A stretch of DNA of 64,000 bases from Clostridia bacterium (lineage in GTDB: Bacteria > Bacillota > Clostridia > RUG12999). The translations under genes were made by a program, and so were the position numbers. The notes beneath the pieces are model-generated. The model was given only the letters and a program-made list of their open reading frames with translations, was not told where the DNA came from and searched no databases. Below, piece by piece: positions 1 through 64,000 of the stretch (positions are counted from its first letter, which is position 1; every line of letters begins with the position of its first letter). The stretch is from NCBI GenBank assembly GCA_045534775.1, contig JAZSKI010000008.1, forward strand, positions 4,820 to 68,819, in the 5' to 3' direction.

Positions 1-640
1 AAATCCTTGTTATAATTCTGGATAATGTAATCCCTGGCGGCGTGAAGGCTGTCGCTTAAATTCATACTCTTATACCTGGTATCGTCCTCAAGATCCTGTT
101 TTATAACACGGGACAGGTGGACGAACATCTCCAGCAGAAGAAGATATATCAGAAAATCGTTCCAGGTTTCCTGCTTATCACGTTCATGGAGGATTTTCTG
201 CAATACACTTAAAATCTCATTTTTAGGTCCCGGATTCAAAGTGATATAAGCACTTTTCTCAAGCTTTCTGATATTGTCAATATAGTCCTCCAACCCCAGA
301 AGCTCGCTTAAGGAAGGATCGGGGGGAGCATTATCGCGACTGCTGAAGGTGAAGCTGAGGACTATAAATTCGCAGGATGCGGACCGCACCTCGAATTTAT
401 GCCATTGCCGCGGCTTGAGTATAACTATGTTATGTGGGGACAAGAGCACCTCTTCCCCGGAAATCCAGAAGGTAGCCGTCCCCTTTTTTATATATACCAT
501 TTCGTAATTATCATGGATGTTTTCCTGCATGGACCATGTGGTATCATGGATTTTTTCAAGAGATTTCACGATAACGGGGAAGTATGTTAAATTAGACATG
601 GTTTCATTCCATGCCTGCGGTAAGAGTAAATTATTCATCA
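1..640 (-). CDS. AraC-family transcriptional regulator, partial (runs off window start); cupin-like N-terminus and start of AraC HTH
   Basis: Manual reverse-strand translation gives an uninterrupted frame from about 640 to position 1: MMNNLLLPQAWNE...ISGEEVLLSPHNIVILKPRQWHKF...LSDSLHAARDYIIQNYNKD. Cupin-type effector domain followed by the AraC HTH beginning. RBS AGGAGGT lies upstream of the ATGATG start on the minus strand. Not in the ORF track because it has no stop inside the window. Confidence 0.55.
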
Positions 641-749
641 TTTACCTCCTGTTACAGTTGGTATGTGTGAAATTTCACACCCTTACATATAATTGTATAA
701 TTATTTTTGGTCATTGTCAATAGTTTTAATAAAAATATTAAAAAAAATA

Positions 750-778
750 TTGCTTTATCCGTAAAAATGTATTATAAT
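750..778 (+). promoter_or_regulatory. sigma-A type promoter upstream of hisD (TTGCTT - 17 nt - TATAAT)
   Basis: TTGCTT at 750-755, 17-nt spacer, TATAAT at 773-778, about 45 nt before the hisD start. No T-box or long leader is visible. Confidence 0.4.
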
Positions 779-824
779 GAATATATGATGATTTTAAACT
801 TTACATAATCGGAGGATAATTTCT

Positions 825-2117
825 ATGAATATTTTTAAACTAAAGGAAATGACTGCTGAGGAAAAGCAGAAAATAATGAAACGTGCGGAGCTTGATATTA
901 CTTCTCACATGATAGTGGCAAAAGAGGTTTCGGATGATGTTAAAGCAAGAGGGGATGCGGCACTTCTGGAATATACCGAGAAGTTTGACAGAGTTAAGCT
1001 TGACGGTGATAAAATAAAAGTACGTCCCGAAGAAATTGAAGCAGGATATGCAAGACTTGATGTAAAAACAAGAGAAGCTATAGAATACGCCGCTAAAAAT
1101 ATAAGAGATTTCCATTCAAAACAAATGCCTGAGGAAATGTGGTTCACAGAAGTGGATAATGGCCTTATGGTAGGAGAAAAAACCACTCCTATAGTGGACT
1201 GCTGTCTCTACGTTCCGGGGGGCAAAGGAAGCTTTCCTTCGGTGCTTCTTATGCTCGGTATTCCCGCAGTAGTTGCAGGAGTACCAAAAATTGTGGTGGT
1301 AACTCCTCCTAACAGTCAGGGTAATGTAGATGATGCAATCCTTGCGGCGGCTAAAATTATCGGTATTACCGAAATATACAAGGTAGGCGGAATCCAGGCT
1401 GTAGCCGCTGTAGCTTACGGTACGGAGACTGTTCCCAAATGTCATAAAATAATCGGCCCCGGCAACTCTTATGCTACAGCCGCAAAACGAGTTCTTGCCA
1501 ATTACATAGATGCAGGTCTGCCTGCAGGACCCAGCGAATCCATAATCCTGGCTGATGAATATGCAGACCCCGAAAAGGCGGCACTTGACTGGATGATAGA
1601 AGCAGAACACGGCCCCGATTCAGCGGCGCTTTTAGTAACTCATTCAAGAGATTTGGCAGATAAGGTACTGCCCATAGTGGAGCGTCAGCTTAAAAAAGTA
1701 AGTGACAGAAGACGCGAATTTATTACTACAAACTTCTCCACCTACGGCGGAATCATTATAACGGATTCTTTAGAAGAATCTATAGATTTTGTAAATGATT
1801 ATGCCCCCGAGCATATGGAGGTTATGACAAAAGAACCTTTTGCAGTATTGCCTAAAATTAAAAATGCAGGCGAAATTTTATTGGGTGATTATACACCTAT
1901 TACCCTCTGTAACTTCCTCTTAGGCCCTAACGCAATCCTGCCTACAGGTCAGTTTGCAAAAACCTATTCAAGTGTTTCTGTATTTGACTTTTTAAAACGT
2001 TCGTCGGTAGGCTATGCAACCAAAGCAGGCTTTGAGGCTGTTCGTGAAAAGGCGGCACTCTTTGCAACGGTAGAGGGCTTTGATTCTCACGCACTTGCAG
2101 TAAAAGACAGAAAATAA
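825..2117 (+). CDS. hisD: histidinol dehydrogenase
   Basis: 430 aa with family-typical motifs (GPGNSYATAAKR, ESIILADEYADPE, HisD C-terminal region). RBS GGAGGA precedes the ATG. Confidence 0.9.
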   Translation: MNIFKLKEMTAEEKQKIMKRAELDITSHMIVAKEVSDDVKARGDAALLEYTEKFDRVKLDGDKIKVRPEEIEAGYARLDVKTREAIEYAAKNIRDFHSKQMPEEMWFTEVDNGLMVGEKTTPIVDCCLYVPGGKGSFPSVLLMLGIPAVVAGVPKIVVVTPPNSQGNVDDAILAAAKIIGITEIYKVGGIQAVAAVAYGTETVPKCHKIIGPGNSYATAAKRVLANYIDAGLPAGPSESIILADEYADPEKAALDWMIEAEHGPDSAALLVTHSRDLADKVLPIVERQLKKVSDRRREFITTNFSTYGGIIITDSLEESIDFVNDYAPEHMEVMTKEPFAVLPKIKNAGEILLGDYTPITLCNFLLGPNAILPTGQFAKTYSSVSVFDFLKRSSVGYATKAGFEAVREKAALFATVEGFDSHALAVKDRK

Positions 2118-2138
2118 TCAGAAAGCGAGGTAACCGGA

Positions 2139-2756
2139 ATGATAAAGATTACCAGAAAAACAACGGAATCCCTTATTACAGTAACCGTATCGGAAGGACC
2201 GGTGGCGGCGGATTACAGAACAAAGATAAACACTCCGCACCCTTTTCTGTCACATATGATTGAACATATTGTATGGAGAAGTGGTCTCAATATTACTACA
2301 GAGGTGAAGCTCGGCGAATTTTTCCTTATGCACGTGGTGTGCGAGGATTTGGGTATTACTCTGGGTAAGGCACTGGCTGAATACGCTGAAGAAAATACGG
2401 CAAATGGTATATACGGCTTCGGCGACGGTATGGGAATTATTGATGAAGCAAGAGCCGTTGCGGCAGTCAGCTTTGAAAACAGGGCATATTTTGATATGAG
2501 CGCAGATTTTATGCCCGCTGAAACAGAGGGCATGAACAGCGAAGACCTGCAGACCTTTTTGGAGGGTATGGCACAAGGTGCCCGTATGACTCTCCAGATA
2601 GACCTGCAACGCGGTGTAAACGGTCACCATATCTGGGAAGCGATTTACCGCGGAGTAGGACTTGCAATAGGAAGAGCCTTCAGCCCTGATGAAAAGCGTA
2701 AGGGGATGACGGCAGGCGTTGCGGGCAATATTGAATTTACCGTGGAGAAAAATTAA
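2139..2756 (+). CDS. hisB: imidazoleglycerol-phosphate dehydratase
   Basis: 205 aa; HIVWRSGLNITTEVKLGEFFLMHVVCEDLGITLGKALAEY is typical of IGPD. RBS GCGAGGT. Confidence 0.9.
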   Translation: MIKITRKTTESLITVTVSEGPVAADYRTKINTPHPFLSHMIEHIVWRSGLNITTEVKLGEFFLMHVVCEDLGITLGKALAEYAEENTANGIYGFGDGMGIIDEARAVAAVSFENRAYFDMSADFMPAETEGMNSEDLQTFLEGMAQGARMTLQIDLQRGVNGHHIWEAIYRGVGLAIGRAFSPDEKRKGMTAGVAGNIEFTVEKN

Positions 2757-3766
2757 TGAAAAAAAGTAAAATAATTTTCGATATGGATGGAGTTATTACC
2801 ACAGAACAGCGTTATTGGGACTGTGCGGCCCTGACTGTCTGGGAAATGTATTTCAGCGAAAAGTATTTCGGAACAAAAAAGCTTGATATGACCGAGGCAC
2901 GGTTAAGGGTAAAGGAAATACGTGACTATGTTTTCTGCGGGGACAGGATTATCCATATTATGAAAAATTACGGTGTTAACAGTAACTGGGATTTGGCGTA
3001 TGCCGTATTGGCAGGAATTATCCATATAGGCGGTGCGGATTTTGAGAAGGTCTGCCGACTGTTTGAAGAAAAAAAACTCCGGGCACCGGAAATTTATGAT
3101 TTTGCAAATGAAATTCTCTGTGAGAAGCTTGCCATGGCGGACTGTAGCCGCAGTAGTGAGCTGTGGCAAAAAATAATGTATGTGTTCCAGGAATGGTACT
3201 ACGGTGACGAGGCATTTGAGGAGCAGTACGGCTTTTCTGCGACAGCTAAAGGAAAAAAAGGCTTTATGCACGGAGAGATACCGATGTTTTCGATTCAGGA
3301 AACGGAAAATTTATTGAAAACTCTCAGGGATAAAGGGATAATTTTGGGTATAGGCACGGGCAGATGTGCCTATGAAATAGAAACACCCCTTAAGCTGTGG
3401 GGACTTGATAAATATTTTGATAAGAAATCCTGCTGCACCTTTGATATGATGGCGGAGGCTGAAAAAAAGCAGGGGATATTTCTTTCAAAACCCCACCCTT
3501 ATACTTTTTTAAAAGCGGCGTTCGGTAATGAATATACTGATGAGCAGCTAATCCGCGGCGAATATGATGACACCTGCGTAAAAGAAATTTTAATCGTAGG
3601 AGATGCGGGGACGGATTTGTTTGCCGCCAAGGCGATGAAAGCGGATTTTGCCGCTGTTCTCACCGGCGTGTCGGGGAAAAAGGCAGAAGCTTTTTTTAAG
3701 GAAAACAATTCGGAGCTGATTTTGGAAAATGTGCTGAAATTAGCGGAAAGGATTGAAAATGATTAA
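2756..3766 (+). CDS. HAD-superfamily hydrolase with large cap domain (candidate histidinol-phosphate phosphatase; function inferred from context only)
   Basis: HAD motif I FDMDGVITT at the N-terminus and motif IV-like IVGDAGTDLFAAKAM near the C-terminus. Start overlaps the hisB stop (TTAATGA). Confidence 0.55.
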   Translation: MKKSKIIFDMDGVITTEQRYWDCAALTVWEMYFSEKYFGTKKLDMTEARLRVKEIRDYVFCGDRIIHIMKNYGVNSNWDLAYAVLAGIIHIGGADFEKVCRLFEEKKLRAPEIYDFANEILCEKLAMADCSRSSELWQKIMYVFQEWYYGDEAFEEQYGFSATAKGKKGFMHGEIPMFSIQETENLLKTLRDKGIILGIGTGRCAYEIETPLKLWGLDKYFDKKSCCTFDMMAEAEKKQGIFLSKPHPYTFLKAAFGNEYTDEQLIRGEYDDTCVKEILIVGDAGTDLFAAKAMKADFAAVLTGVSGKKAEAFFKENNSELILENVLKLAERIEND

Positions 3767-4283
3767 TATCACAACTCCTTTTACAAGGGACGATGCCCTA
3801 AGGCTTCGGGCGGGGGATACGGTCTTGATTTCGGGAACCGTATATACCGCCAGAGATGCGGCTCATAAAAAAATGACCGAGGCACTTGCAAGAGGCGAAA
3901 AACTACCCTTTGATATAGAAAATCAAATCATATATTACGTAGGACCTTGCCCTGCAAAGCCGGGCGAAATAATAGGCTCCTGCGGACCGACAACCAGCGG
4001 CAGAATGGATGCTTATGCACCTGCCTTGATTGAGCTGGGGCTGACGGGAATGATAGGCAAGGGTGAGAGAACACCTCAGGTCTATGAAGCAATGAAAAAG
4101 CATAAGGCAATATATTTCGGTGCAACCGGCGGCGCAGGCGCTCTGCTTGCCGGAAGCGTAAAATCCGTAACAGAAATAGCCTATCCGGAGCTTTTATCAG
4201 AAAGCATAAAAAAGCTTGAGGTAGAAAATTTTCCCGTAGTAGTAATAGGTGACTGCTATGGCGGGAATATGTATATAAGATAA
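3759..4283 (+). CDS. Fe-S hydro-lyase beta subunit (class I fumarate hydratase C-terminal / L(+)-tartrate dehydratase beta family), no alpha partner nearby
   Basis: About 175 aa; MINITTPFTRDDALRLRAGDTVLISGTVYTARDAAHKKM...GPCPAKPGEIIGSCGPTTSGRMD is typical of the TtdB/FumB-C fold. RBS AAAGGA 7 nt upstream of ATG 3759. The ORF track's TTG at 3753 is less likely. Confidence 0.65.
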   Translation: MINITTPFTRDDALRLRAGDTVLISGTVYTARDAAHKKMTEALARGEKLPFDIENQIIYYVGPCPAKPGEIIGSCGPTTSGRMDAYAPALIELGLTGMIGKGERTPQVYEAMKKHKAIYFGATGGAGALLAGSVKSVTEIAYPELLSESIKKLEVENFPVVVIGDCYGGNMYIR

Positions 4284-4320
4284 TAAACAGGCGTGGTTTA
4301 AACACCGCGCCTGTTTTTGG
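4284..4320. terminator. bidirectional intrinsic terminator between convergent genes
   Basis: Hairpin CAGGCGTGG...CCGCGCCTG followed by TTTTTGG on the plus strand and an A-run on the other side. Confidence 0.4.
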
Positions 4321-4329
4321 TTTTATAAA

Positions 4330-5403
4330 TTATTTTACTTCAATAGTCCAGCCAAAGGTGTCTTCAACCTTGCCGGATTGAATTCCTGTTACGGCATCGT
4401 AGATTTTCTGGCTTACTTCGCCGATTTTACCGCCACCGATGTCCATAACATCGTCGCGGTATCTCAGCTTGCCTACGGGAGAAATAACAGCCGCTGTACC
4501 TGTGCCGAACACTTCTTCAAGAGCACCCGTCTTCTGAGCTTCAAGAAGCTCATCAACGGAAACCTTTCTTTCTTCTACGTCAAAGCCCCAGCTCTTGCAA
4601 AGCTCAATTACGGAATTACGGGTAATACCGGGAAGAATACTGCCGTTAAGCATAGGAGTTACAATTTTGCCGTTTATTTTGAAAAAGATGTTCATAGCGC
4701 CAACTTCTTCAATATATTTTCTTTCAACACCGTCAAGCCACAGTACCTGTGAATAGCCGTCATCGTGAGCCTTAACCTGACCTGCGAGAGAAGCCGCGTA
4801 GTTACCGCCTGTTTTTGCAAAGCCCATACCGCCTCTTACGGCTCTTACATACTCGTCCTCAATCCAGATTGCAACGGGAGCAAGTCCACTTGCATAGTAA
4901 GCACCGCTGGGAGAAAGTATTATTATAAACAGGTAGGTTTTTGAAGGAGCAACTCCTAAAAATTCATCGGTAGCGATGATAAAGGGTCTTATGTAAAGGG
5001 ATGTGCCGGGAGCTGTAGGAATCCAATCGGCATCCTCCTTAACGATTGCCTTTACTGCTTCTACAAAATCTTCCTCAGGAAGCTCGGGGATACAAAGTCT
5101 TTTGTTGGTAGCGTTGGTACGCTTTGCATTCATATCGGGTCTGAAAAGACGAACCTTGCCGTCATCACCGCGATATGCCTTAAGACCTTCAAACATTTCC
5201 TGACCGTAGTGAAAAACCATAGCGGCGGGAGCAAGAGAAAGATTTTCGTAAGGAACGATTCTCGCATCGTGCCAGCCCTTGCCTTCGGTGTAATTCATCA
5301 TAAACATATGGTCGGTGAATATCTTACCGAAGCCTAAATTTGACTGGTCCGGCTTCTGCCGGGGGGTTGTTGTGCGTGTAATTTTAATTTCCATTTTAAT
5401 CAA
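4330..5403 (-). CDS. ilvE: branched-chain amino acid aminotransferase
   Basis: 357 aa class IV aminotransferase; the conserved PLP-lysine region (GGMGFAKTGGNYAASL) and overall IlvE collinearity are present. Promoter TTGATT-17-TATAAT sits upstream on the minus strand. Confidence 0.9.
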   Translation of the reverse strand: MIKMEIKITRTTTPRQKPDQSNLGFGKIFTDHMFMMNYTEGKGWHDARIVPYENLSLAPAAMVFHYGQEMFEGLKAYRGDDGKVRLFRPDMNAKRTNATNKRLCIPELPEEDFVEAVKAIVKEDADWIPTAPGTSLYIRPFIIATDEFLGVAPSKTYLFIIILSPSGAYYASGLAPVAIWIEDEYVRAVRGGMGFAKTGGNYAASLAGQVKAHDDGYSQVLWLDGVERKYIEEVGAMNIFFKINGKIVTPMLNGSILPGITRNSVIELCKSWGFDVEERKVSVDELLEAQKTGALEEVFGTGTAAVISPVGKLRYRDDVMDIGGGKIGEVSQKIYDAVTGIQSGKVEDTFGWTIEVK

Positions 5404-5612
5404 TAAGCCTTTCTGCCTGCTGAATTTTACAGAGGACCGCCGCAGGCGTGCGATTATTTATTTCTTTAATTATATACCAATTATTTAAAAAAATCAATAG
5501 CAAATTTATATATTTAACAAAAATTTAATAAAAAAACAGTTGAAAATTTTAAAATAATGTGATATATTATATGTATAAAATGTAAAAATCATTGCGGAAA
5601 GGGTGCGATTTG

Positions 5613-6713
5613 ATGAACGTGCTGTTTTTGACAATATCCACGGGGCAGGGACATACGAGCTGCGGAAAGGCCATTGAAGGGTGTCTTAAAAAAGAAGGAG
5701 TCCACACATATTTTCTTGATGTGTACGGCTATATTCACCCGCTTCTCAGTAAGTCAATATCGGATATTTATCTTTTTGCATCGGGGAAAACCCCTAAGCT
5801 GTACGGCAGGTATTATGACCGCGAGGATTCCGGTAAAAGTAAAATAATTAATGTCGTTTCAAATTTTAACAAAGCCATAAAAAATAAAATCAGAAAATTT
5901 ATTATTGCCAACAGAATTGATGTGGTGGTATGCACTCATTTGTTTGCGGGGCAGATAATGACGATGCTGAATGAAGAGGTGGATGTTTTGACCGTCGGAA
6001 TAGTGACGGATTATACAATTCATCCCAAGTGGGAAACCACAGAGATGGATTATTATGTGCTGGCAGATAAAAGTCTTGGGCATCTGGCTGTGAAAAAGGG
6101 AATATCGGAAGAAAAGCTGATACCCTGCGGAATACCTGTTGATATGAAGTTTGCGAGGAAAAATGATAAAGCCCGTACACGTGAAAAATTAGGTTTTGGT
6201 GATGGAAATCTGATTTTTGTTATGATGGGAAGTATGGGTTACGGCAACATCAGCAATATCATAAACGAAATAGAAGAAAGCGGGATTGATGCGGAGGTAG
6301 CTGTCGTATGCGGCAATAATGCCGCAGCAAAAGCTATTGTTGATGAAAATCCCCACAGGCTTAAGTTTCACTCCTACGGCTTCGTTGATAATGTAGATGA
6401 GTTTATGGATGCGGCTGACTGTATTGTAACAAAACCGGGAGGGCTCAGCGTTACAGAAAGTCTGGCAAAGGAGCTTCCTATGATATTTGTTGACCCTATA
6501 CCGGGACAGGAAGACAGAAATGTGGAGTTTCTGGTTAATAACGGAGTGGGGCTTGCCGTGTCAAAGTCCTATACCCTTTCCAGTGCCCTTAATTTGTTTT
6601 TCGGGGATGATATTCGCCGCAGTGAAATTATCCGGGCAATAAAACGTCTTTCAAAGCCCGGTGCCGCAGAGGAAATCAGCGAGTTTATAATTAAGGCGGT
6701 GAAGAAGGTATGA
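5613..6713 (+). CDS. diacylglycerol glycosyltransferase of the MGDG-synthase/UgtP family
   Basis: N-terminal MNVLFLTISTGQGHTSCGKA (MGDG_synth-type N-domain) and a GT-B C-domain (KPGGLSVTESLAKELPMIF). ATG 5613 is preferred over TTG 5592. Confidence 0.7.
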   Translation: MNVLFLTISTGQGHTSCGKAIEGCLKKEGVHTYFLDVYGYIHPLLSKSISDIYLFASGKTPKLYGRYYDREDSGKSKIINVVSNFNKAIKNKIRKFIIANRIDVVVCTHLFAGQIMTMLNEEVDVLTVGIVTDYTIHPKWETTEMDYYVLADKSLGHLAVKKGISEEKLIPCGIPVDMKFARKNDKARTREKLGFGDGNLIFVMMGSMGYGNISNIINEIEESGIDAEVAVVCGNNAAAKAIVDENPHRLKFHSYGFVDNVDEFMDAADCIVTKPGGLSVTESLAKELPMIFVDPIPGQEDRNVEFLVNNGVGLAVSKSYTLSSALNLFFGDDIRRSEIIRAIKRLSKPGAAEEISEFIIKAVKKV

Positions 6714-7246
6714 AAAAACGGATAATATGGATTGCCGTCATAGCTTTAGTATTAGTAGGTGCGTTTTTCATAGGGAAATACATAGTAATAGATTATGTTT
6801 TTGATAAATACATATTAGAAAATACACTATCGGCAATGAAGGATACAGCACCTGCGACAACGCTTCCCCCTGAGGTTGAGGCAACGCCTGAGGCTGAGCT
6901 GCAGGAAACCACAGAACCGCAAGAAACCGCCGCACCGAAGAAAAAGGTGGATAATATGACAACCGGAGAGGTGGCGGCTGTTGTAGCGCAAACGCCTGAG
7001 TTGATACGAAAGCTGGAATCGATAGTGTCTCATGCGGACAAAGAGAGGGTTATGAGTATAGCACTTTCAAATTTCACCAAGGATGAGATAGCTCATTATT
7101 CATCTAAAGTAGCCGGCGGAATGACACCGGCACTTAAAAGTGAGCTTATGAATGTGGCACGTAGCCGGCTGACTTCGGCACAATGGAGCGAATGTCTTAA
7201 TATTTTTTCAAAATATGTGGAACAACTCAAACCCTATATGGAGTGA
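6710..7246 (+). CDS. hypothetical membrane-anchored protein (N-terminal TM, T/E/P-rich linker)
   Basis: 178 aa. TM helix IIWIAVIALVLVGAFFIG. Start overlaps the preceding stop (ATGA). No recognisable catalytic motifs. Confidence 0.4.
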   Translation: MKKRIIWIAVIALVLVGAFFIGKYIVIDYVFDKYILENTLSAMKDTAPATTLPPEVEATPEAELQETTEPQETAAPKKKVDNMTTGEVAAVVAQTPELIRKLESIVSHADKERVMSIALSNFTKDEIAHYSSKVAGGMTPALKSELMNVARSRLTSAQWSECLNIFSKYVEQLKPYME

Positions 7247-7324
7247 AAAATTTTATAATTTGCAATGTATCAGAAGTTGAAACATAAAAAAATTAAAAAA
7301 AAATAAAAAAAATCGAATTTCCTA

Positions 7325-7353
7325 TTGATTATTTCAAAAAAGTGTGGTATAAT
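7325..7353 (+). promoter_or_regulatory. strong sigma-A promoter with extended -10 driving the S-layer gene
   Basis: TTGATT at 7325-7330, 17-nt spacer, TGgTATAAT at 7345-7353, then a long AT-rich leader to RBS GAGGTGA. Confidence 0.5.
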
Positions 7354-7393
7354 TATTGTACCTATAAATAAAATTTCAATGAGGTGAAGTAAA

Positions 7394-9217
7394 ATGAAAA
7401 GAACAATCAGTCTATTTTTGACGATGTGTGTAGTTGTAATGGGGATGTCTTTTGCATCAGTTTCGGCTGCAACTACTCCGGGAAATGAGCAGCTTTTGTT
7501 GGTGGATGCTATAGCATGGAACGATACTGCACGTAACGATTTGGCGGCGCAGCTCAACATTCTTTCAGCAACCGGTGCAACAACGGCGGATGTAACAGCC
7601 GGTATGGTAACTGCAGTTCAGGCGCTTGTAGCTGCTAACGGTACATCAACGGCTGTTCAGAGCATGGATGATGCGGCTGTAAGAGATGCACTTGAGAGCT
7701 TTGTTACGGCTAACAGAGATTCCAAGTTGATTTATGCAAAACGTGAGCTTCCTAAGGGTTATGTTGCAACAGCTGTACCTGCGGACATTGCTGCAATAGC
7801 GGCTACGCTCAACGAAGAGGTAACAGGCGATGCAGCAAATGACAACGGTACGAAGTTTGTAATCCAGTTCCTCCGTGAAGCTACGCTTATTAACTATGCA
7901 ATGGTATTGCCTGCAGTGCCTGAGTCAGCAGCCTTAGGTTACTACAGCGAAGAAGGTTCAAGAATTGATTTTGAATTTACTAACGATGTTCCTCCTGCTG
8001 TAAAGAGTATTGTTGTTGGCAGAGTAAGCAATCTTATAAAAATGTTCGGCGCTCTTATGACATCAATAGGTGCACAAGCCGGCGATTCTGATGAAGAAAT
8101 TTTTGAAATGTTTGTAAACTATGCTGAGACAGCTATTAACGGAACAGGCGAAGAGCTGGCGTTCTATGAATATGTAATAAGCCACAACCCCAACTATAAT
8201 GATTTGAACGGTACAATTATAGAAGATGGCGGTTCTCCTATTACTGCAGACGATGTTAGTCTGGTTATCCTTACATACGAAGCGGCTGCTATTGGCGGCG
8301 GCGGAAGCTACCTGCCCGAAACAGAGCAGAAGGTATATAATGTAACCTTTGATGCAGGCGAGCTCGGTACTTTGGTAGGCAGTGCAAGTGCACAGGTTGC
8401 AGAAGGCGGAAGAGTTACAAGTGCTCCTACTGTTACGGTTGCAGATGAAAAATATGAATTTGCAGGCTGGTCCTTAGACGGAGAAACAGTTGTGGATGTA
8501 ACTACCGTAGAAATTGTTGCAGATACAGTATTTAAAGCTGTTTATAAAGAAACAACCGTTGAGCCCGAAAAGCCCACTATGCCCAAATTAACAAGCGACC
8601 ATATTGTATATATGATAGGTGATGACAAGGGCTATTTCAACCCTGAACATCATATTTCAAGAGCAGAAACCGCTATAATCATATACAGACTTCTGGAAGA
8701 ACATCCCACAAACATTGTAAAGGGTGCTTTCAGCGATGTAGTGGAAGGTGCATGGTATGAAGAGGCTGTGTATGCTTTGAGTAATTTAGGTGTACTCAAG
8801 GGCTATCACGATGGTACATTCAGACCTGATGCTGATATAACAAGAGCTGAGTTTGCAGCACTTGCAGTAAGATTTACAGATGCTATCGGCAGCAAATCGT
8901 TTATTGACGTATCAAGTGACCACTGGGCAGAGGATTATATTGCAGCTGCTCATGCTGCTGACATTATTCAGGGCTATCCTGACGGTACCTTCAGACCTGA
9001 CGAACCGATTTTACGTTCAGAAGCAACATTGATTATGAATGCACTTTTAGGCAGAGAACCTGATAAAAACTTCATTGATCATCACGCTGAATTGGTACAC
9101 TTCCCTGACGTACCCGAAACTTATTGGGATTACTATGATATTATGGAAGCTACCAACGCTCATGATTATAAATTTGATGACAACGGCGTTGAAAAATGGT
9201 TAGCTGACGAGCAGTAA
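7394..9217 (+). CDS. S-layer protein with C-terminal SLH (S-layer homology) domains and N-terminal signal peptide
   Basis: 607 aa. Signal peptide MKRTISLFLTMCVVVMGMSFASVSAA. Three SLH-like repeats in the C-terminal 200 aa (FSDV..AWYEEAVYAL...GYxDGTFRPD, FIDVSSDHWAEDYIAAAH..GYPDGTFRPD, FPDVPETYW). Confidence 0.75.
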   Translation: MKRTISLFLTMCVVVMGMSFASVSAATTPGNEQLLLVDAIAWNDTARNDLAAQLNILSATGATTADVTAGMVTAVQALVAANGTSTAVQSMDDAAVRDALESFVTANRDSKLIYAKRELPKGYVATAVPADIAAIAATLNEEVTGDAANDNGTKFVIQFLREATLINYAMVLPAVPESAALGYYSEEGSRIDFEFTNDVPPAVKSIVVGRVSNLIKMFGALMTSIGAQAGDSDEEIFEMFVNYAETAINGTGEELAFYEYVISHNPNYNDLNGTIIEDGGSPITADDVSLVILTYEAAAIGGGGSYLPETEQKVYNVTFDAGELGTLVGSASAQVAEGGRVTSAPTVTVADEKYEFAGWSLDGETVVDVTTVEIVADTVFKAVYKETTVEPEKPTMPKLTSDHIVYMIGDDKGYFNPEHHISRAETAIIIYRLLEEHPTNIVKGAFSDVVEGAWYEEAVYALSNLGVLKGYHDGTFRPDADITRAEFAALAVRFTDAIGSKSFIDVSSDHWAEDYIAAAHAADIIQGYPDGTFRPDEPILRSEATLIMNALLGREPDKNFIDHHAELVHFPDVPETYWDYYDIMEATNAHDYKFDDNGVEKWLADEQ

Positions 9218-9248
9218 AATAAAAAAATTAAAAAAATTAAAAAAATGC

Positions 9249-9277
9249 TTGCTATTTGAATAAAAGTGTGATATAAT
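9249..9277 (+). promoter_or_regulatory. sigma-A promoter of the rimP-nusA-infB operon (TTGCTA - 17 nt - TGaTATAAT)
   Basis: -35 at 9249-9254, extended -10 at 9269-9277. Confidence 0.45.
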
Positions 9278-9302
9278 ATTTATATAGTAAGATAGTAACG
9301 AT

Positions 9303-9334
9303 AAAGAGTGGGTTGACAAAACCCACTCTTTTGC
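9303..9334 (+). promoter_or_regulatory. leader hairpin (terminator-like attenuator) between the promoter and the rimP RBS
   Basis: Perfect 12-bp stem AAAGAGTGGGTT / AACCCACTCTTT with a GACA loop at 9303-9330, followed by TTGCTTG. It sits 20 nt before the rimP start. Confidence 0.45.
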
Positions 9335-9352
9335 TTGGGCGGAGGTGATTTT

Positions 9353-9808
9353 TTGAATAAGATTGAAAGCGTTGTGCTTGGTTTGGCGGAACCGATTGCG
9401 GCGGCAGAGGGATGCTATATTTACGATGTGCAGTTTGTCAAGGAAGGAACGAGTAAGTTTCTGCGTGTCTTTGTTGACAGCGATGGTGGCATCAACGTAG
9501 ATGAGTGCGAAAAGATAAGCCGAAGGCTCAGTGATGAGCTGGATAAAAACGATCCTGTTGAAGGCAACTATTTTTTAGAGGTTTCTTCGCCCGGAATTGA
9601 ACGCAGGCTGACTCAGGGCTGGCACTACGAGAAATATAATATGTGCGAGGTTGATGTGAGTCTGTATTCTGCCGTAGACGGCAGTAAAAAGCTGAAAGGT
9701 CTTTTGAAAAGCGCGTCCGAAAATGAAATTGTGATTATATGTCCGGATACGGAAATAACACTGGCGAGGAAAAATATTGCAGCGGTTAATCTGCATTTTG
9801 ATTTTTAA
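9353..9808 (+). CDS. rimP: ribosome maturation factor RimP
   Basis: FLRVFVDSDGGINVDECEKISRRLSDELD...EVSSPGIERRL is typical of RimP. TTG 9353 with RBS GGAGGTG is preferred over the ORF-track start 9335. Confidence 0.8.
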   Translation: MNKIESVVLGLAEPIAAAEGCYIYDVQFVKEGTSKFLRVFVDSDGGINVDECEKISRRLSDELDKNDPVEGNYFLEVSSPGIERRLTQGWHYEKYNMCEVDVSLYSAVDGSKKLKGLLKSASENEIVIICPDTEITLARKNIAAVNLHFDF

Positions 9809-9829
9809 ATATTTGAGGGGGACTTAAAA

Positions 9830-11002
9830 ATGAAAAATGAACTTGGTGAGGCTTTAAGCCTGTTTGAAAAGGAAAAAGGTATTAACAAAGAGTACATTTT
9901 AGAAGCTCTTGAAACGGCACTTCTCCATTCCTATAAGAAAAATTATAAGGAATACAAGGAAGATGTATCAATCCGTATTGACGGAAAGACGGGTGATATT
10001 AAGGTAATATCAAAAAGAATAGTGGTTGAGAACATAGGCGACCTGGCAGAGTCTAACGAAATTCTTATTGAAGAAGCAAAGCTTATTAATAAGGACGTTA
10101 AAATAGGCGACTATGTGGAGGTTGAAATTCGTCCGAGAGATTTCGGAAGAATAGCGGCACAGACGGCAAAACAGATTATTTTACAAAAAATCCGTGAAGC
10201 TGAAAGGGAAAAGGTGCTTCGTGATTTCAATATCAGTGAAGGAGATATTATTTCGGGTACTGTTGACCGTGTGGAAAAAATACCTCTCAGAATACGTGAA
10301 GGGCAGGAAGTGCCTACAGAAGATAAGCCAAGATATAATGTTATTGTTAACATAGGTATGGCTGAAGCTGTTTTGCCACCAAGAGGGCAGGTAGCAACCG
10401 AAGCCTATACTCATGGCAAAAAAATGGCATTCTACGTTGCTGATATAAGCAATACTCCAAAAGGGCCTACAGTGCAGCTTTCAAGAACAAATCCCGATTT
10501 GGTAATAAAATTATTTGCCCGTGAAGTACCTGAAATTGCTGACGGCATAGTTGAAATAAAATCCGTTTCAAGAGAAGCAGGTGTCAGAAGTAAAATAGCA
10601 GTATTTTCCAACGATACGGATGTAGAGCCTGTAGGTGCTTGTGTAGGAAACAAGGGTATGCGTGTTAATAATGTGGTGGAGGAGCTGTGCGGCGAGAAAA
10701 TAGACATTGCCAAATACAGTGAAAATCCCATAGAATATATCGCTGCAGCAATAGCACCGGCTGAGGTTGTTAATGTAAGTATTAACGAAGAAGCTATAGC
10801 ATCGGGTAAAAAAGAAGCAACGGTTGTTGTAAATGAAAATCAGTTGTCGCTTGCTATCGGTAAAGAAGGTCTTAATGCAAGGCTTGCAGCAAAACTTGTA
10901 GGTTGGAAAATTGATATTAAAAGTGAAATACAATATGGTGATGATGTCCTGAAAACAGAAATATCCGAGGATACAGAAGAATTAACAGAAGTTGAAGAAT
11001 AA
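9830..11002 (+). CDS. nusA: transcription termination/antitermination factor NusA
   Basis: 390 aa. N-terminal domain, S1 and two KH domains (GxxG motif GNKGMRV; VNENQLSLAIGKEGLNARLAAKLVGWKIDI). Confidence 0.9.
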   Translation: MKNELGEALSLFEKEKGINKEYILEALETALLHSYKKNYKEYKEDVSIRIDGKTGDIKVISKRIVVENIGDLAESNEILIEEAKLINKDVKIGDYVEVEIRPRDFGRIAAQTAKQIILQKIREAEREKVLRDFNISEGDIISGTVDRVEKIPLRIREGQEVPTEDKPRYNVIVNIGMAEAVLPPRGQVATEAYTHGKKMAFYVADISNTPKGPTVQLSRTNPDLVIKLFAREVPEIADGIVEIKSVSREAGVRSKIAVFSNDTDVEPVGACVGNKGMRVNNVVEELCGEKIDIAKYSENPIEYIAAAIAPAEVVNVSINEEAIASGKKEATVVVNENQLSLAIGKEGLNARLAAKLVGWKIDIKSEIQYGDDVLKTEISEDTEELTEVEE

Positions 11003-11005
11003 GGG

Positions 11006-11281
11006 ATGAAGAATATGAAGAAAAATCCAATGCGTAAATGTATAGGCTGTAACGAAATGATTGATAAAAGACAGCTGCTGAGAATAGTGCGTTCGCCGGA
11101 AGGGGAAATTATCGTGGATTTATCAGGTAAGAAAAATGGCAGAGGCTGTTATATCTGCAGCAACCGCGAATGCTTTGAGAAAGCTAAAAAAGGTAAAAGG
11201 CTTGAACGCAACTTTAAAATGCAAATTTCATCAGAAATATATGAGACTCTTGAAAAAGAGGTGACTGCAGTTGGAAAGTAA
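11006..11281 (+). CDS. ylxR: YlxR-family (DUF448) RNA-binding protein
   Basis: 91 aa; RKCIGCNEMIDKRQLLRIV...GRGCYIC. Conserved position after nusA. Confidence 0.7.
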   Translation: MKNMKKNPMRKCIGCNEMIDKRQLLRIVRSPEGEIIVDLSGKKNGRGCYICSNRECFEKAKKGKRLERNFKMQISSEIYETLEKEVTAVGK

Positions 11282-11588
11282 GGTTGTAAGTCTTTTAGGA
11301 TTATGTCGTAAAGCAGGGAAATGTGCTTGCGGCAGCAGCGCGGCGGAATTTTCTGTTAAAAGAGGAAAATGCAAACTGGTATTCATTGCAAATGACAGCG
11401 GCAGAAGTACAAGAGATATGTTTGTGCATTTATGTGAAGAAAACAATATCAAATATGTAACGGCTTTTGACAAAAGTCAGCTGGGTATGGCTGTGGGACT
11501 GAAAGAAAAAGCGGTTATAGGAATTTCTGACCAAGGCTTTGCCGATGGACTTTGCAAAGCTTTGAATATTGAAAATACGGAGGCATGA
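11271..11588 (+). CDS. ylxQ: L7Ae/YlxQ-family ribosomal-protein-like RNA-binding protein
   Basis: 105 aa; [37 protein letters not shown]. Conserved position before infB. Confidence 0.65.
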
Positions 11589-11592
11589 TAAT

Positions 11593-13866
11593 ATGACGAA
11601 AATTAAAATTACAGAACTTGCAAAACAAGTTGGAATGACGGGGAAAGCTTTACTTGAAATACTTAAAGAAAAGGGTATAGAGAAAAAATCCAGCACCAGC
11701 AGTCTTGATGAAAATGAATTAAACTTAGCCTTTGAGATTCTGACTCAGATGTATGATGACGGAACGCCCGTAGATACCACGCATCCGAAAAAAGAAGAAA
11801 AGAAAAAACCTGAGAAGAAAACCGCTAAAAAAGAAAAAACGGCTGAAAAAGAAGAAGCTAAACCTGCGGAGGAGAAAGAACAGGAACCGGCTTCCGAAAT
11901 CCAAGAAGGAAAACGCTCCCGCTATGTAGACACAAGGGCGAATGCGGTGGATTTACAGAAATTTGAGGAGGAAAGCCGTCTCCAGGATATTTTGCCTGAG
12001 GTAGATGACAAAACCTCCAAAAAACAGAAGATTAAAAAAGGCGGTGGCAAAAACCGCAAGGAACAGCACGAAAATATAGATAAAATTCAGAAGGAAAAGA
12101 AAGAGAAAAAAGAAGAAATAAAAGTACTTATTCCTGATGAAATCACCGTAGGCGAGCTGGCTGAAAGACTATCCAAGCCCGCAACGGAAATCATTAAACG
12201 TCTGATGCTTCTCGGTACTATGGCAACCATAAATGATGTGCTGGAGTTCGATATGGCAACTCTGGTAGCAGAAGATATGGGTGCAGTCGTTGAAAGAGAA
12301 ATAATCATAACCGATGAGGATATTCTCTTTAATGATGTTCCCGATAATGAAGAAGATTTAGTGCCGCGTCCTCCCGTTGTAGTTGTAATGGGACACGTTG
12401 ACCACGGTAAAACCTCACTTCTTGACTCTATCAGAAAAACTAACGTAACCACAACGGAAGCAGGCGGTATTACACAGCATATCGGTGCTTACAGCGTTCA
12501 TATTCAGGACAGACCCATCACCTTCCTTGATACCCCCGGTCACGAAGCCTTTACGGCAATGCGACTCAGAGGTGCACAGGTGACGGATATTGCCATTATT
12601 GTAGTAGCGGCAGATGACGGTATTATGCCTCAGACTGTAGAAGCTATTAACCACGCTAAGGCGGCAGGGGTTACAATAATTGTAGCTATAAATAAAATTG
12701 ACCGTCAGGCGGCTAATGTGGAAAGAGTAAAACAGGAGCTTACCGAATATGACCTTCTCCCCGAGGATTGGGGCGGTGAAACTATATGTGTTCCCGTATC
12801 CGCACTTACAGGAGAGGGTATCGAGAACCTGCTGGAAATGGTATTGCTGGTTGCTGATATGAAAGAGCTTAAGGCTAATCCCAACAGAAAAGCAAAGGGT
12901 ACTATAGTAGAATCCCGTCTGGACAAGGCAAAGGGTACTGTTGCGACGGTGCTTGTACAAAACGGTACACTTAAGGTTGGTGACCTTATTGTAGCAGGAA
13001 CCTGTATGGGCAAAATCCGAGCAATGACCGACTACAGAGGCAAAAAAGCAACCGAAGCAGGCCCTTCCACGGCAGTGGAAATCTTAGGTCTTTCTGATGT
13101 ACCCGAAGGCGGCGATCTCTTTTATTGTGTTGAAAATGAAAGAATGGCTAAAAATGTTGTTGAAGCCAGAAAATTCAAGATTAAAGATGAAATGCAAAAT
13201 GCCAGGAAGCCTGTATCTCTTGATGACCTGTTCAGTCAGATTAATGCAGGTGATGTAAAAGACCTGAACATTATTGTAAAAGCCGATGTTCAAGGCTCGG
13301 TTGAAGCGGTTAAACAGTCGCTGCTCAAGCTTTCCAATGATGAGGTTCGTGTAAATATTATCCACGGCGGCGTAGGTGCTGTAAATGAATCTGATGTTAT
13401 GCTGGCAGATGCCTCAAACGCAATTATCGTAGGCTTTAATGTGCGTCCTACACCCGGTGCGGCGGATTCTGCCCACGATAAACAGGTTGACGTTCGTCTG
13501 TACAGAATTATTTATCAGGCTATAGAAGAAATAGAAGCGGCTATGAAGGGTATGCTCGCACCTCAGTTTAAAGAGGTTGTAACAGGTCACGCAGAGGCAC
13601 GTCAGCTCTTCAAGGTGTCGGGAGTTGGAACTATAGCAGGCTGTCACGTTACTGACGGTAAAATCGCCAGAAACAGCGGCGTTCGTATTGTTCGTGACGG
13701 TATAGTTGTGCACGAAGGCGTGCTGTCATCTCTCAAACGATTTAAAGACGATGCAAAAGAGGTTGCAGAAGGCTTTGAATGTGGTATGAGCTTTGAAAAG
13801 TTCAACGATTTAAAGGAAGGCGATATAATAGAAGCCTTTGTGATGGAAGAAATAGAAAGGACTTGA
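11593..13866 (+). CDS. infB: translation initiation factor IF-2
   Basis: K/E-rich N-terminal region. GTPase G1 [25 protein letters not shown]-terminal beta-barrels. ATG 11593 (RBS ACGGAGG) is preferred over TTG 11569. Confidence 0.9.
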
Positions 13867-13870
13867 TGAT

Positions 13871-14230
13871 ATGGGATTTGATAGAATTGATCGAGTATCA
13901 GAGGAAATAAAACGCGAGCTGGCGGGAATTATCCGCGAGCTTAAGGACCCGCGTATATGTGAGCTTATATCTGTCATAGCTGTAAATGTGACTAAAGACT
14001 TTAAATTTGCCAAAGCCTATATAAGTGTTATGGGAAGTGAAGAAGAAAAGAAAAATTCCATTGCGGGACTTAACAGCGCGGCAGGATTTATACGCCGTGA
14101 GGTAGGTCAGAGAGTGCAGCTCAGATATACCCCTCAGTTTACCTTTGTCCTTGATAATTCCATTGAATACGGTGCCCATATATCAAAGGTATTAACTGAT
14201 TTGGATAATAAAACAGAAGCAAAGGAGTAA
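13871..14230 (+). CDS. rbfA: ribosome-binding factor A
   Basis: 119 aa; RIDRVSEEIKRELAGIIR...FTFVLDNSIEYGAHISKVL. Confidence 0.85.
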   Translation: MGFDRIDRVSEEIKRELAGIIRELKDPRICELISVIAVNVTKDFKFAKAYISVMGSEEEKKNSIAGLNSAAGFIRREVGQRVQLRYTPQFTFVLDNSIEYGAHISKVLTDLDNKTEAKE

Positions 14231-14233
14231 ACC

Positions 14234-15166
14234 ATGCTTACAAAAATTGCAGAGGTGCTTAAAGGCGTTAAAAGCGTAAATATAGTGACTCACGTCAATC
14301 CTGACGGCGATGCCATAGGAAGCAGCTTCGGACTCAAATTTATCCTTGAAAAATGCGGAATTTCTGCGGAAGTGGTGCTGGGAGCACCACTTCACGCGGA
14401 ATATAAGTTTACGGGCTATAAACCTATAACTCCTCAGGAAGCAAAGCCTGCCGATGCCGCTGTCGGAGTAGATTTCGGGGAGGTATCAAGGACAGATTGC
14501 CGCGAAATATTTGAAAAGGCTCCCATTAAAATTATTATCGACCACCATATAGTAAAACAGGAAACAGGCGACCTTTTCTTCAGCAACCCCAAAGCGGCGG
14601 CGTGCTGTGAAAACATCTTTCTTCTGGGAAAGAAGCTGGGAGTGGAAACAGACAGTAATATTGCCGCGGCACTTTATATGGGTATAATGACCGATACGGG
14701 AGGGTGCAGATACGGTTCAACCACCAAAGATACTCATTTGATTTTATCGGAGCTTATAGATTTGGTTGACCACGCCTATATTAACCGTATGACACTTGAG
14801 CTTATCAGCAGAGCTAAATTTGAAGCTCGTAAAAAGCTGTTTCCTGAAATGGAAAGCTACTGCGGCGGAAAGGTCAATGTATTTACTGCGGATTTAAGCT
14901 ACGAGGACGAGGAAGCATTGAACGGACTGGTTAATATCGCCGTTAACCTGGAAGGGGCAATATGCGGCGTTACCTTTAAACAACGAGACGAAAATACCGT
15001 TAAGGTAAGCCTTCGGACAGTAGGAGACTTTAACGGTGCGGAAATATGCGCCGCCTTCGGAGGCGGTGGGCATTTTAATGCATCGGGCTGTACAATTAAC
15101 TTGCCGCTCAGCGAAGCAAAGGAACAGTTTATAAAATATTTATTGCAAAGGATAGAAGAATTTTGA
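14234..15166 (+). CDS. nrnA: DHH-family phosphoesterase (NrnA-like oligoribonuclease/pAp phosphatase)
   Basis: DHH motifs: VTHVNPDGDAIGS, IIIDHH, GGGGH plus a DHHA1 region. Conserved position between rbfA and truB. Confidence 0.7.
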   Translation: MLTKIAEVLKGVKSVNIVTHVNPDGDAIGSSFGLKFILEKCGISAEVVLGAPLHAEYKFTGYKPITPQEAKPADAAVGVDFGEVSRTDCREIFEKAPIKIIIDHHIVKQETGDLFFSNPKAAACCENIFLLGKKLGVETDSNIAAALYMGIMTDTGGCRYGSTTKDTHLILSELIDLVDHAYINRMTLELISRAKFEARKKLFPEMESYCGGKVNVFTADLSYEDEEALNGLVNIAVNLEGAICGVTFKQRDENTVKVSLRTVGDFNGAEICAAFGGGGHFNASGCTINLPLSEAKEQFIKYLLQRIEEF

Positions 15167-16029
15167 ACGGAATTGTAAATATATATAAGCCTCGCGGAAT
15201 AACATCCTTTAAAGTGGTGGCACAGGTACGCCGTATTCTCGGAATAAAAAAGGTCGGACATACGGGAACCTTAGACCCCGAGGCGGAAGGAGTTTTGCCT
15301 GTTTGCGTAGGGAACGCAACCAAAGCCGCGGGACTTCTGACGGCGGCAGATAAAAAATATCACGCCGTAATACGGCTTGGTGTCGTAACAGATACCCAGG
15401 ATATGCAGGGGAAGTGTCTGGAGGAAAACCCCGTTAATGTAACCGAAGAAGAGTTTTTGACTGCGGTTAAAGGCTTTGAAGGAGAAATTGTGCAGCTCCC
15501 TCCTATGTATTCGGCTCTTAAGGTTGACGGGAAAAAACTGTGCGACCTGGCGAGGAAGGGTATAGAGGTTGAACGCAAGCCCAGAAATATCTGTATTTAC
15601 AGCATTAAGGTATCGGACTTTGACGGTATAAGAGCAACCCTTGATGTAAGCTGTTCAAAGGGCACTTATATCAGAACACTATGCCACGATATAGGTCAGA
15701 AATTAGGATGCGGGGCGGCCATGGAATCCCTTGTCCGTACGGCAAGCGGCGATTTTGACGTAGCTTTAAGCGTAGCCTTGGAGGAATTTGAGAAAGATCC
15801 TGAAAAATATATAACTCCTGTTGACTGCCTGTTCAGAGAATATCCGAAGCTTATAGCAAGAGGAGAAACAGAAAAAAGAATACGCAACGGAGTTGCTGTA
15901 AGTGCGAAGGTGGAAGAAGGACAGCTTTATTGCGTATATGGCTCGGACGGTGACTTTTTATGTTTATCCGTTGGCGTGAACGAAAAAGAACCTAAGCTTA
16001 AACTGCATACGGCATTCTGGGACAGATAA
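15163..16029 (+). CDS. truB: tRNA pseudouridine(55) synthase TruB
   Basis: GIVNIYKPRGITSF...KVGHTGTLDPEAEGVLPVCVGNATK carries the catalytic Asp motif. PUA-like C-terminus. Confidence 0.85.
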   Translation: MNGIVNIYKPRGITSFKVVAQVRRILGIKKVGHTGTLDPEAEGVLPVCVGNATKAAGLLTAADKKYHAVIRLGVVTDTQDMQGKCLEENPVNVTEEEFLTAVKGFEGEIVQLPPMYSALKVDGKKLCDLARKGIEVERKPRNICIYSIKVSDFDGIRATLDVSCSKGTYIRTLCHDIGQKLGCGAAMESLVRTASGDFDVALSVALEEFEKDPEKYITPVDCLFREYPKLIARGETEKRIRNGVAVSAKVEEGQLYCVYGSDGDFLCLSVGVNEKEPKLKLHTAFWDR

Positions 16030-16045
16030 GGAAAGGAAATGCAAC

Positions 16046-16576
16046 ATGAAGGAATATCTGGATTTATTTTTAGCTTTTGCACGTATCGGAGGCTGTACCT
16101 TCGGCGGCGGTTACGCCATGCTTCCTGTTATGCAAAGAGAATTGGTGGATAACAGAGAATGGGCGTCCAACGAGGAAATACTTAATTATTACGCTGTAGG
16201 ACAATGCACACCGGGAGTTATTGCGGTTAATGTGTCTACCTTTATAGGTTATAAAAGAAAAGGAATACCCGGCGCTATTGCCGCAACGGCGGGGATGATA
16301 GCACCTTCCTTTGTTATAATAATCCTGATTGCACTTTTTTTAAAGAGCTTTGCACATATTCAGGCGGTACAAAATGCTTTTTGGGGTATCAGAATAGCGG
16401 TTTTGGCACTTATAACCTCAACAGTGGTTAAGATGTTTAAAAACTCTGTTAAGAATAAATTGGGATTAGTGATATGCCTTGCGGCATTTCTGCTGATTGC
16501 CCTTTCGGGCATATCACCCGTTTTTGCGGTGATAGCGGCGGCACTTGCAGGCATATTCCTTATGGGAAAAAGGTGA
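16046..16576 (+). CDS. chrA: chromate transporter ChrA, short-chain family, N-terminal-type subunit
   Basis: 176 aa multi-TM protein; FARIGGCTFGGGYAMLPVMQRELV is the CHR signature. Confidence 0.7.
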   Translation: MKEYLDLFLAFARIGGCTFGGGYAMLPVMQRELVDNREWASNEEILNYYAVGQCTPGVIAVNVSTFIGYKRKGIPGAIAATAGMIAPSFVIIILIALFLKSFAHIQAVQNAFWGIRIAVLALITSTVVKMFKNSVKNKLGLVICLAAFLLIALSGISPVFAVIAAALAGIFLMGKR

Positions 16577-16580
16577 GGCT

Positions 16581-17141
16581 ATGGAATATTTGATTTTATT
16601 TGCGGAATTTTTTAAAACAGGTCTTTTCGCCGTAGGCGGAGGACTTGCAACCCTGCCCTTTTTAAATAAAATGGCACAGACCTACGATTGGTTTACAGCG
16701 GCAGAGCTTGCCGATATGATAGCGGTATCGGAATCAACGCCGGGACCCATCGGAGTAAATATGGCAACCTATGCAGGAGTAAATGCAGGCGGAACAGCGG
16801 GAGCTTTGTGTTCTACTATAGGACTCGTTATGCCATCGGTTATAGTAATACTTATAGTAGCACGAATGCTTAATAAATTTAACAACTCGAGGATAGTGCA
16901 AAATGCCTTTGCAGGACTTCGCCCTGCGGTGGTGGGTCTTATAGCGGCGGCAGGGCTGGAGCTTATGAAGGTCAGTCTTTTAAACCTTGAAGCCGCAAAA
17001 ATTGCGGAGATGTTTAATCTTAAAGCTATAGTTTTATATGCGGCAATTCTTATCCCTGTTATAAAATTCAAAAAATTACATCCTATAGTATTTATAGGAA
17101 TCGGGGCGCTAGCAGGAATAATTTTGGGTTGTTTGGTATAG
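16581..17141 (+). CDS. chrA: chromate transporter ChrA, short-chain family, C-terminal-type subunit
   Basis: FKTGLFAVGGGLATLPFLNKMAQTYDWF repeats the CHR signature. Paired half-size genes are the normal short-chain arrangement. Confidence 0.7.
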   Translation: MEYLILFAEFFKTGLFAVGGGLATLPFLNKMAQTYDWFTAAELADMIAVSESTPGPIGVNMATYAGVNAGGTAGALCSTIGLVMPSVIVILIVARMLNKFNNSRIVQNAFAGLRPAVVGLIAAAGLELMKVSLLNLEAAKIAEMFNLKAIVLYAAILIPVIKFKKLHPIVFIGIGALAGIILGCLV

Positions 17142-17144
17142 AGA

Positions 17145-19001
17145 GTGGTGATTTTAATGAAAAATTCGTTATTGATGAAGGTACAAAAGGCGTCGCGTTA
17201 TACGGGCGGAGAGTTGAACAGCGTGGTAAAAACCGCTGATATTCCCGTTAGATTTGCCTTTTGCTTTCCTGATGTATACGAGGTGGGAATGTCCCATCTG
17301 GGAATGAAAATATTGTATCATCTGCTTAACGAGAGGGAAGATACCTGGGTAGAACGTGTATTTACTCCCTGGCCCGATATGGAAGAGGTAATGCGAGAAG
17401 AAAAAAAACCTCTTTGCGGTCTTGAAAGCGGTGACCCTATAAAGAATTCCGGATTTGTAGGCTTTACCCTTCAATATGAGATGAGCTATACAAATATTTT
17501 AAATATGCTTGACCTTGCCGAAATACCCCTTTTGTCAAAGGACAGAGGAGAGAATATGCCCTTTGTATGCGCAGGAGGTCCTTGTGCCTATAACCCGGAG
17601 CCTTTAGCGGATTTTATGGATTTTTACCTGATAGGCGAGGGAGAGGAAATCTGGCAGGAGGTCATAGATGAATATGTAATCTGGAAAAATGCGGGCGAAA
17701 AAAGAACGGATTTCCTGAAACGTATTTCAAAAATCAAAGGAATCTACGTCCCTGCATTTTATGATGTGGAATATAATGAAGACGGTACGGTGAAAAAATA
17801 TATACCCCTTTACGATTTTGTACCCGAAAAGGTAGAAAAACGTATTATCGAGGATATGGACAAGGTATATTATCCCGATAAATTTATAGTACCCTATATG
17901 GAGATAATCCACGACAGAATTATGCTGGAGCTGTTCCGCGGCTGTATTCGCGGTTGCCGTTTTTGCCAGGCGGGATTTATTTACCGTCCTGTTCGTGAAC
18001 GCAGTGAAGAAAAGCTGGCACAGCTTGCCGATAAGCTGATTAAAAATACAGGCTATGAAGAAATGTCGCTGACCTCACTCAGCTCAAGCGACTATACCTG
18101 CCTGGAGGGATTGACCCTGAAATTACTTGATATGACAAAAGAGAAAAACGTGAACCTGGCGCTTCCGTCTCTCAGGGTAGATAATTTCTCCGTAGAGCTG
18201 ATGGAAAAGGTACAAAGTGTACGCAAAAGTTCTCTTACCTTCGCGCCTGAGGCAGGTACACAGCGTATGCGTGACGTCATAAATAAAAATGTAACGGAAG
18301 AGGATTTGCTTCGCAGTGCGGCAATAGCCTTCGGCGGCGGTTGGACAAGCATTAAGCTTTATTTTATGATAGGTCTGCCGACGGAAACCGATGAGGACGT
18401 GGCAGGTATCGCACAGCTTGCCGAAAAGGTGGTAAATTGCTATTTTGAAAATACAAATGGCAAGCAACGGGGAAGAGGAAGAATTACCGTTAGTGTATCT
18501 TCTTTTGTACCGAAACCTATGACTCCCTTCCAGTGGGAACGTCAGAACACCATCGCTGAGCTTAAAGAAAAGCAATATTTGATTAAAGATAATATTCATT
18601 CGAGAATGATAAATTATAATTACCATGAATCCTATGTCAGCGTCCTTGAAGGCGTATTTGCCCGCGGTGACAGAAGACTTTCAAAGGTAATCTTAAACGC
18701 CCATAAATCAGGCTGCAGGTTTGACGGCTGGGACGAATATTTTGATTTTGAAAAATGGATGAAAGCCTTTGAAGAAGCAGGAATTGACCCCGATTTCTAT
18801 ACGGGCAGGAAAAGAGGCTTTGATGAAGTGTTGCCGTGGGATATTATTAATTGCGGCGTAAGCAAAGCCTTCCTCATTGCCGAATGTAAAAAAGCCTATG
18901 AGGAAACCACTACACCTAATTGCAGAGAAAAGTGCGCAGGCTGCGGTATGGCGGCAAGCTGCGGTGAAGCAAAAGGCGTAAGGAGGGTACAAAATGACTA
19001 A
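17145..19001 (+). CDS. radical SAM protein, TIGR03960-type (B12-binding-like N-domain plus CxxxCxxC core)
   Basis: CIRGCRFCQAG radical SAM cluster motif. 618 aa. Followed by its usual DUF2344 partner. Confidence 0.7.
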   Translation: MVILMKNSLLMKVQKASRYTGGELNSVVKTADIPVRFAFCFPDVYEVGMSHLGMKILYHLLNEREDTWVERVFTPWPDMEEVMREEKKPLCGLESGDPIKNSGFVGFTLQYEMSYTNILNMLDLAEIPLLSKDRGENMPFVCAGGPCAYNPEPLADFMDFYLIGEGEEIWQEVIDEYVIWKNAGEKRTDFLKRISKIKGIYVPAFYDVEYNEDGTVKKYIPLYDFVPEKVEKRIIEDMDKVYYPDKFIVPYMEIIHDRIMLELFRGCIRGCRFCQAGFIYRPVRERSEEKLAQLADKLIKNTGYEEMSLTSLSSSDYTCLEGLTLKLLDMTKEKNVNLALPSLRVDNFSVELMEKVQSVRKSSLTFAPEAGTQRMRDVINKNVTEEDLLRSAAIAFGGGWTSIKLYFMIGLPTETDEDVAGIAQLAEKVVNCYFENTNGKQRGRGRITVSVSSFVPKPMTPFQWERQNTIAELKEKQYLIKDNIHSRMINYNYHESYVSVLEGVFARGDRRLSKVILNAHKSGCRFDGWDEYFDFEKWMKAFEEAGIDPDFYTGRKRGFDEVLPWDIINCGVSKAFLIAECKKAYEETTTPNCREKCAGCGMAASCGEAKGVRRVQND

Positions 19002-19659
19002 ATATATTATAAAATTTTCAAAAAGCCCCGCCGTTAAATTTGTATCTCATCTGGATACGGTCAGGGTATTTGCCCGCGCTATGAGACGTATGGGCGTGAA
19101 ATTGAGTCATTCACAGGGTTTTAATCCTCACCCGCTTATGACCTTTGCCCATCCTATGGGTGTGGGCATGTCAAGTAGCTGTGAATATGTTGAAATATCC
19201 CTGGACGAAGATATTTCCTCTGATGATTTGATGACGATGCTGAATGAGAGCCTCCCGGCAGGGTTTAAAGCTGCGGCAGTTAAGGTTAATACGGAAAAAT
19301 CACCTTTTAAAGCCTTAACCTATGCGGAATACAGTGTTATAATCAAAGGTAAGAATTCTGCTTCTGTTACGGAGTTGATGGACCGGCCACAGATACTTAT
19401 GGATAAGAAAACGAAAAGCGGAATTAAAGAAACGGATATCAAGCCTATGATACACACCGTTGAGGAAACAGCAAAAGAGGAAGAAGAAACCGAGCTTCGT
19501 GCCATACTTAAATGCGGAGGAGAAAACTTAAAACCGGAGCTTATGCTGGCGGCGGCAGAGAAATATATCGGAATAACTATGGAAGATTATATAATTCACC
19601 GTACAGGACTGATGGATGAAAGCTTAAATCCGTTGGTATACTTTGGGCAAAACATATAA
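18994..19659 (+). CDS. DUF2344/TIGR03936 radical-SAM-linked protein
   Basis: FSKSPAVKFVSHLDTVRVFARAMRRMGVKLSHSQGFNPHP. Its start overlaps the radical SAM stop. Confidence 0.6.
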   Translation: MTKYIIKFSKSPAVKFVSHLDTVRVFARAMRRMGVKLSHSQGFNPHPLMTFAHPMGVGMSSSCEYVEISLDEDISSDDLMTMLNESLPAGFKAAAVKVNTEKSPFKALTYAEYSVIIKGKNSASVTELMDRPQILMDKKTKSGIKETDIKPMIHTVEETAKEEEETELRAILKCGGENLKPELMLAAAEKYIGITMEDYIIHRTGLMDESLNPLVYFGQNI

Positions 19660-19727
19660 AAATGCAACAAAAATGATAATAAAAATTATTTAAAATGTTG
19701 GAAATGATAGATTTTATTAAAAATATC

Positions 19728-19756
19728 TTGCAAATTTATCATTTTTCTGATATAAT
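19728..19756 (+). promoter_or_regulatory. consensus sigma-A promoter of rpmB (TTGCAA - 17 nt - TATAAT)
   Basis: -35 at 19728-19733, -10 at 19751-19756, then an 80-nt leader to RBS AAGGAGG. Confidence 0.5.
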
Positions 19757-19836
19757 ATAATTATTGTGTTGTGACTTTTTGCAGATAGAGCTTTGCAAAG
19801 GGTCTGACTCGTAAAAACTCAAGGAGGTGTCATATC

Positions 19837-20025
19837 ATGGCAAAATGTGAAGTATGTGGAAAAAGCGTTTCTTTCGGCATCAAAGTCAGCCACTCCCACA
19901 GACGTTCAAACCGTACATGGAAACCGAACATCAGAAGCGTACGAGCTATCGTAAACGGAACACCCAAAAAGGTTAATGTATGTACACGTTGCTTGCGTTC
20001 GGGAAAGGTTCAGCGAGCTGTTTAA
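19837..20025 (+). CDS. rpmB: 50S ribosomal protein L28
   Basis: 62 aa; MAKCEVCGKSVSFGIKVSHSHRRSNRTWKPNIRSV matches the L28 family closely. Confidence 0.85.
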   Translation: MAKCEVCGKSVSFGIKVSHSHRRSNRTWKPNIRSVRAIVNGTPKKVNVCTRCLRSGKVQRAV

Positions 20026-20042
20026 TAAAAACTGAGCATTTG

Positions 20043-20147
20043 GGCAGTCCGCGGACTGCCGGACAGGACGCAAATGAGAATGGGCGGATAGGAAAATTCC
20101 ATCTGTCCTTTTTTATGCTTAAAAGCACCCTTTGGGTGCTTTTAAAA
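20043..20147 (+). terminator. cluster of three hairpins downstream of rpmB (rpmB terminator region)
   Basis: GGCAGTC-cgcg-GACTGCC at 20043-20060. GGACAG...CTGTCC plus TTTTTTAT at 20061-20116. AAAAGCACCC-tttg-GGTGCTTTT at 20121-20143. Confidence 0.4.
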
Positions 20148-20193
20148 TTAGTCAGGTGGTTGAACCGATTAATGCTGCACAGACATAAAATAA

Positions 20194-20232
20194 CACCCGA
20201 AGTCGATATAACTGACTTCGGGTGCTGTTTTT
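20194..20232. terminator. bidirectional intrinsic terminator (serves the minus-strand gene 20231..22228)
   Basis: CACCCGAAGTC (loop of 9 nt) GACTTCGGGTG followed by CTGTTTTT on plus and TTATTTTAT on minus. Confidence 0.5.
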
Positions 20233-22228
20233 AATAAAGGCTGAGTCCGCTCAGGGCTGTGCCTAAGGTGATTTGTTTGCCATTTTCAAAGGTAAACATA
20301 TCGAGAGCTTTGTTGTTATCGGGGTTGAGTTTGAGTGCCAGAAGGTCTCCGTTTGAGGTTGTCGTAAACTCGGCTACGGCTTCGTCAATTACTGTGGTGC
20401 CCCCGTCCTCGTATTTATTTAAACGCATAGAGTAGGTTTCCTGGTTGTAATTATCTGCGTAATATAAAATATCACCGTTTTTACCGCCGAAATACTGCAT
20501 ACCTATAGAATTTTCAATGGTAAAGATAATTTGATTTTTCTTTACATCATAGAGATGAGTTGTGTACATTGCACCTTCGGTTTCCGAAGAAACAACATAA
20601 GCTACCAGATTGCCGTTACGGTTAATCTGAACATGATCGGCTTTTTCAGCAATCTTCACAGGTGCCGACCAGCCGTTTTTGCCGTAAGTGCTGTATTTTA
20701 ATGTTTTGTCATTTTCGTCTGTATAGGCAACGGCATTAACATCATACCCAAAGGAATGCTGACTGCCTGAATAGTTAAATCCGGCAGGTACGGTGCCATA
20801 GCTACCGTTTTTGGAAAGCAAGATGGCGCCATCGGTTTTCTGATATAACATATCGGCGCTGTTTTTCCAAAGAGCACCGTTATTAAAATAGAAATTATCG
20901 TAGTAATTCGTATCACCGCCGGCATATTGATAGGCATTAACAGCTGTATCAATAGAAAGGGCATCCTTGCCAAAGGGTCTGTAATAAAGAGTTCCCGAAG
21001 GCAAACCGTTATCAGATACTACAATATCGCCTAAGTGGATAAATCCCTTTGAAGGTTTATTTACAAATACAGGGCAATGCGCATCGTTATAATCGGACGA
21101 AAGCATAACAGCTTCACCGTTTTTAGCTGTCATCATCAGCTGTGCCTTATCATCTTTAACGGAAAGGTAAACGGCATTTTTACCGTCAGCAGAGCAATAA
21201 AAGGCTCTTGAAACCTCAGTTGCTATGCTTTTTGGTGCGGAAGAACCTTTTTCCAGGAACAGCTCACCGTTTTCAGCAGAGGTATCTGCTTTTTTAATAT
21301 ACCAGGCATTTTTTGTGCCGTCCGCAAAGCCGTAAAGGGGATAAGAGGTATCAACCTTAATAAGCGGCAGAGTTTCGATAGCTTCAACTTTTCCGCCTAA
21401 GGTGTATTTACATAAAACATTATTATCCGATTCGTCCTTTTTAACAAAAAGAACGGTTTTCCCGTCTGCCGCTATCACTAAAGTTCCGGGAAGGGCAGAT
21501 GAATCAACCTGTACAGGCACATCGGTTTTCGGCGTAAAATAGGTTAAGGTGCTGTTCATAATATAAAAAACATTATCGCCGCCTGTGACAAAATCGGTAT
21601 TAACCTGAAAACCTGACTGATTTTCGGCTAAAGCCGTAACAAATCTTTCGCCCTGACCGTTGTTATAATAAACATTTTTTACACCGTCCTCGGTTTTGGT
21701 GAAAATAGTCGGAGCAGAATCGGATTTTGAATCTAAACCCAGCAGGCTCAAAACAGGATTGGGAGAAGAAGGCATTGCTATTTCATAAAAGCCTGCAACA
21801 GCCGCCGCCCCAATCACTATAACGGCAATAACCGCTAAAATTATTTTGCCGAAAGGATTGCTTTTGGGAGCTTCGGGAATATACGTCGATTCGGGAAATT
21901 CGGTTCCGCCTTCCACGCAGTCGCATTCCGCGTAGTCGCACTCCTCACAGTTGCCTTCCACGCAGTCGCAGGTACATCCTTCACATTCCTCTTTAGCCGA
22001 ATCATTTTCATCGGCAGGTACTTCATATACCTCAACCTCAATATCGTCATCTGCTTCTGCAGTAATATCCTCTTCACCGACAGGCTCGGCTTCAACCTCT
22101 TCCGCGATAATTGTCTCAGCTCCTTCAGCTGCCTTGTCGCTCTCAGAATCGGAATTTAAATCCAGACCGCAGGCGGGACAAACTTTTTCATCTTCGGCTA
22201 ATTCGTAACCGCATTTTGGACAATACAT
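20231..22228 (-). CDS. hypothetical membrane protein: N-terminal double-CxxC zinc ribbon, poly-acidic segment, Cys-rich CxC cluster, one TM helix, large extracytoplasmic repeat (beta-propeller-like) domain
   Basis: MYCPKCGYELAEDEKVCPACG; EEVEAEPVGEEDITAEADDDIEVEVYEV; CEGCTCDCVEGNCEECDYAECDCVEGG; TM IILAVIAVIVIGAAAVAGF. Followed by about 480 aa with recurring Y/G/K/D-rich strands. RBS AAAGGAGA. Confidence 0.5.
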   Translation of the reverse strand: MYCPKCGYELAEDEKVCPACGLDLNSDSESDKAAEGAETIIAEEVEAEPVGEEDITAEADDDIEVEVYEVPADENDSAKEECEGCTCDCVEGNCEECDYAECDCVEGGTEFPESTYIPEAPKSNPFGKIILAVIAVIVIGAAAVAGFYEIAMPSSPNPVLSLLGLDSKSDSAPTIFTKTEDGVKNVYYNNGQGERFVTALAENQSGFQVNTDFVTGGDNVFYIMNSTLTYFTPKTDVPVQVDSSALPGTLVIAADGKTVLFVKKDESDNNVLCKYTLGGKVEAIETLPLIKVDTSYPLYGFADGTKNAWYIKKADTSAENGELFLEKGSSAPKSIATEVSRAFYCSADGKNAVYLSVKDDKAQLMMTAKNGEAVMLSSDYNDAHCPVFVNKPSKGFIHLGDIVVSDNGLPSGTLYYRPFGKDALSIDTAVNAYQYAGGDTNYYDNFYFNNGALWKNSADMLYQKTDGAILLSKNGSYGTVPAGFNYSGSQHSFGYDVNAVAYTDENDKTLKYSTYGKNGWSAPVKIAEKADHVQINRNGNLVAYVVSSETEGAMYTTHLYDVKKNQIIFTIENSIGMQYFGGKNGDILYYADNYNQETYSMRLNKYEDGGTTVIDEAVAEFTTTSNGDLLALKLNPDNNKALDMFTFENGKQITLGTALSGLSLY

Positions 22229-22401
22229 ATTTTTCAGTCTCCTTTAATCGAATTTATATTAATAATATCATTATATAACTATTTTGTACTAATGTCAACA
22301 TTTTTAATAAAATTTACAATTTATTAAGAAATTATTGACATTTTATTTTAAAAGTAGTAAAATGTTTAAGTGAAGATGAAAATTGACGAGGAGTAATTAC
22401 C

Positions 22402-23637
22402 GTGAAGAAAATTTTATTGATTGTTTTAATTTTTATTATGATACTGCCGTCGGTATATGCAAGAGAAGGGGAAAGCCTTACCATAGCTACAGGCTTTAAA
22501 ACAACGGTATTAGAGGATGGCTTGTATAATATTGACGGAAACATCTACGTTCCCTTCGTTGAGCTTTGCGAGGCGATGGGGTCGATAATATACAGATATC
22601 CTGAATATAATAACTATTATGTAATTTCAAGAGAAGGGGACATTTGCAGTCATTCTCTTTATTACGATTCCTTTGAATTTAACGGAGAAAATATCACGGT
22701 CGGAATACCGTCAACCCATGATGATAAATATGAAATTTTAGTTCCCTTTGATTTGGCAGACAAAATGTATGACCTGGAAATAGAATATACAGACGGCGAG
22801 GCGCGTATCAAAAAAGAAATGTATACGGGATATTATAATAATCTGGTAAGCAGATTGCTTCAATATTCGATTTATGATGATTTCTATCCCGAAAAGTTTA
22901 AGAGATATTATAATTTCTACGGCAACAACCCCGATATGGATGCGGGGACTGTAATTAACAGCGTTAACCTGAATATGGACAAGGCGTGGTGTACAGATGA
23001 AAGTATAGTAACAAACCCGCAGGATTATCTGACGCTTGTTAACAAATACAACAGATTGCCGTATGATTATAATGCCGCAAATCTTGAACGGGTAGGGAAT
23101 CTGTATAAAAAATTTTCTTACAGCGACTACTGCTTAGACCGCGAAGTTTATTACAAATATGTGGATATGTATGATGCGGCGGCAAGCGACGGACTGTCGA
23201 TTAAGATAGTTTCTGCATATCGGACAGAGGATTATCAGAGAAATCTCTATAGCAGATACAAAAGCTCTTACGGCAAGGAATACGCAGACCGTTATTCGGC
23301 AAAACCGGGTTATTCGGAGCATCAGACAGGCTTTGCGGTGGATATAAATTCCTTATATACTTCCTTTGAAAATTCGGCGGAATACGCGTGGCTCAGCGAA
23401 AATGCCCACAGGTTCGGGTTTATCGAAAGATATAAAAAGGGTGCGGAATACATAACAGGCTATGCCTATGAACCATGGCATTACAGATATGTAGGCGTTG
23501 ATGCCGCAACGGAAATTCACGAGAAAAATATTACCCTTGAGGAATATTATGCTACATATATCTATAAATCCAACTATAAGCTTGACAAGGACAGAACGTG
23601 GATGGAGGTTATAAGATATTACCATCTGGAGGCATAA
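22402..23637 (+). CDS. D-alanyl-D-alanine carboxypeptidase, VanY/M15B family, with N-terminal signal peptide and accessory domain
   Basis: Signal peptide MKKILLIVLIFIMILPSVYA. M15 motifs SAYRTEDYQRNLYSRY, SAKPGYSEHQTGFAVDI, EPWHYRYVG (zinc ligands H..D..H). Confidence 0.7.
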   Translation: MKKILLIVLIFIMILPSVYAREGESLTIATGFKTTVLEDGLYNIDGNIYVPFVELCEAMGSIIYRYPEYNNYYVISREGDICSHSLYYDSFEFNGENITVGIPSTHDDKYEILVPFDLADKMYDLEIEYTDGEARIKKEMYTGYYNNLVSRLLQYSIYDDFYPEKFKRYYNFYGNNPDMDAGTVINSVNLNMDKAWCTDESIVTNPQDYLTLVNKYNRLPYDYNAANLERVGNLYKKFSYSDYCLDREVYYKYVDMYDAAASDGLSIKIVSAYRTEDYQRNLYSRYKSSYGKEYADRYSAKPGYSEHQTGFAVDINSLYTSFENSAEYAWLSENAHRFGFIERYKKGAEYITGYAYEPWHYRYVGVDAATEIHEKNITLEEYYATYIYKSNYKLDKDRTWMEVIRYYHLEA

Positions 23638-23641
23638 CAAA

Positions 23642-23675
23642 ACGGAGACAGCAGGAAATGCCGTCTCCGTTTTTT
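23642..23675. terminator. bidirectional terminator between convergent genes
   Basis: ACGGAGAC (13-nt loop) GTCTCCGT followed by TTTTT. Confidence 0.5.
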
Positions 23676-23676
23676 A

Positions 23677-24660
23677 TCAGTTAAAAAGGCTGCTGCCTCC
23701 TATAAATTCTTTTATAATAGATGAAGGCGGGATGGCTTCGGTATTAATCGGGCCAAAGGATTCGGAAAGTGACAGCAGATTGCAAACGGTATCATAATTT
23801 TCAAAATCCGTCGGCACATCCTTGAAAATAACCTTAAGATGGGGATAATAAACAGCCGCTTCGTAAACCAAAGACGAATTGAAAATCACATCGGCACGCT
23901 CCGCAAAAGGGAAAATGTTTTTTTTTGCACCCTCTTCGGCATAAGGCCACAGCTCAAAGGACAATTTATAATCTGCGTTACGGAAATAAAAATCGCGTAC
24001 CAACCGCCGCATAAATCGGATTTTACGGGATTTTATCAGCTGACCGTCCGCATCGGTCAGAGCCGAAAGAGGCGAACAGTAGATTTTATATTTGTTTTGA
24101 GAAGGGATATTATAAGCCAACCCATCGTTTAAGCCGTGAATTCCCTCTACGATTATAACCTCTTTTTTTCCTAATGAGATATTCTGTTTACTCACGCTGC
24201 CGCTTAAAAAATCAAAGATGGGAACGGTAGCACAGCCTTCTTTAAGCAACATAGCTATATCTTCGTTAAACCGTTGATGGTCGATAGAATCAAAGGCTTC
24301 AAAATCAGGCTTGCCGTCACGGTTTTTAGGCATCAGCTCCGGTTTTTTATAGTAGTTATCCAAGGAAATGGAAACAGAAGTAACGCCCAGAACCCGCAAA
24401 TGAAGCATAAGTCTTTGAGCAAACGAGGTTTTCCCCGACGAGGAAGGACCGCTGATAAATATCAGCTGTATATTTTCGGAAACGGTTGCGATAATTTTGG
24501 CAATATCGGAAATTTTTTGTTCGTGGCGTGTTTCGCTGAGATTAATAAGGGAAGCACAGCTACCACCGTTTAAAAGTCTGTTTATCTGCGAAACTCCGCT
24601 TAGCCCCAAATTTTCGCACCATTCCTTATATTCCCTACGGCATAAATCTATTTTATCCAT
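23677..24660 (-). CDS. uridine kinase / phosphoribulokinase-family P-loop nucleoside kinase with N-terminal extension
   Basis: Walker A ISGPSSSGKTSFAQRL. 327 aa. Nucleoside-kinase-like collinearity. Confidence 0.55.
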   Translation of the reverse strand: MDKIDLCRREYKEWCENLGLSGVSQINRLLNGGSCASLINLSETRHEQKISDIAKIIATVSENIQLIFISGPSSSGKTSFAQRLMLHLRVLGVTSVSISLDNYYKKPELMPKNRDGKPDFEAFDSIDHQRFNEDIAMLLKEGCATVPIFDFLSGSVSKQNISLGKKEVIIVEGIHGLNDGLAYNIPSQNKYKIYCSPLSALTDADGQLIKSRKIRFMRRLVRDFYFRNADYKLSFELWPYAEEGAKKNIFPFAERADVIFNSSLVYEAAVYYPHLKVIFKDVPTDFENYDTVCNLLSLSESFGPINTEAIPPSSIIKEFIGGSSLFN

Positions 24661-24829
24661 ATAAAATACTCCTTTCGGTATCTTTGTTATTACTTATATT
24701 AATTTTATATTATATGTCTTTTGCCCGGCAAAGTTTCCGAATACGATAATCTCGTTGCCGTAAGACAACATATCAAGTGCAGCTGCTTAAGGAAAAGACT
24801 TTATTTAGCTCGCGGAATACGAATTCAGC

Positions 24830-25663
24830 TGTGATATAATTGCTTCTTTAAACCAATTATATCACAAATCCGTTTCTGCTGCAACTGTTTTTTGGAAACA
24901 AAACAAAAAAGCAGAAAATGTATACAATTTGGTGATTTTAACCATGTGAAAACGAGAGAAATCAAAAGATTTAGTGAAAAACGACAAATAAAATAAATAT
25001 ACTTTTTATTAAACGGTTAAAACAGCCGATTTTAGAGCTTGATATTTTGGTGATTTTGGTGTAAACTGTAGGTGAAGAGAGAAAGGAAGAAACACAGACA
25101 TCGCTGAGGCGGTGAATATATTAAAGGGAGGCGTTACCGTTGAGAAAGTAGTTTTGAAATCAGAGATTAGAAAAATGAGGAGATTCCATTGAAAAATAAA
25201 TAGTTGAAAATTTATGATAAATTGATATAAATGGGGCGATTGTAATGTATAGAATGATAGGTCGCAGAAAAATCTAAAAGCGAAAGGGTGAGACCACCAG
25301 AAACTTTAGCTTAACCCGGTATAACCAATTTATATAGAGATAGAATAAGTCATTGGGAGGGGATAACATTGAAGAATGTACCCACCTGGATTAAAGAACA
25401 TAAATTAAAATTTAATATATGAACAATTAATGGCGACTTACAACAGTGGTCGCAAAGCATAAATAATATGAACGTCTGAAAAAAGACGCTAAATAAAATC
25501 GCAGGTGCCTTGCGAACAGAAATAAGGTGCAAATAATCAAGGAGGAGATTACCTTCAAGTAGTATTTTAGAAAAAAATATTAACCGAGGAGGATAAGGTC
25601 TTCAAATAGTGACTTAACTAAAGATATAATAAGAATCGCACAGCAAAAGCTGTGCGATTTTTT
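24830..25663 (+). ncRNA. candidate long noncoding transcript (unidentified family) ending at a strong intrinsic terminator
   Basis: About 1 kb with no ORF above 60 aa in any frame inside an otherwise gene-dense window. Possible extended -10 TGaTATAAT at about 24830-24838. Purine-rich body with several SD-like motifs followed by 3-17 codon mini-ORFs. Hairpin plus T6 terminator at 25634-25663. Confidence 0.2.
25634..25663 (+). terminator. intrinsic terminator (plus strand)
   Basis: AATCGCACAGC-aaaa-GCTGTGCGATT (11-bp perfect stem) followed by TTTTTT. Confidence 0.55.
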
Positions 25664-25733
25664 GCATATAAACCGTATGACATAAAGAGAAAAATAAAAA
25701 CAGCCCGAACACTATGTATTCAAGCCATTCTTA

Positions 25734-25810
25734 TGGTCTGAGTGGGGAGACTTGAACTCCCGGCCTCTTGAACCCCATTCAAGCACGCTACCAAACTGCG
25801 CCACACCCAG
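25734..25810 (-). tRNA. tRNA-Pro (anticodon GGG), 77 nt with encoded CCA
   Basis: Reverse complement folds as a cloverleaf: acceptor CTGGGTG/CACTCAG, D-arm GCGC-AGTTTGGTA-GCGT, anticodon arm CTTGA-ATGGGGT-TCAAG (anticodon GGG), variable AGGCC, T-arm GGGAG-TTCAAGT-CTCCC, then ACCA. Confidence 0.75.
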
Positions 25811-25831
25811 ATATATTTAAGTTACTAATAT

Positions 25832-25860
25832 ATTATACCACAGTTTTTTTGAAAAATCAA
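25832..25860 (-). promoter_or_regulatory. sigma-A promoter for tRNA-Pro (minus strand: TTGATT - 17 nt - TGgTATAAT)
   Basis: Plus-strand AATCAA at 25855-25860 and ATTATACCA at 25832-25840. About 20 nt of leader to the mature 5' end. Confidence 0.5.
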
Positions 25861-25930
25861 TAGGAAAATTATATTTTTATTATAATTTTCCTACTGATTT
25901 TTTTGTTGATTTTAACTAATTTTTTGTATA

Positions 25931-26836
25931 TTATTCACATAACAACGCTTTCTGAGACGCTTTTCTGTATTGGGAAGGAGACATATTCATTTGTCGGGAA
26001 AAAATATTTATAAAATGCGAGGAGTCGCAAAAACCTGTTTTTTCGGCAATATCAGATATGGACAGGGAGGTTCCTGATAATAAGTCCTTAGCAGCATCAA
26101 TCCGACATTGAAGCAATAGCTCGGAGGGGGTTGTATTAAATGTATCGGAAAATTTTTTGAAATAGGAGCTACGGGACATATTTGCTGTTGAAGCTAATCG
26201 GGCTACGGTGATTTTTTCATCATATTTCTCATATATAAGAGAGAGACTCGCGGCAAAAAAACTATCAGGACTTTTTTTATTTTTGTGTTGAAGTTCGTAA
26301 TATTTACAAAGGTCGGTTATCAGTATAAGCGCGGCACTTTCGCAAATTATAGTGGAGTATTTCGAAGGAGTTTTTAAATTGTTTAAAATAATATCAACGG
26401 ATTTTTTTATATTGCATAATTGGTTGCCGGTGACTTTAAGAAAATAATCACCGCAGCCGGAGAGTCTCATCAGAGGCTCTACCTTAAATAATGTACTAAA
26501 GTAAGGCAACGAGTAAAGTGGTGATAAATTTTTCTTAAAAAAATCATCATGAATAAGTACGTTAAGCACAGAAAAATTTCTGTTTTCTTTATATCCGTGT
26601 TTTATATTTGGCGGAATGATAAAGACATCACCCTTTTGAACCTCGAACATTTCGTTTCCTAAATAATGTGCACCTGTTCCGCCTAAAACTATATTTATTT
26701 CACAAAACGCATGACTGTGCATATCTATTGAATAGTGAGGCATAATGCCGGCGGTAATTTTACAATCAGTATTATTAAAAAAATCTGCAATTTCCCAATG
26801 ACTTTTATATAGATCAGCAAGCTTTTCAGGGTACAT
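25931..26836 (-). CDS. AraC-family transcriptional regulator (cupin plus HTH)
   Basis: 301 aa. N-terminal cupin (HSHAFCEINIVLGGTGAHY). C-terminal AraC HTH (ISDIAEKTGFCDSSHFINIFSRQMNMSPSQYR). Divergent from the glycyl-radical enzyme gene. Confidence 0.75.
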   Translation of the reverse strand: MYPEKLADLYKSHWEIADFFNNTDCKITAGIMPHYSIDMHSHAFCEINIVLGGTGAHYLGNEMFEVQKGDVFIIPPNIKHGYKENRNFSVLNVLIHDDFFKKNLSPLYSLPYFSTLFKVEPLMRLSGCGDYFLKVTGNQLCNIKKSVDIILNNLKTPSKYSTIICESAALILITDLCKYYELQHKNKKSPDSFFAASLSLIYEKYDEKITVARLASTANMSRSSYFKKFSDTFNTTPSELLLQCRIDAAKDLLSGTSLSISDIAEKTGFCDSSHFINIFSRQMNMSPSQYRKASQKALLCE

Positions 26837-26935
26837 ATGACCACTCCTTTGGACGATTATACAATTTAATTATATTTATATACGTTGATTATATCATATA
26901 ATTTTGATAAAATCAAGATATAAATTTAATGGAAG

Positions 26936-29098
26936 ATGATGAAAATGCTGTCCGAAAGAATAAAAATGATTGCAAAAAAATCAAGAGAACAGGGGCAACA
27001 CAGCCCGGAAAACAGCTTTAATTATGATAAAAACATGTATGCCCTCGGTAAATACAAGGAATTGCCTATTCGCGAGAAGGTGACACGGGCTGTAGCGGAT
27101 GCTATAGTAAATCAAAAAATTTATATTGAACCCTATGATGAAATAATTGGACGTATATTCTTTTTTAATGATAAGGAATGTAAAGAGTGTGATCCGGCGT
27201 TTGATTATGTGAGTGAGCCTGAAGAAAAAATACGGAAAGAGCTACCGGACTATGAGGAGTTTTCAAAATATCAGCTGGGAGGAACACATTACAGAGGTCA
27301 TATAGCATGGCGGTATGATAAAATATTACAGCTGGGAACAGAGGGAATGAAGCAACAATACCGCGAAGCCATAAGCCGCACGGATGATGAAAAAAGTAAG
27401 GAATTTTGCCGGGGAGTAATCATAATGTTGGAGGCACTTGAAAGATGGAACGACAAGCATATTGAGGAGCTCGAAAAAAGGAATATGAAAACACAGGCAG
27501 AGCGTTGCAGAAGCTTGGGGAGACCGGCAAGAACTTTCCGCGAAGCAGTACAAACATACTTTATGCAATATATGGTGGTGATGAAAGAATTTCCTGCGGG
27601 AGGAAATGGACCGGGCAGATTAGATTATTACCTGTGGCCGTATCTTGAAAGGGATTTGAAAAATAACAAATGCACACTTGAAGAAGCAAAAGAGATTATA
27701 CAGGAACTGTTTATAAGAATTGATGCACCCTTTACAGATTCGGACGGGTGGGTTGAGGCAATAGTGGTAGGCGGAACTTATCCTAACGGCTTATCGGCAG
27801 TTAATCCGTTATCATACATTATGGTGGAAGCGATTATGGAGCTTGATATTATACATCCTACGGTATATATAAGACTTCCGGAAAATCCACCGGAGGATTT
27901 TTTGGAGCTTAGTGCTAAATATCTTAAATACGGAAAAAATCGTGCTCAGCTGTTTTGCGACAAAAATATTATAAAGACTCTTGTAAATCACGGGGTTTCT
28001 TTCCGTGATGCCGTCGACTATTACAGCGGCGGATGTATGGAAATAGGTATTCAGGGAATGAGCTGTGACTACCTTTTTAATGGTTTACATAATATTTTAA
28101 AAATTGTGGAGCTGTCGACAACGGGCGGATTATCTTTAAATGACGGAGTGCAGGTGAACAGCTTCCGAGGCAGAGGGCTGAAGGAATTTAATAATTTTGA
28201 AGATTTCTATATGGATTTTATCGGAGAAACACGTAGAATTATAACTATGTTTTTAAAGGCACAGGATATATACAGCGAAGTGGCGGAAGAAAAATCACCG
28301 GTATATTTGCTGTCATCTATGCTGGAGGACGCATTGAAAAAATGCCGCGGTATGCATAGTGGGGGTGCAAGATACCATGATTACGGAGCTATTCCTATGG
28401 GGCTTCCATCGGCCGCGGACTACCTGTTTGCGATAAAAAAGGCGGTATTTGACGATAAAATATGCTCGGCTGAAGAATTGGTCGAAGCCTTGAAAAATAA
28501 TTTTTCAGGCTATGAAAACTTGCGACAAAAACTTAAAGGAATACCAAAATACGGGCAGGAAGATAAAGAAGCGGATGAAATGATGAGCAGACTGTGCAGC
28601 GATGTCTGAGAGATATATGATTCCTATGTTACGAGATTTGGCGGCAGAGGTAAGGCTGTTGTATTTACCTTTGAATGGGCAGCGTGTTGCGGAAGTATTA
28701 TAGGGGCGACTGCTGACGGGAATTTTGCAGGGCATCCCGTTGCACATGGTGTAACTCCGCAGAGTGGTGCTATGACGAAGGGAATTACTGCGGCAATTAA
28801 TTCATGTACTTCAATTCCTTTTGAGGATTTTTCGGCAGGGGCATCTACGATGTGGGATATGGACGAAGGCTGGGCGACTACAGACGTTATAAAAACTATT
28901 TTTACGGTATTCTTTGAAAAAGGAGGACAAATATTCCAAGGGAATATGACGGATGTAAAAAGCTTAGAGCTTGCAATGGAGAATCCGGAGGATTACCCGG
29001 ATTTAATGGTACGGGTAGGAGGATTTTCGGCTCGGTTTATACATTTGAACTCCGAGGTGCAGTTGGAGATTATTAACAGGGTACGTCACAACAAATAA
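26936..29098 (+). pseudogene. glycyl radical enzyme (PFL2/glycerol-dehydratase/HypD-type, single catalytic Cys GGCMEIG; Gly-radical motif RVGGFSARF) interrupted by one in-frame TGA at 28607-28609
   Basis: ORFs 26936..28609 and 28772..29098 are in the same frame. Translating through TGA 28607-28609 gives continuous GRE sequence (...SRLCSDV*EIYDSYVTRFGGRGKAVVFTFEWAACCGSIIGATADGNFAGHPVAHGVTPQSGAMTKG...). No activating-enzyme gene is adjacent. Confidence 0.7.
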
Positions 29099-29100
29099 AA

Positions 29101-29143
29101 AAACTATGAACCTTCGTTTTTGCGAAGGTTCATAGTTTTTATT
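29101..29143. terminator. bidirectional terminator between GRE and rdgB
   Basis: 16-bp stem AAACTATGAACCTTCG / CGAAGGTTCATAGTTT with a T-rich loop, flanked by A/T runs. Confidence 0.5.
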
Positions 29144-29714
29144 ATAAAGCTACTTTTTCACACAGATTTTTAAGTGCTGCACCGCGGTGACTTATTTGGT
29201 TTTTTTCGTCTGCGGTAAGCTCGCCGAAGGTTTTGGCAAACTGTTCAACATAGAAAACAGGGTCGTAACCAAACCCGTTTTCACCTATGGGGGAGTCGGT
29301 TATTTTGCCGTAACATTCTCCGCGGGCGGTGACGGTTTTGCCGTCCGGATACACAATGGCTACCACCGAAACAAAACGTGCGGTCCTGTCGGTCAAGCCT
29401 TCCATATTGGCAAGGAGTTTATTAACCCTGTCCGTATCGCTACCTTCACAGTACCTGGCGGAATGAATGCCCGGCTGCAAATCAAGAGCTATAACCTCAA
29501 GACCTGAATCATCAGCAATTACAGGCATATTGGACACCTCACAAAAGGCGTTTGCCTTTATTAGCACATTTTCTTCAAAGGTTAACCCATTTTCTTCGGG
29601 GTCGATAGCTATTCCTACATCTCCTGCGGAGATGACCTCAAAGCCGAGAGGTGATAAAATTTCTGAAAATTCACGTAGCTTGTGAGCGTTATTTGTCGCT
29701 GCAAGTATCTTCAT
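29142..29714 (-). CDS. rdgB: non-canonical purine NTP pyrophosphatase (RdgB/HAM1 family)
   Basis: 190 aa; MKILAATNNAHKLREFSEIL...GFGYDPVF...ADEKNQISHRGAAL are Ham1 signatures. Confidence 0.85.
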   Translation of the reverse strand: MKILAATNNAHKLREFSEILSPLGFEVISAGDVGIAIDPEENGLTFEENVLIKANAFCEVSNMPVIADDSGLEVIALDLQPGIHSARYCEGSDTDRVNKLLANMEGLTDRTARFVSVVAIVYPDGKTVTARGECYGKITDSPIGENGFGYDPVFYVEQFAKTFGELTADEKNQISHRGAALKNLCEKVAL

Positions 29715-29722
29715 TTTTACAC

Positions 29723-31321
29723 CTACTCTGCGGAAATAATGTAGTAATAAACAGGTTGACCGCCGTATTGTAGTGATATATCACATTCGGGATATTCCGC
29801 CTCTAATTTATCACAAAGAGCTTGTGCGGTTTTCTCCTCAATGTCGTTGCCGTAGTAAACAGTAATGACACCCGTATCATCGGTGCAAATATGACTGCAA
29901 ACCGACAGCGCCGCTGTTTCTGCAGACTTTTCTGCGGCTACGATGCTCTTACCCGAGAGGGCTATTATATCGCCTTCTTTAATGGTTAAACCGCCCGACT
30001 CGCTGTCGCGGACAGCGTAGGTCACAAGACCGGTCTCAACCAGCGAAGCGGCTTCTTTCATATTTTCGGCGTTTTCATCGGCACTCAGGCATACATCAAA
30101 GGAAATCAATGCCGATATGCCCTGAGGCAGAGTGGTTGTGGGAATAATTTTCACATCACAGTCCACCATAGTGACACTTTGTTCAGCCGCTAAAATAATA
30201 TTTTTATTATTAGGGAAAACATATACGGTTTCGGCATGAGCCTTCTTGATAGCATCGGCAATGTCGCCGGCGCTGGGGTTCATAGTCTGCCCGCCTTCGA
30301 TAATTTCCGCGACACCTAATTCTTTTAAAATTTCAGAAAAGCCCTCGCCGGAGGATACCGACACAAAAGCATAAGGCTTTTTAGGCGTATCGGGTGCGGA
30401 AATGGTTTCTTTATGCTGGTGACGCATATTATCTATTTTGATATTTATAAGTCCGCCCAGCTTTAACGCTTCCTGAAGGGCAATACCCGGATTATCGGTA
30501 TGAACGTGGACTTTTATTACGTCAAAATCTTCGATTACAAGCATACTGTCGCCGATTTCCGATAAAACGCTGCGAAGCTTGCTTACATCAGAAAGATTAT
30601 CTTTTTTCTTTATAATAAATTCTGTACAGTATCCGAAGGTAATTTCCTCGCTGCCGATTGTCATAGCAGGGGTGTTATCGGCGGCAGTCTCTGATGCACT
30701 GCTGCTTTCAATAATTTTCCCTTCGGTAAGAACATAATACATTCCCTGTAAAATACAAAGCCAGCCCATACCGCCTGCATCTACAACACCTGCTTCAGCA
30801 AGCTTTTTCAGCATAGTGGGAGTCTTTTTAAGTGCATCGGAGGCACCGTCAACCGCCCCACGCATAACGGCAGTAATATCATCGCTTTTTTCAAAAGCCT
30901 TTGCCGCGCCTTCGGCACAGCCGCGGGCTACGGTTAAAATAGTACCTTCCGTAGGCTTCATAACGGCATTATACGCCGTATCGGATGCAACCTTAAATCC
31001 GTGAGCCAATGATTTTGCGGTAAACTCGCCGTGTTCGCCTACACCCTTAGAGAGACCTCTGAAAAGCTGCGACAGTATTACACCCGAATTTCCACGGGCG
31101 GATTTGAGGGTTGCGGAAGCAATTTTTTCGCAAATTTCCGGAATATTTGTTTCGTTGCAATTTTTAACAGCTTCAGCCGCACCTACCATAGTGAGGGACA
31201 TATTTTTACCCGTATCGCCGTCAGGAACGGGAAAAACATTCAATCTGTCTATTTCATCTCTGTTATTCCCGAGAAAATTTGACGCGGAAATAATCATATT
31301 ACAAAAAGTAAGACTATCCAT
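29723..31321 (-). CDS. yloV: DAK2-domain fusion protein YloV
   Basis: 532 aa. N-terminal Dak2 phosphatase-like domain (DGDTGKNMSLTM...ARGNSGVILSQ) plus C-terminal DegV-like half. Paired with the Asp23 gene. Confidence 0.8.
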   Translation of the reverse strand: MDSLTFCNMIISASNFLGNNRDEIDRLNVFPVPDGDTGKNMSLTMVGAAEAVKNCNETNIPEICEKIASATLKSARGNSGVILSQLFRGLSKGVGEHGEFTAKSLAHGFKVASDTAYNAVMKPTEGTILTVARGCAEGAAKAFEKSDDITAVMRGAVDGASDALKKTPTMLKKLAEAGVVDAGGMGWLCILQGMYYVLTEGKIIESSSASETAADNTPAMTIGSEEITFGYCTEFIIKKKDNLSDVSKLRSVLSEIGDSMLVIEDFDVIKVHVHTDNPGIALQEALKLGGLINIKIDNMRHQHKETISAPDTPKKPYAFVSVSSGEGFSEILKELGVAEIIEGGQTMNPSAGDIADAIKKAHAETVYVFPNNKNIILAAEQSVTMVDCDVKIIPTTTLPQGISALISFDVCLSADENAENMKEAASLVETGLVTYAVRDSESGGLTIKEGDIIALSGKSIVAAEKSAETAALSVCSHICTDDTGVITVYYGNDIEEKTAQALCDKLEAEYPECDISLQYGGQPVYYYIISAE

Positions 31322-31334
31322 TCTTCAACCTCCG

Positions 31335-31688
31335 TTAATCTACAACCTTTATGGTTTCTACGTGAATATTGAATTTGCCTACCTCAATACCTGCAAAATG
31401 CTCAAGCTGGTATTTGACACTTTTTCTGATACTCTCGCTTACGGTGTGCATATTAATTCCGTAGGTTGTTGCAATATGCAAATCTATTGACAGCTTTCCG
31501 TGTTCAACTTTGGTTTTAACGCCTTTTGAAAGGCTTAAAATGCTCTTATCATTTAAAAGCTTTCCGTTACCGCTTGACGTAAGACCTATTACACCATAAC
31601 AGTTTGTTGCAATTTTAGCTATGGTTTTAACCAATACTCCGTTTGAAATTTTAATATCGCCTTTAATTGTTTTAATAGTTATTGCCAT
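31335..31688 (-). CDS. yloU: Asp23/Gls24-family envelope stress protein (YloU)
   Basis: 117 aa; KISNGVLVKTIAKIATNCYGVIGLTS...GINMHTVSESIRKSVKYQLEHFAGIEVGKFNIHV. Confidence 0.8.
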   Translation of the reverse strand: MAITIKTIKGDIKISNGVLVKTIAKIATNCYGVIGLTSSGNGKLLNDKSILSLSKGVKTKVEHGKLSIDLHIATTYGINMHTVSESIRKSVKYQLEHFAGIEVGKFNIHVETIKVVD

Positions 31689-31703
31689 AATTATCCATCC
31701 TTC

Positions 31704-33110
31704 CTATGTGTGATGCTTACCTGTTTTTAATGTAAATGTAAATTTTGTATATTCATTTGGTATGCTGACAACAGTAATGTTACGGTTATGAGTGCGGATA
31801 ATACTTTTAACCATATACAGCCCAAGCCCGACACCGGTTTTATCCATACTGCGTGACTTATCGGTTTTATGAAATTTATCCCAAATCCGGTCAATATCCT
31901 GAGGCGAAATGCCTTCGCCTGAATTTTCAACACTTATATATGCAGTATCGCCTTTTATATGAGTTGCAAGACTTATATACCCGCCGGGATTAACAAATTT
32001 AACGGCATTGTCTATTAAATTTGTCACAACCTGAGTAATGCTGTCCTGGTTGGCGGTGACGGGACAGCTGTCTTCTTCAAAGGTGAGACGCACGTCCAAG
32101 CCTTTTTCTTCAATTTTATTTTCAAATTTAATTATAGCTATCCGAAGAAGCTCGTTAATATCAAAATTATCGTAAACTATATCTTTAGAGCCCGATTCCA
32201 ATTTGGCAACATCAAGCAAATCGTTTACAAGTCTCGTAAGACGGTTGGTTTCGCTGATTACAAGGGTAATGTATTCCGCGTGCTTTTCGGGAGGAATAGT
32301 ACCGTCTAAAATCCCCTGCAGAAATCCCGTGATAATCGTCATAGGGGTGCGAAGCTCGTGAGAGACGTTGGCAATAAAGGAATTTCGGGTCTTTTCCTGA
32401 GACTGAAGTGCCGCGATGATTTCATTGAAATCATCAGACAAATGCTTTAATTCTCCTCCTAAATTAAGGTTGAGCCTCTTTTCAAAATCACCCTTTGCTA
32501 TAAGCTTGAGCGCATTATTTATTTCTCTTATGGGAGATTCTATATTTTTTGATATAACAAAGGAAAATATACCCGTTAAAATCAACGCAATAAACAGAAC
32601 AAAGACAAAGGGTTTAAAGACCTCGTGCTTCATTTCCGATAAATAGGGAACGGGCAGAAGTGCAAAAACACCTCCGACAACCTGATTGTTATGGTTTACA
32701 GGCTTACCGATTAATATGACGGGACTGCTGAAAATATCGTTGAAATTATCTACACGGTTAATGGATTTGCCGCTCAGAACCTCGTTTGTACTCATCGTGG
32801 GTAGCTTTCCACCTGCTTCAATGAGTGCCACTGTTGCCGAGGAAGAACAAACCTGAATATTTTTTTGCCTGTCAAAAACTATTATATGCGAGCCTGAGGT
32901 CAAACTGTACACATCTATTATTCTGGAATACTGAAATCCGTTTATTTCTGCTTCTGAAACATAAGCCACAACACTGTCAAGAGTGTCGGAAAGCTCCTCG
33001 GATACCTTGGAGGCAACATAGTTATTCAGGAAAAAATGAACAGATATACCAACAATTAAAAATCCCAAAATCACTATTGAGAAGCATTGGATAAAGATTT
33101 TCCTACGCAA
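31704..33110 (-). CDS. two-component sensor histidine kinase (TM, HAMP, HisKA, HATPase_c)
   Basis: H-box SHELRTPMT. N/G boxes DNAVKF, GLGLYMVKSI. Two TM helices flank an extracytoplasmic loop. Confidence 0.8.
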   Translation of the reverse strand: MRRKIFIQCFSIVILGFLIVGISVHFFLNNYVASKVSEELSDTLDSVVAYVSEAEINGFQYSRIIDVYSLTSGSHIIVFDRQKNIQVCSSSATVALIEAGGKLPTMSTNEVLSGKSINRVDNFNDIFSSPVILIGKPVNHNNQVVGGVFALLPVPYLSEMKHEVFKPFVFVLFIALILTGIFSFVISKNIESPIREINNALKLIAKGDFEKRLNLNLGGELKHLSDDFNEIIAALQSQEKTRNSFIANVSHELRTPMTIITGFLQGILDGTIPPEKHAEYITLVISETNRLTRLVNDLLDVAKLESGSKDIVYDNFDINELLRIAIIKFENKIEEKGLDVRLTFEEDSCPVTANQDSITQVVTNLIDNAVKFVNPGGYISLATHIKGDTAYISVENSGEGISPQDIDRIWDKFHKTDKSRSMDKTGVGLGLYMVKSIIRTHNRNITVVSIPNEYTKFTFTLKTGKHHT

Positions 33111-33171
33111 AAAGCATCACTCCTTGGCAACGATAAACCTCCGCCGCCTTTATTTAACACGACTACGGTTT

Positions 33172-33861
33172 TTATTTAGCCGACAGTTCAAATTTATATC
33201 CTACTCCCCAGACCGTTTTAAGTGACCAATCACAACTGCTGCCTTCAATTTTTTCCCTGATACGTTTTACGTGAACGTCAACGGTACGGGAATCCCCAAA
33301 GAAATCGTAACCCCAGATTTCATCGAGGAGCTGCTCTCTGGTAAATACCTTATTGGGATGAGTCGCCAGAAAATACAAAAGCTCCAGCTCCTTCGGCGGC
33401 ATATCAAGCCTGTTCCCGCAAGCCTTTATTTCGTAATTTGACATATTAATCTCAATGTTGTCATAGGAAATAATTTTCAAATCGTTATCCTTGGTTTCAA
33501 ACCTGCGAAGAACAGCCTTTATCCGCGCCACAAGCTCGCGGGTATCAAAGGGCTTGGCAATATAGTCATCCGCACCCATCTCAAGCCCCAGCACCTTATC
33601 AAAGGTATCGTCCTTGGCTGTCAGCATTATTATGGGAACAGCACTGGTTTTTCTGATTTCGCGGCATACCTCAAAGCCGTCCTTGCCCGGTAGCATTATA
33701 TCAAGCAACACTAAAGAAGCAGATACAGTCTTAAGCTTTTCAAGAGCTACAATACCGGTGTTTGCAATTTCAACGGTATACCCTTCTTTTTCAAGATACA
33801 GCCTTATAAGCTCGCAGATATTATGATCATCATCAACCACAAGAATTGTATGATTTGACAT
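33172..33861 (-). CDS. OmpR-family response regulator
   Basis: Receiver domain (ILVVDDD..., LVLLDIMLPGKDG, T/K motifs). Winged-helix C-terminus (RELVARIKAVLRR...WGYDF..DSRTVDVHVKRIR). Confidence 0.85.
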   Translation of the reverse strand: MSNHTILVVDDDHNICELIRLYLEKEGYTVEIANTGIVALEKLKTVSASLVLLDIMLPGKDGFEVCREIRKTSAVPIIMLTAKDDTFDKVLGLEMGADDYIAKPFDTRELVARIKAVLRRFETKDNDLKIISYDNIEINMSNYEIKACGNRLDMPPKELELLYFLATHPNKVFTREQLLDEIWGYDFFGDSRTVDVHVKRIREKIEGSSCDWSLKTVWGVGYKFELSAK

Positions 33862-34185
33862 TTTGATGCCGCCTTTCGTAAAGATTAGTTTAAACCTATA
33901 TTATAAGTATATATTATATTTTGCGGTTTGTCAAGTCGCAGAAAAATATTTGGCTTACAAAATAAGATTATTTGTAATATAAAAATTGATGTTTTTTGTC
34001 TTTTTTTGCGCGAAGCTGAGAAAAAAGCATACAAAATTAATAAAAAATTAATAAAATGCGTAAAAATACTTGACAGTTTGCAAAAAAAAGTATAAAATAT
34101 AAGGGTACGTATTATATGCTAAAATATATTATTGTGCAATTATCAGATAAATTATTTACAAAAGTGGAGGTGCCGGAAAGAGAGT

Positions 34186-35757
34186 ATGGAGTTAATTCAT
34201 TACTTAATTATGGTGCTTGTGGCTGTTATATTTGGCGTTATTGGTGTGTTCATCGGTATAATATACAGAAAAAATATTGGTGAAAAAGCAATAGGCTCTG
34301 CGGAAAAGGAAGCGGCTAAAATACTTGAAGAAGCTAAAAAATCTGCTGAAGATATAGCAAAAAGTGCACAAGCACGTAAGAAGGAAGCGATGATTGAGGC
34401 TAAAGAAGAGATACATAAAAATCGTGTTGAATTTGACCGTGAGTTCAAAGAAAGACGAAGTGAAATATCTCGCCAAGAGCGTCGTATAACACAAAAAGAG
34501 GAAACCTTGGATAAGAAAACCGAGGCTCTTGAAAAAAGAGAAGAAAATGTAGCAAAAAAACAAAGTGAAATGGAAGCTGCTCAGGCGGAAATACAAGCAC
34601 TTAAGGAGAAACAGTTAAGTGAGCTTGAAAAAATTTCCGGGATGAAACGCGAAGAAGCTAAAGACATTATATTACGTAATGTAGAAAGCGAAACTCGTCA
34701 CGAAGCGGCAATGCTTATTAAATCCATAGAGGATGAGGCTAAGGAAGAAGCGGAAAATCGCGCAAGAAAGATTGTAGGACTTGCAATCCAGCGTTGTGCG
34801 GCAGACCACGCGGCTGAGGTAACAGTATCTGTTGTAAACCTGCCCAGCGATGAAATGAAGGGCAGAATTATCGGTCGCGAAGGCAGAAACATCCGTACCC
34901 TTGAAACCTTAACAGGTATTGACCTGATAATTGATGATACGCCGGAGGCTGTTATTTTATCGGGCTTTGACCCTGTGAGACGTGAGGTTGCAAGACTTGC
35001 TCTTGAAAAATTAATTCATGACGGACGAATTCATCCGGCAAGAATTGAAGAAACTGTGGAAAAAGCAAGACGTGAAGTGGAAAACACTATCAAACAGGAG
35101 GGCGAACGTGCTACCTTTGAAACGGGTGTTCACGGGCTGCATCCTGAGCTTATCAAGCTGCTTGGTAAACTTAAATACAGAACCAGCTACGGTCAGAATG
35201 TTCTTATGCATAGCATTGAGGTGGCTCATCTGTCGGGAATTATGGCGGCTGAAATGGGTGTGGATATTAATCTTGCTAAACGTGCAGGCTTGCTCCATGA
35301 TATTGGTAAGGCGATTGACCATGAGGTTGATGGCTCTCACGTTGATATTGGTGCAAATATCGCAAGAAAATATAAAGAAAGCAGTGAGATTGTTCACGCA
35401 ATTATGGCACATCACGGTGATGTTGAAGCAAACACCATTGTGGCGTGTATTGTTCAGGCGGCGGATGCTGTTTCGGCGGCAAGACCCGGCGCAAGACGTG
35501 AAAATATTGAAACCTATATTAAACGTCTCGAACAGCTGGAAGCCATTGCAACCAGCTTTGATGGAGTTGAAAAATCCTTTGCAATTCAGGCAGGCCGTGA
35601 GGTTCGTATTATGGTTAAGCCTGAAGATGTCAGCGATGAATCAATGCTCCTTGTAGCTAAAGATATTGTTAAGAAAATTGAAGAAGAGCTCGAATATCCC
35701 GGACAGATTAAAGTAAATGTAATCCGTGAAGTTCGTGCAATAGAATACGCGAAATAA
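34186..35757 (+). CDS. rny: ribonuclease Y
   Basis: N-terminal TM, coiled-coil, KH domain ([15 protein letters not shown]), HD domain ([10 protein letters not shown]...LLHDIGK). ATG 34186 (MELIH) is preferred over the ORF-track start 34132. Confidence 0.9.
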
Positions 35758-35772
35758 TTTATTTGATTTATT

Positions 35773-35800
35773 AAAGCAGCTTAATAAAAGCTGCTTTAAC
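35773..35800 (+). terminator. weak/partial terminator hairpin between rny and ymdB
   Basis: AAAGCAGC (loop) GCTGCTTT with a short, interrupted T-run. ymdB is likely still co-transcribed. Confidence 0.3.
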
Positions 35801-35828
35801 CATTATTTTAGGAAGTGAAGTCATATTT

Positions 35829-36596
35829 ATGAATTTTTTATGTATTGGTGATATTGTAGGCAGGCAGGGAAGTGAAATGGTTGCTGCACAGCTTAAATAC
35901 ATTAAACAGGACTACGATATTGATTTTGTAATTGCCAACGGCGAAAATGCCACAACAGGCAACGGAATTAACAGAGAACGTGCCGATATGCTGCTTGATT
36001 GCGGCGTAGATGTGATTACGCTGGGGAACCACGCTTTTTCCAAATCAAAACAGGTAACGGAGCTTTTTCGCGACGGTTATCCCATAGTAAGACCAATCAA
36101 TATGCAAAAAGCAACGCCGGGAGAGGGCTTCATAATCAAAACCTGTGGCGGCAAGAAAATAGCAGTTATAAACGCTATGGGAAGGGTTTATATGATACCC
36201 GGCGATTGTCCCTTTACGGCGATAAAGGAATGCATATCGGAAATTGATGCAGATATAATTTTTGTAGATTTTCACGCAGAAGCAACCAGCGAGAAAAAAG
36301 CATTGGGCTATTATCTCGATGGCGAAATAACCTGCCTTTTCGGCACTCATACTCACGTGCAGACGGCGGATGAACAGCTTTTGCCGAAAGGAACGGCATA
36401 TATTACGGATTTGGGAATGACGGGGCCTTATGTGTCGGTGCTGGGAGTAAAAAAAGAATGTTCTATAAAGAAATTCCTCACAATGCAGCACGAAAAATAT
36501 GAAAATGCAGACGGAAGCTGTATGCTGAGCGGAATTATTGTTTCTGTAGGCGAGGATAATATGCCTACCGGAATACAAAGGATAAATTTAAGATAA
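35829..36596 (+). CDS. ymdB: TIGR00282-family metallophosphoesterase YmdB
   Basis: MNFLCIGDIVGRQG...GNHAF...; conserved rny-ymdB gene pair. Confidence 0.8.
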   Translation: MNFLCIGDIVGRQGSEMVAAQLKYIKQDYDIDFVIANGENATTGNGINRERADMLLDCGVDVITLGNHAFSKSKQVTELFRDGYPIVRPINMQKATPGEGFIIKTCGGKKIAVINAMGRVYMIPGDCPFTAIKECISEIDADIIFVDFHAEATSEKKALGYYLDGEITCLFGTHTHVQTADEQLLPKGTAYITDLGMTGPYVSVLGVKKECSIKKFLTMQHEKYENADGSCMLSGIIVSVGEDNMPTGIQRINLR

Positions 36597-36740
36597 AATC
36601 GGGGCGGTGAGAAGCCGATTAAAAACGATGAAAAATTGCCTGCGATTATTTATCTTTCTATTTACAAAAAAAGAACATAAGAATAGTATAAATCGCATAA
36701 ACCCGGGTGGGCTGAGTAAAATTGCTAAAAAAAGTATAAT

Positions 36741-36769
36741 TTTCTATTGCAATGTTACAAAAAATATGG
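36741..36769 (+). promoter_or_regulatory. sigma-A promoter for the pyrophosphatase gene (TTGCAA - 17 nt - TGgTATAAT)
   Basis: TTGCAATGTTACAAAAAATATGGTATAAT, about 60 nt upstream of the start. Confidence 0.4.
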
Positions 36770-36828
36770 TATAATTAGGTTGTGATGCCTGAAAATGGCA
36801 GAAAAATATATAAAAGGAGCTGTATAAA

Positions 36829-38910
36829 ATGGAAAAAATGATACCGTTTTTAGTTTTAGCGGTTGCCGTTATAGCATTGATTTTTGCAGTGTTTAAGTTT
36901 TATTCGGTAAAAAAACTTTCTGAAGGAACTGAACAGATGGCGGATATTTCGCAGAAAATTCGTAAGGGTGCTATGGCATATCTGAAAAGACAGTACAAAA
37001 CTGTAGGCGTATTCTTTATTGTTATGATTGTAATCTTAACCGTTCTTGCGGCAACCGGATTTTTAACATTCTTTGTCCCTGTTGCGTTTTTAACAGGCGG
37101 TTTGTTTTCGGCTATCTCGGGCTTTGTAGGTATGAAGATAGCTACTTATGCCAATTCCCGTACGGCAAACGGCGCAAGAGAGGGTCTTGACAAGGGCTTG
37201 AAAATTGCATTTTCATCAGGTACGGTTATGGGTATGACGGTTGTAGGCTTAGGCTTGTTGGATATCAGCGTATGGTATGCGCTTTTAACCTTTGTGTTTG
37301 GGCTTCCCGTTGAAGATGTTATGGCGGCAATGCTTACCTTCGGTATGGGAGCAAGCTCAATGGCTCTTTTTGCAAGAGTGGGCGGCGGTATTTTCACAAA
37401 AGCTGCCGATGTGGGCGCTGACCTTGTAGGTAAGGTTGAAGTAGGTATCCCTGAGGATGACCCGAGAAATCCTGCTTGTATAGCAGATAACGTAGGTGAT
37501 AACGTAGGTGACGTTGCAGGTATGGGCGCGGATTTATATGAATCTTATGTAGGTTCAATAATATCCTGCGGAGCACTTGCTGTAGCGGCGGGTCTAGGTA
37601 TAAAAGGGGTTTTACTGCCGATGGCAATTGCGGCTGTGGGTATACTGGCATCTATAGTTTCAACCTGGTTTGTATCCACAAAAGAGGGTGCAACTCAGAA
37701 AATGCTTTTAGGCTCACTGAGAAAAGGTACATATTCTGCGGCAGTAATTTCTGCTGTACTTAATCTTGTTTTGGTTTGGTTTATGCTTCCCAACGAAATG
37801 GGTCTTTTCGGAGCTATAGTTTCGGGACTTCTGGCAGGTGTACTGATAGGCTTCTTTACGGAATATTATACATCAGACTCTTATAATCCTACACGTAAGC
37901 TGGCTGAATCTTCAAATACGGGTAGCGCAACCATTATTATTGACGGTGTGGCCCTGGGTATGAGCTCAACAGCTATTCCTGTAATTATTGTAGGTGTATC
38001 AATTATTGTAAGCTATTTCTGTGCAGGCGGTATATCTTCATTTGCTTCGGGACTCTACGGCGTAGGTCTTTCAGCTGTGGGAATGCTTGCAACCCTGGGA
38101 ATTACCCTTGCAACCGACGCATACGGACCTGTTGCGGATAACGCAGGCGGTATAGCCGAGATGTGCGGATTGCCTAAAGAGGTAAGAGAAAGAACAGATG
38201 CACTTGATTCTCTCGGAAACACAACAGCGGCTACGGGCAAAGGCTTTGCTATTGGCTCGGCGGCACTTACGGCACTTGCCTTGATTGTTTCCTATACAGA
38301 TAAAATTCAGACTATTGACGGAAGTCTTTTAGATTTAAGCATAACAAATCCTGCAACCTTAATCGGTTTGTTTGTGGGCGCAATGCTTCCGTTCTTGTTC
38401 TCAGCAATGACAATGCGTGCGGTAGGTCGTGCAGCACAGAAAATCGTTGTAGAGGTAAGAAGGCAGTTTAAAGAAATCAAAGGACTTATCACAGGTGAAG
38501 CTGAAGCTGATTATGAGACCTGTATTGATATTTGTACAAAATCATCATTGAAGGAAATGATAGCTCCGGCGGCACTTGGCATACTTTCGCCGATTATTGT
38601 AGGTGTTATCCTCGGTTGTAACGGCGTTGTAGGTATGTTGGCAGGTGCACTTGTGTCGGGTTTTGTACTTGCGATTATGATGTCCAATGCAGGTGGTGCA
38701 TGGGATAATGCAAAGAAATATATTGAAGCAGGGAACTTTAACGGAAAAGGCTCAGAAAACCATAAGGCTGCTGTAGTAGGCGATACGGTAGGCGACCCCT
38801 TTAAGGATACAGCAGGACCTTCGGTAAATATTCTGATTAAACTGCTTTCTATGGTATCAATTATTTTCGCGGCGGTTGTTGCGGCTTACGGTGGAATGGG
38901 AATATTCTAA
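36829..38910 (+). CDS. hppA: membrane-bound proton/sodium-translocating pyrophosphatase
   Basis: 693 aa, about 16 [52 protein letters not shown] and DTVGDPFKD are all signatures. Confidence 0.9.
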
Positions 38911-38923
38911 TAAAAACAATAAA

Positions 38924-38957
38924 CGGGAATTTGGTTTCAAATTCCCGCTTTTTTTAT
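38924..38957 (+). terminator. intrinsic terminator after hppA
   Basis: CGGGAATTTG-gttt-CAAATTCCCG followed by CTTTTTTTATTT. Confidence 0.6.
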
Positions 38958-39114
38958 TTAAAAACACCGGATTGAAGCTTTCTGACATAGAAAAATCAAA
39001 AATGGAACAATTAAAATGTTGCACAAGAAATAAAGAAATTTTTGTGCAAAGTATACATTGCGTGCAACAGGGCAATATGATAACATTATGATATAAATAA
39101 GAAGGATGATTAAT

Positions 39115-40440
39115 ATGAAAAAGAAAGTTAAAATCGGTGTGGTTGGTGCGTTTCGCGGGAAAACTATGATAGATGTTTTAATGACCTACAGAGATGATGC
39201 GGAGCCGGTTGCGATTTGTGACAGATTTGAGCCTGCACTTATCAATGTAAGACATCAGGCTGAAGAGCTTGGACTGATGAACATTGCTTATTATAATAAT
39301 TTTGAGGATTTTCTGAAACACGACCTTGATGCAGTAGTATTGGCAAACTATGCAACGGAGCATGCTCCCTTTGCTGTTAGATGCTTAGAAGCGGGCATGC
39401 ACGTATTATCCGAGGTATTGCCTTGCGAGACCATGGCACAGGCTGTTGAGCTTATTGAAGCGGTTGAAAAAAGCGGAAAGGTTTATGCCTATGCGGAGAA
39501 TTATTGTTATATGAGACACGCCTTTGAAATGTGGAAAACCTATAAAAAAGGTGAAATCGGCGAGGTAATGTACGCTGAAGGTGAATATATCCACGACTGT
39601 TCATCCATTATACCGCAAATTACGTATGGCGATAAAGACCACTGGAGAAACAGATTATACCCTACATTTTACTGCACACATAGTCTGGGTCCTATTCTTA
39701 CTATTACAGGCAAGCGTCCTGTTAAGGTTGTGGGCTATGAAACACCTCCGGCTATGGAATCATTTAAAAAATCCGGTTCTCGTTTCACTTCGGGGATAGA
39801 GATGGTTACGCTTGAAAACGGCGCTGTGGTTAAAAGCATTCATGGTGGTCTTAAGAGAGAACCGGGGTCTGTAAATTATCAGGTATATTGCGAAAAAGGA
39901 ATGATGGAAAGCGGCAGATTTGATGAGAATAATGTTTTTAATTATTATCAGGAGGGAGATAAGCTGTGTGAGGGTGAGTGGAAAAAATACAACCCCGAAG
40001 CTGATATTCAGGCTGAAATGGTTAAAAATTTTGAAGGTCACGGCGGTAGCGATTTCTATGCTACATATTTCTTTATTCAGAAAATTCTCGGTAACGAGGA
40101 CGGAAAGTGGAGTATAGACGTGTATACCGCTGTGGAAATGGGCATCTGTGGAATCTTGGCATGGCGTTCTATATTAAACGGAAACGTGCCTATAGCTGTT
40201 CCCAATTTAAGAAACAAAGAGGAAAGGGATGCCTACCGCCATGACCATGCCTGTACAACCCCTGAGGTTGCAGGGGACAGCTTATTGCCTAAAACAACCT
40301 ACGATTTGCCGGAGATTCCCGATGAATTTTATAAACATGTTGAAAATCTGTGGCGCGAAGGTAAGAATATGAACGGTGATAAGGATACAATTTATTCGGC
40401 TATCCTTGATGTGACCGATGAGAAAAATAAAGGAAACTAA
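39115..40440 (+). CDS. Gfo/Idh/MocA-family NAD(P)-dependent oxidoreductase
   Basis: Rossmann N-terminus KIGVVGAFRGKTMIDV plus a typical GFO_IDH_MocA C-domain. ATG 39115 with RBS AAGGATGA. Confidence 0.7.
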   Translation: MKKKVKIGVVGAFRGKTMIDVLMTYRDDAEPVAICDRFEPALINVRHQAEELGLMNIAYYNNFEDFLKHDLDAVVLANYATEHAPFAVRCLEAGMHVLSEVLPCETMAQAVELIEAVEKSGKVYAYAENYCYMRHAFEMWKTYKKGEIGEVMYAEGEYIHDCSSIIPQITYGDKDHWRNRLYPTFYCTHSLGPILTITGKRPVKVVGYETPPAMESFKKSGSRFTSGIEMVTLENGAVVKSIHGGLKREPGSVNYQVYCEKGMMESGRFDENNVFNYYQEGDKLCEGEWKKYNPEADIQAEMVKNFEGHGGSDFYATYFFIQKILGNEDGKWSIDVYTAVEMGICGILAWRSILNGNVPIAVPNLRNKEERDAYRHDHACTTPEVAGDSLLPKTTYDLPEIPDEFYKHVENLWREGKNMNGDKDTIYSAILDVTDEKNKGN

Positions 40441-40445
40441 CGGTA

Positions 40446-41408
40446 ATGAGCATAACGAAAAAGATTTCCGATGAGCTGGGCTACAGCAAATCTACAGTCA
40501 GCCGCGCACTTAATAACTGCGGGGGCGTTGATATTGCTACTAAAGAAAGAATTATAGATGCGGCACTTAAATACGGATATCGCAGATATTTAAGTGCCGA
40601 CATCGGCATTGTTATGCCTGCTGTGCCTCGTTGCTTCTGGAAAAATGCTCAAATCCTTCTAATGAATAAATTAGAAAAAGTCGGTGTTGAAAAAAGGGTT
40701 TTTTTATACCCCGGTCGTTACGATGTGGAGGATGCGCTCAGATGTGTAACAGAGGCGATTGACTGTGGAATATCGGTCTTGGTGGCGGCGGTGCCGGATA
40801 CCAAAGAAATCAGAGAAAAGCTGGAAGAATATTCCGACAAATTGCTTATAATCCTGTTTGAAGAAGATGTTGAGGTAAAAAATGCCTTTTATGTGGGAGA
40901 AAACCATTTTGAAAGCGGGTACAAGCTTATAAGCACATATATGGATAATTTTAAAGGAAGAAACCGTTTTGTGTCCGTGTGCGGAAGGGAAAGCAATGTG
41001 GTGCAGCTACGGCTTGACGGAATAAAGAAGTTTTTGGCGGAGAAAGATTTTTTGTTAAAAGAGATGAACATACCAATGAATAAAAATGCGGGGGCTTCTG
41101 TGATAGCAAGAATGCTAAATGAAATCAAAGAAGAAACGGACTGCGTAATTTGCCTTGATGACGGACTTGCACAGGTATACAGCGGAATATATAAGCTTAA
41201 AATGGGCGGAAAAATACATTGCATAGGCTTTGATAAGGGCGGTATTTCGGAAGAGGATATTAAAAATAAAATTATAAAATTGAACTGCTGCTGTGATCTG
41301 GAATTGCAGATAACAAGTACAGCAGAATATGTAAAAAAATATATTGAGGATAATATGTATCCTGACAAAAAATACAATTATATAAAAGAAAAATTTATTA
41401 TGTATTAA
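40446..41408 (+). CDS. LacI-family transcriptional regulator
   Basis: N-terminal HTH ITKKISDELGYSKSTVSRALNN. Periplasmic-binding-protein-like C-domain. Confidence 0.65.
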   Translation: MSITKKISDELGYSKSTVSRALNNCGGVDIATKERIIDAALKYGYRRYLSADIGIVMPAVPRCFWKNAQILLMNKLEKVGVEKRVFLYPGRYDVEDALRCVTEAIDCGISVLVAAVPDTKEIREKLEEYSDKLLIILFEEDVEVKNAFYVGENHFESGYKLISTYMDNFKGRNRFVSVCGRESNVVQLRLDGIKKFLAEKDFLLKEMNIPMNKNAGASVIARMLNEIKEETDCVICLDDGLAQVYSGIYKLKMGGKIHCIGFDKGGISEEDIKNKIIKLNCCCDLELQITSTAEYVKKYIEDNMYPDKKYNYIKEKFIMY

Positions 41409-41420
41409 AGGGGATATTAA

Positions 41421-42269
41421 ATGCTGTATTACGGGCTAATTGTACTTGCGACTATTATGTTTTCTACACAGTTTTTCTTAACGCAAGGGTATCAAAAATT
41501 GAGGGGTGACAGTCTGGAGGCTTCGCTGATCTATACGGCGGAGGGCGCGGTTGCCAACATTATTATGATGTTGATACTGTCAAAATTCAATATTGGGTTT
41601 TCGTGGTTTTCTTTTCTGGTTGCCATAGTTTATTCGGCGGTTCTTGTAACAAGTACATACTTTTCCATAAAAGCTCTTAAAACCGCTAATTTATCGGTTT
41701 ACTCAATGTTTCTGATGTTGGGCGGAATGTTACTGCCTTTTTTATACGGGATATTATGCTGTAACGAAGAGCTTACCGCGGGGAAAATTGTTTGCTGCGG
41801 ACTTATTTTTGCGGCAATGGCAATGACGGTTCAAAAGGGAAGTGCCAAAAAAGGAGCCATAAAATTTTATATTATTTGTTTCATTTTGAACGGACTTGTT
41901 GGGGTAATATCAAAGTTTCACCAATCAAACCCTGCGGCAGTAAGCAGTCAAAGTTTGCTGTTTATGGTTAACAGCCTGAATTTGGTGATTTGTTTTATTA
42001 TTTTGTGTATACATACAAAAAAGGCACTGATACCGCAAAAAAAAGAATTGAAATATTCCATGGGCGGCTCCCTTATTAACTGCATGGCAAACCTGTTTCT
42101 GCTGATTGCACTGCAGCGCGTTAACGCGTCTGTACAGTATCCTATAGTAACGGGCGGAACTATTGTTTGCTCTACGATAATTGCACTGCTACAACGGGAA
42201 AGGCTTGGAAAAAAAGAAATATTTGCCGTTATTGCGGCGTTTTTATCAACAGTTTTTGTTATAATTTAG
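41421..42269 (+). CDS. DMT/EamA-like multi-TM transporter (10 TM)
   Basis: 282 aa, two 5-TM repeats, no soluble domain. Confidence 0.45.
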   Translation: MLYYGLIVLATIMFSTQFFLTQGYQKLRGDSLEASLIYTAEGAVANIIMMLILSKFNIGFSWFSFLVAIVYSAVLVTSTYFSIKALKTANLSVYSMFLMLGGMLLPFLYGILCCNEELTAGKIVCCGLIFAAMAMTVQKGSAKKGAIKFYIICFILNGLVGVISKFHQSNPAAVSSQSLLFMVNSLNLVICFIILCIHTKKALIPQKKELKYSMGGSLINCMANLFLLIALQRVNASVQYPIVTGGTIVCSTIIALLQRERLGKKEIFAVIAAFLSTVFVII

Positions 42270-42608
42270 GTAAACAAAAATATGAACAGCTAACAACGAG
42301 ATAAAAATATTTTTAAAATTGGATTTTACAGGCGGGGCTTTATGCCTCGCCTTAATTATCCACGGGTTATATTTTGAGAGATGCGTTCCGTCATACCGTT
42401 TTCTCTGCCTGTAAACATATTGACGATTTGTTTTGTATCTGATAGCGGCCTTTATAACCTTGCGTTTAAAAAAATATTCAATTAAGACTTGACAAAACCT
42501 CTATAGTATCCGTAATGGACAGACCCCTTCTTAGTTTTTGGCGGTGCTTAAACTATAACAAAGACCGCATTTTTTAAAAAGATTCACAGCTTGATTTTGT
42601 GATAATTC

Positions 42609-42637
42609 TTGACTTTTAGTGGCGATTGTGTTATACT
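42609..42637 (+). promoter_or_regulatory. near-consensus orphan sigma-A promoter (TTGACT - 17 nt - TGtTATACT) reading antisense into the thioesterase gene
   Basis: -35 at 42609-42614, extended -10 at 42629-42637. No convincing downstream plus-strand CDS. Confidence 0.35.
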
Positions 42638-42751
42638 GTTAAATGCTGGAAGGTTATATTTTTTTGCTAAATATTCATACCCTCCTTTGCCATCTAAATA
42701 TTCTTGTACTACTTTCTTCTTAGACTCAAAGCTGTATTTCACCATGAAAAA

Positions 42752-42800
42752 ACCGACCTCCCAATCGTTAGATTTTTGGTCTAACTTTTGGGGGTCGGTT
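42752..42800 (-). terminator. intrinsic terminator of the minus-strand thioesterase gene
   Basis: Minus-strand AACCGACCCCCAA...TTGGGAGGTCGGTT followed by TTTTTTCATGG. Confidence 0.5.
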
Positions 42801-42814
42801 CAAATTCAAACTGC

Positions 42815-43225
42815 TTATTTATTATATATATTCTCGAATATTTTATATATTTCGGGAAAATGTTTTTTCATATTTATAGGCTTGAGATTTGTATTGGTGA
42901 AGGGGTGAAGGGTTGTACCTATATGGCGGATATGCTCCTCACCTTCTCTTTGAAGCACGTATTCAAGCTGAATTTTGGAGGGTGTCAAAAGGCTGATGGA
43001 GGTGGTTATCTCAACCCTGTCCTCGTACATAAAAGGGGATTTATATTTACAATTCACCTCGATAACAGGAAGCATTACACCCGCCTTCTCCATCTCGGAA
43101 TAGGGAAGACCTGCTTCTCTTATAAACTCTGTTCTTGCGACCTCGTACCATACGGGATACACGCTGTGATGAATAATACCCATTTGGTCGGTTTCGGCAT
43201 ATCTTGCCGTAATAACGGTTTTCAT
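42815..43225 (-). CDS. acyl-CoA thioesterase, hotdog fold (YbgC/4HBT family)
   Basis: 136 aa; ARYAETDQMGIIHHSVYPVWYEVARTEFIREAGLPYSEMEKAGVMLPVIEVNCKYKSP. Confidence 0.75.
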   Translation of the reverse strand: MKTVITARYAETDQMGIIHHSVYPVWYEVARTEFIREAGLPYSEMEKAGVMLPVIEVNCKYKSPFMYEDRVEITTSISLLTPSKIQLEYVLQREGEEHIRHIGTTLHPFTNTNLKPINMKKHFPEIYKIFENIYNK

Positions 43226-43507
43226 TCCGTTTACCTCCTTTTAATATAAAGCTTTATAGTAATATTAGGTGCAGTCAGCTGTGGACGTTTAAAGAATCAA
43301 CACTGCAGACACCTTCATTAAAATATACAGGGTGTTTTGTGCAGAAGCCGTACAAAATATGACCCTTGAGACATACCGCCGGAAAGCTCGTGAAAATACC
43401 CGCTCTTTGGGTAAACATCTGTTAACCTATTTGGCGTCTGAGACAGTTAATATTTCACTTGTTGCAGAGATGGAGTTGTGTTTTCGCGATTATTTCCTTT
43501 TTCTTAT

Positions 43508-44317
43508 TCACTTGCTGAAATTCCGTCCTTCAAGAGGAGACGGCAGATGGTCCGCGGGCGGTTCAAGAAAATTATATTTACCCAAAACCTCCAAAATAAG
43601 CCATATTGATACAGAAGCAACAATAATTGAAAATCCGCTCAGATACATATTTACAATCCCTGCTTCGTGAGCGAGAACAAAAGGCAGGTAGACGGCGATT
43701 TCAATCAATAAAGCTCCTAAAAGTGTCTTTTTTTCTCTGGTTTGAGTATATTCAAAATTCATAACAAAGTTGGCGAGAGTTCCTATGACGAGAGAAAAAC
43801 CGGTTACGGCAAGCAAAATATAATCCGAAACGGATCTCGACATAAACTCTTCTTTGGCAATATTATAAGATTCCACCGTTTCGGGTGTCATAGCGGCAAG
43901 CTCTGATTCTTCACCTGAAAAAACAAGCCCCATGGCGATGGAGAAAAACAAGGTTGTGCCTACGGTAGCCAAAAGCCAAAAAACGGCAGTTCCCAGCCCT
44001 ATGCCCAAGCTATCGCAAACAGCAATATCCTTGCGAATAATCTTGCTATAGAAATACCAAATAGAAAATTGCAGAGAAAGGGGCGTTATAACTGATGCAG
44101 TGGTAACGGCGGCTATGAAATTTTCCGAAATCATACCTCCGCTCAGCAGCGTGATTAAAAATATTAGTATACGGGCTGTGGCGGCTGTGGTAAAATAAGC
44201 CAAAACACCAAGCAGAACCGATTTAAAACTGATTTTTTTTGTTATCAAAAGATATACGACTGCGATTACAGGAATACTGACAATCAACGAAAATATTATT
44301 GACAGGGATGTAATCAT
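43508..44317 (-). CDS. hypothetical polytopic membrane protein
   Basis: 269 aa, 7-8 TM helices, no soluble domain. Confidence 0.4.
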   Translation of the reverse strand: MITSLSIIFSLIVSIPVIAVVYLLITKKISFKSVLLGVLAYFTTAATARILIFLITLLSGGMISENFIAAVTTASVITPLSLQFSIWYFYSKIIRKDIAVCDSLGIGLGTAVFWLLATVGTTLFFSIAMGLVFSGEESELAAMTPETVESYNIAKEEFMSRSVSDYILLAVTGFSLVIGTLANFVMNFEYTQTREKKTLLGALLIEIAVYLPFVLAHEAGIVNMYLSGFSIIVASVSIWLILEVLGKYNFLEPPADHLPSPLEGRNFSK

Positions 44318-44383
44318 TACTGTTCACCTCAAGCTTCATCTTTATATTAATTCCCGAAATTTCAACATTGCAGATCGGAAAAT

Positions 44384-45397
44384 TCAGCCTATTCTCCGCG
44401 CTACGAAAAATACTTTTTCGCTTTTTCTGACGGGTTCATCAAAAGTCAGGTCGTCATAGACCGCCAAAAGCTCAAACCCTGTCTTTTTCAGGAGTTTTTT
44501 AATTTCCGATATTTCAAAGGCCTTCTCATAATGGAATTCGGTATGCCTTGTGATATTGCCGTTTTCCGAGATAAAAAATTCCAGTTTGAATTCACATACC
44601 TTTTCATCGGGGTCGTAGCAATTTTCCCAGGTGTAATATACGTCTTCATCTTCACCGCAAAATATGTTTCCGGCAAGCACGTTTTCAAGCTTGTATCTTG
44701 TGTTAATGTCAAAGATAAACAAGCCACCCGGAACTAAAAAGGTATGGACGCCTTTAAGGGTCTTTTGAAGAGCCACCGCATCCTCAAGATAGTTTATGCT
44801 GTCAAGGAGCGAAATTGCGGCATCTACGGTTCCGAACAAATCCAGCTTCTCCATAGGCTGTTGTACGTATAATATATCCAGATTCTTTGCCTGCGCCTTT
44901 TCTGATGCCACGTTGAGCATTTCGCTTGAAATATCCACACCTATTACATCATAATCCGCTTCTGCCATAATGGTGGACATACCGCCCGTGCCACAGCCTA
45001 AATCAAGGATAATGTTAGGAGTGAAATGGAATTTTTTGAAAATCTTTTGTATATACTTAAATCTTTTGTCATATTCAACGTCCTGCGTCAATCGGTCGTA
45101 GACCTTTGCGAAAGAGGTATATTGAGTGGGGGTGGGATTGAAATCAATATTTTTTTCTTTAAAAAGCTGCTCAAGCCTTGTGAGAGCAAAGGGGCTTACA
45201 TCTGTCTGCCCTACGATTTCGGAATAGGGGTAGCCCTCGTGGAGCATCTTTGCCGCCACATACCGCTGAGTGATTACACGAGCTTCGTTTGAAGTAATGA
45301 GAGTTTCAAGAAGGTCACGAAGGTCCTCTTCGCTTTTTGTATTTAATATAAGCTGTAACAGCTCTTTAAGGGGTTTATCCAAACTTTTATTTTCCAT
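44384..45397 (-). CDS. class I SAM-dependent methyltransferase with N-terminal helical (YerC/TrpR-like) domain
   Basis: SAM motif ILDLGCGTGGMS...DYDVIGVDIS. RBS AGGAGG 8 nt before the ATG (MENKSLDK) at 45397. The ORF-track upstream extension to 45439 is unlikely. Confidence 0.65.
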   Translation of the reverse strand: MENKSLDKPLKELLQLILNTKSEEDLRDLLETLITSNEARVITQRYVAAKMLHEGYPYSEIVGQTDVSPFALTRLEQLFKEKNIDFNPTPTQYTSFAKVYDRLTQDVEYDKRFKYIQKIFKKFHFTPNIILDLGCGTGGMSTIMAEADYDVIGVDISSEMLNVASEKAQAKNLDILYVQQPMEKLDLFGTVDAAISLLDSINYLEDAVALQKTLKGVHTFLVPGGLFIFDINTRYKLENVLAGNIFCGEDEDVYYTWENCYDPDEKVCEFKLEFFISENGNITRHTEFHYEKAFEISEIKKLLKKTGFELLAVYDDLTFDEPVRKSEKVFFVARRIG

Positions 45398-45472
45398 ATT
45401 ATATCCTCCTGATAATACTGAATATATATAGTATACCACAAATACTTAAAAAGTGCAATACCAAAAATAAAA

Positions 45473-45507
45473 GTTATCGTTTGTTAACTAAGTTAACGAA
45501 CGATAAC
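45473..45507. promoter_or_regulatory. 35-bp imperfect palindrome (putative operator) in the divergent methyltransferase/yajC intergenic region
   Basis: GTTATCGTTtGTTAACtaaGTTAACgAACGATAAC: 9-bp outer arms and GTTAAC inner arms in inverted orientation. Confidence 0.35.
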
Positions 45508-45666
45508 CAAAGCGACAACCTTGGAGGGCCGGGTGCTTTTACGCGTTTTGACGGCTTTGGCAGGAAAAAAACATAAAAAATAAAAAAATTTTCAAAAAAG
45601 ACTTGATTATTTTGTAAAAAAGGGGTATAATATAAAGGGTAATATTATAGAAAGGTGGAAATAAAT

Positions 45667-46002
45667 ATGGGTTATTCATTTTTAGATGCGGCGGCAACAG
45701 GAGCACCGGTGGCTAATACTCCTATGGCTATGATTAGTTCCTTCCTGCCCTTCGTTCTGATTATAGTTGTTTTCTATTTCTTTCTCATCAGACCTCAGAA
45801 GAAGAAAGAAAAACAGACTCAGGAAATGCTCAATGCCATTCAGGTGGGCGATGATGTTCTTACAATCGGCGGTATTTACGGTACGGTTACAAGAATAAAG
45901 GATGATAAGCTTTTCATCAAGTCATCAAAGCAGGATGAAACTATCATTGAAATTGCACGTTGGGGCATAAAAGATGTGCTTAAATATGTAGAGGATAAAT
46001 AA
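45667..46002 (+). CDS. yajC: preprotein translocase subunit YajC
   Basis: TM then FLIRPQKKKEKQTQEMLNAIQVGDDVLTIGGIYGTV is the YajC signature. RBS AAAGGTGG. Confidence 0.85.
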   Translation: MGYSFLDAAATGAPVANTPMAMISSFLPFVLIIVVFYFFLIRPQKKKEKQTQEMLNAIQVGDDVLTIGGIYGTVTRIKDDKLFIKSSKQDETIIEIARWGIKDVLKYVEDK

Positions 46003-46038
46003 AAGACATCTTTCAAGTATGATTAAAGGAGAATTCTG

Positions 46039-46488
46039 ATGGATACATACAGAAGAAGCAATCGAAAGAAAAACCAACTGAATATTGATTTAGGTACGTT
46101 GATTTATTTTCTGCCCTATTGGATAGTAAGCTTTATTCTGGTGTTTGTACTGTTTATGTTTTCGGCTTTGGTTTATATGCTGACGCCGCTGTCGCAAGGG
46201 GCTTTGCCTGTTATAAGCAGGGTTATAATAACTGCGGTTGAGCTTTTAATAGCCTTTTGTGTGGGTAAACAGTCAAAAACACCCGGTATTATAAGCGGTG
46301 CTATCTATGGGATAGGCTTCACGCTTGTATTTCTTTTGATAGGAATTTTTTCGGGGGCACTCAAAATATTTTCTCTGGAACTTATTTTGATGCTTATTAC
46401 AGGTATCTTTCTGGGTATGCTCGGCGGAATGGTCGGCATGAAGAATACGCCTAAAAGGTATCGCAAAAGAAAGTATTTAATTAAATAA
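46039..46488 (+). CDS. hypothetical 4-TM membrane protein
   Basis: 149 aa, four hydrophobic helices, conserved position between yajC and SCIFF. Confidence 0.4.
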   Translation: MDTYRRSNRKKNQLNIDLGTLIYFLPYWIVSFILVFVLFMFSALVYMLTPLSQGALPVISRVIITAVELLIAFCVGKQSKTPGIISGAIYGIGFTLVFLLIGIFSGALKIFSLELILMLITGIFLGMLGGMVGMKNTPKRYRKRKYLIK

Positions 46489-46509
46489 TTTATAAGGAGT
46501 AAGATTGTC

Positions 46510-46647
46510 ATGAAACAGATTAAAACTTTAAACAGCAGTGTTTTAAAGAAGAGTCTTGCTAAAGGCGGCTGCGGCGAATGTCAGACATCCTGCCAGTCTG
46601 CTTGCAAAACATCATGTACTGTTGCAAATCAGAAATGTGAAAAGTAA
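46510..46647 (+). CDS. scfA: SCIFF (six-cysteines-in-forty-five) ribosomal peptide precursor
   Basis: 45-aa ORF MKQIKTLNSSVLKKSLAKGGCGECQTSCQSACKTSCTVANQKCEK, six Cys. RBS upstream. Immediately followed by its radical-SAM maturase. Below the ORF-track size cut-off. Confidence 0.8.
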   Translation: MKQIKTLNSSVLKKSLAKGGCGECQTSCQSACKTSCTVANQKCEK

Positions 46648-46730
46648 TAATGCTGATTACCCCTGCCTAACTAAGGCAGGGGATTTGGCTTGTTATTGTA
46701 TGAATTTTTAAAACGGAACGGAGAAAAATA

Positions 46731-48092
46731 ATGATACATTGTTATAGTATGTTTGATAACAATATAGTTATTGATGTCTACAGCGGCTGTGTGCATATTA
46801 TGGAAAAGCCTGCCTTTGAGCTTGCAAGGTTCTACGGCGAAAACGGGTTTGACAAGGAAGGCCTCAGCGAGCAGGCAATCGCCGCTTGCGGCGATATGCC
46901 GCGGGAAAGCATAGAAGAGGCATACAGCGAGCTGAAACAGCTTAAAGAGCGTGGAGAGCTTTTTACCGAGGATTGCTATGAAAGCGTTGCAGGGAATATA
47001 CGCAAAAGCTCGGTAGTTAAGGCGCTTTGCATACATATCGCCCATGACTGCAATCTGAGATGTAAATATTGCTTTGCCGACGAGGGTGCTTATAAAGGGC
47101 CGAAAGGGCTTATGAGTGCGGAAACGGGGAAAAAAGCGATAGATTTTGTTATTGAAAAATCCCATGGCAGAAAAAATATTGAAATTGATTTCTTCGGCGG
47201 AGAGCCGCTTGTTAATTTCGAGGTCGTAAAAAAGGTTGTGGAATATGCCCGAGAACAGGAAAAAATCCACGACAAAAACTTCAGATTTACGATAACCACC
47301 AACGGGTTGTTGTTGGATGACGACAAAATCGACTACATAAACAAGAATATGGCGAATATTGTTTTGAGCATTGACGGCAGAAAAAAGGTTAATGACAGAA
47401 TGAGAGTACGGGCTGACGGAAGCGGTTGCTATGATGCAATTATTCCTAAATTCAAAAAGGTAGCTGAAAGCAGAAATCAGGATAATTATTACGTGCGAGG
47501 GACGTTTACCCATAATAATCTTGATTTTTCCGAGGATGTTCTGCACCTGGCGGATCTGGGCTTTAAACAGGTGTCGGTTGAACCTGTCGTAGCGCCCTTT
47601 GATACGGATTATGCTCTGCAATATGAGGATGTGCCGAAGATTTGTGAGGAATATGAAAAGCTGGCGGCGGAATGTATAAGACGAAAGAAAGCGGGAGAAG
47701 GCTTTAATTTCTTCCACTTTATGATAGACCTTGAGCAAGGTCCTTGCGTTATTAAAAGACTCAGCGGTTGCGGCAGCGGCTGCGAATATCTTGCGGTGAC
47801 ACCGGAAGGCGATATTTATCCCTGTCATCAGTTTGTAGGCAATGAGGATTTCAAAATGGGAAATCTGGAAGAAGGCAAAATTGATATGGAGATGAAACAA
47901 ACCTTTGAAAACGCCAATGTCTATACAAAACCCGACTGCAGGAAATGCTGGGCGAAATTCTATTGCAGCGGCGGCTGTGCGGCTAATGCTTTTAATTTCA
48001 ACGGCGATATAAACGTCCCATACGATTTGGGATGTGAATTACAGCGGAAAAGGGTTGAATGTGCCATTGCAATTAAGGCGGAGATGGTATGA
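46731..48092 (+). CDS. scfB: SCIFF radical SAM maturase (SPASM-domain thioether-forming enzyme)
   Basis: CIHIAHDCNLRCKYCFA radical SAM motif. C-terminal SPASM Cys clusters (CGSGCEY...CHQF, CRKCWAKFYCSGGCAANA). Confidence 0.85.
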   Translation: MIHCYSMFDNNIVIDVYSGCVHIMEKPAFELARFYGENGFDKEGLSEQAIAACGDMPRESIEEAYSELKQLKERGELFTEDCYESVAGNIRKSSVVKALCIHIAHDCNLRCKYCFADEGAYKGPKGLMSAETGKKAIDFVIEKSHGRKNIEIDFFGGEPLVNFEVVKKVVEYAREQEKIHDKNFRFTITTNGLLLDDDKIDYINKNMANIVLSIDGRKKVNDRMRVRADGSGCYDAIIPKFKKVAESRNQDNYYVRGTFTHNNLDFSEDVLHLADLGFKQVSVEPVVAPFDTDYALQYEDVPKICEEYEKLAAECIRRKKAGEGFNFFHFMIDLEQGPCVIKRLSGCGSGCEYLAVTPEGDIYPCHQFVGNEDFKMGNLEEGKIDMEMKQTFENANVYTKPDCRKCWAKFYCSGGCAANAFNFNGDINVPYDLGCELQRKRVECAIAIKAEMV

Positions 48093-48244
48093 TTTTTCGA
48101 TATTGACTAAAAAAAATAAATTTTATTAAATATTTTTACTAAAATTTTACTTTCCCTATTGACTATTTGCCAAAAAAATTGTATAATATAAGGTGATTGA
48201 TTGTGAAGCGTTATACGCTTAGCATAACGAAGGAGGATAATAAA

Positions 48245-49546
48245 ATGAAGGCGAAAAGTGTAATAAAACTTGTACTTTCCCTACTTGTAATTGCTATTTT
48301 GATTCTTCTGACCGTTTTTGGTGTGAAGCTCGGCAATTATGAATTGAAACCTGCCTATGACGGCATCAAACTCGGATTGGATATTAATGGTGGTTCTTAC
48401 ATTGAATACCAGGCCATTGAAAATGTGGATGCTGCTGAAGGCGAAGAAGCTCCGCAAGGAGCAGATAAGAAAAATGTAACCACAGAAGAGATTGACACAA
48501 CTATTGCTATTTTAAGAGCACGTGCTGCATCTCAGGGTTATACAGAAGCAAATGTAATGCATAACGGTAACGGCAGATTCAGAGTTGAGCTTCCCAGCGT
48601 TGGCGATGCAAACGACGCATCCAAAATTTTGGGACAGGTTGCAAGACTGACCTTTGAAGACCCCGAAAACAACGTTGTGTTAGACGGAAATCAGATTAAA
48701 AATGCAACAGCTGCATTTAAGTCTATGGATGGAACAACATCTCAGCATCTTGTTGAGCTTGAGTTCACCGAAGAAGGTCGTGCAAGATTTGCTGAAGCAA
48801 CAGGCAGACTTGTAGGTCAGCAGATTTCCATTAAGCTTGACGGTGTAGTACAGTCTGCACCTACCGTACAAGAAAAAATTGATTCTGAAAGTGCTGTTAT
48901 TACCTTAGGTACAGGCGAGGATGTTGACCAGTATGCAAGACAGCTTGCAGGTCTTATCCGTTCAGGCCAGCTTCCCTTTGGTCTTAAAGAGGTTGGAGCA
49001 AGCTCCGTAAGTGCAACTCTCGGACAGAACGCATATCAGAACAGCTTACTTGCAGGTCTTATCAGTATTATCCTTATTGCACTGTATATGATAGTATTCT
49101 ACAGATTGCCGGGTATTATGGCATCTGTTTCGCTGGTATTCTACACAGTTCTTACAATTCTTATTCTCGGTGCCTTCGGTGTTAACCTCACCCTGCCCGG
49201 TATTGCAGGTATTGTACTTTCGCTCGGTATGGCAGTAGATGCCAACGTAGTTATATTCGAACGTATAGCCGAAGAAATGAAAAACGGAAAAACTCTCCGT
49301 GCATCTGTTGATGCAGGCTTTAACAGAGCGCTTACAGCCGTTGTCGATGCCAACATAACAACTCTTATTTCGGCAGGCGTATTGTGGGCACTTGGTTCAG
49401 GTACCGTAAAGGGTTTTGCAATAACACTCTTTATCGGTGTTGTAGTCAGCATGTTTACTGCAGTATTTGTAACAAAATTCTTTATAAAACAGCTTATAGG
49501 GCTTAACATAAAGAACAGAAAATTATACGGCATAGGAATTAAATAA
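48245..49546 (+). CDS. secD: protein translocase subunit SecD
   Basis: ATG 48245 with RBS AGGAGGA. N-terminal TM, periplasmic domain, C-terminal 5-TM bundle (GLAGLIRSGQLPF..., SLGMAVDANVVIFERI). Confidence 0.9.
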   Translation: MKAKSVIKLVLSLLVIAILILLTVFGVKLGNYELKPAYDGIKLGLDINGGSYIEYQAIENVDAAEGEEAPQGADKKNVTTEEIDTTIAILRARAASQGYTEANVMHNGNGRFRVELPSVGDANDASKILGQVARLTFEDPENNVVLDGNQIKNATAAFKSMDGTTSQHLVELEFTEEGRARFAEATGRLVGQQISIKLDGVVQSAPTVQEKIDSESAVITLGTGEDVDQYARQLAGLIRSGQLPFGLKEVGASSVSATLGQNAYQNSLLAGLISIILIALYMIVFYRLPGIMASVSLVFYTVLTILILGAFGVNLTLPGIAGIVLSLGMAVDANVVIFERIAEEMKNGKTLRASVDAGFNRALTAVVDANITTLISAGVLWALGSGTVKGFAITLFIGVVVSMFTAVFVTKFFIKQLIGLNIKNRKLYGIGIK

Positions 49547-49560
49547 GGAGGTGACTATAC

Positions 49561-50451
49561 ATGTTTAATATAATGAAAAACTTTTGGAAAGCATTGATTT
49601 TATCAGGTGTTATTATACTTGCAGGTATTGTCACACTTATAATAGGCGGCGGCTTCGAAACAGATATTGACTTCGCAGGCGGCTCGATGATGCAGATTAA
49701 CATAGGTCAGGAATTTGAAATTGCTGACGTTGAAGCAATCGTAACAGAAAAAACAGGCAAAAAGGTAGATGTAATTCAAAAAGCATCAGATGCTACTGCA
49801 GAACATCAGGTAATGTTTAAAATGGCAACACTTACTCCCGATGAACGTACAACTGTTTTTGAAGGTTTGAAAGAAAAATACGGCCTTGCTGATGAATCGG
49901 CAATACTCGCAAGCGATAATATCACCCCGCTTATCAGCAGTGAAATTATCTACAACGCATTGCTGGCAGTATTGATTGCGGTAATATTAATTCTTATTTA
50001 TATTACTATAAGATTCACCTTTGCTTCCGGTGTTGCGGCTATAGTAGCACTTATCCACGACGTGCTTATTATGCTCTCGGTTTACTCTATCTTCCGTTTA
50101 CCTACAAACGCGTCCTTTGTAGCGGCTATTCTTACAATTATCGGTTATTCCATCAACGATTCCATCGTTATTTTTGACAGAATCCGTGAGAATAAGAAAT
50201 TTGCGAAAAAAGGCGAAGGCTTTGTTGATACCTGCGAAAAGAGCTTGTGGCAAACAATGCGTCGTTCTATTAACACATCGGTTACAACAGCTATAGTACT
50301 TGTAATCCTGGCTGTGCTTGGTTCTGAGTCTATAAGAGCGTTTGTAATACCTCTTATAATCGGTGTAATTGCAGGTACCTATTCCTCCATTTTTATAGCA
50401 TCACCCGTATGGTGTGCTCTTGAAGGCGGATTTAAGAAAAAATCAAAATAG
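49561..50451 (+). CDS. secF: protein translocase subunit SecF
   Basis: GIDFAGGS..., IHDVLIMLSVYSIFR, GYSINDSIVIFDRIREN. Confidence 0.9.
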   Translation: MFNIMKNFWKALILSGVIILAGIVTLIIGGGFETDIDFAGGSMMQINIGQEFEIADVEAIVTEKTGKKVDVIQKASDATAEHQVMFKMATLTPDERTTVFEGLKEKYGLADESAILASDNITPLISSEIIYNALLAVLIAVILILIYITIRFTFASGVAAIVALIHDVLIMLSVYSIFRLPTNASFVAAILTIIGYSINDSIVIFDRIRENKKFAKKGEGFVDTCEKSLWQTMRRSINTSVTTAIVLVILAVLGSESIRAFVIPLIIGVIAGTYSSIFIASPVWCALEGGFKKKSK

Positions 50452-50465
50452 GGGTGACATAAGAA

Positions 50466-50795
50466 ATGAATAAGTTTTTGAAAATTTTTGATAAATATAC
50501 AGTATGTGTATGGGCGATTGTGATTTTACTTGTGACATCAATTACTATTGTACCCTTTGCCCCCGGTGCATTCACAATATTCGGTCTCAGAATACCGCTG
50601 ACACCCATACTTGTTATGCTCCCCATTCTTATGGGTATTGTATATGCAATTCTTGTTTCTTATGAAACACCCGCTATGACAGCTAAGAAGAAAAATATTT
50701 TCAGAATAGTGAAGCTGATAACCTTTTTACTGTTCTACGTGCTTACAATAGCTGTAATTGTTTATGCGGCAGTTAAAGGTATGATAAGATTTTAA
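50466..50795 (+). CDS. hypothetical small membrane protein (3 TM)
   Basis: 109 aa, hydrophobic. Confidence 0.4.
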   Translation: MNKFLKIFDKYTVCVWAIVILLVTSITIVPFAPGAFTIFGLRIPLTPILVMLPILMGIVYAILVSYETPAMTAKKKNIFRIVKLITFLLFYVLTIAVIVYAAVKGMIRF

Positions 50796-50855
50796 TTATG
50801 AGAAAAGGACCGTAACAGAGTTGCGGTCCTTTTTAAGAAATTACGGAGAAAATTT

Positions 50856-51812
50856 ATGCGTAAATTTATTATAAACAAAAACGATGCAAATCAAAGACTT
50901 GATAAATTTATCACTAAAGCAGTACCGTCACTTCCTGCATCACTTTTGTATAAATATATCCGAAAAAAGAGAATAAAAATTAACGGCAAAAAAGCTGAGC
51001 TTTCATACCGCCTGTGCGAAGGCGATGCGGCTGAGCTTTATATAAATGACGAATTTTTTGAAGCTGTAACAGAGGATAACGCATTTTTACATGCATCGGG
51101 CGATATTACGGTGATATATGAAGATGAAAATATCATGGCAGTGTATAAACCCCGCGGGTTGGTGGTCCACGAGGATGATGAAGGTGAAAAAATAAATACT
51201 CTCATAAGCAGAATAAAAAAATATTTATATGATAAAGGCGAATACGACCCTGTGGAGGAAACCAGCTTTACCCCTTCGTTATGTAACAGGATTGACCGTA
51301 ACACGGAAGGAATAGTGCTTGCGGCGAAAAATGCCGAGACTCTGCGGATAATAAACGAAAAGATTAAAAACCGTGAAATCAGGAAGTTTTATTACTGTAT
51401 AGTAAAGGGGAGATTTCCGGATAGAGAAAAAACGGAAAAAGCCTATCTGATAAAAGATGAAACAAAAAAACAGGTTAAGATTTTCTCAAAACCGCAGGCA
51501 GGGGCGAAAACCGTCCTGACCCGTTATAAGGTCATAAAAGAGAAGGCAGGCGAGACACTCCTGGAGATAGAACTGCTGACAGGCAGGACTCATCAGATAA
51601 GAGCACATCTGGCATTTTTGGGACATCCGCTGCTGGGGGACACCAAATACGGCGACCCGGAATATAATAGAACAAAAAATGAAAAATATCAGGCACTTTG
51701 TGCATATAAACTGATTTTTGATTTTGTAGGGGAAGCATCAATCCTGGGATATCTGAAAGGGAAGGAAATCTTACTTCCCGGAGAAAAAATAGGATTACTC
51801 AAAAAAATATAG
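50856..51812 (+). CDS. RluA-family (RluC/RluD-like) 23S rRNA pseudouridine synthase with S4 domain
   Basis: S4 [10 protein letters not shown]. Catalytic region [15 protein letters not shown] (HRLDxxTSG-like). [17 protein letters not shown]. Confidence 0.8.
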
Positions 51813-51823
51813 GGGGTAAAAGA

Positions 51824-52426
51824 ATGGATGTTAAGCTTATAACGGAAATTGCCGAAGAAAATATGAAAAACATAGTAAGTCACAGCGACCGCGAAAAGGG
51901 CTGGACTTTGGCACACGGAAAAAGAACGGCAAAGCTGGTAATAAACCTGCGAAAAAAACTGTTTCCCGGCAATACGGCATCTGACGAAGTGCTTTATACG
52001 GCGGCGTTGTTCCACGATATCGGCAGACAACACGAGAACCACGAGAAGGCAGGAGCAATTTTAACAAAAAATTTGCTTGACGAATACCTTACGTCTGAAG
52101 AAATGGACGAAATCAGCTATATTATATCCAACCATAACACATATAAAACCGCTATGACCGATAACCTGAAGCTGGTGCAGGACGCGGATATAATTGACCA
52201 CCACGGAGCTATGTTTATCTGGCTTACTATGCACATAGCGGCAGAGAAGGATATAAGTGTCGAAAAATGTCTTGAAATGTTCGCCGAATATAACACTCCC
52301 GATAATACTTTATGTAACGGCGAATTACTTAACTTTGATTTTTCAAAAGAAATTTTAAAATCAAGATATGCCTTTGAACAGCAGTTTTTTGAAAAATTAA
52401 GTCTTGAGCAGAAAGGTATTTTTTAA
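51824..52426 (+). CDS. HD-domain phosphohydrolase
   Basis: HGKRTAKLV...LFHDIGR (H..HD motif). Confidence 0.65.
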   Translation: MDVKLITEIAEENMKNIVSHSDREKGWTLAHGKRTAKLVINLRKKLFPGNTASDEVLYTAALFHDIGRQHENHEKAGAILTKNLLDEYLTSEEMDEISYIISNHNTYKTAMTDNLKLVQDADIIDHHGAMFIWLTMHIAAEKDISVEKCLEMFAEYNTPDNTLCNGELLNFDFSKEILKSRYAFEQQFFEKLSLEQKGIF

Positions 52427-52450
52427 ATCAGACTAAGATGAGCGTTCTTT

Positions 52451-52460
52451 GGTAATAATA
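52451..52460 (+). promoter_or_regulatory. candidate forespore sigma (sigF/sigG-type) -10 element GGTAATAATA upstream of sigG
   Basis: Matches the -10 consensus GGnrAnAhTr, about 38 nt before the sigG ATG. The -35 is not convincing. Confidence 0.25.
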
Positions 52461-52498
52461 TTAGTGAAAACCAATATTTTACCGGAGGATGCTTTTTT

Positions 52499-52786
52499 AT
52501 GACAAATAAGGTAGAAATTTGCGGAGTTAATACTTCAAAACTCCCGATTTTATCACGGGACCAAAAGAAGAAACTGTTTGAACAGATTAAACAAGGCAAT
52601 GCGGCGGCAAGAGACGAGTTTGTGCAGGGAAATTTAAGGTTGGTACTGAGTGTGCTCAAACGCTTTTCGGGCCGGGGAGAAAATATTGACGATTTATTTC
52701 AGGTAGGGTGCGTAGGTCTGATTAAGGCAATAGATAATTTTGATACAAGCCAGAACGTTCAGTTTTCCACCTACGCCGTACCCATG
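52499..52786 (+). pseudogene. sigG: 5' fragment of sporulation sigma factor sigma-G gene (regions 1.2 to mid-2), truncated after codon 96 by an insertion
   Basis: MTNKVEICGVNTSKLPIL...GNLRLVLSVLKRFSGRGENIDDLFQVGCVGLIKAIDNFDTSQNVQFSTYAVPM is collinear with Bacillus/Clostridium SigG through the conserved STYAVPM. The expected IIGEIRRYLRDN is replaced by unrelated sequence from 52787. The rest of the 272-aa ORF is a fused element gene. Confidence 0.75.
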
Positions 52787-52813
52787 AATGTACCTTGTAG
52801 AAATGAGGTATAT

Positions 52814-53317
52814 ATGAGACCAAGAAAATGGACGGAAACCGCTATAAAACAGGCTTTTGATGATTTTATTAGACAATATGATAGACTACCGACAAAACAG
52901 GAAATGTATGAAAAATATAATGGTAAATTCCCACGACCAATATCTGTAAAATTAACATTAGGAATAACATTAGATAAATATTTACAACTAAATTATACTA
53001 CACACTATAAAAGAAAACAAGCAAGAATTTATGGAGTTATGCCTGACGAATATTGGATTGAGGACTTTAAAAGACAGTATATAGAATATAATTACCCAGT
53101 TGAATGTATATATAATAAACTTCGTAAACCTCAAACACCAAACACCGAAACGTTGGCAAAGATTATAGGAGTAACGACTTGGTGTGAAGTTTTAGCCTAT
53201 TGTGGATTCGAAGAAGAAAAAACAGTCTTACACGGCGAATTGATTTTTGAAGAAACATTGGAAAATTATCAAAAGTTAAATACAAAATTACAAAAAATAC
53301 TTAAAGATTTAGAATAA
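52814..53317 (+). CDS. element-encoded hypothetical protein (own RBS GAGG and ATG; in frame with sigG 5' fragment)
   Basis: ATG 52814 preceded by AAATGAGGTATAT. 167 aa; MRPRKWTETAIKQAFDDFIRQYDRLPTKQEMYEKYNG... Hairpin AAGCCTTCGGGCTTATTTTTTTT terminator at 53318-53340. Confidence 0.5.
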   Translation: MRPRKWTETAIKQAFDDFIRQYDRLPTKQEMYEKYNGKFPRPISVKLTLGITLDKYLQLNYTTHYKRKQARIYGVMPDEYWIEDFKRQYIEYNYPVECIYNKLRKPQTPNTETLAKIIGVTTWCEVLAYCGFEEEKTVLHGELIFEETLENYQKLNTKLQKILKDLE

Positions 53318-53404
53318 GCCTTCGGGCTTATTTTTTTTGTGCAAACTTGAAAATAAATAGAGAATAATATAGTGTGGGTGGCTATTTAAACCAATTGAAG
53401 AAGA

Positions 53405-54199
53405 ATGGTAATTAAACACTCATTTTATCAGGAGGTGATAAACATAGACTGTAAACTTTGGCAAGGAGATTGCCTTAAATTGATGCAAAACATTGAAGAC
53501 AAAAGTGTTGATTGCATCATTGCTGACTTACCTTATGGAACTACAGCTTGCAAGTGGGATTCAGTGATAAATTTAGAACAATTATGGTCGCATTATAAAA
53601 GAATAATAAAAGATAAAGGTGCAATCATTCTTTTTGGACAAGAACCCTTTAGTAGCAAAGTAAGAAATTCAAATTTGGAGTGGTATAGATATGATTGGAT
53701 TTGGCAAAAACAAAAGCCATCTAATTTTCAGTTGATGAACTATCAGTGCGGTAGAGTACACGAAAATATAATGGTGTTTAGTCCTGCTAAAGCTTGTTAC
53801 ATTAAGAATGGCAATACAATGAATTACTATCCTCAAATGACAACTAGAGAAAATATTAGAAAAGCCAATGTAAAGATTTATGGTAATGCTGATAAAAATA
53901 TTTTACATAGTTACAAAAATGGAGAAAAAGATAATTATAAAGAATATTCTGAAAAACATCCAATTTCAATAATCCAATTTAACACAGAAATCAAAAAGAC
54001 CCATCAGGTACAAAAGCCGCTTGCTTTAATTGAATATTTAATCAAAACATACACAAAAGAGAACGATGTAGTATTGGATAACTGTATGGGGTCTGGTACA
54101 ACTGGCGTAGGATGTAAGAATCTAAATAGAAATTTCATAGGAATAGAATTGGACGAAGAGATATTTAAAGATGCTAAAAACAGAATATTTGGCAGTTAA
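53405..54199 (+). CDS. beta-class N6-adenine/N4-cytosine DNA methyltransferase (orphan)
   Basis: Motif IV-like IIADLPYG at the N-terminus. Motif I VLDNCMGSGTTGVGC near the C-terminus, the order typical of PF01555 MTases. Confidence 0.65.
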   Translation: MVIKHSFYQEVINIDCKLWQGDCLKLMQNIEDKSVDCIIADLPYGTTACKWDSVINLEQLWSHYKRIIKDKGAIILFGQEPFSSKVRNSNLEWYRYDWIWQKQKPSNFQLMNYQCGRVHENIMVFSPAKACYIKNGNTMNYYPQMTTRENIRKANVKIYGNADKNILHSYKNGEKDNYKEYSEKHPISIIQFNTEIKKTHQVQKPLALIEYLIKTYTKENDVVLDNCMGSGTTGVGCKNLNRNFIGIELDEEIFKDAKNRIFGS

Positions 54200-54211
54200 A
54201 ACATTTATTTT

Positions 54212-54493
54212 ATGGAGGTTTTTATGAGTATTATCGAGCGATTAAAACTATGGTATCGGCAGAATAAATGCAATCATAGCAATTTCAAAAATATATCATC
54301 GACCACATTTTTTATAGACAGTGCGAAAAGGTTCCCTGCTCGTACAACTTATATAAGAGAATGTACGGATTGTAGATTATTATATGAACAAGATTCTGTA
54401 CGTTTTTATAGAGCCGAAAATACTTATTCCATATTTCCTTCTAACCAAATCAGGAGATTAAGTAAAAAAGAAAGAGAAAAATTCGGTAAATAA
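54212..54493 (+). CDS. hypothetical protein (element)
   Basis: 93 aa, plus-strand, tightly packed with neighbours. Confidence 0.35.
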   Translation: MEVFMSIIERLKLWYRQNKCNHSNFKNISSTTFFIDSAKRFPARTTYIRECTDCRLLYEQDSVRFYRAENTYSIFPSNQIRRLSKKEREKFGK

Positions 54494-54500
54494 ATTTTTT

Positions 54501-54716
54501 ATGAGGGAGATTATTTCGGGAGATAACAGATGTGCAAGAATTTATGATTTAAAACAAAAGATTCAATATCCCCCCACCGATATAGGTACTTATGTCTTAG
54601 AAGAGGATATTGATTTGATGGATAGGGTGTTTGTCGATGATGGAAAGGTATCAACAATTATGACTGACACTATAGAGAATAAATTAATAATGACGTCGGT
54701 TAAAAAGAGGAGGTGA
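54501..54716 (+). CDS. hypothetical protein (element)
   Basis: 71 aa. RBS GGAGG precedes the ORF. Confidence 0.35.
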   Translation: MREIISGDNRCARIYDLKQKIQYPPTDIGTYVLEEDIDLMDRVFVDDGKVSTIMTDTIENKLIMTSVKKRR

Positions 54717-55444
54717 GATATATCGAGGTTAATAAAATTTACAATGAAGATTGTATTACATATATGAAAACATTACCAGAAAATTGTATAGACTTGATTA
54801 TTGCAGATCCACCCTATTATGGCATCTTAAAAGAAGACTGGGACAACCAATGGAAAACAGAAGAGGAGTATTTGCAATGGTGCGAGGAATGGACTGTAGA
54901 ATGTAGTCGTGTTTTAAAATCTGATGGAAGTTTTTATATTTGGGGATGTTTCGGAGAGAATAACTTGGTTTTTGCCAAGTATGCTTTAATTGCTAATAAG
55001 TATTTTGATTTTAAAAATTGGATTAACTGGCGAAAAGAATACGGATTTCGAGGCAAGACAAATTTTTCATACAAAAAAGAAGAATTGCTTTATTTTGTTA
55101 AAAATAAAACCAACTATAAGTTTAACTATTTCGATATTAAAGAACCAGCTACTCGAAGTGGAGCAAAAGAGGGCGATACAAGAGTGCCATCTAATATATG
55201 GGAGTTTAAATACAATAATGTTAGCAAAGAAAGAGTCAAAGGGTTTCCGTGTCAAAAACCTCTTGCAAGTGCTGAGAGAATAATCAAGGCAAGCAGCAAC
55301 GAAGGAGATTTAGTTTATATTCCATTTGCTGGTAGCGGAACGGAAATAGTGGGGTGTATAAATACAAATAGGAATTATATTGCAACCGAAATCAACAAGG
55401 AATATATTGATAAAATTATTTGTTGCCGAATGGATGTAAGATAG
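54713..55444 (+). CDS. beta-class N6-adenine/N4-cytosine DNA methyltransferase (second orphan MTase)
   Basis: Canonical motif IV LIIADPPYYG. Motif I VYIPFAGSGTEIVGC. Start uncertain (GTG 54713 directly abutting RBS AGGAGG). Confidence 0.65.
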   Translation: MRYIEVNKIYNEDCITYMKTLPENCIDLIIADPPYYGILKEDWDNQWKTEEEYLQWCEEWTVECSRVLKSDGSFYIWGCFGENNLVFAKYALIANKYFDFKNWINWRKEYGFRGKTNFSYKKEELLYFVKNKTNYKFNYFDIKEPATRSGAKEGDTRVPSNIWEFKYNNVSKERVKGFPCQKPLASAERIIKASSNEGDLVYIPFAGSGTEIVGCINTNRNYIATEINKEYIDKIICCRMDVR

Positions 55445-55478
55445 AATACACATTTCATGGTGGAAATTGAGGTGAAAT

Positions 55479-55796
55479 ATGAGGATAAGAGTTTGGAATT
55501 ACGGTCAATCAATAGTAATTGAGGACGATAAAAAGAATGAAATTTTATCTTGGTTCTTTCAAAATGAGAAGCAATCAACTCTTTTTGTTCTGATAGAGAC
55601 AAAAAACAAACCTGTGTGGAAAACCTACAATATAAATTACAATTATCATAATGATACATTTTATATTAACAATATAAGTGCTGAAGGTGAAGAAGAGAGA
55701 TATGTATTTGTTGAAAAAGATGAAAATGTATTGAACTATTTTATGATTGATACGGACGAGATAATGGATTATAAGGAGAGTGTCTTTGATGAGTAA
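55479..55796 (+). CDS. hypothetical protein (element)
   Basis: 105 aa. Confidence 0.35.
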   Translation: MRIRVWNYGQSIVIEDDKKNEILSWFFQNEKQSTLFVLIETKNKPVWKTYNINYNYHNDTFYINNISAEGEEERYVFVEKDENVLNYFMIDTDEIMDYKESVFDE

Positions 55797-56088
55797 ATTC
55801 AATTTTACTGGGTTACTTGCGGTAGTCAAAGCATTACATACAACAGCTACAAAAGACGACACCAAAGCAGTAATTATATCCGACAAAGTTAAAAATGACA
55901 CAACTATTGAGTTTAAGAATGGGAGTTATCTTAAGGTGTTGACACCAAAGGGAGAATGTGCGAGAGGTAATCGCTCTAAAATCATATATCCTTTATGTAA
56001 TAACGATGGTACTGTTAATTACTACTTTGACCAAGAGATGCTTGATGAAGTTTTGGCTCCATTCTGTAATAAGGAGGGCAACGAATGA
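55780..56088 (+). CDS. hypothetical protein (element)
   Basis: 102 aa. Confidence 0.35.
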   Translation: MSLMSKFNFTGLLAVVKALHTTATKDDTKAVIISDKVKNDTTIEFKNGSYLKVLTPKGECARGNRSKIIYPLCNNDGTVNYYFDQEMLDEVLAPFCNKEGNE

Positions 56089-56450
56089 GTTATGATGTTT
56101 CATTTAAAGTAAAAGTCGAAGGGCTTGAAGACACGTATGTAGATGTGGGCGAATGCGATGCAAATATAACATGGAATGTAAGAGAAATGATTGTAAAGTC
56201 TACCGGACTTGAATGGAAGAATGAGCAAAACAATGGTCTCTGCAAAGATGTAATTCCTTATATTGCGAATGGCTATGCCGAGTTGACTAAACATCCAGAG
56301 AAATACAAACAGTACGAAGCGAAGAATGGTTGGGGAACTGTTCAAGGATGCAAGAAGTTTTTTGCACAGATTATTCACGACTGGAATGCGTTTTGTGAAG
56401 ATTATTGTACGGGCGAACTTGCAGACGTAACATATTTTTGGATTGAGTGA
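56085..56450 (+). CDS. hypothetical protein (element)
   Basis: 121 aa, overlapping start/stop with neighbour. Confidence 0.35.
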   Translation: MSYDVSFKVKVEGLEDTYVDVGECDANITWNVREMIVKSTGLEWKNEQNNGLCKDVIPYIANGYAELTKHPEKYKQYEAKNGWGTVQGCKKFFAQIIHDWNAFCEDYCTGELADVTYFWIE

Positions 56451-56459
56451 GGTGGGTAA

Positions 56460-56780
56460 ATGGAAAATACAAAGAGTGTTGGCGAAGCTTTTAAGATTCT
56501 ATTAGACCGATTAAGAAAGACGGATTTGACTCCAAAACAAACTGAGCGTCCTGAAGGATATGGTTGTTTAGAATGTAAACACTACCAAAGAAGAGAGGTT
56601 TACAACCAGCAGTGGGGAATGTTTCAGTTTGGTCAGTTTAAATGCAAAAAGCAACCTGACAGAAATATGATGTTTCATGAAAATCATTATTATGATAAAT
56701 CAAAAGGTGAGTGTCCGTACTTTGAACGAGGCGAAAATGAATTGATTTATATGACTGAAAAAGAGAAGAGGCAATATTAA
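56460..56780 (+). CDS. hypothetical Cys-containing protein (element)
   Basis: 106 aa; CLECKHY...CKK...ECPYFE suggests a small zinc-binding protein. Confidence 0.35.
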   Translation: MENTKSVGEAFKILLDRLRKTDLTPKQTERPEGYGCLECKHYQRREVYNQQWGMFQFGQFKCKKQPDRNMMFHENHYYDKSKGECPYFERGENELIYMTEKEKRQY

Positions 56781-56837
56781 TACATATAGAATTTCTCTTT
56801 TATCGAGAAATTTATGGAGAATAATTAGGTAGAGGTG

Positions 56838-57011
56838 ATGAAAATTTATAAATGGTATGCATTTTGGGTTTTACTTATTATGTTCATAGTAAGCGTTATA
56901 GTAGTGGTTTTGAGTATAATTAGCGACGACGATAAGGCGTTAATTATAGGTTCTGGGCTATCAGGAATTTTCGGTGCTTCTACCTTAATTTATTGGCTAA
57001 CAGAACTTTAA
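56838..57011 (+). CDS. small single/double-TM membrane protein (57 aa), element-encoded; below ORF-track cut-off
   Basis: ATG after GGTAGAGGTG. MKIYKWYAFWVLLIMFIVSVIVVVLSIISDDDKALIIGSGLSGIFGASTLIYWLTEL. Confidence 0.3.
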   Translation: MKIYKWYAFWVLLIMFIVSVIVVVLSIISDDDKALIIGSGLSGIFGASTLIYWLTEL

Positions 57012-57069
57012 TATTTTAGAAGGAGGATGAGTTGAGCGCTCACAAAATTGCAATTTCTCCTAAAGAATA

Positions 57070-57612
57070 TTGATTGAATTAAGACAGGCGAAGAAATCTG
57101 ATAAGGATGTGCAGTATTTAATGTCTATCCACTACTCACATCCAAAAGGATTTGTGGGGAGACAACTGATTTACAAAGTATTTGACAATGAAGAATTTGT
57201 TGGAGTAATCGTTGGTGGCAGTGCTACGTTACATCTACCGGGACGAAATGAGTTTTTCGGAGACAAGTATTACATAAATGGAATTATAAACAATAACTTT
57301 TTTCATCTCATAGATAATCACGGCGATAAAAATCTTGGCACAAAAGTCTTAGCCAAGTGGCGAAAACAAGTGATTACAGATTGGGAAGAAAGATACAAAG
57401 ATAAAGTGATTGGTTTTGAAAGCCTTGTGGAACTACCAAGAACGGGAGCGATGTACAAAGCTGATAACTGGACTGAGGTAGGAGTTACAAAAGGGTTTAC
57501 TTGCAGACGAGTTCCGGGCAAAGAAACAGGAGTTTTTACAGGTGGGAAGCGAGTTTGGAATACAAATCCTGATGAATTAAAACCCAAATTGGTATTTTGC
57601 AAGAAAATCTAA
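57070..57612 (+). CDS. hypothetical protein (element); start uncertain (possibly ATG 57121)
   Basis: 180 aa by ORF track, no recognisable motif. Confidence 0.3.
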   Translation: MIELRQAKKSDKDVQYLMSIHYSHPKGFVGRQLIYKVFDNEEFVGVIVGGSATLHLPGRNEFFGDKYYINGIINNNFFHLIDNHGDKNLGTKVLAKWRKQVITDWEERYKDKVIGFESLVELPRTGAMYKADNWTEVGVTKGFTCRRVPGKETGVFTGGKRVWNTNPDELKPKLVFCKKI

Positions 57613-57674
57613 AAACTACGATTCCAGAAATGGCTTAAATAGGGCGTTTCAGAGCCTAAAAATCACGATGAAAT

Positions 57675-57929
57675 TTGAGTTTTAAGGAGATTTTAATGAA
57701 TATTACAATTCGAGAGCGAGAGACGGCAGAACTCAATCCTTGCGATTGTGGGGAATATCCAAAGTTTTTTCAACGAGATATTCACTATACAGACCTGTGG
57801 CTTGAGTGTCCAAAGTGTAAAAAGAGAACCGTAAACACAGGCGGATATCACTATGCCAGTGAAATACCATTGTATATAGCAAAGAAAAATGCAGTAATTG
57901 CTTGGAATAAAGGAGAATTTGCAAATTGA
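57675..57929 (+). CDS. hypothetical Cys-rich small protein (element)
   Basis: 84 aa; CDCGEYPKFF...CPKCKKRT suggests a zinc ribbon. Confidence 0.35.
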   Translation: MSFKEILMNITIRERETAELNPCDCGEYPKFFQRDIHYTDLWLECPKCKKRTVNTGGYHYASEIPLYIAKKNAVIAWNKGEFAN

Positions 57930-58165
57930 CAATAACAAGAAAACGATGGGTGATTATTAAAGATGACAAAATCTTTTGTGGTTTGGCTCAAAATTATAGA
58001 TTTAAACCCATAGATGATATTGGAGACACTGCCATCAAAACCTATACAAGTAAAAAGAAAGCAGAATCTTCTTTTGAAAGTAGTTGGTCTGGTGGTGAAG
58101 AATTATTAAAAACAGGACAAGCAAAAGCAATAGAAATTGTCGAAAGTTTAATTTCTGTTGAATAA
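57926..58165 (+). CDS. hypothetical protein (element)
   Basis: 79 aa. Confidence 0.3.
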   Translation: MTITRKRWVIIKDDKIFCGLAQNYRFKPIDDIGDTAIKTYTSKKKAESSFESSWSGGEELLKTGQAKAIEIVESLISVE

Positions 58166-58333
58166 AAAAGAGAGAATATATAAATAGAAGGTGCTACGGT
58201 TTAGACTCCTCCAAACACGTGTGGAAATGAGGGGAATGTAGGCGTGCCGAAGCTAAGTGTAAGTAGGCTTAAAAATGCAGTTTGAAAATCGAGCAGTAGT
58301 TAAATGGAGTTTGATGAACAGCCTTCTTCAAAT

Positions 58334-58394
58334 GGGATAGTAACTCAGTTGGCAAGAGGAAATTGTGTCGTCGGTTCGAGTCCGACCTATCCCA
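58334..58394 (+). other. tRNA-derived element lacking the anticodon arm (61 nt): acceptor plus D-arm plus T-arm only
   Basis: GGGATAG-TA-ACTCAGTTGGCAAGAGG (near-canonical D-arm) then AAATTGTGTC then GTCGG-TTCGAGT-CCGAC (canonical T-arm) then CTATCCC-A. The acceptor strands are perfectly complementary. Only 10 nt lie where the 17-nt anticodon arm plus variable loop should be. Confidence 0.5.
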
Positions 58395-58541
58395 AACGAT
58401 TATTAATGGAACGTGCCAAGACATTGATAAGCACAATGCTATCATAGATAGTTATGCAAACAACGAAAACGGGCACAGATAAGTGTAAAGCAGGTCTGTA
58501 TGCCACATTAATAATCAAAATTTTTATAAGGAGATGATAAT

Positions 58542-58754
58542 TTGTCTTATTTGGACAAGGACGATCAACCTTGCATTTATTGTGAAAACATTTCTATGAT
58601 ATTTATGGAAGATAGCATGCATCCATCGTGTATTGCAGGTAGATGTTGGATGTGCCAAACGGCGTCGGGATGTGATTGCGAAGATTTTGAACAGGTTAGT
58701 ACGGAAGAACAACAGAGGCGGTTATTATACGGCTTTGAAGCTGAAGATATATAA
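58542..58754 (+). CDS. hypothetical Cys-rich protein (element)
   Basis: 70 aa; CIYCEN...HPSCIAGRCWMCQTASGCDCED. Confidence 0.35.
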   Translation: MSYLDKDDQPCIYCENISMIFMEDSMHPSCIAGRCWMCQTASGCDCEDFEQVSTEEQQRRLLYGFEAEDI

Positions 58755-58781
58755 CCAGATAAAACCACGCTTCTATCAAGC

Positions 58782-59222
58782 GTGAGAAAGGAGATTTTTA
58801 TGAAAAGCATATTTAGAAGAAAAGAGATTGAAAAAATATACGAAATAGATAATTATAAATATTTTCTGCTCAAAGAAGATGATTATGATTCTATAAATAT
58901 GTCTATTCGGCATGGTGACATTGTATCTGATAAAACCATCGGGGAGTATGATGTTGAAATGCCACTATTGGAAGTGGGCGACGAATTCTTGTTATCTGAT
59001 ATTCAAGAGGCTGTAAAAATTAAAAGCAAGATGCGTAGCAGTGACGACTCGAACACTTATTATGTCATGGATAAGTTAGTAAATACAGAAAATACAATAA
59101 GAACAAAAGCTGAGTGCGATATGGTTATGAAAGATTTTAAAGAAATAAAAGACAAATATAGTAATTATATGAAGAAATACAAATATAAGCACAGATTTTT
59201 CAACAAAAAGTGCTCAGAATAA
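58782..59222 (+). CDS. hypothetical protein (element)
   Basis: 146 aa. Confidence 0.35.
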   Translation: MRKEIFMKSIFRRKEIEKIYEIDNYKYFLLKEDDYDSINMSIRHGDIVSDKTIGEYDVEMPLLEVGDEFLLSDIQEAVKIKSKMRSSDDSNTYYVMDKLVNTENTIRTKAECDMVMKDFKEIKDKYSNYMKKYKYKHRFFNKKCSE

Positions 59223-59256
59223 CCCAATAGAACAAGTCTTTTAACTGGAGGTAGAT

Positions 59257-59586
59257 ATGATAACAAAAAGAGAATTTTGTGAAGTAATAAGCAAGTTGAA
59301 ACAAAACGACGATTTTCTTAACGACCTCTGTGATGTGTTTAGAAAACACCAAAGAGAAGACCAAGTTTATTCAACCGGACTTGAGGATGTAGTTGTAAAT
59401 CTATTGGAACTAATCTTTGATGATAAAGAAAACCAATGGATTGCCTATTGGATATGGGAATGTAATTATGGGGAAACATATGAAGATGGTGATGTGACTG
59501 AATCGGATGGCACTCCTATTCCGCTAAAAACAGCCAAAGAATTATATAATTTTCTTATAGAAAATATGGAGAGAAAAAATGATTAA
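59257..59586 (+). CDS. hypothetical protein (element)
   Basis: 109 aa. Confidence 0.35.
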   Translation: MITKREFCEVISKLKQNDDFLNDLCDVFRKHQREDQVYSTGLEDVVVNLLELIFDDKENQWIAYWIWECNYGETYEDGDVTESDGTPIPLKTAKELYNFLIENMERKND

Positions 59587-59836
59587 ATACGAAAATCACT
59601 GTTGTGACTGTGCGGTACCGGGATATCCTTGTATGGGTAGTTTTTGTCCCTATATAAATGTGCCTGTATATTACTGCGATTCTTGTAACAATGATATATA
59701 TGCAGAATATGAAATTGATGGTGGACACTATTGCGAGGACTGCACGAAAAAATATTTGAGAGAGACTTTTGATAATTTGACATTATCAGAACAGGCAGAA
59801 TTATTAGAAATTGATATGAAAGGTTTGGAAGGTTAA
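59579..59836 (+). CDS. hypothetical Cys-rich zinc-finger protein (element)
   Basis: 85 aa; HCCDCAVPGYPCMGSFCPY...CDSCNND...CEDC. Confidence 0.35.
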   Translation: MIKYENHCCDCAVPGYPCMGSFCPYINVPVYYCDSCNNDIYAEYEIDGGHYCEDCTKKYLRETFDNLTLSEQAELLEIDMKGLEG

Positions 59837-59837
59837 T

Positions 59838-60164
59838 ATGAGTGAAGAAATATGCGTTTCGTGCGAAGCGCCAATTGCAACTGAAAGTGGAATATTATGT
59901 AACAAATGCATGGAAGTTGAACCGAGGTTTGATACGATTAAAATTACTGTATTTTTAAATAGGATTGTTGACGTTCAAGATTTTATTAGTTTGGTTTCAA
60001 AATGCGATGACGATGTAACAATTGGTTCAGGTAGATTTGCAGTGAATGCGAAATCTATAATGGGGATTTTTAGTCTCGACCTATCTAAGCCCTTAAAAGT
60101 AGAGTTTTACGGAAATATCCCCTATGAAGTTAAAGAAGGTATGAAAAAATTTATTGTAAATTGA
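59838..60164 (+). CDS. zinc-ribbon protein with C-terminal HPr-like (PTS phosphocarrier fold) domain
   Basis: N-terminal CVSCEAP...CNKC. C-terminal FAVNAKSIMGIFSLDLSKPLKVEFYG resembles the HPr core (VNLKSIMGVMSLGVAKGAEITI). Confidence 0.35.
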   Translation: MSEEICVSCEAPIATESGILCNKCMEVEPRFDTIKITVFLNRIVDVQDFISLVSKCDDDVTIGSGRFAVNAKSIMGIFSLDLSKPLKVEFYGNIPYEVKEGMKKFIVN

Positions 60165-60292
60165 GGTGATGGATACTGAAAACAATATTTAATTTTATTG
60201 CAGATGATTGGAAGAGGGTAAAAAACCATTGTCGGACAACGGATAACAAAGACTTTACTGAAAATGATGCGACAGATACTTTCAAAAAGAAA

Positions 60293-60796
60293 TTGCTGAT
60301 TTCAGAACATTCTCCAATAAGACTTTTAGAGTTTGATTGGTCGTGGAAATCAATTTATTATTGGCTTAGTACGGAGTGGTCAAGACATAAATTCGAGAAA
60401 TTTATAAGTAGCCAAAGAAATGATAGGTTAGTTGATGATACACCAAGAGGGAAGAAACCGCAGGATGCCTTAGTAAATTTTGATGGCTATGCCAATATGC
60501 AAAACCTAATAGATGCTTGGAGAAAAAGATTGTGTCGAGCAGCAACAGATGAAGCGAGAGAATTAGCCGAAGATTTCAAGGAAGAACTACATAAAACACA
60601 CCCTTTAGAATCTGATGTTCTTGTTCCAAACTGTATATATAGAGCAGGGTGTCCTGAGTTTCATTGTTGTAGTTATATAGGCAAGTTTGTAAAATGGGCA
60701 AAAGACAACAGCAAAGACATTCCTTGGTTAGATATTCAGGGAAGATACGACTTATATAATGAGTATTTTTATAGTACAAGGGAGGAAAATAATTGA
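60293..60796 (+). CDS. hypothetical protein (element)
   Basis: 167 aa. Confidence 0.3.
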   Translation: MLISEHSPIRLLEFDWSWKSIYYWLSTEWSRHKFEKFISSQRNDRLVDDTPRGKKPQDALVNFDGYANMQNLIDAWRKRLCRAATDEARELAEDFKEELHKTHPLESDVLVPNCIYRAGCPEFHCCSYIGKFVKWAKDNSKDIPWLDIQGRYDLYNEYFYSTREENN

Positions 60797-61347
60797 AAAA
60801 AGTATATGTTACTAATGGAAGTGCCGAGAATGGCAAAGATAGTTTCGCCGATTTTGTAGGCAAATATATATCTACATACAAATATTCATCAATAGACCTT
60901 GTGAAAGAAATGTTTGAGGTTGTTGGGGTAAGCAAAAAAGAAAAGACCGAAAAGAAACGTAGGTTGTGGAGCGATGGAAAAGACTTGCTAACCGAATACG
61001 ATGACATTCCATTTAAAGATGTCACATCAATTGTTACTGATTTCAAAAACAACAAGATAGAAGCCGAGGTTTTGCTTATCGATATTAGAGAGCCTGAAGA
61101 AATTGCTCGTGCCGTAGAGACATTTGGAGCAGAAACAATTCTTGTTCGTAATCCTAATGCTATAAAAATTGAGAGCAACCATGCAGACCGAGATGTTGAA
61201 AATTATGAATATGATTACATAATTGAGAACGATGGCACACTTGAACAGTTAGAAAAAGTGGCTAAATTCTTTGTAAGAGAGATAATCTGTTGGTCTGAAA
61301 TTCCCGGACATGAAAAACCGCTTGTTTTGACTTGTAGCAAGTATTAG
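60793..61347 (+). CDS. deoxynucleoside-monophosphate kinase-like P-loop protein (phage dNMP kinase family)
   Basis: N-terminal KKVYVTNGSAENGKDSFADFVGKY resembles the phage dNMP kinase N-terminus (MKLIFLSGVKRSGKDTTADF). Confidence 0.45.
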   Translation: MKKVYVTNGSAENGKDSFADFVGKYISTYKYSSIDLVKEMFEVVGVSKKEKTEKKRRLWSDGKDLLTEYDDIPFKDVTSIVTDFKNNKIEAEVLLIDIREPEEIARAVETFGAETILVRNPNAIKIESNHADRDVENYEYDYIIENDGTLEQLEKVAKFFVREIICWSEIPGHEKPLVLTCSKY

Positions 61348-61357
61348 GAGGAACAGT

Positions 61358-61798
61358 ATGAACAATACATATCAAATATACACCTGTGGCGGTATGGGTA
61401 AATTCGGCAAAGAGAATTTCGATAAAGGCAATGCTTGGAGAAGATATTGTAAACAGGCATTGGAGACCTGCGAGTGTGATTACAAGGTAAATGTCATAAA
61501 CCCTAATGATTATTTTAATTTTGTTGATGAACCACCACAGTATCAATCGCAGTTAGAGGTAATGAATCTCGATATGCATAAACTTCGCAATTCTGATTTG
61601 GTTATTGCAAACTTCAATGACATGTACTCCTTGGGAAGTATGGCTGAGTTAGCAATAGCACACGAAAGAAGAATTCCGGTTATCGGTCTTGATATAGATG
61701 AGCAAGCTCTTCATCCTTGGCAAGTCTGTATGTGTGAACGTATATTTAACAACATAGACGAAATGCTTGATTATATTCAAGACTTTTATCTAAGGTAA
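61358..61798 (+). CDS. nucleoside 2-deoxyribosyltransferase-like protein
   Basis: 146 aa. YTCGGMGKFGKENFDKGNAWRR...VINPNDYF...DLVIANFNDMYSLGSMAELAIAHERRIPVIGL matches the Rossmann-like deoxyribosyltransferase layout. Confidence 0.45.
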   Translation: MNNTYQIYTCGGMGKFGKENFDKGNAWRRYCKQALETCECDYKVNVINPNDYFNFVDEPPQYQSQLEVMNLDMHKLRNSDLVIANFNDMYSLGSMAELAIAHERRIPVIGLDIDEQALHPWQVCMCERIFNNIDEMLDYIQDFYLR

Positions 61799-61946
61799 TG
61801 GAGAATAATATTATGGAAGCAAAATTCAACTTTGATGATTTCTATAACAAGCTAACAGATGTAGAGATTGGAATTTAGGAGAATGCGAGAAATGCGAATT
61901 TGTTTCTCGCTTCACTTTTAATAAAACATAGGAGGTAAAATTTATT

Positions 61947-64000
61947 GACAACAGTAGAAAAATGGCTTGGAAATGAAAACACTCTTGGTATTGATATATG
62001 GAGAAATAAATACCAGTACGAAGATGAAACATTTGAAGAATGGCTCGATAGAGTGTCAAACGGCGACAACGATTTAAGAAAGTTAATTGAAGAAAAGAAA
62101 TTCCTTTTTGGCGGTAGAATTCTTGCAAATCGTGGACTCTATAAAAGAGGTAAAAAAATTACATATTCAAACTGTTATGTGCTTTCAGAACCTGAAGACA
62201 ACATCGAGAGTATATTTGAATGTGCTAAAAAACTTGCAAGAACATTCAGTTATGGCGGAGGATGTGGAATCGACATCTCAAAACTCAGCCCTAAAGGTGC
62301 AAAAATAAACAATGCTGCAAAAGAAACAAGTGGTGCAGTATCATTTATGGACTTATACTCAATGATAACAGGTTTGATAGGTCAAGGAGGACGCAGGGGA
62401 GCTTTAATGCTTTCGATTGACTGTTCGCATCCTGACCTTGAAGATTTTATTGGTATTAAGTCGGACTTAGAAAGAGTTACCAAGGCTAACATATCAGTTA
62501 AAATGTCAAACGAGTTTATGAATGCAGTTCAGAATAATGAAGACTACACATTAAAATTCACAAGAGTTGAAACTGGCGAGAATATTACAAAGACGGTTAA
62601 GGCAAAAGAATTATTTAAGAAACTTTGCGAAATGAATTGGGATATGGCAGAGCCGGGTATATTATTTTGGGATAATATCACTGGATATAATCTTATGAGT
62701 AACACAGAAGATTTTAGGTATGCTGGCACAAATCCGTGCGCAGAGGAACCACTTCCGCCGGGCGGGTCGTGTTTGCTCGGCAGTATTAATCTTAATGCTT
62801 TCGTAGATAAAAATAGCAAGACATTTAACTTTGACGAGTTCAAAAATGCAGTAAAAATATCTGTTAGGGCTCTTAACGATGTGCTTGACGAAGGACTGCC
62901 ACTTCATCCGTTACAGGAACAAAGAGATAGTGTAAGAGATTGGAGACAAATCGGGCTTGGCATTATGGGTATTGCAGATATGCTCATCAATATGGGTATT
63001 ACATATGGCTCTGGCGAATCAATCAAATTGTGTGATGAGATAGGGTTTGTTATGGCAAATACAGCAATAAAAACTTCTGCAAAACTTGCAAAAGAATATG
63101 GTGCGTTCCCGAAATGTAAGACTAATAATATAATCACAACAGACTATTTTATTAATAATACAGATGAAAAGACAAGAGATTTGGTTATGGAGTACGGGCT
63201 GAGAAATAGTCAGATACTTACCATAGCACCAACGGGTTCTATTTCTACAATGCTACAAATTAGCGGAGGTATTGAGCCTATATTTGCAAACTATTATACA
63301 AGAAAAACAGAATCTCTACATAATGAAACTGTTGAATATAAGGTATACACCCCAATAGTTAAAGATTATATGGACAACCATAATATGACTGACGATAAAT
63401 ACCTTCCTGAGTTTTTTATCACAGCACAAAACCTCGACTATAAAAACAGAGTTGATATGCAGTCCGTATGGCAGAAACATATTGATGCATCAATTTCATC
63501 TACAGTAAATCTTCCTCACGAAACAACTATTGAGCAGGTTGAAGAACTTTATTCTTACGCTTGGCAAAATGGATTAAAGGGTATTACGGTTTACCGAGAT
63601 GGCTGTAAACGAAGTGGTATTCTTACCACAGACAGCACAAAGACTGACGGCAAACCTTTTGAGTTATCAAGAGGTGACATTATAGAGGTCAATGATGATG
63701 TAATAGGTAAGAAACGCAAGCTTACTACAGGATGTGGTAGTCTACATTGTTCCGCTTTCTTCGACCCCGCAACAGGAGAACTTCTTGAAACATACTTTAG
63801 CAAAGGTTCAACTGGCGGATGCAACAACTTTATGATTGGACTTTCAAGAATGATTTCTCTACTTGCGAGAAGTGGAGTTAACATACATACAATCGTAGAA
63901 CAACTTAATAGTTGTGGCGTATGCCCATCGTATGCAGTAAGACACGCAACAAAGAAAGATACATCAAAAGGGTCTTGTTGTCCCGTTGCGATAGGGTATG
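61947..64000 (+). CDS. ribonucleotide reductase, class II (NrdJ-like), 5' partial (runs off window end)
   Basis: Not in the ORF track (no stop in window). TTG 61947 after AGGAGGT. Manual translation is stop-free to 64000. Active-site GTNPCAEEPLPPGGSCLLGSINL (NPC[AG]E motif), C-terminal ...GLKGITVYRDGCKRSGIL... and a Cys-rich tail. Confidence 0.6.

Follow-up and report, generated by a model that had tools for sequence, protein, structure and literature searches.

In the window, by which we mean the whole 64-kb stretch of clostridial DNA analyzed here, the open reading frame 52499..53317 (+) is a chimera in which the 5′ half of sigG, the gene for the forespore sigma factor, is joined in frame to an unrelated gene, ph167. 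The features around this junction, and in the 11.2 kb of inserted DNA that follows it, are:

52431..52459 (+): sigG promoter of the forespore (sigma-F/G) type; GACTA (52431-52435), 15-nt spacer, GGTAATAAT (52451-52459)
52484-52488 (+): ribosome-binding site (RBS) GGAGG of the sigG 5′ half
52499..52782 (+): host sigG 5′ half, codons 1-94 and positions 1-2 of codon 95, Pro (NF006071)
52781..52782 (+): putative crossover dinucleotide CC, positions 1-2 of codon 95 (Pro), at the centre of attL
52783..52813 (+): phage-derived arm of attL (P′ arm, CATGAATGTACCTTGTAG...), matching the right arm of attP, and RBS of the first phage gene
52814..53317 (+): ph167, first gene of the element; in-frame ATG (52814) behind a GAGG; 167 residues
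53311..53334 (+): intrinsic-terminator-like hairpin, 10-bp stem and then a T run, directly behind the ph167 stop
53405..54199 (+): phage DNA methyltransferase, N6/N4 type (PF01555, E = 7e-32)
54713..55444 (+): second phage DNA methyltransferase, N6/N4 type (PF01555, E = 3e-47)
57070..57612 (+): Mom-like/DruA-like DNA-modification protein (PF14236, 29.4 bits; phrog_1384, Mom-like)
58334..58394 (+): 61-nt tRNA-like element inside the phage (Rfam tRNA, 42.2 bits, region searched alone)
60793..61347 (+): dNMP kinase-like protein (PF21448, 29 bits; 70% identity to L004 15570-15914)
61358..61798 (+): nucleoside 2-deoxyribosyltransferase-like protein (PF05014, 29.7 bits; 75% identity to L004 16540-16980)
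61945..64000 (+): phage ribonucleotide reductase, start TTG at 61945, cut by the window end (PF02867, E = 3e-110; TSCPD domain)

Positions 52499-52786 correspond to SigG residues 1-96, codon 96 (ATG) being 52784-52786. The NCBIfam SigG equivalog NF006071 gives 168.5 bits for these residues over profile positions 3-97 of 258, and TIGR02850 (SigG) gives 160 bits for the N-terminus of the ORF; the models for SigF (97 bits), SigK (75 bits), and SigE (66 bits) all score lower on residues 1-96. Against the SigG model the whole ORF reaches 167 bits, under the curated cut-off of 372 bits for the full-length protein (NF006071/TIGR02850), because regions 2.4-4 are missing. All 52 positions conserved in at least 95% of intact SigG N-halves are kept, and the fragment is 86% identical to an intact SigG (P0048) by tblastn. 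With intact SigG as the tblastn query, residues 1-96 are the only match in the whole window, and neither strand holds a 3′ half of sigG or any other sigma gene. An initial annotation had described a sigG split at codon 96 by phage-like DNA, a separate RBS and ATG (52814) after the break, and no 3′ half in the following 11.2 kb. The split is borne out by the SigG models, tblastn, the phage genes, and a fall in GC at the break from ~0.40 to 0.30-0.36 downstream; GAGG does precede an ATG that opens a 167-residue non-sigma protein; and the absence of a 3′ half extends to the entire window.

The sigG promoter scores 13.5 bits, as a motif match only, on a matrix trained on the promoters that precede 37 intact sigG genes; no other plus-strand sequence within 52301-64000 reaches 12 bits, and the −10 element GGTAATAAT is shared with the closest intact sigG (L006/L007). 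Upstream of the fragment are the core chromosomal genes hisD, ilvE, nusA, and infB and the gene of an RluA-family synthase, as well as secD/secF-like ORFs, judged from the ORF list. The spoIIGA-sigE pair does not precede this sigG, and the same genome may carry a second, intact sigG elsewhere.

On the other side of the break, the product of ph167 is unrelated to sigma factors and has two helical, winged-helix-like repeats; it probably binds nucleic acid. Given the terminator-like hairpin behind ph167, the sigG 5′ half and ph167 would form a discrete transcript from the sigG promoter. The remainder of the element inside the window consists of phage-type genes, and its right junction lies past the window end, as do the large serine recombinase (LSR) gene and the small ORF known from its relatives. 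One relative is L004, a ~115-kb phage contig with which the window is collinear through ph167 (72% identity), the tRNA-like element (13554-13634 in L004; ARAGORN makes no call for 58334..58394), the dNMP kinase (70%), and the deoxyribosyltransferase (75%), and in which a Mom gene occupies the syntenic position. Judged by sequence, the window phage is a mosaic relative of L004. The gene order in L004 is small ORF, LSR, attP, ph167: 25 bp separate the end of the LSR gene from the ph167 homologue, with a dyad attP in between. L004 is a free phage, and no sigma fragment is present at this attP. Integration has set ph167 beside the sigG 5′ half, and the LSR must adjoin the 3′ half, outside the window. 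In the relatives, the LSR has Resolvase, Recombinase, and Zn-ribbon domains (P0127; classes C, D, and E) and matches the phrog_95 integrase (E = 4e-116). The break in the window's sigG is almost certainly the left junction, attL, of a large temperate phage that an LSR integrated there.

The crossover was placed at CC (52781-52782) by comparing a large number of attP, attL, and attR sites. In L174 the attP is perfectly palindromic, TCGACTAGGTACATTCAT-CGGC-ATGAATGTACCTAGTCGA, with CC at its centre and perfect 18-bp inverted arms, and that of L004 is an imperfect palindromic dyad of ~38 bp, again centred on CC. In whole prophages, identity between attL and attR is limited to CC and 1-2 further bases, and attB and attP have 7-9 bp in common. 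These relatives show the usual marks of LSR systems: an attP of ~40 bp, a dyad around a 2-bp crossover, short attB identity, and no target duplication. For the window's own phage, whose P′ arm resembles the right attP arm of L004 (GATGAATGTCACTTGTCG) and of other relatives, the crossover at CC is inferred from this comparison. The sequence GTACC-catgaat-GTACC, noted earlier around the break, does exist at 52778-52794; as a duplicated recombination core it is rejected, the att comparison placing the crossover at CC.

To see how far this arrangement extends, we turn to a survey of LSR loci in species-representative genomes, in which 61 of the best 80 loci carry a sigG fragment. A sigG half adjoins the LSR at 53 genome loci, the LSR stop lying within tens of bases of the junction, and at 14 of these the sigG 3′ half, starting at IIGEIRRYLRDN, directly follows the LSR. 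The initial annotation had predicted both a nearby LSR and a 3′ fragment from IIGEIRRYLRDN at the right junction; the former is found in L004 and the 53 loci, the latter in those 14. Both halves lie on the same contig in four IMG/VR prophage contigs, and whole prophages with both halves on one contig measure 29.6-61 kb. Contigs of sigG-inserted elements reach 157 kb and most carriers resemble full phages (30-157 kb); remnants go down to 2.5 kb (L033, 2.5 kb; L064, 6.8 kb, with redox cargo; L030, 14.7 kb). Insertions occur in both orientations, the one opposite to the window's being commoner. Three LSR families with mutual identities of only 34%-41% hit the same CC of the Pro95 codon, in the most conserved part of sigG (FSTYAVPMIIGEI), and over 50 independent assemblies show the same junction, among them a complete genome in which sigG follows spoIIGA-sigE. 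Cultured carriers include Oscillospiraceae LBM23126 (CP176394) and Lachnospiraceae C64_1. Split genes make up only ~2 of 80 sampled sigG genes. The window's element is a member of a broad set of LSR elements sharing one sigG site in Clostridia, many of them phages and phage remnants of gut Clostridia; the set is apparently hitherto undescribed. A literature search found no published case of a split sigG, as the initial annotation had supposed, and its statement that the described intervening elements all sit in mother-cell genes agrees with the literature consulted on such elements. No earlier example seems to be known of a split sporulation gene that belongs to the spore-forming cell rather than to the disposable mother cell.

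The split halves are well preserved. Full length without stop codons is seen in 54 of 55 5′ halves and 16 of 20 3′ halves, and the halves keep 94%-97% of conserved positions. Excision in silico rebuilds a SigG of 465.8 bits in L033 and 419.3 bits in L064 (cut-off 372). L064 is a complete genome in which an intact sigE lies directly upstream of the split sigG, and the 2.5-kb and 6.8-kb remnants retain an intact LSR and small ORF. As far as gene sequences can tell, the evidence leans toward a split sigG that is still in use.

In those families that allowed it to be traced, the small ORF (31-60 residues) immediately precedes the LSR. When the 80 nt upstream of it were scored with the matrix trained on the 37 intact sigG promoters (threshold at least 8 bits), a sigG-promoter-like (sigma-F-type) motif was found at 13 of 28 loci, compared to 17 of 1,083 control upstream regions at the same threshold (Fisher p = 6e-15; the loci are related, so independence is overstated) and 0.28 ± 0.53 matches expected from dinucleotide shuffles, again for related loci. 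The matches keep a constant distance to the start codon, −46 to −63 nt. The promoter in L004 scores 17.9 bits; LSR class C has a homologous small ORF with a promoter of 13.7-15.9 bits; class E (L189) has an 11.4-bit match ~48 nt upstream; and class D (L230) has no promoter match. The small ORF and motif also occur beside related LSRs outside sigG (L053, L054, L057, L058, L070, L079, and L088), so the promoter wiring is not sigG-specific, and TTGTTT ... AATAAT allows an alternative reading of the motif as a weak sigma-A promoter. The small ORF and ph167 are, by their positions, candidates for the recombination directionality factor (RDF); in homology comparison neither resembles any known directionality factor. 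A ph167 homologue is absent from L064, and in the commoner orientation the sigG promoter does not precede ph167 and runs antisense into the LSR. The sigma-F-type motif at the small ORF points to forespore-specific excision.

Forespore-triggered excision of the sigG element is, on this comparative evidence, somewhat probable. In growing cells the prophage would be stable, with sigG off anyway. After asymmetric division, forespore sigma-F would transcribe the RDF-sized small ORF beside the LSR and, in the window's orientation, ph167 would be transcribed too, from the sigG promoter itself. The LSR would then recombine attL with attR precisely, sigG would be rebuilt behind its own promoter, and sigma-G would be made, the excised circle being kept in the non-dividing forespore. 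Forespore excision takes the element out of the germline unless it is reintegrated. Reintegration at germination would be possible because an LSR that lacks its directionality factor is restricted to integration. The full cycle, a programmed and reversible germline rearrangement in which the circle persists in the dormant spore and the LSR alone reinserts it into sigG at germination, is a speculative extension that we think unlikely. If it were true, the circle in the spore could amount to an entire phage genome (30-150 kb), spores would be both a phage vehicle and a phage-controlled check-point, and the strategy would be common to a guild of gut phages and domesticated remnants. Among the three outcomes raised initially (excision in the forespore, asporogeny, and an active-lysogeny switch), the evidence leans to the first.

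The split may be a passive knock-out: phages land in a near-invariant stretch of a gene dispensable for growth, lysogens cannot finish sporulation, sigG returns only on prophage induction or loss, and the forespore-like motif is coincidental or otherwise used. We consider this possible, if doubtful. A site in the most conserved stretch of sigG, shared by LSR families so divergent, suits a safe and conserved landing place, and intact halves are expected after recent insertion, but the non-phage remnants (L033, L064, and L030) cannot spread as phages, yet their LSR, small ORF, and sigG halves are undecayed, and L064 adjoins an intact sigE. The low share of split genes would fit a transient carriage, the carriers mostly resemble full phages, and the commoner orientation has nothing tying the sigG promoter to element genes; set against this are the strong enrichment of the sigG-promoter-like motif 5′ of the small ORF and, from knowledge of the pathway, the likely cost of a permanent sporulation block for transmissible gut spore-formers, since a sigG mutant still enters sporulation and then dies.

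We think it very improbable that a prophage-encoded sigma-F/G-like factor takes over from or replaces sigma-G without excision. Phage-encoded sigF/sigG homologues are known from the literature, IMG/VR viral contigs carry full-length sigma genes 23%-53% identical to SigG, and most of the element lies beyond the window, but there is no sigma gene in the 11.2 kb within it, in the 20.5 kb of L004 examined, or in the small remnants L033 and L064, and the intact state of the split halves would be left unexplained. That the fragment is no host gene at all, being a phage-borne or paralogous sigma remnant or an assembly chimera, gains a little from the missing spoIIGA-sigE and a draft contig (70.7 kb) as apparent source, and is close to refuted by its host-like GC, its position after core chromosomal genes, its retained promoter of sigG type resembling the one at the closest intact sigG, the free phage L004 without a sigma fragment, and the recurrence of the junction in independent assemblies, one of them complete and with spoIIGA-sigE in front.

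Excision in the forespore would set the sigG elements apart from known systems that they otherwise resemble. Like the intervening elements skin, SP-beta, vfbin, vrin, gin, and yin, the element lies inside a sporulation-specific coding sequence; in that class the target acts in the mother cell and the germline is untouched, whereas sigG acts in the forespore. As in skin within sigK (Bacillus subtilis SpoIVCA/Skr; Clostridioides difficile CD1231/CD1234), a prophage-derived element splits the coding sequence of a sporulation sigma gene, an LSR gene sits at the element edge beside a gene half (here in the relatives), size and orientation vary by species (skin elements go down to ~2.6 kb), and precise excision rebuilds the ORF (here in silico, in L033 and L064). 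The small directionality factor of skin is under sporulation-sigma control, and the candidate small ORF would be its counterpart. Skin differs in that its target acts in a terminally differentiated cell; the candidate control promoter at the sigG elements is of sigma-F rather than sigma-E/K type, and the sigG site is common to active phages of 30-157 kb, with an excision that is predicted. SP-beta in spsM (SprA/SprB), an active phage of 134 kb, is likewise a large phage within a sporulation gene, with recombinase and flanking genes at opposite prophage ends that become adjacent in the circle. Its LSR is expressed independently, and a factor of ~58 residues is turned on from a sporulation promoter. 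Excision of SP-beta is confined to the mother cell and the spore genome retains the prophage, whereas a sigG element would have to excise in the spore-forming cell; the LSRs of the sigG elements are only distantly related to that of SP-beta, and no SprB homologue was found in these elements.

Prophages of the phi10403S/A118 type in Listeria comK also place an LSR-family integrase in a conserved developmental regulator gene, and the A118 integrase is a detectable relative. The model for them is active lysogeny, with reversible excision without lysis followed by reintegration; they respond to the mammalian phagosome instead of a compartment-specific sigma factor. In Anabaena, the fdxN element (XisF) and other heterocyst excisions also rebuild a gene by developmentally timed LSR excision, although heterocysts are terminal cells and the phylum is different; the N-terminal domain of the sigG-element LSR scores 137.9 bits on the XisF model, the full-length score being far below the cut-off of 375. 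A phage-encoded sporulation sigma factor was rejected for the window, as SigG is represented by residues 1-96 alone, the fragment is not part of the phage, and the L004 attP has no sigma sequence. The phage-encoded sigF/sigG homologues of Schwartz et al. likewise place sigG-like sequence on contigs classed as viral, but the sigma genes of that study are complete and lie within phage genomes, whereas here viral contigs end in half of a host sigG because the prophage boundary lies inside the gene.

The ORF at 52499–53317 (+), whose start the initial annotation had assigned to the 5′ half of the forespore sigma factor gene sigG, is real, and its residues 1–96 are the SigG N-terminal half. This part scores 168.5 bits against NCBIfam NF006071 (the SigG equivalog; profile positions 3–97 of 258) and 160 bits against TIGR02850, compared with 97 bits against the SigF model and less against the remaining sigma factors. 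The similarity ends after FSTYAVPM, at codon 96 (52784–52786), where the break had been proposed, and a 9-codon linker leads to an in-frame ATG at 52814, with GAGG as ribosome-binding site. This ATG, likewise predicted, opens ph167, the first gene of the element, whose 167 residues have no sigma-factor similarity. The reported absence of a sigG 3′ half holds as well: tblastn with intact SigG on both strands of the 64-kb window returned only the N-half match. GC content shifts at the break from ~0.40 to 0.30–0.36, and the phage-like genes that had been noted 3′ of it all lie on the + strand in the window.

Features of the window around the break in sigG
5′ of the break, chromosomal: hisD, ilvE, nusA, infB, genes for an RluA-family synthase and an HD-domain protein
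5′ of the break, presumably (from a reading of the ORF list): secD/secF-like ORFs
52431–52459: predicted sigG promoter (motif match), GACTA-N15-GGTAATAAT
52814–53317, +: ph167
53311–53334: clean terminator
3′ of the break, +: two N6/N4 DNA methyltransferases
3′ of the break, +: Mom/DruA-like protein
3′ of the break, +: ThyX-like fragment
3′ of the break, +: dNMP kinase-like protein
3′ of the break, +: nucleoside deoxyribosyltransferase-like protein
from 61945, +: ribonucleotide reductase, cut by the window end

Directly 5′ of the ribonucleotide reductase start are a short ORF (MEAKFNFDDFYNKLTDVEIGI, 61813–61944) and a hairpin with a 10-bp stem (61885–61910); Rfam finds no riboswitch at 61813–61944, and neither riboswitch nor intron on the element. 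The element DNA has no match among GenBank phages, and ph167 none among GenBank phages or in IMG/VR. An empty sigG site was not found in close relatives probed with the upstream HD-domain gene, and the nearest metagenomic sigG is 84% identical to that of the window.

The chimeric ORF, used as a protein query, gave three types of match: an identical protein on a 70.7-kb NCBI contig; eight further chimeric ORFs, in which differing SigG N-halves end at FSTYAVP(M) and run into ph167-like sequence; and ~37 free-standing ph167 homologues of 166–178 residues. One of the last lies on a 115-kb phage-like ENA contig (L004) with genes for DNA polymerase III alpha, YopX, Mom, ThyX and NrdD. This contig encodes a large serine recombinase (LSR) of 450 residues, with Resolvase, Recombinase and Zn-ribbon domains, whose gene ends 25 bp 5′ of ph167, and the phage attachment site attP lies between the two genes. 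The window's element is collinear with this contig past ph167, and is thus a mosaic relative of the L004 phage. Inside the phage, at 58334–58394 (+), lies a 61-nt tRNA-like element whose anticodon arm is shortened. It is kept at the syntenic place in L004 (13554–13634); it reaches 42 bits with the Rfam tRNA model only when the region is searched alone, and is missed by ARAGORN and by the whole-window Rfam search.

Attachment sites (a slash marks the break)
attL, window: GCCGTACC/CATGAATGTACCTTGTAG
attB, closest intact sigG (L006): GCTGTACCTATGATTATTGG
attP, L004: imperfect dyad CGACAAAGTACGTTCAT-TCCG-ATGAATGTCACTTGTCG

Lined up in this way, the window junction reads as attB-left, CC and attP-right, and across the break the rebuilt gene is predicted to read GTACC/NATGATTAT. 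From the junction comparisons, it is shown that an LSR integrated at the CC of Pro95. We infer that the crossover takes place at the central CC/GG, which corresponds in sigG to positions 1 and 2 of the invariant Pro95 codon; the GTACC direct repeat, first suggested as the recombination core, is ruled out, since the att comparisons put the crossover at CC. The attP arms are nearly palindromic (in one IMG/VR phage, L174, perfect 18-bp inverted arms surround CGGC), with the asymmetry confined to the 4-bp centre. The integrated phage L173 and the free L174, from one dataset, are 95% identical up to exactly the break point.

A genome scan, in which an alignment of LSR homologues was run against one genome per GTDB species, gave at least 323 relatives. 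Among the best 80 loci, 61 have a sigG fragment, and in 53 loci no more than tens of bases separate the LSR stop codon from the junction. The carriers belong to Lachnospiraceae, Oscillospiraceae, Defluviitaleaceae, Monoglobaceae and other Clostridia, and include the isolate C64_1 (Lachnospiraceae, MGBC000228) and the complete genome CP176394 (Oscillospiraceae LBM23126). In 14 loci (type A) the LSR is followed by the sigG 3′ half on the same strand, the geometry that the window's element probably shares, while in 39 (type B) the LSR faces the sigG 5′ half. The LSR tree does not separate the two types (L004, a type A attP, is 83% identical to the type B L010), and the attP centres are TCCG or TCCA in type A and the complement in type B (GGGA in L017, for example). 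A flipped attP centre would thus flip the insertion orientation, and the difference between the types is likely due to the centre being the only asymmetric part of attP. Among the 80 metagenomic sigG genes nearest to that of the window, taken as an unbiased sample, two are split (L092, which follows sigE on a 617-kb contig, and L122).

In IMG/VR, ~45 viral contigs end in half a sigG, ~20 in the 5′ half and ~25 in the 3′ half (L183–L203 and L219–L240). In four contigs a complete prophage (29.6, 56.1, 56.6 or 61.0 kb) lies between the two halves. The integrases of these prophages are LSRs 34%–41% identical to the window-type family (family I), and two of the classes traced besides it, D and E, share 75% identity and yet insert in opposite orientations. 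In the IMG/VR prophages, the identity common to attL and attR is CC plus one or two bases only. As divergent LSRs share the CC site, at least three LSR families converge on a single sigG dinucleotide. The original observation that sigG is split by an intervening phage-like element is therefore real and its structural reading right; insertion of a prophage into sigG is, on these sequence comparisons, close to certain.

Some of the elements are degenerate. In a Defluviitaleaceae MAG (L033), 2.5 kb on a single strand separates the sigG halves and holds a ph167-like gene, tRNA-Thr(GGT) and tRNA-Trp(CCA) (9503–9692 of that locus), a small ORF and the LSR. In the complete Oscillospiraceae genome CP176394 (L064), spoIIGA, sigE (which passes both SigE cut-offs) and the sigG 5′ half are followed by 6.8 kb and the 3′ half; this element has the small ORF and LSR and neither phage genes nor ph167. 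Its redox cargo (L064:4703–9643) encodes a CoA-disulfide reductase with a rhodanese tail, a SelL-related peroxiredoxin-like protein, MarR, LysR and a sulfite-reductase-like 4Fe-4S protein. A further element, of 14.7 kb (L030), also has non-phage cargo. Joining the halves at CC in silico in L033 and L064 yields SigG proteins of 261 and 256 residues with FSTYAVPMIIGEIRRYLRDN, which at 465.8 and 419.3 bits clear the cut-off of 372. Over all loci, the split halves seem as sound as intact genes. They are full length and free of stop codons in 54 of 55 (5′) and 16 of 20 (3′) cases. They keep 94% (5′) and 97% (3′) of the positions conserved in ≥95% of intact genes, compared with 99% in intact genes, a gap due in part to the phylogenetically narrower intact reference set.

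The split gene in the window has, by motif match, an intact sigG promoter and ribosome-binding site. This promoter reaches 13.5 bits on a matrix trained on 37 intact-sigG promoters (consensus G[T/A]ATA-N14/15-GGAAATA[A/C]T), and it is the sole such match over the visible part of the element. The order is promoter, sigG 5′ half, ph167 and terminator, so that in the window's orientation no promoter other than the forespore one of sigG precedes ph167. In type B that promoter runs into the LSR in antisense.

Family I and classes C, D and E all have the conserved small ORF (31–60 residues, MKIxRY[V/I]NGKK...) directly 5′ of the LSR; both small remnants retain it, and it has no Pfam or PHROG match.

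Positions of the small ORF
L004: 8385–8555
L050: 5265–5393
L033: ~9786–9980
L064: ~9720–9850
L224: ~2420–2545

A sigG-promoter motif of ≥8 bits is present in the 80 nt upstream of the small ORF at 13 of 28 loci, compared with 17 of 1,083 upstream regions of other ORFs (Fisher p = 6e-15, the loci being related and so not independent samples) and 0.28 ± 0.53 expected from dinucleotide shuffles. It lies at a constant −46 to −63 nt from the small ORF start and scores 17.9 bits in L004, 13.7–15.9 in class C and 11.4 in class E (L189); it was not found in class D (L230). The same module accompanies related LSRs outside sigG.

These features make the small ORF a candidate recombination directionality factor, and a better one than ph167, although neither resembles known directionality factors. 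We had first favoured ph167 for its sigG promoter and terminator, and downgraded it because it is missing from L064 and is not behind the sigG promoter in type B. Fold searches with ph167 gave no significant PDB or viral match, and its fold has a weak winged-helix/LOTUS likeness. The lysogen could make SigG regions 1.2–2.3 (core-binding) fused to ph167, through a linker short enough for chance. A meaningful in-frame fusion is unsupported: the linker is only 9–14 codons, so that an open frame is expected in ~60% of cases by chance, and the frame is open in 8 of 10 type A junctions and has a stop codon in L033 and P0049. Many LSR genes have a sigma-A-like promoter, then a hairpin and U-run in the leader, which looks like a terminator or attenuator that would gate LSR expression. 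In L004 (~8560–8620), L020, L036, L037, L064 and L077 this promoter is near-consensus and lies between the small ORF and the LSR, with the hairpin and U-run immediately after it and then a ribosome-binding site.

By sequence logic, then, the element may be linked to sporulation. Sigma-F would activate the small ORF, comparable in size to SprB, Skr or CD1234, together with ph167 in type A; the LSR would then excise the element, rebuilding sigG behind its own promoter. After germination the LSR could reintegrate the element without the factor. This last step would be mechanistically simple, because an LSR without its factor only integrates, as is established for SprA and others. The main alternative, a serious possibility if on the unlikely side, is a passive knock-out, sigG offering no more than a conserved site that growing cells can do without; against this speak the intact remnants and the enrichment of the promoter at the small ORF. 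A phage-borne replacement sigma factor would be another explanation, but a sigma gene is absent from all available element sequence. A phage-borne fragment or assembly chimera is in practice excluded by the attP in a free phage, the host-type promoter and recurrence in >50 assemblies.

Since the mother cell dies, excision there costs an element no inheritance, which is the accepted explanation for the tolerance of intervening elements in sporulation genes. The proposed excision of the sigG element would instead take place in the cell that becomes the spore. The described intervening elements (in sigK, spsM, spoVFB, spoVR, gerE, yabG, cotJC and spoIIID) are all in mother-cell genes, as the initial annotation had maintained for the first five, and published work stresses that they excise in the mother cell only. 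Up to 2026, skin and SP-beta are the only such elements that reviews cite, the literature on phage-borne sporulation genes does not name sigG as an attachment site, and outside subscription-only sources we found no case of sigG/spoIIIG with a prophage or intervening element. The sigG case is an LSR intervening element of a sporulation gene, yet in a forespore gene, and its recurrent, conserved insertion point breaks the mother-cell rule. It raises the question of site-specific DNA rearrangement in the development of the cell that becomes the spore, and of how the element stays in the lineage. The split sigG is the visible edge of a phenomenon that is widespread and, it appears, undescribed, and cultured carriers exist, the completely sequenced one among them. 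As annotation turns a split sigG into two fragments or a pseudogene, gut Clostridia may be given the wrong score for their capacity to sporulate. Viral contigs ending in half a sigG can pass for phages with sporulation sigma genes, and surveys of phage-borne sporulation genes could count these prophage-boundary fragments as phage-encoded sigma factors. Three LSR families with a shared, sharp attB and mapped attP are ready material for work on recombinase specificity and orientation control.

Related LSRs that do not adjoin sigG (L053, L054, L057, L058, L070, L079, L082 and L088) share the small ORF and its forespore-type promoter motif; L054, flanked by genes for an ECF-transporter ATPase and a large secreted protein, has no obvious sporulation target. 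On the 8.7-kb contig L050, the small ORF, LSR and sigG 3′ half (3090–7242) follow the housekeeping genes rimI and tsaD, and the 5′ half was not found there, which could be due to a rearrangement, a very large element or mis-assembly. In a termite-gut Defluviitaleaceae (L001/L002:10001–20954), a sigG 5′ half is fused to a ph167-like ORF, and beyond it lies non-phage cargo of at least 10 kb, with genes for an S41 peptidase, ABC/FtsX transporters and an RCC1-repeat protein. The other end of that element may be L038, a contig of the same sample on which an LSR adjoins a sigG 3′ half.
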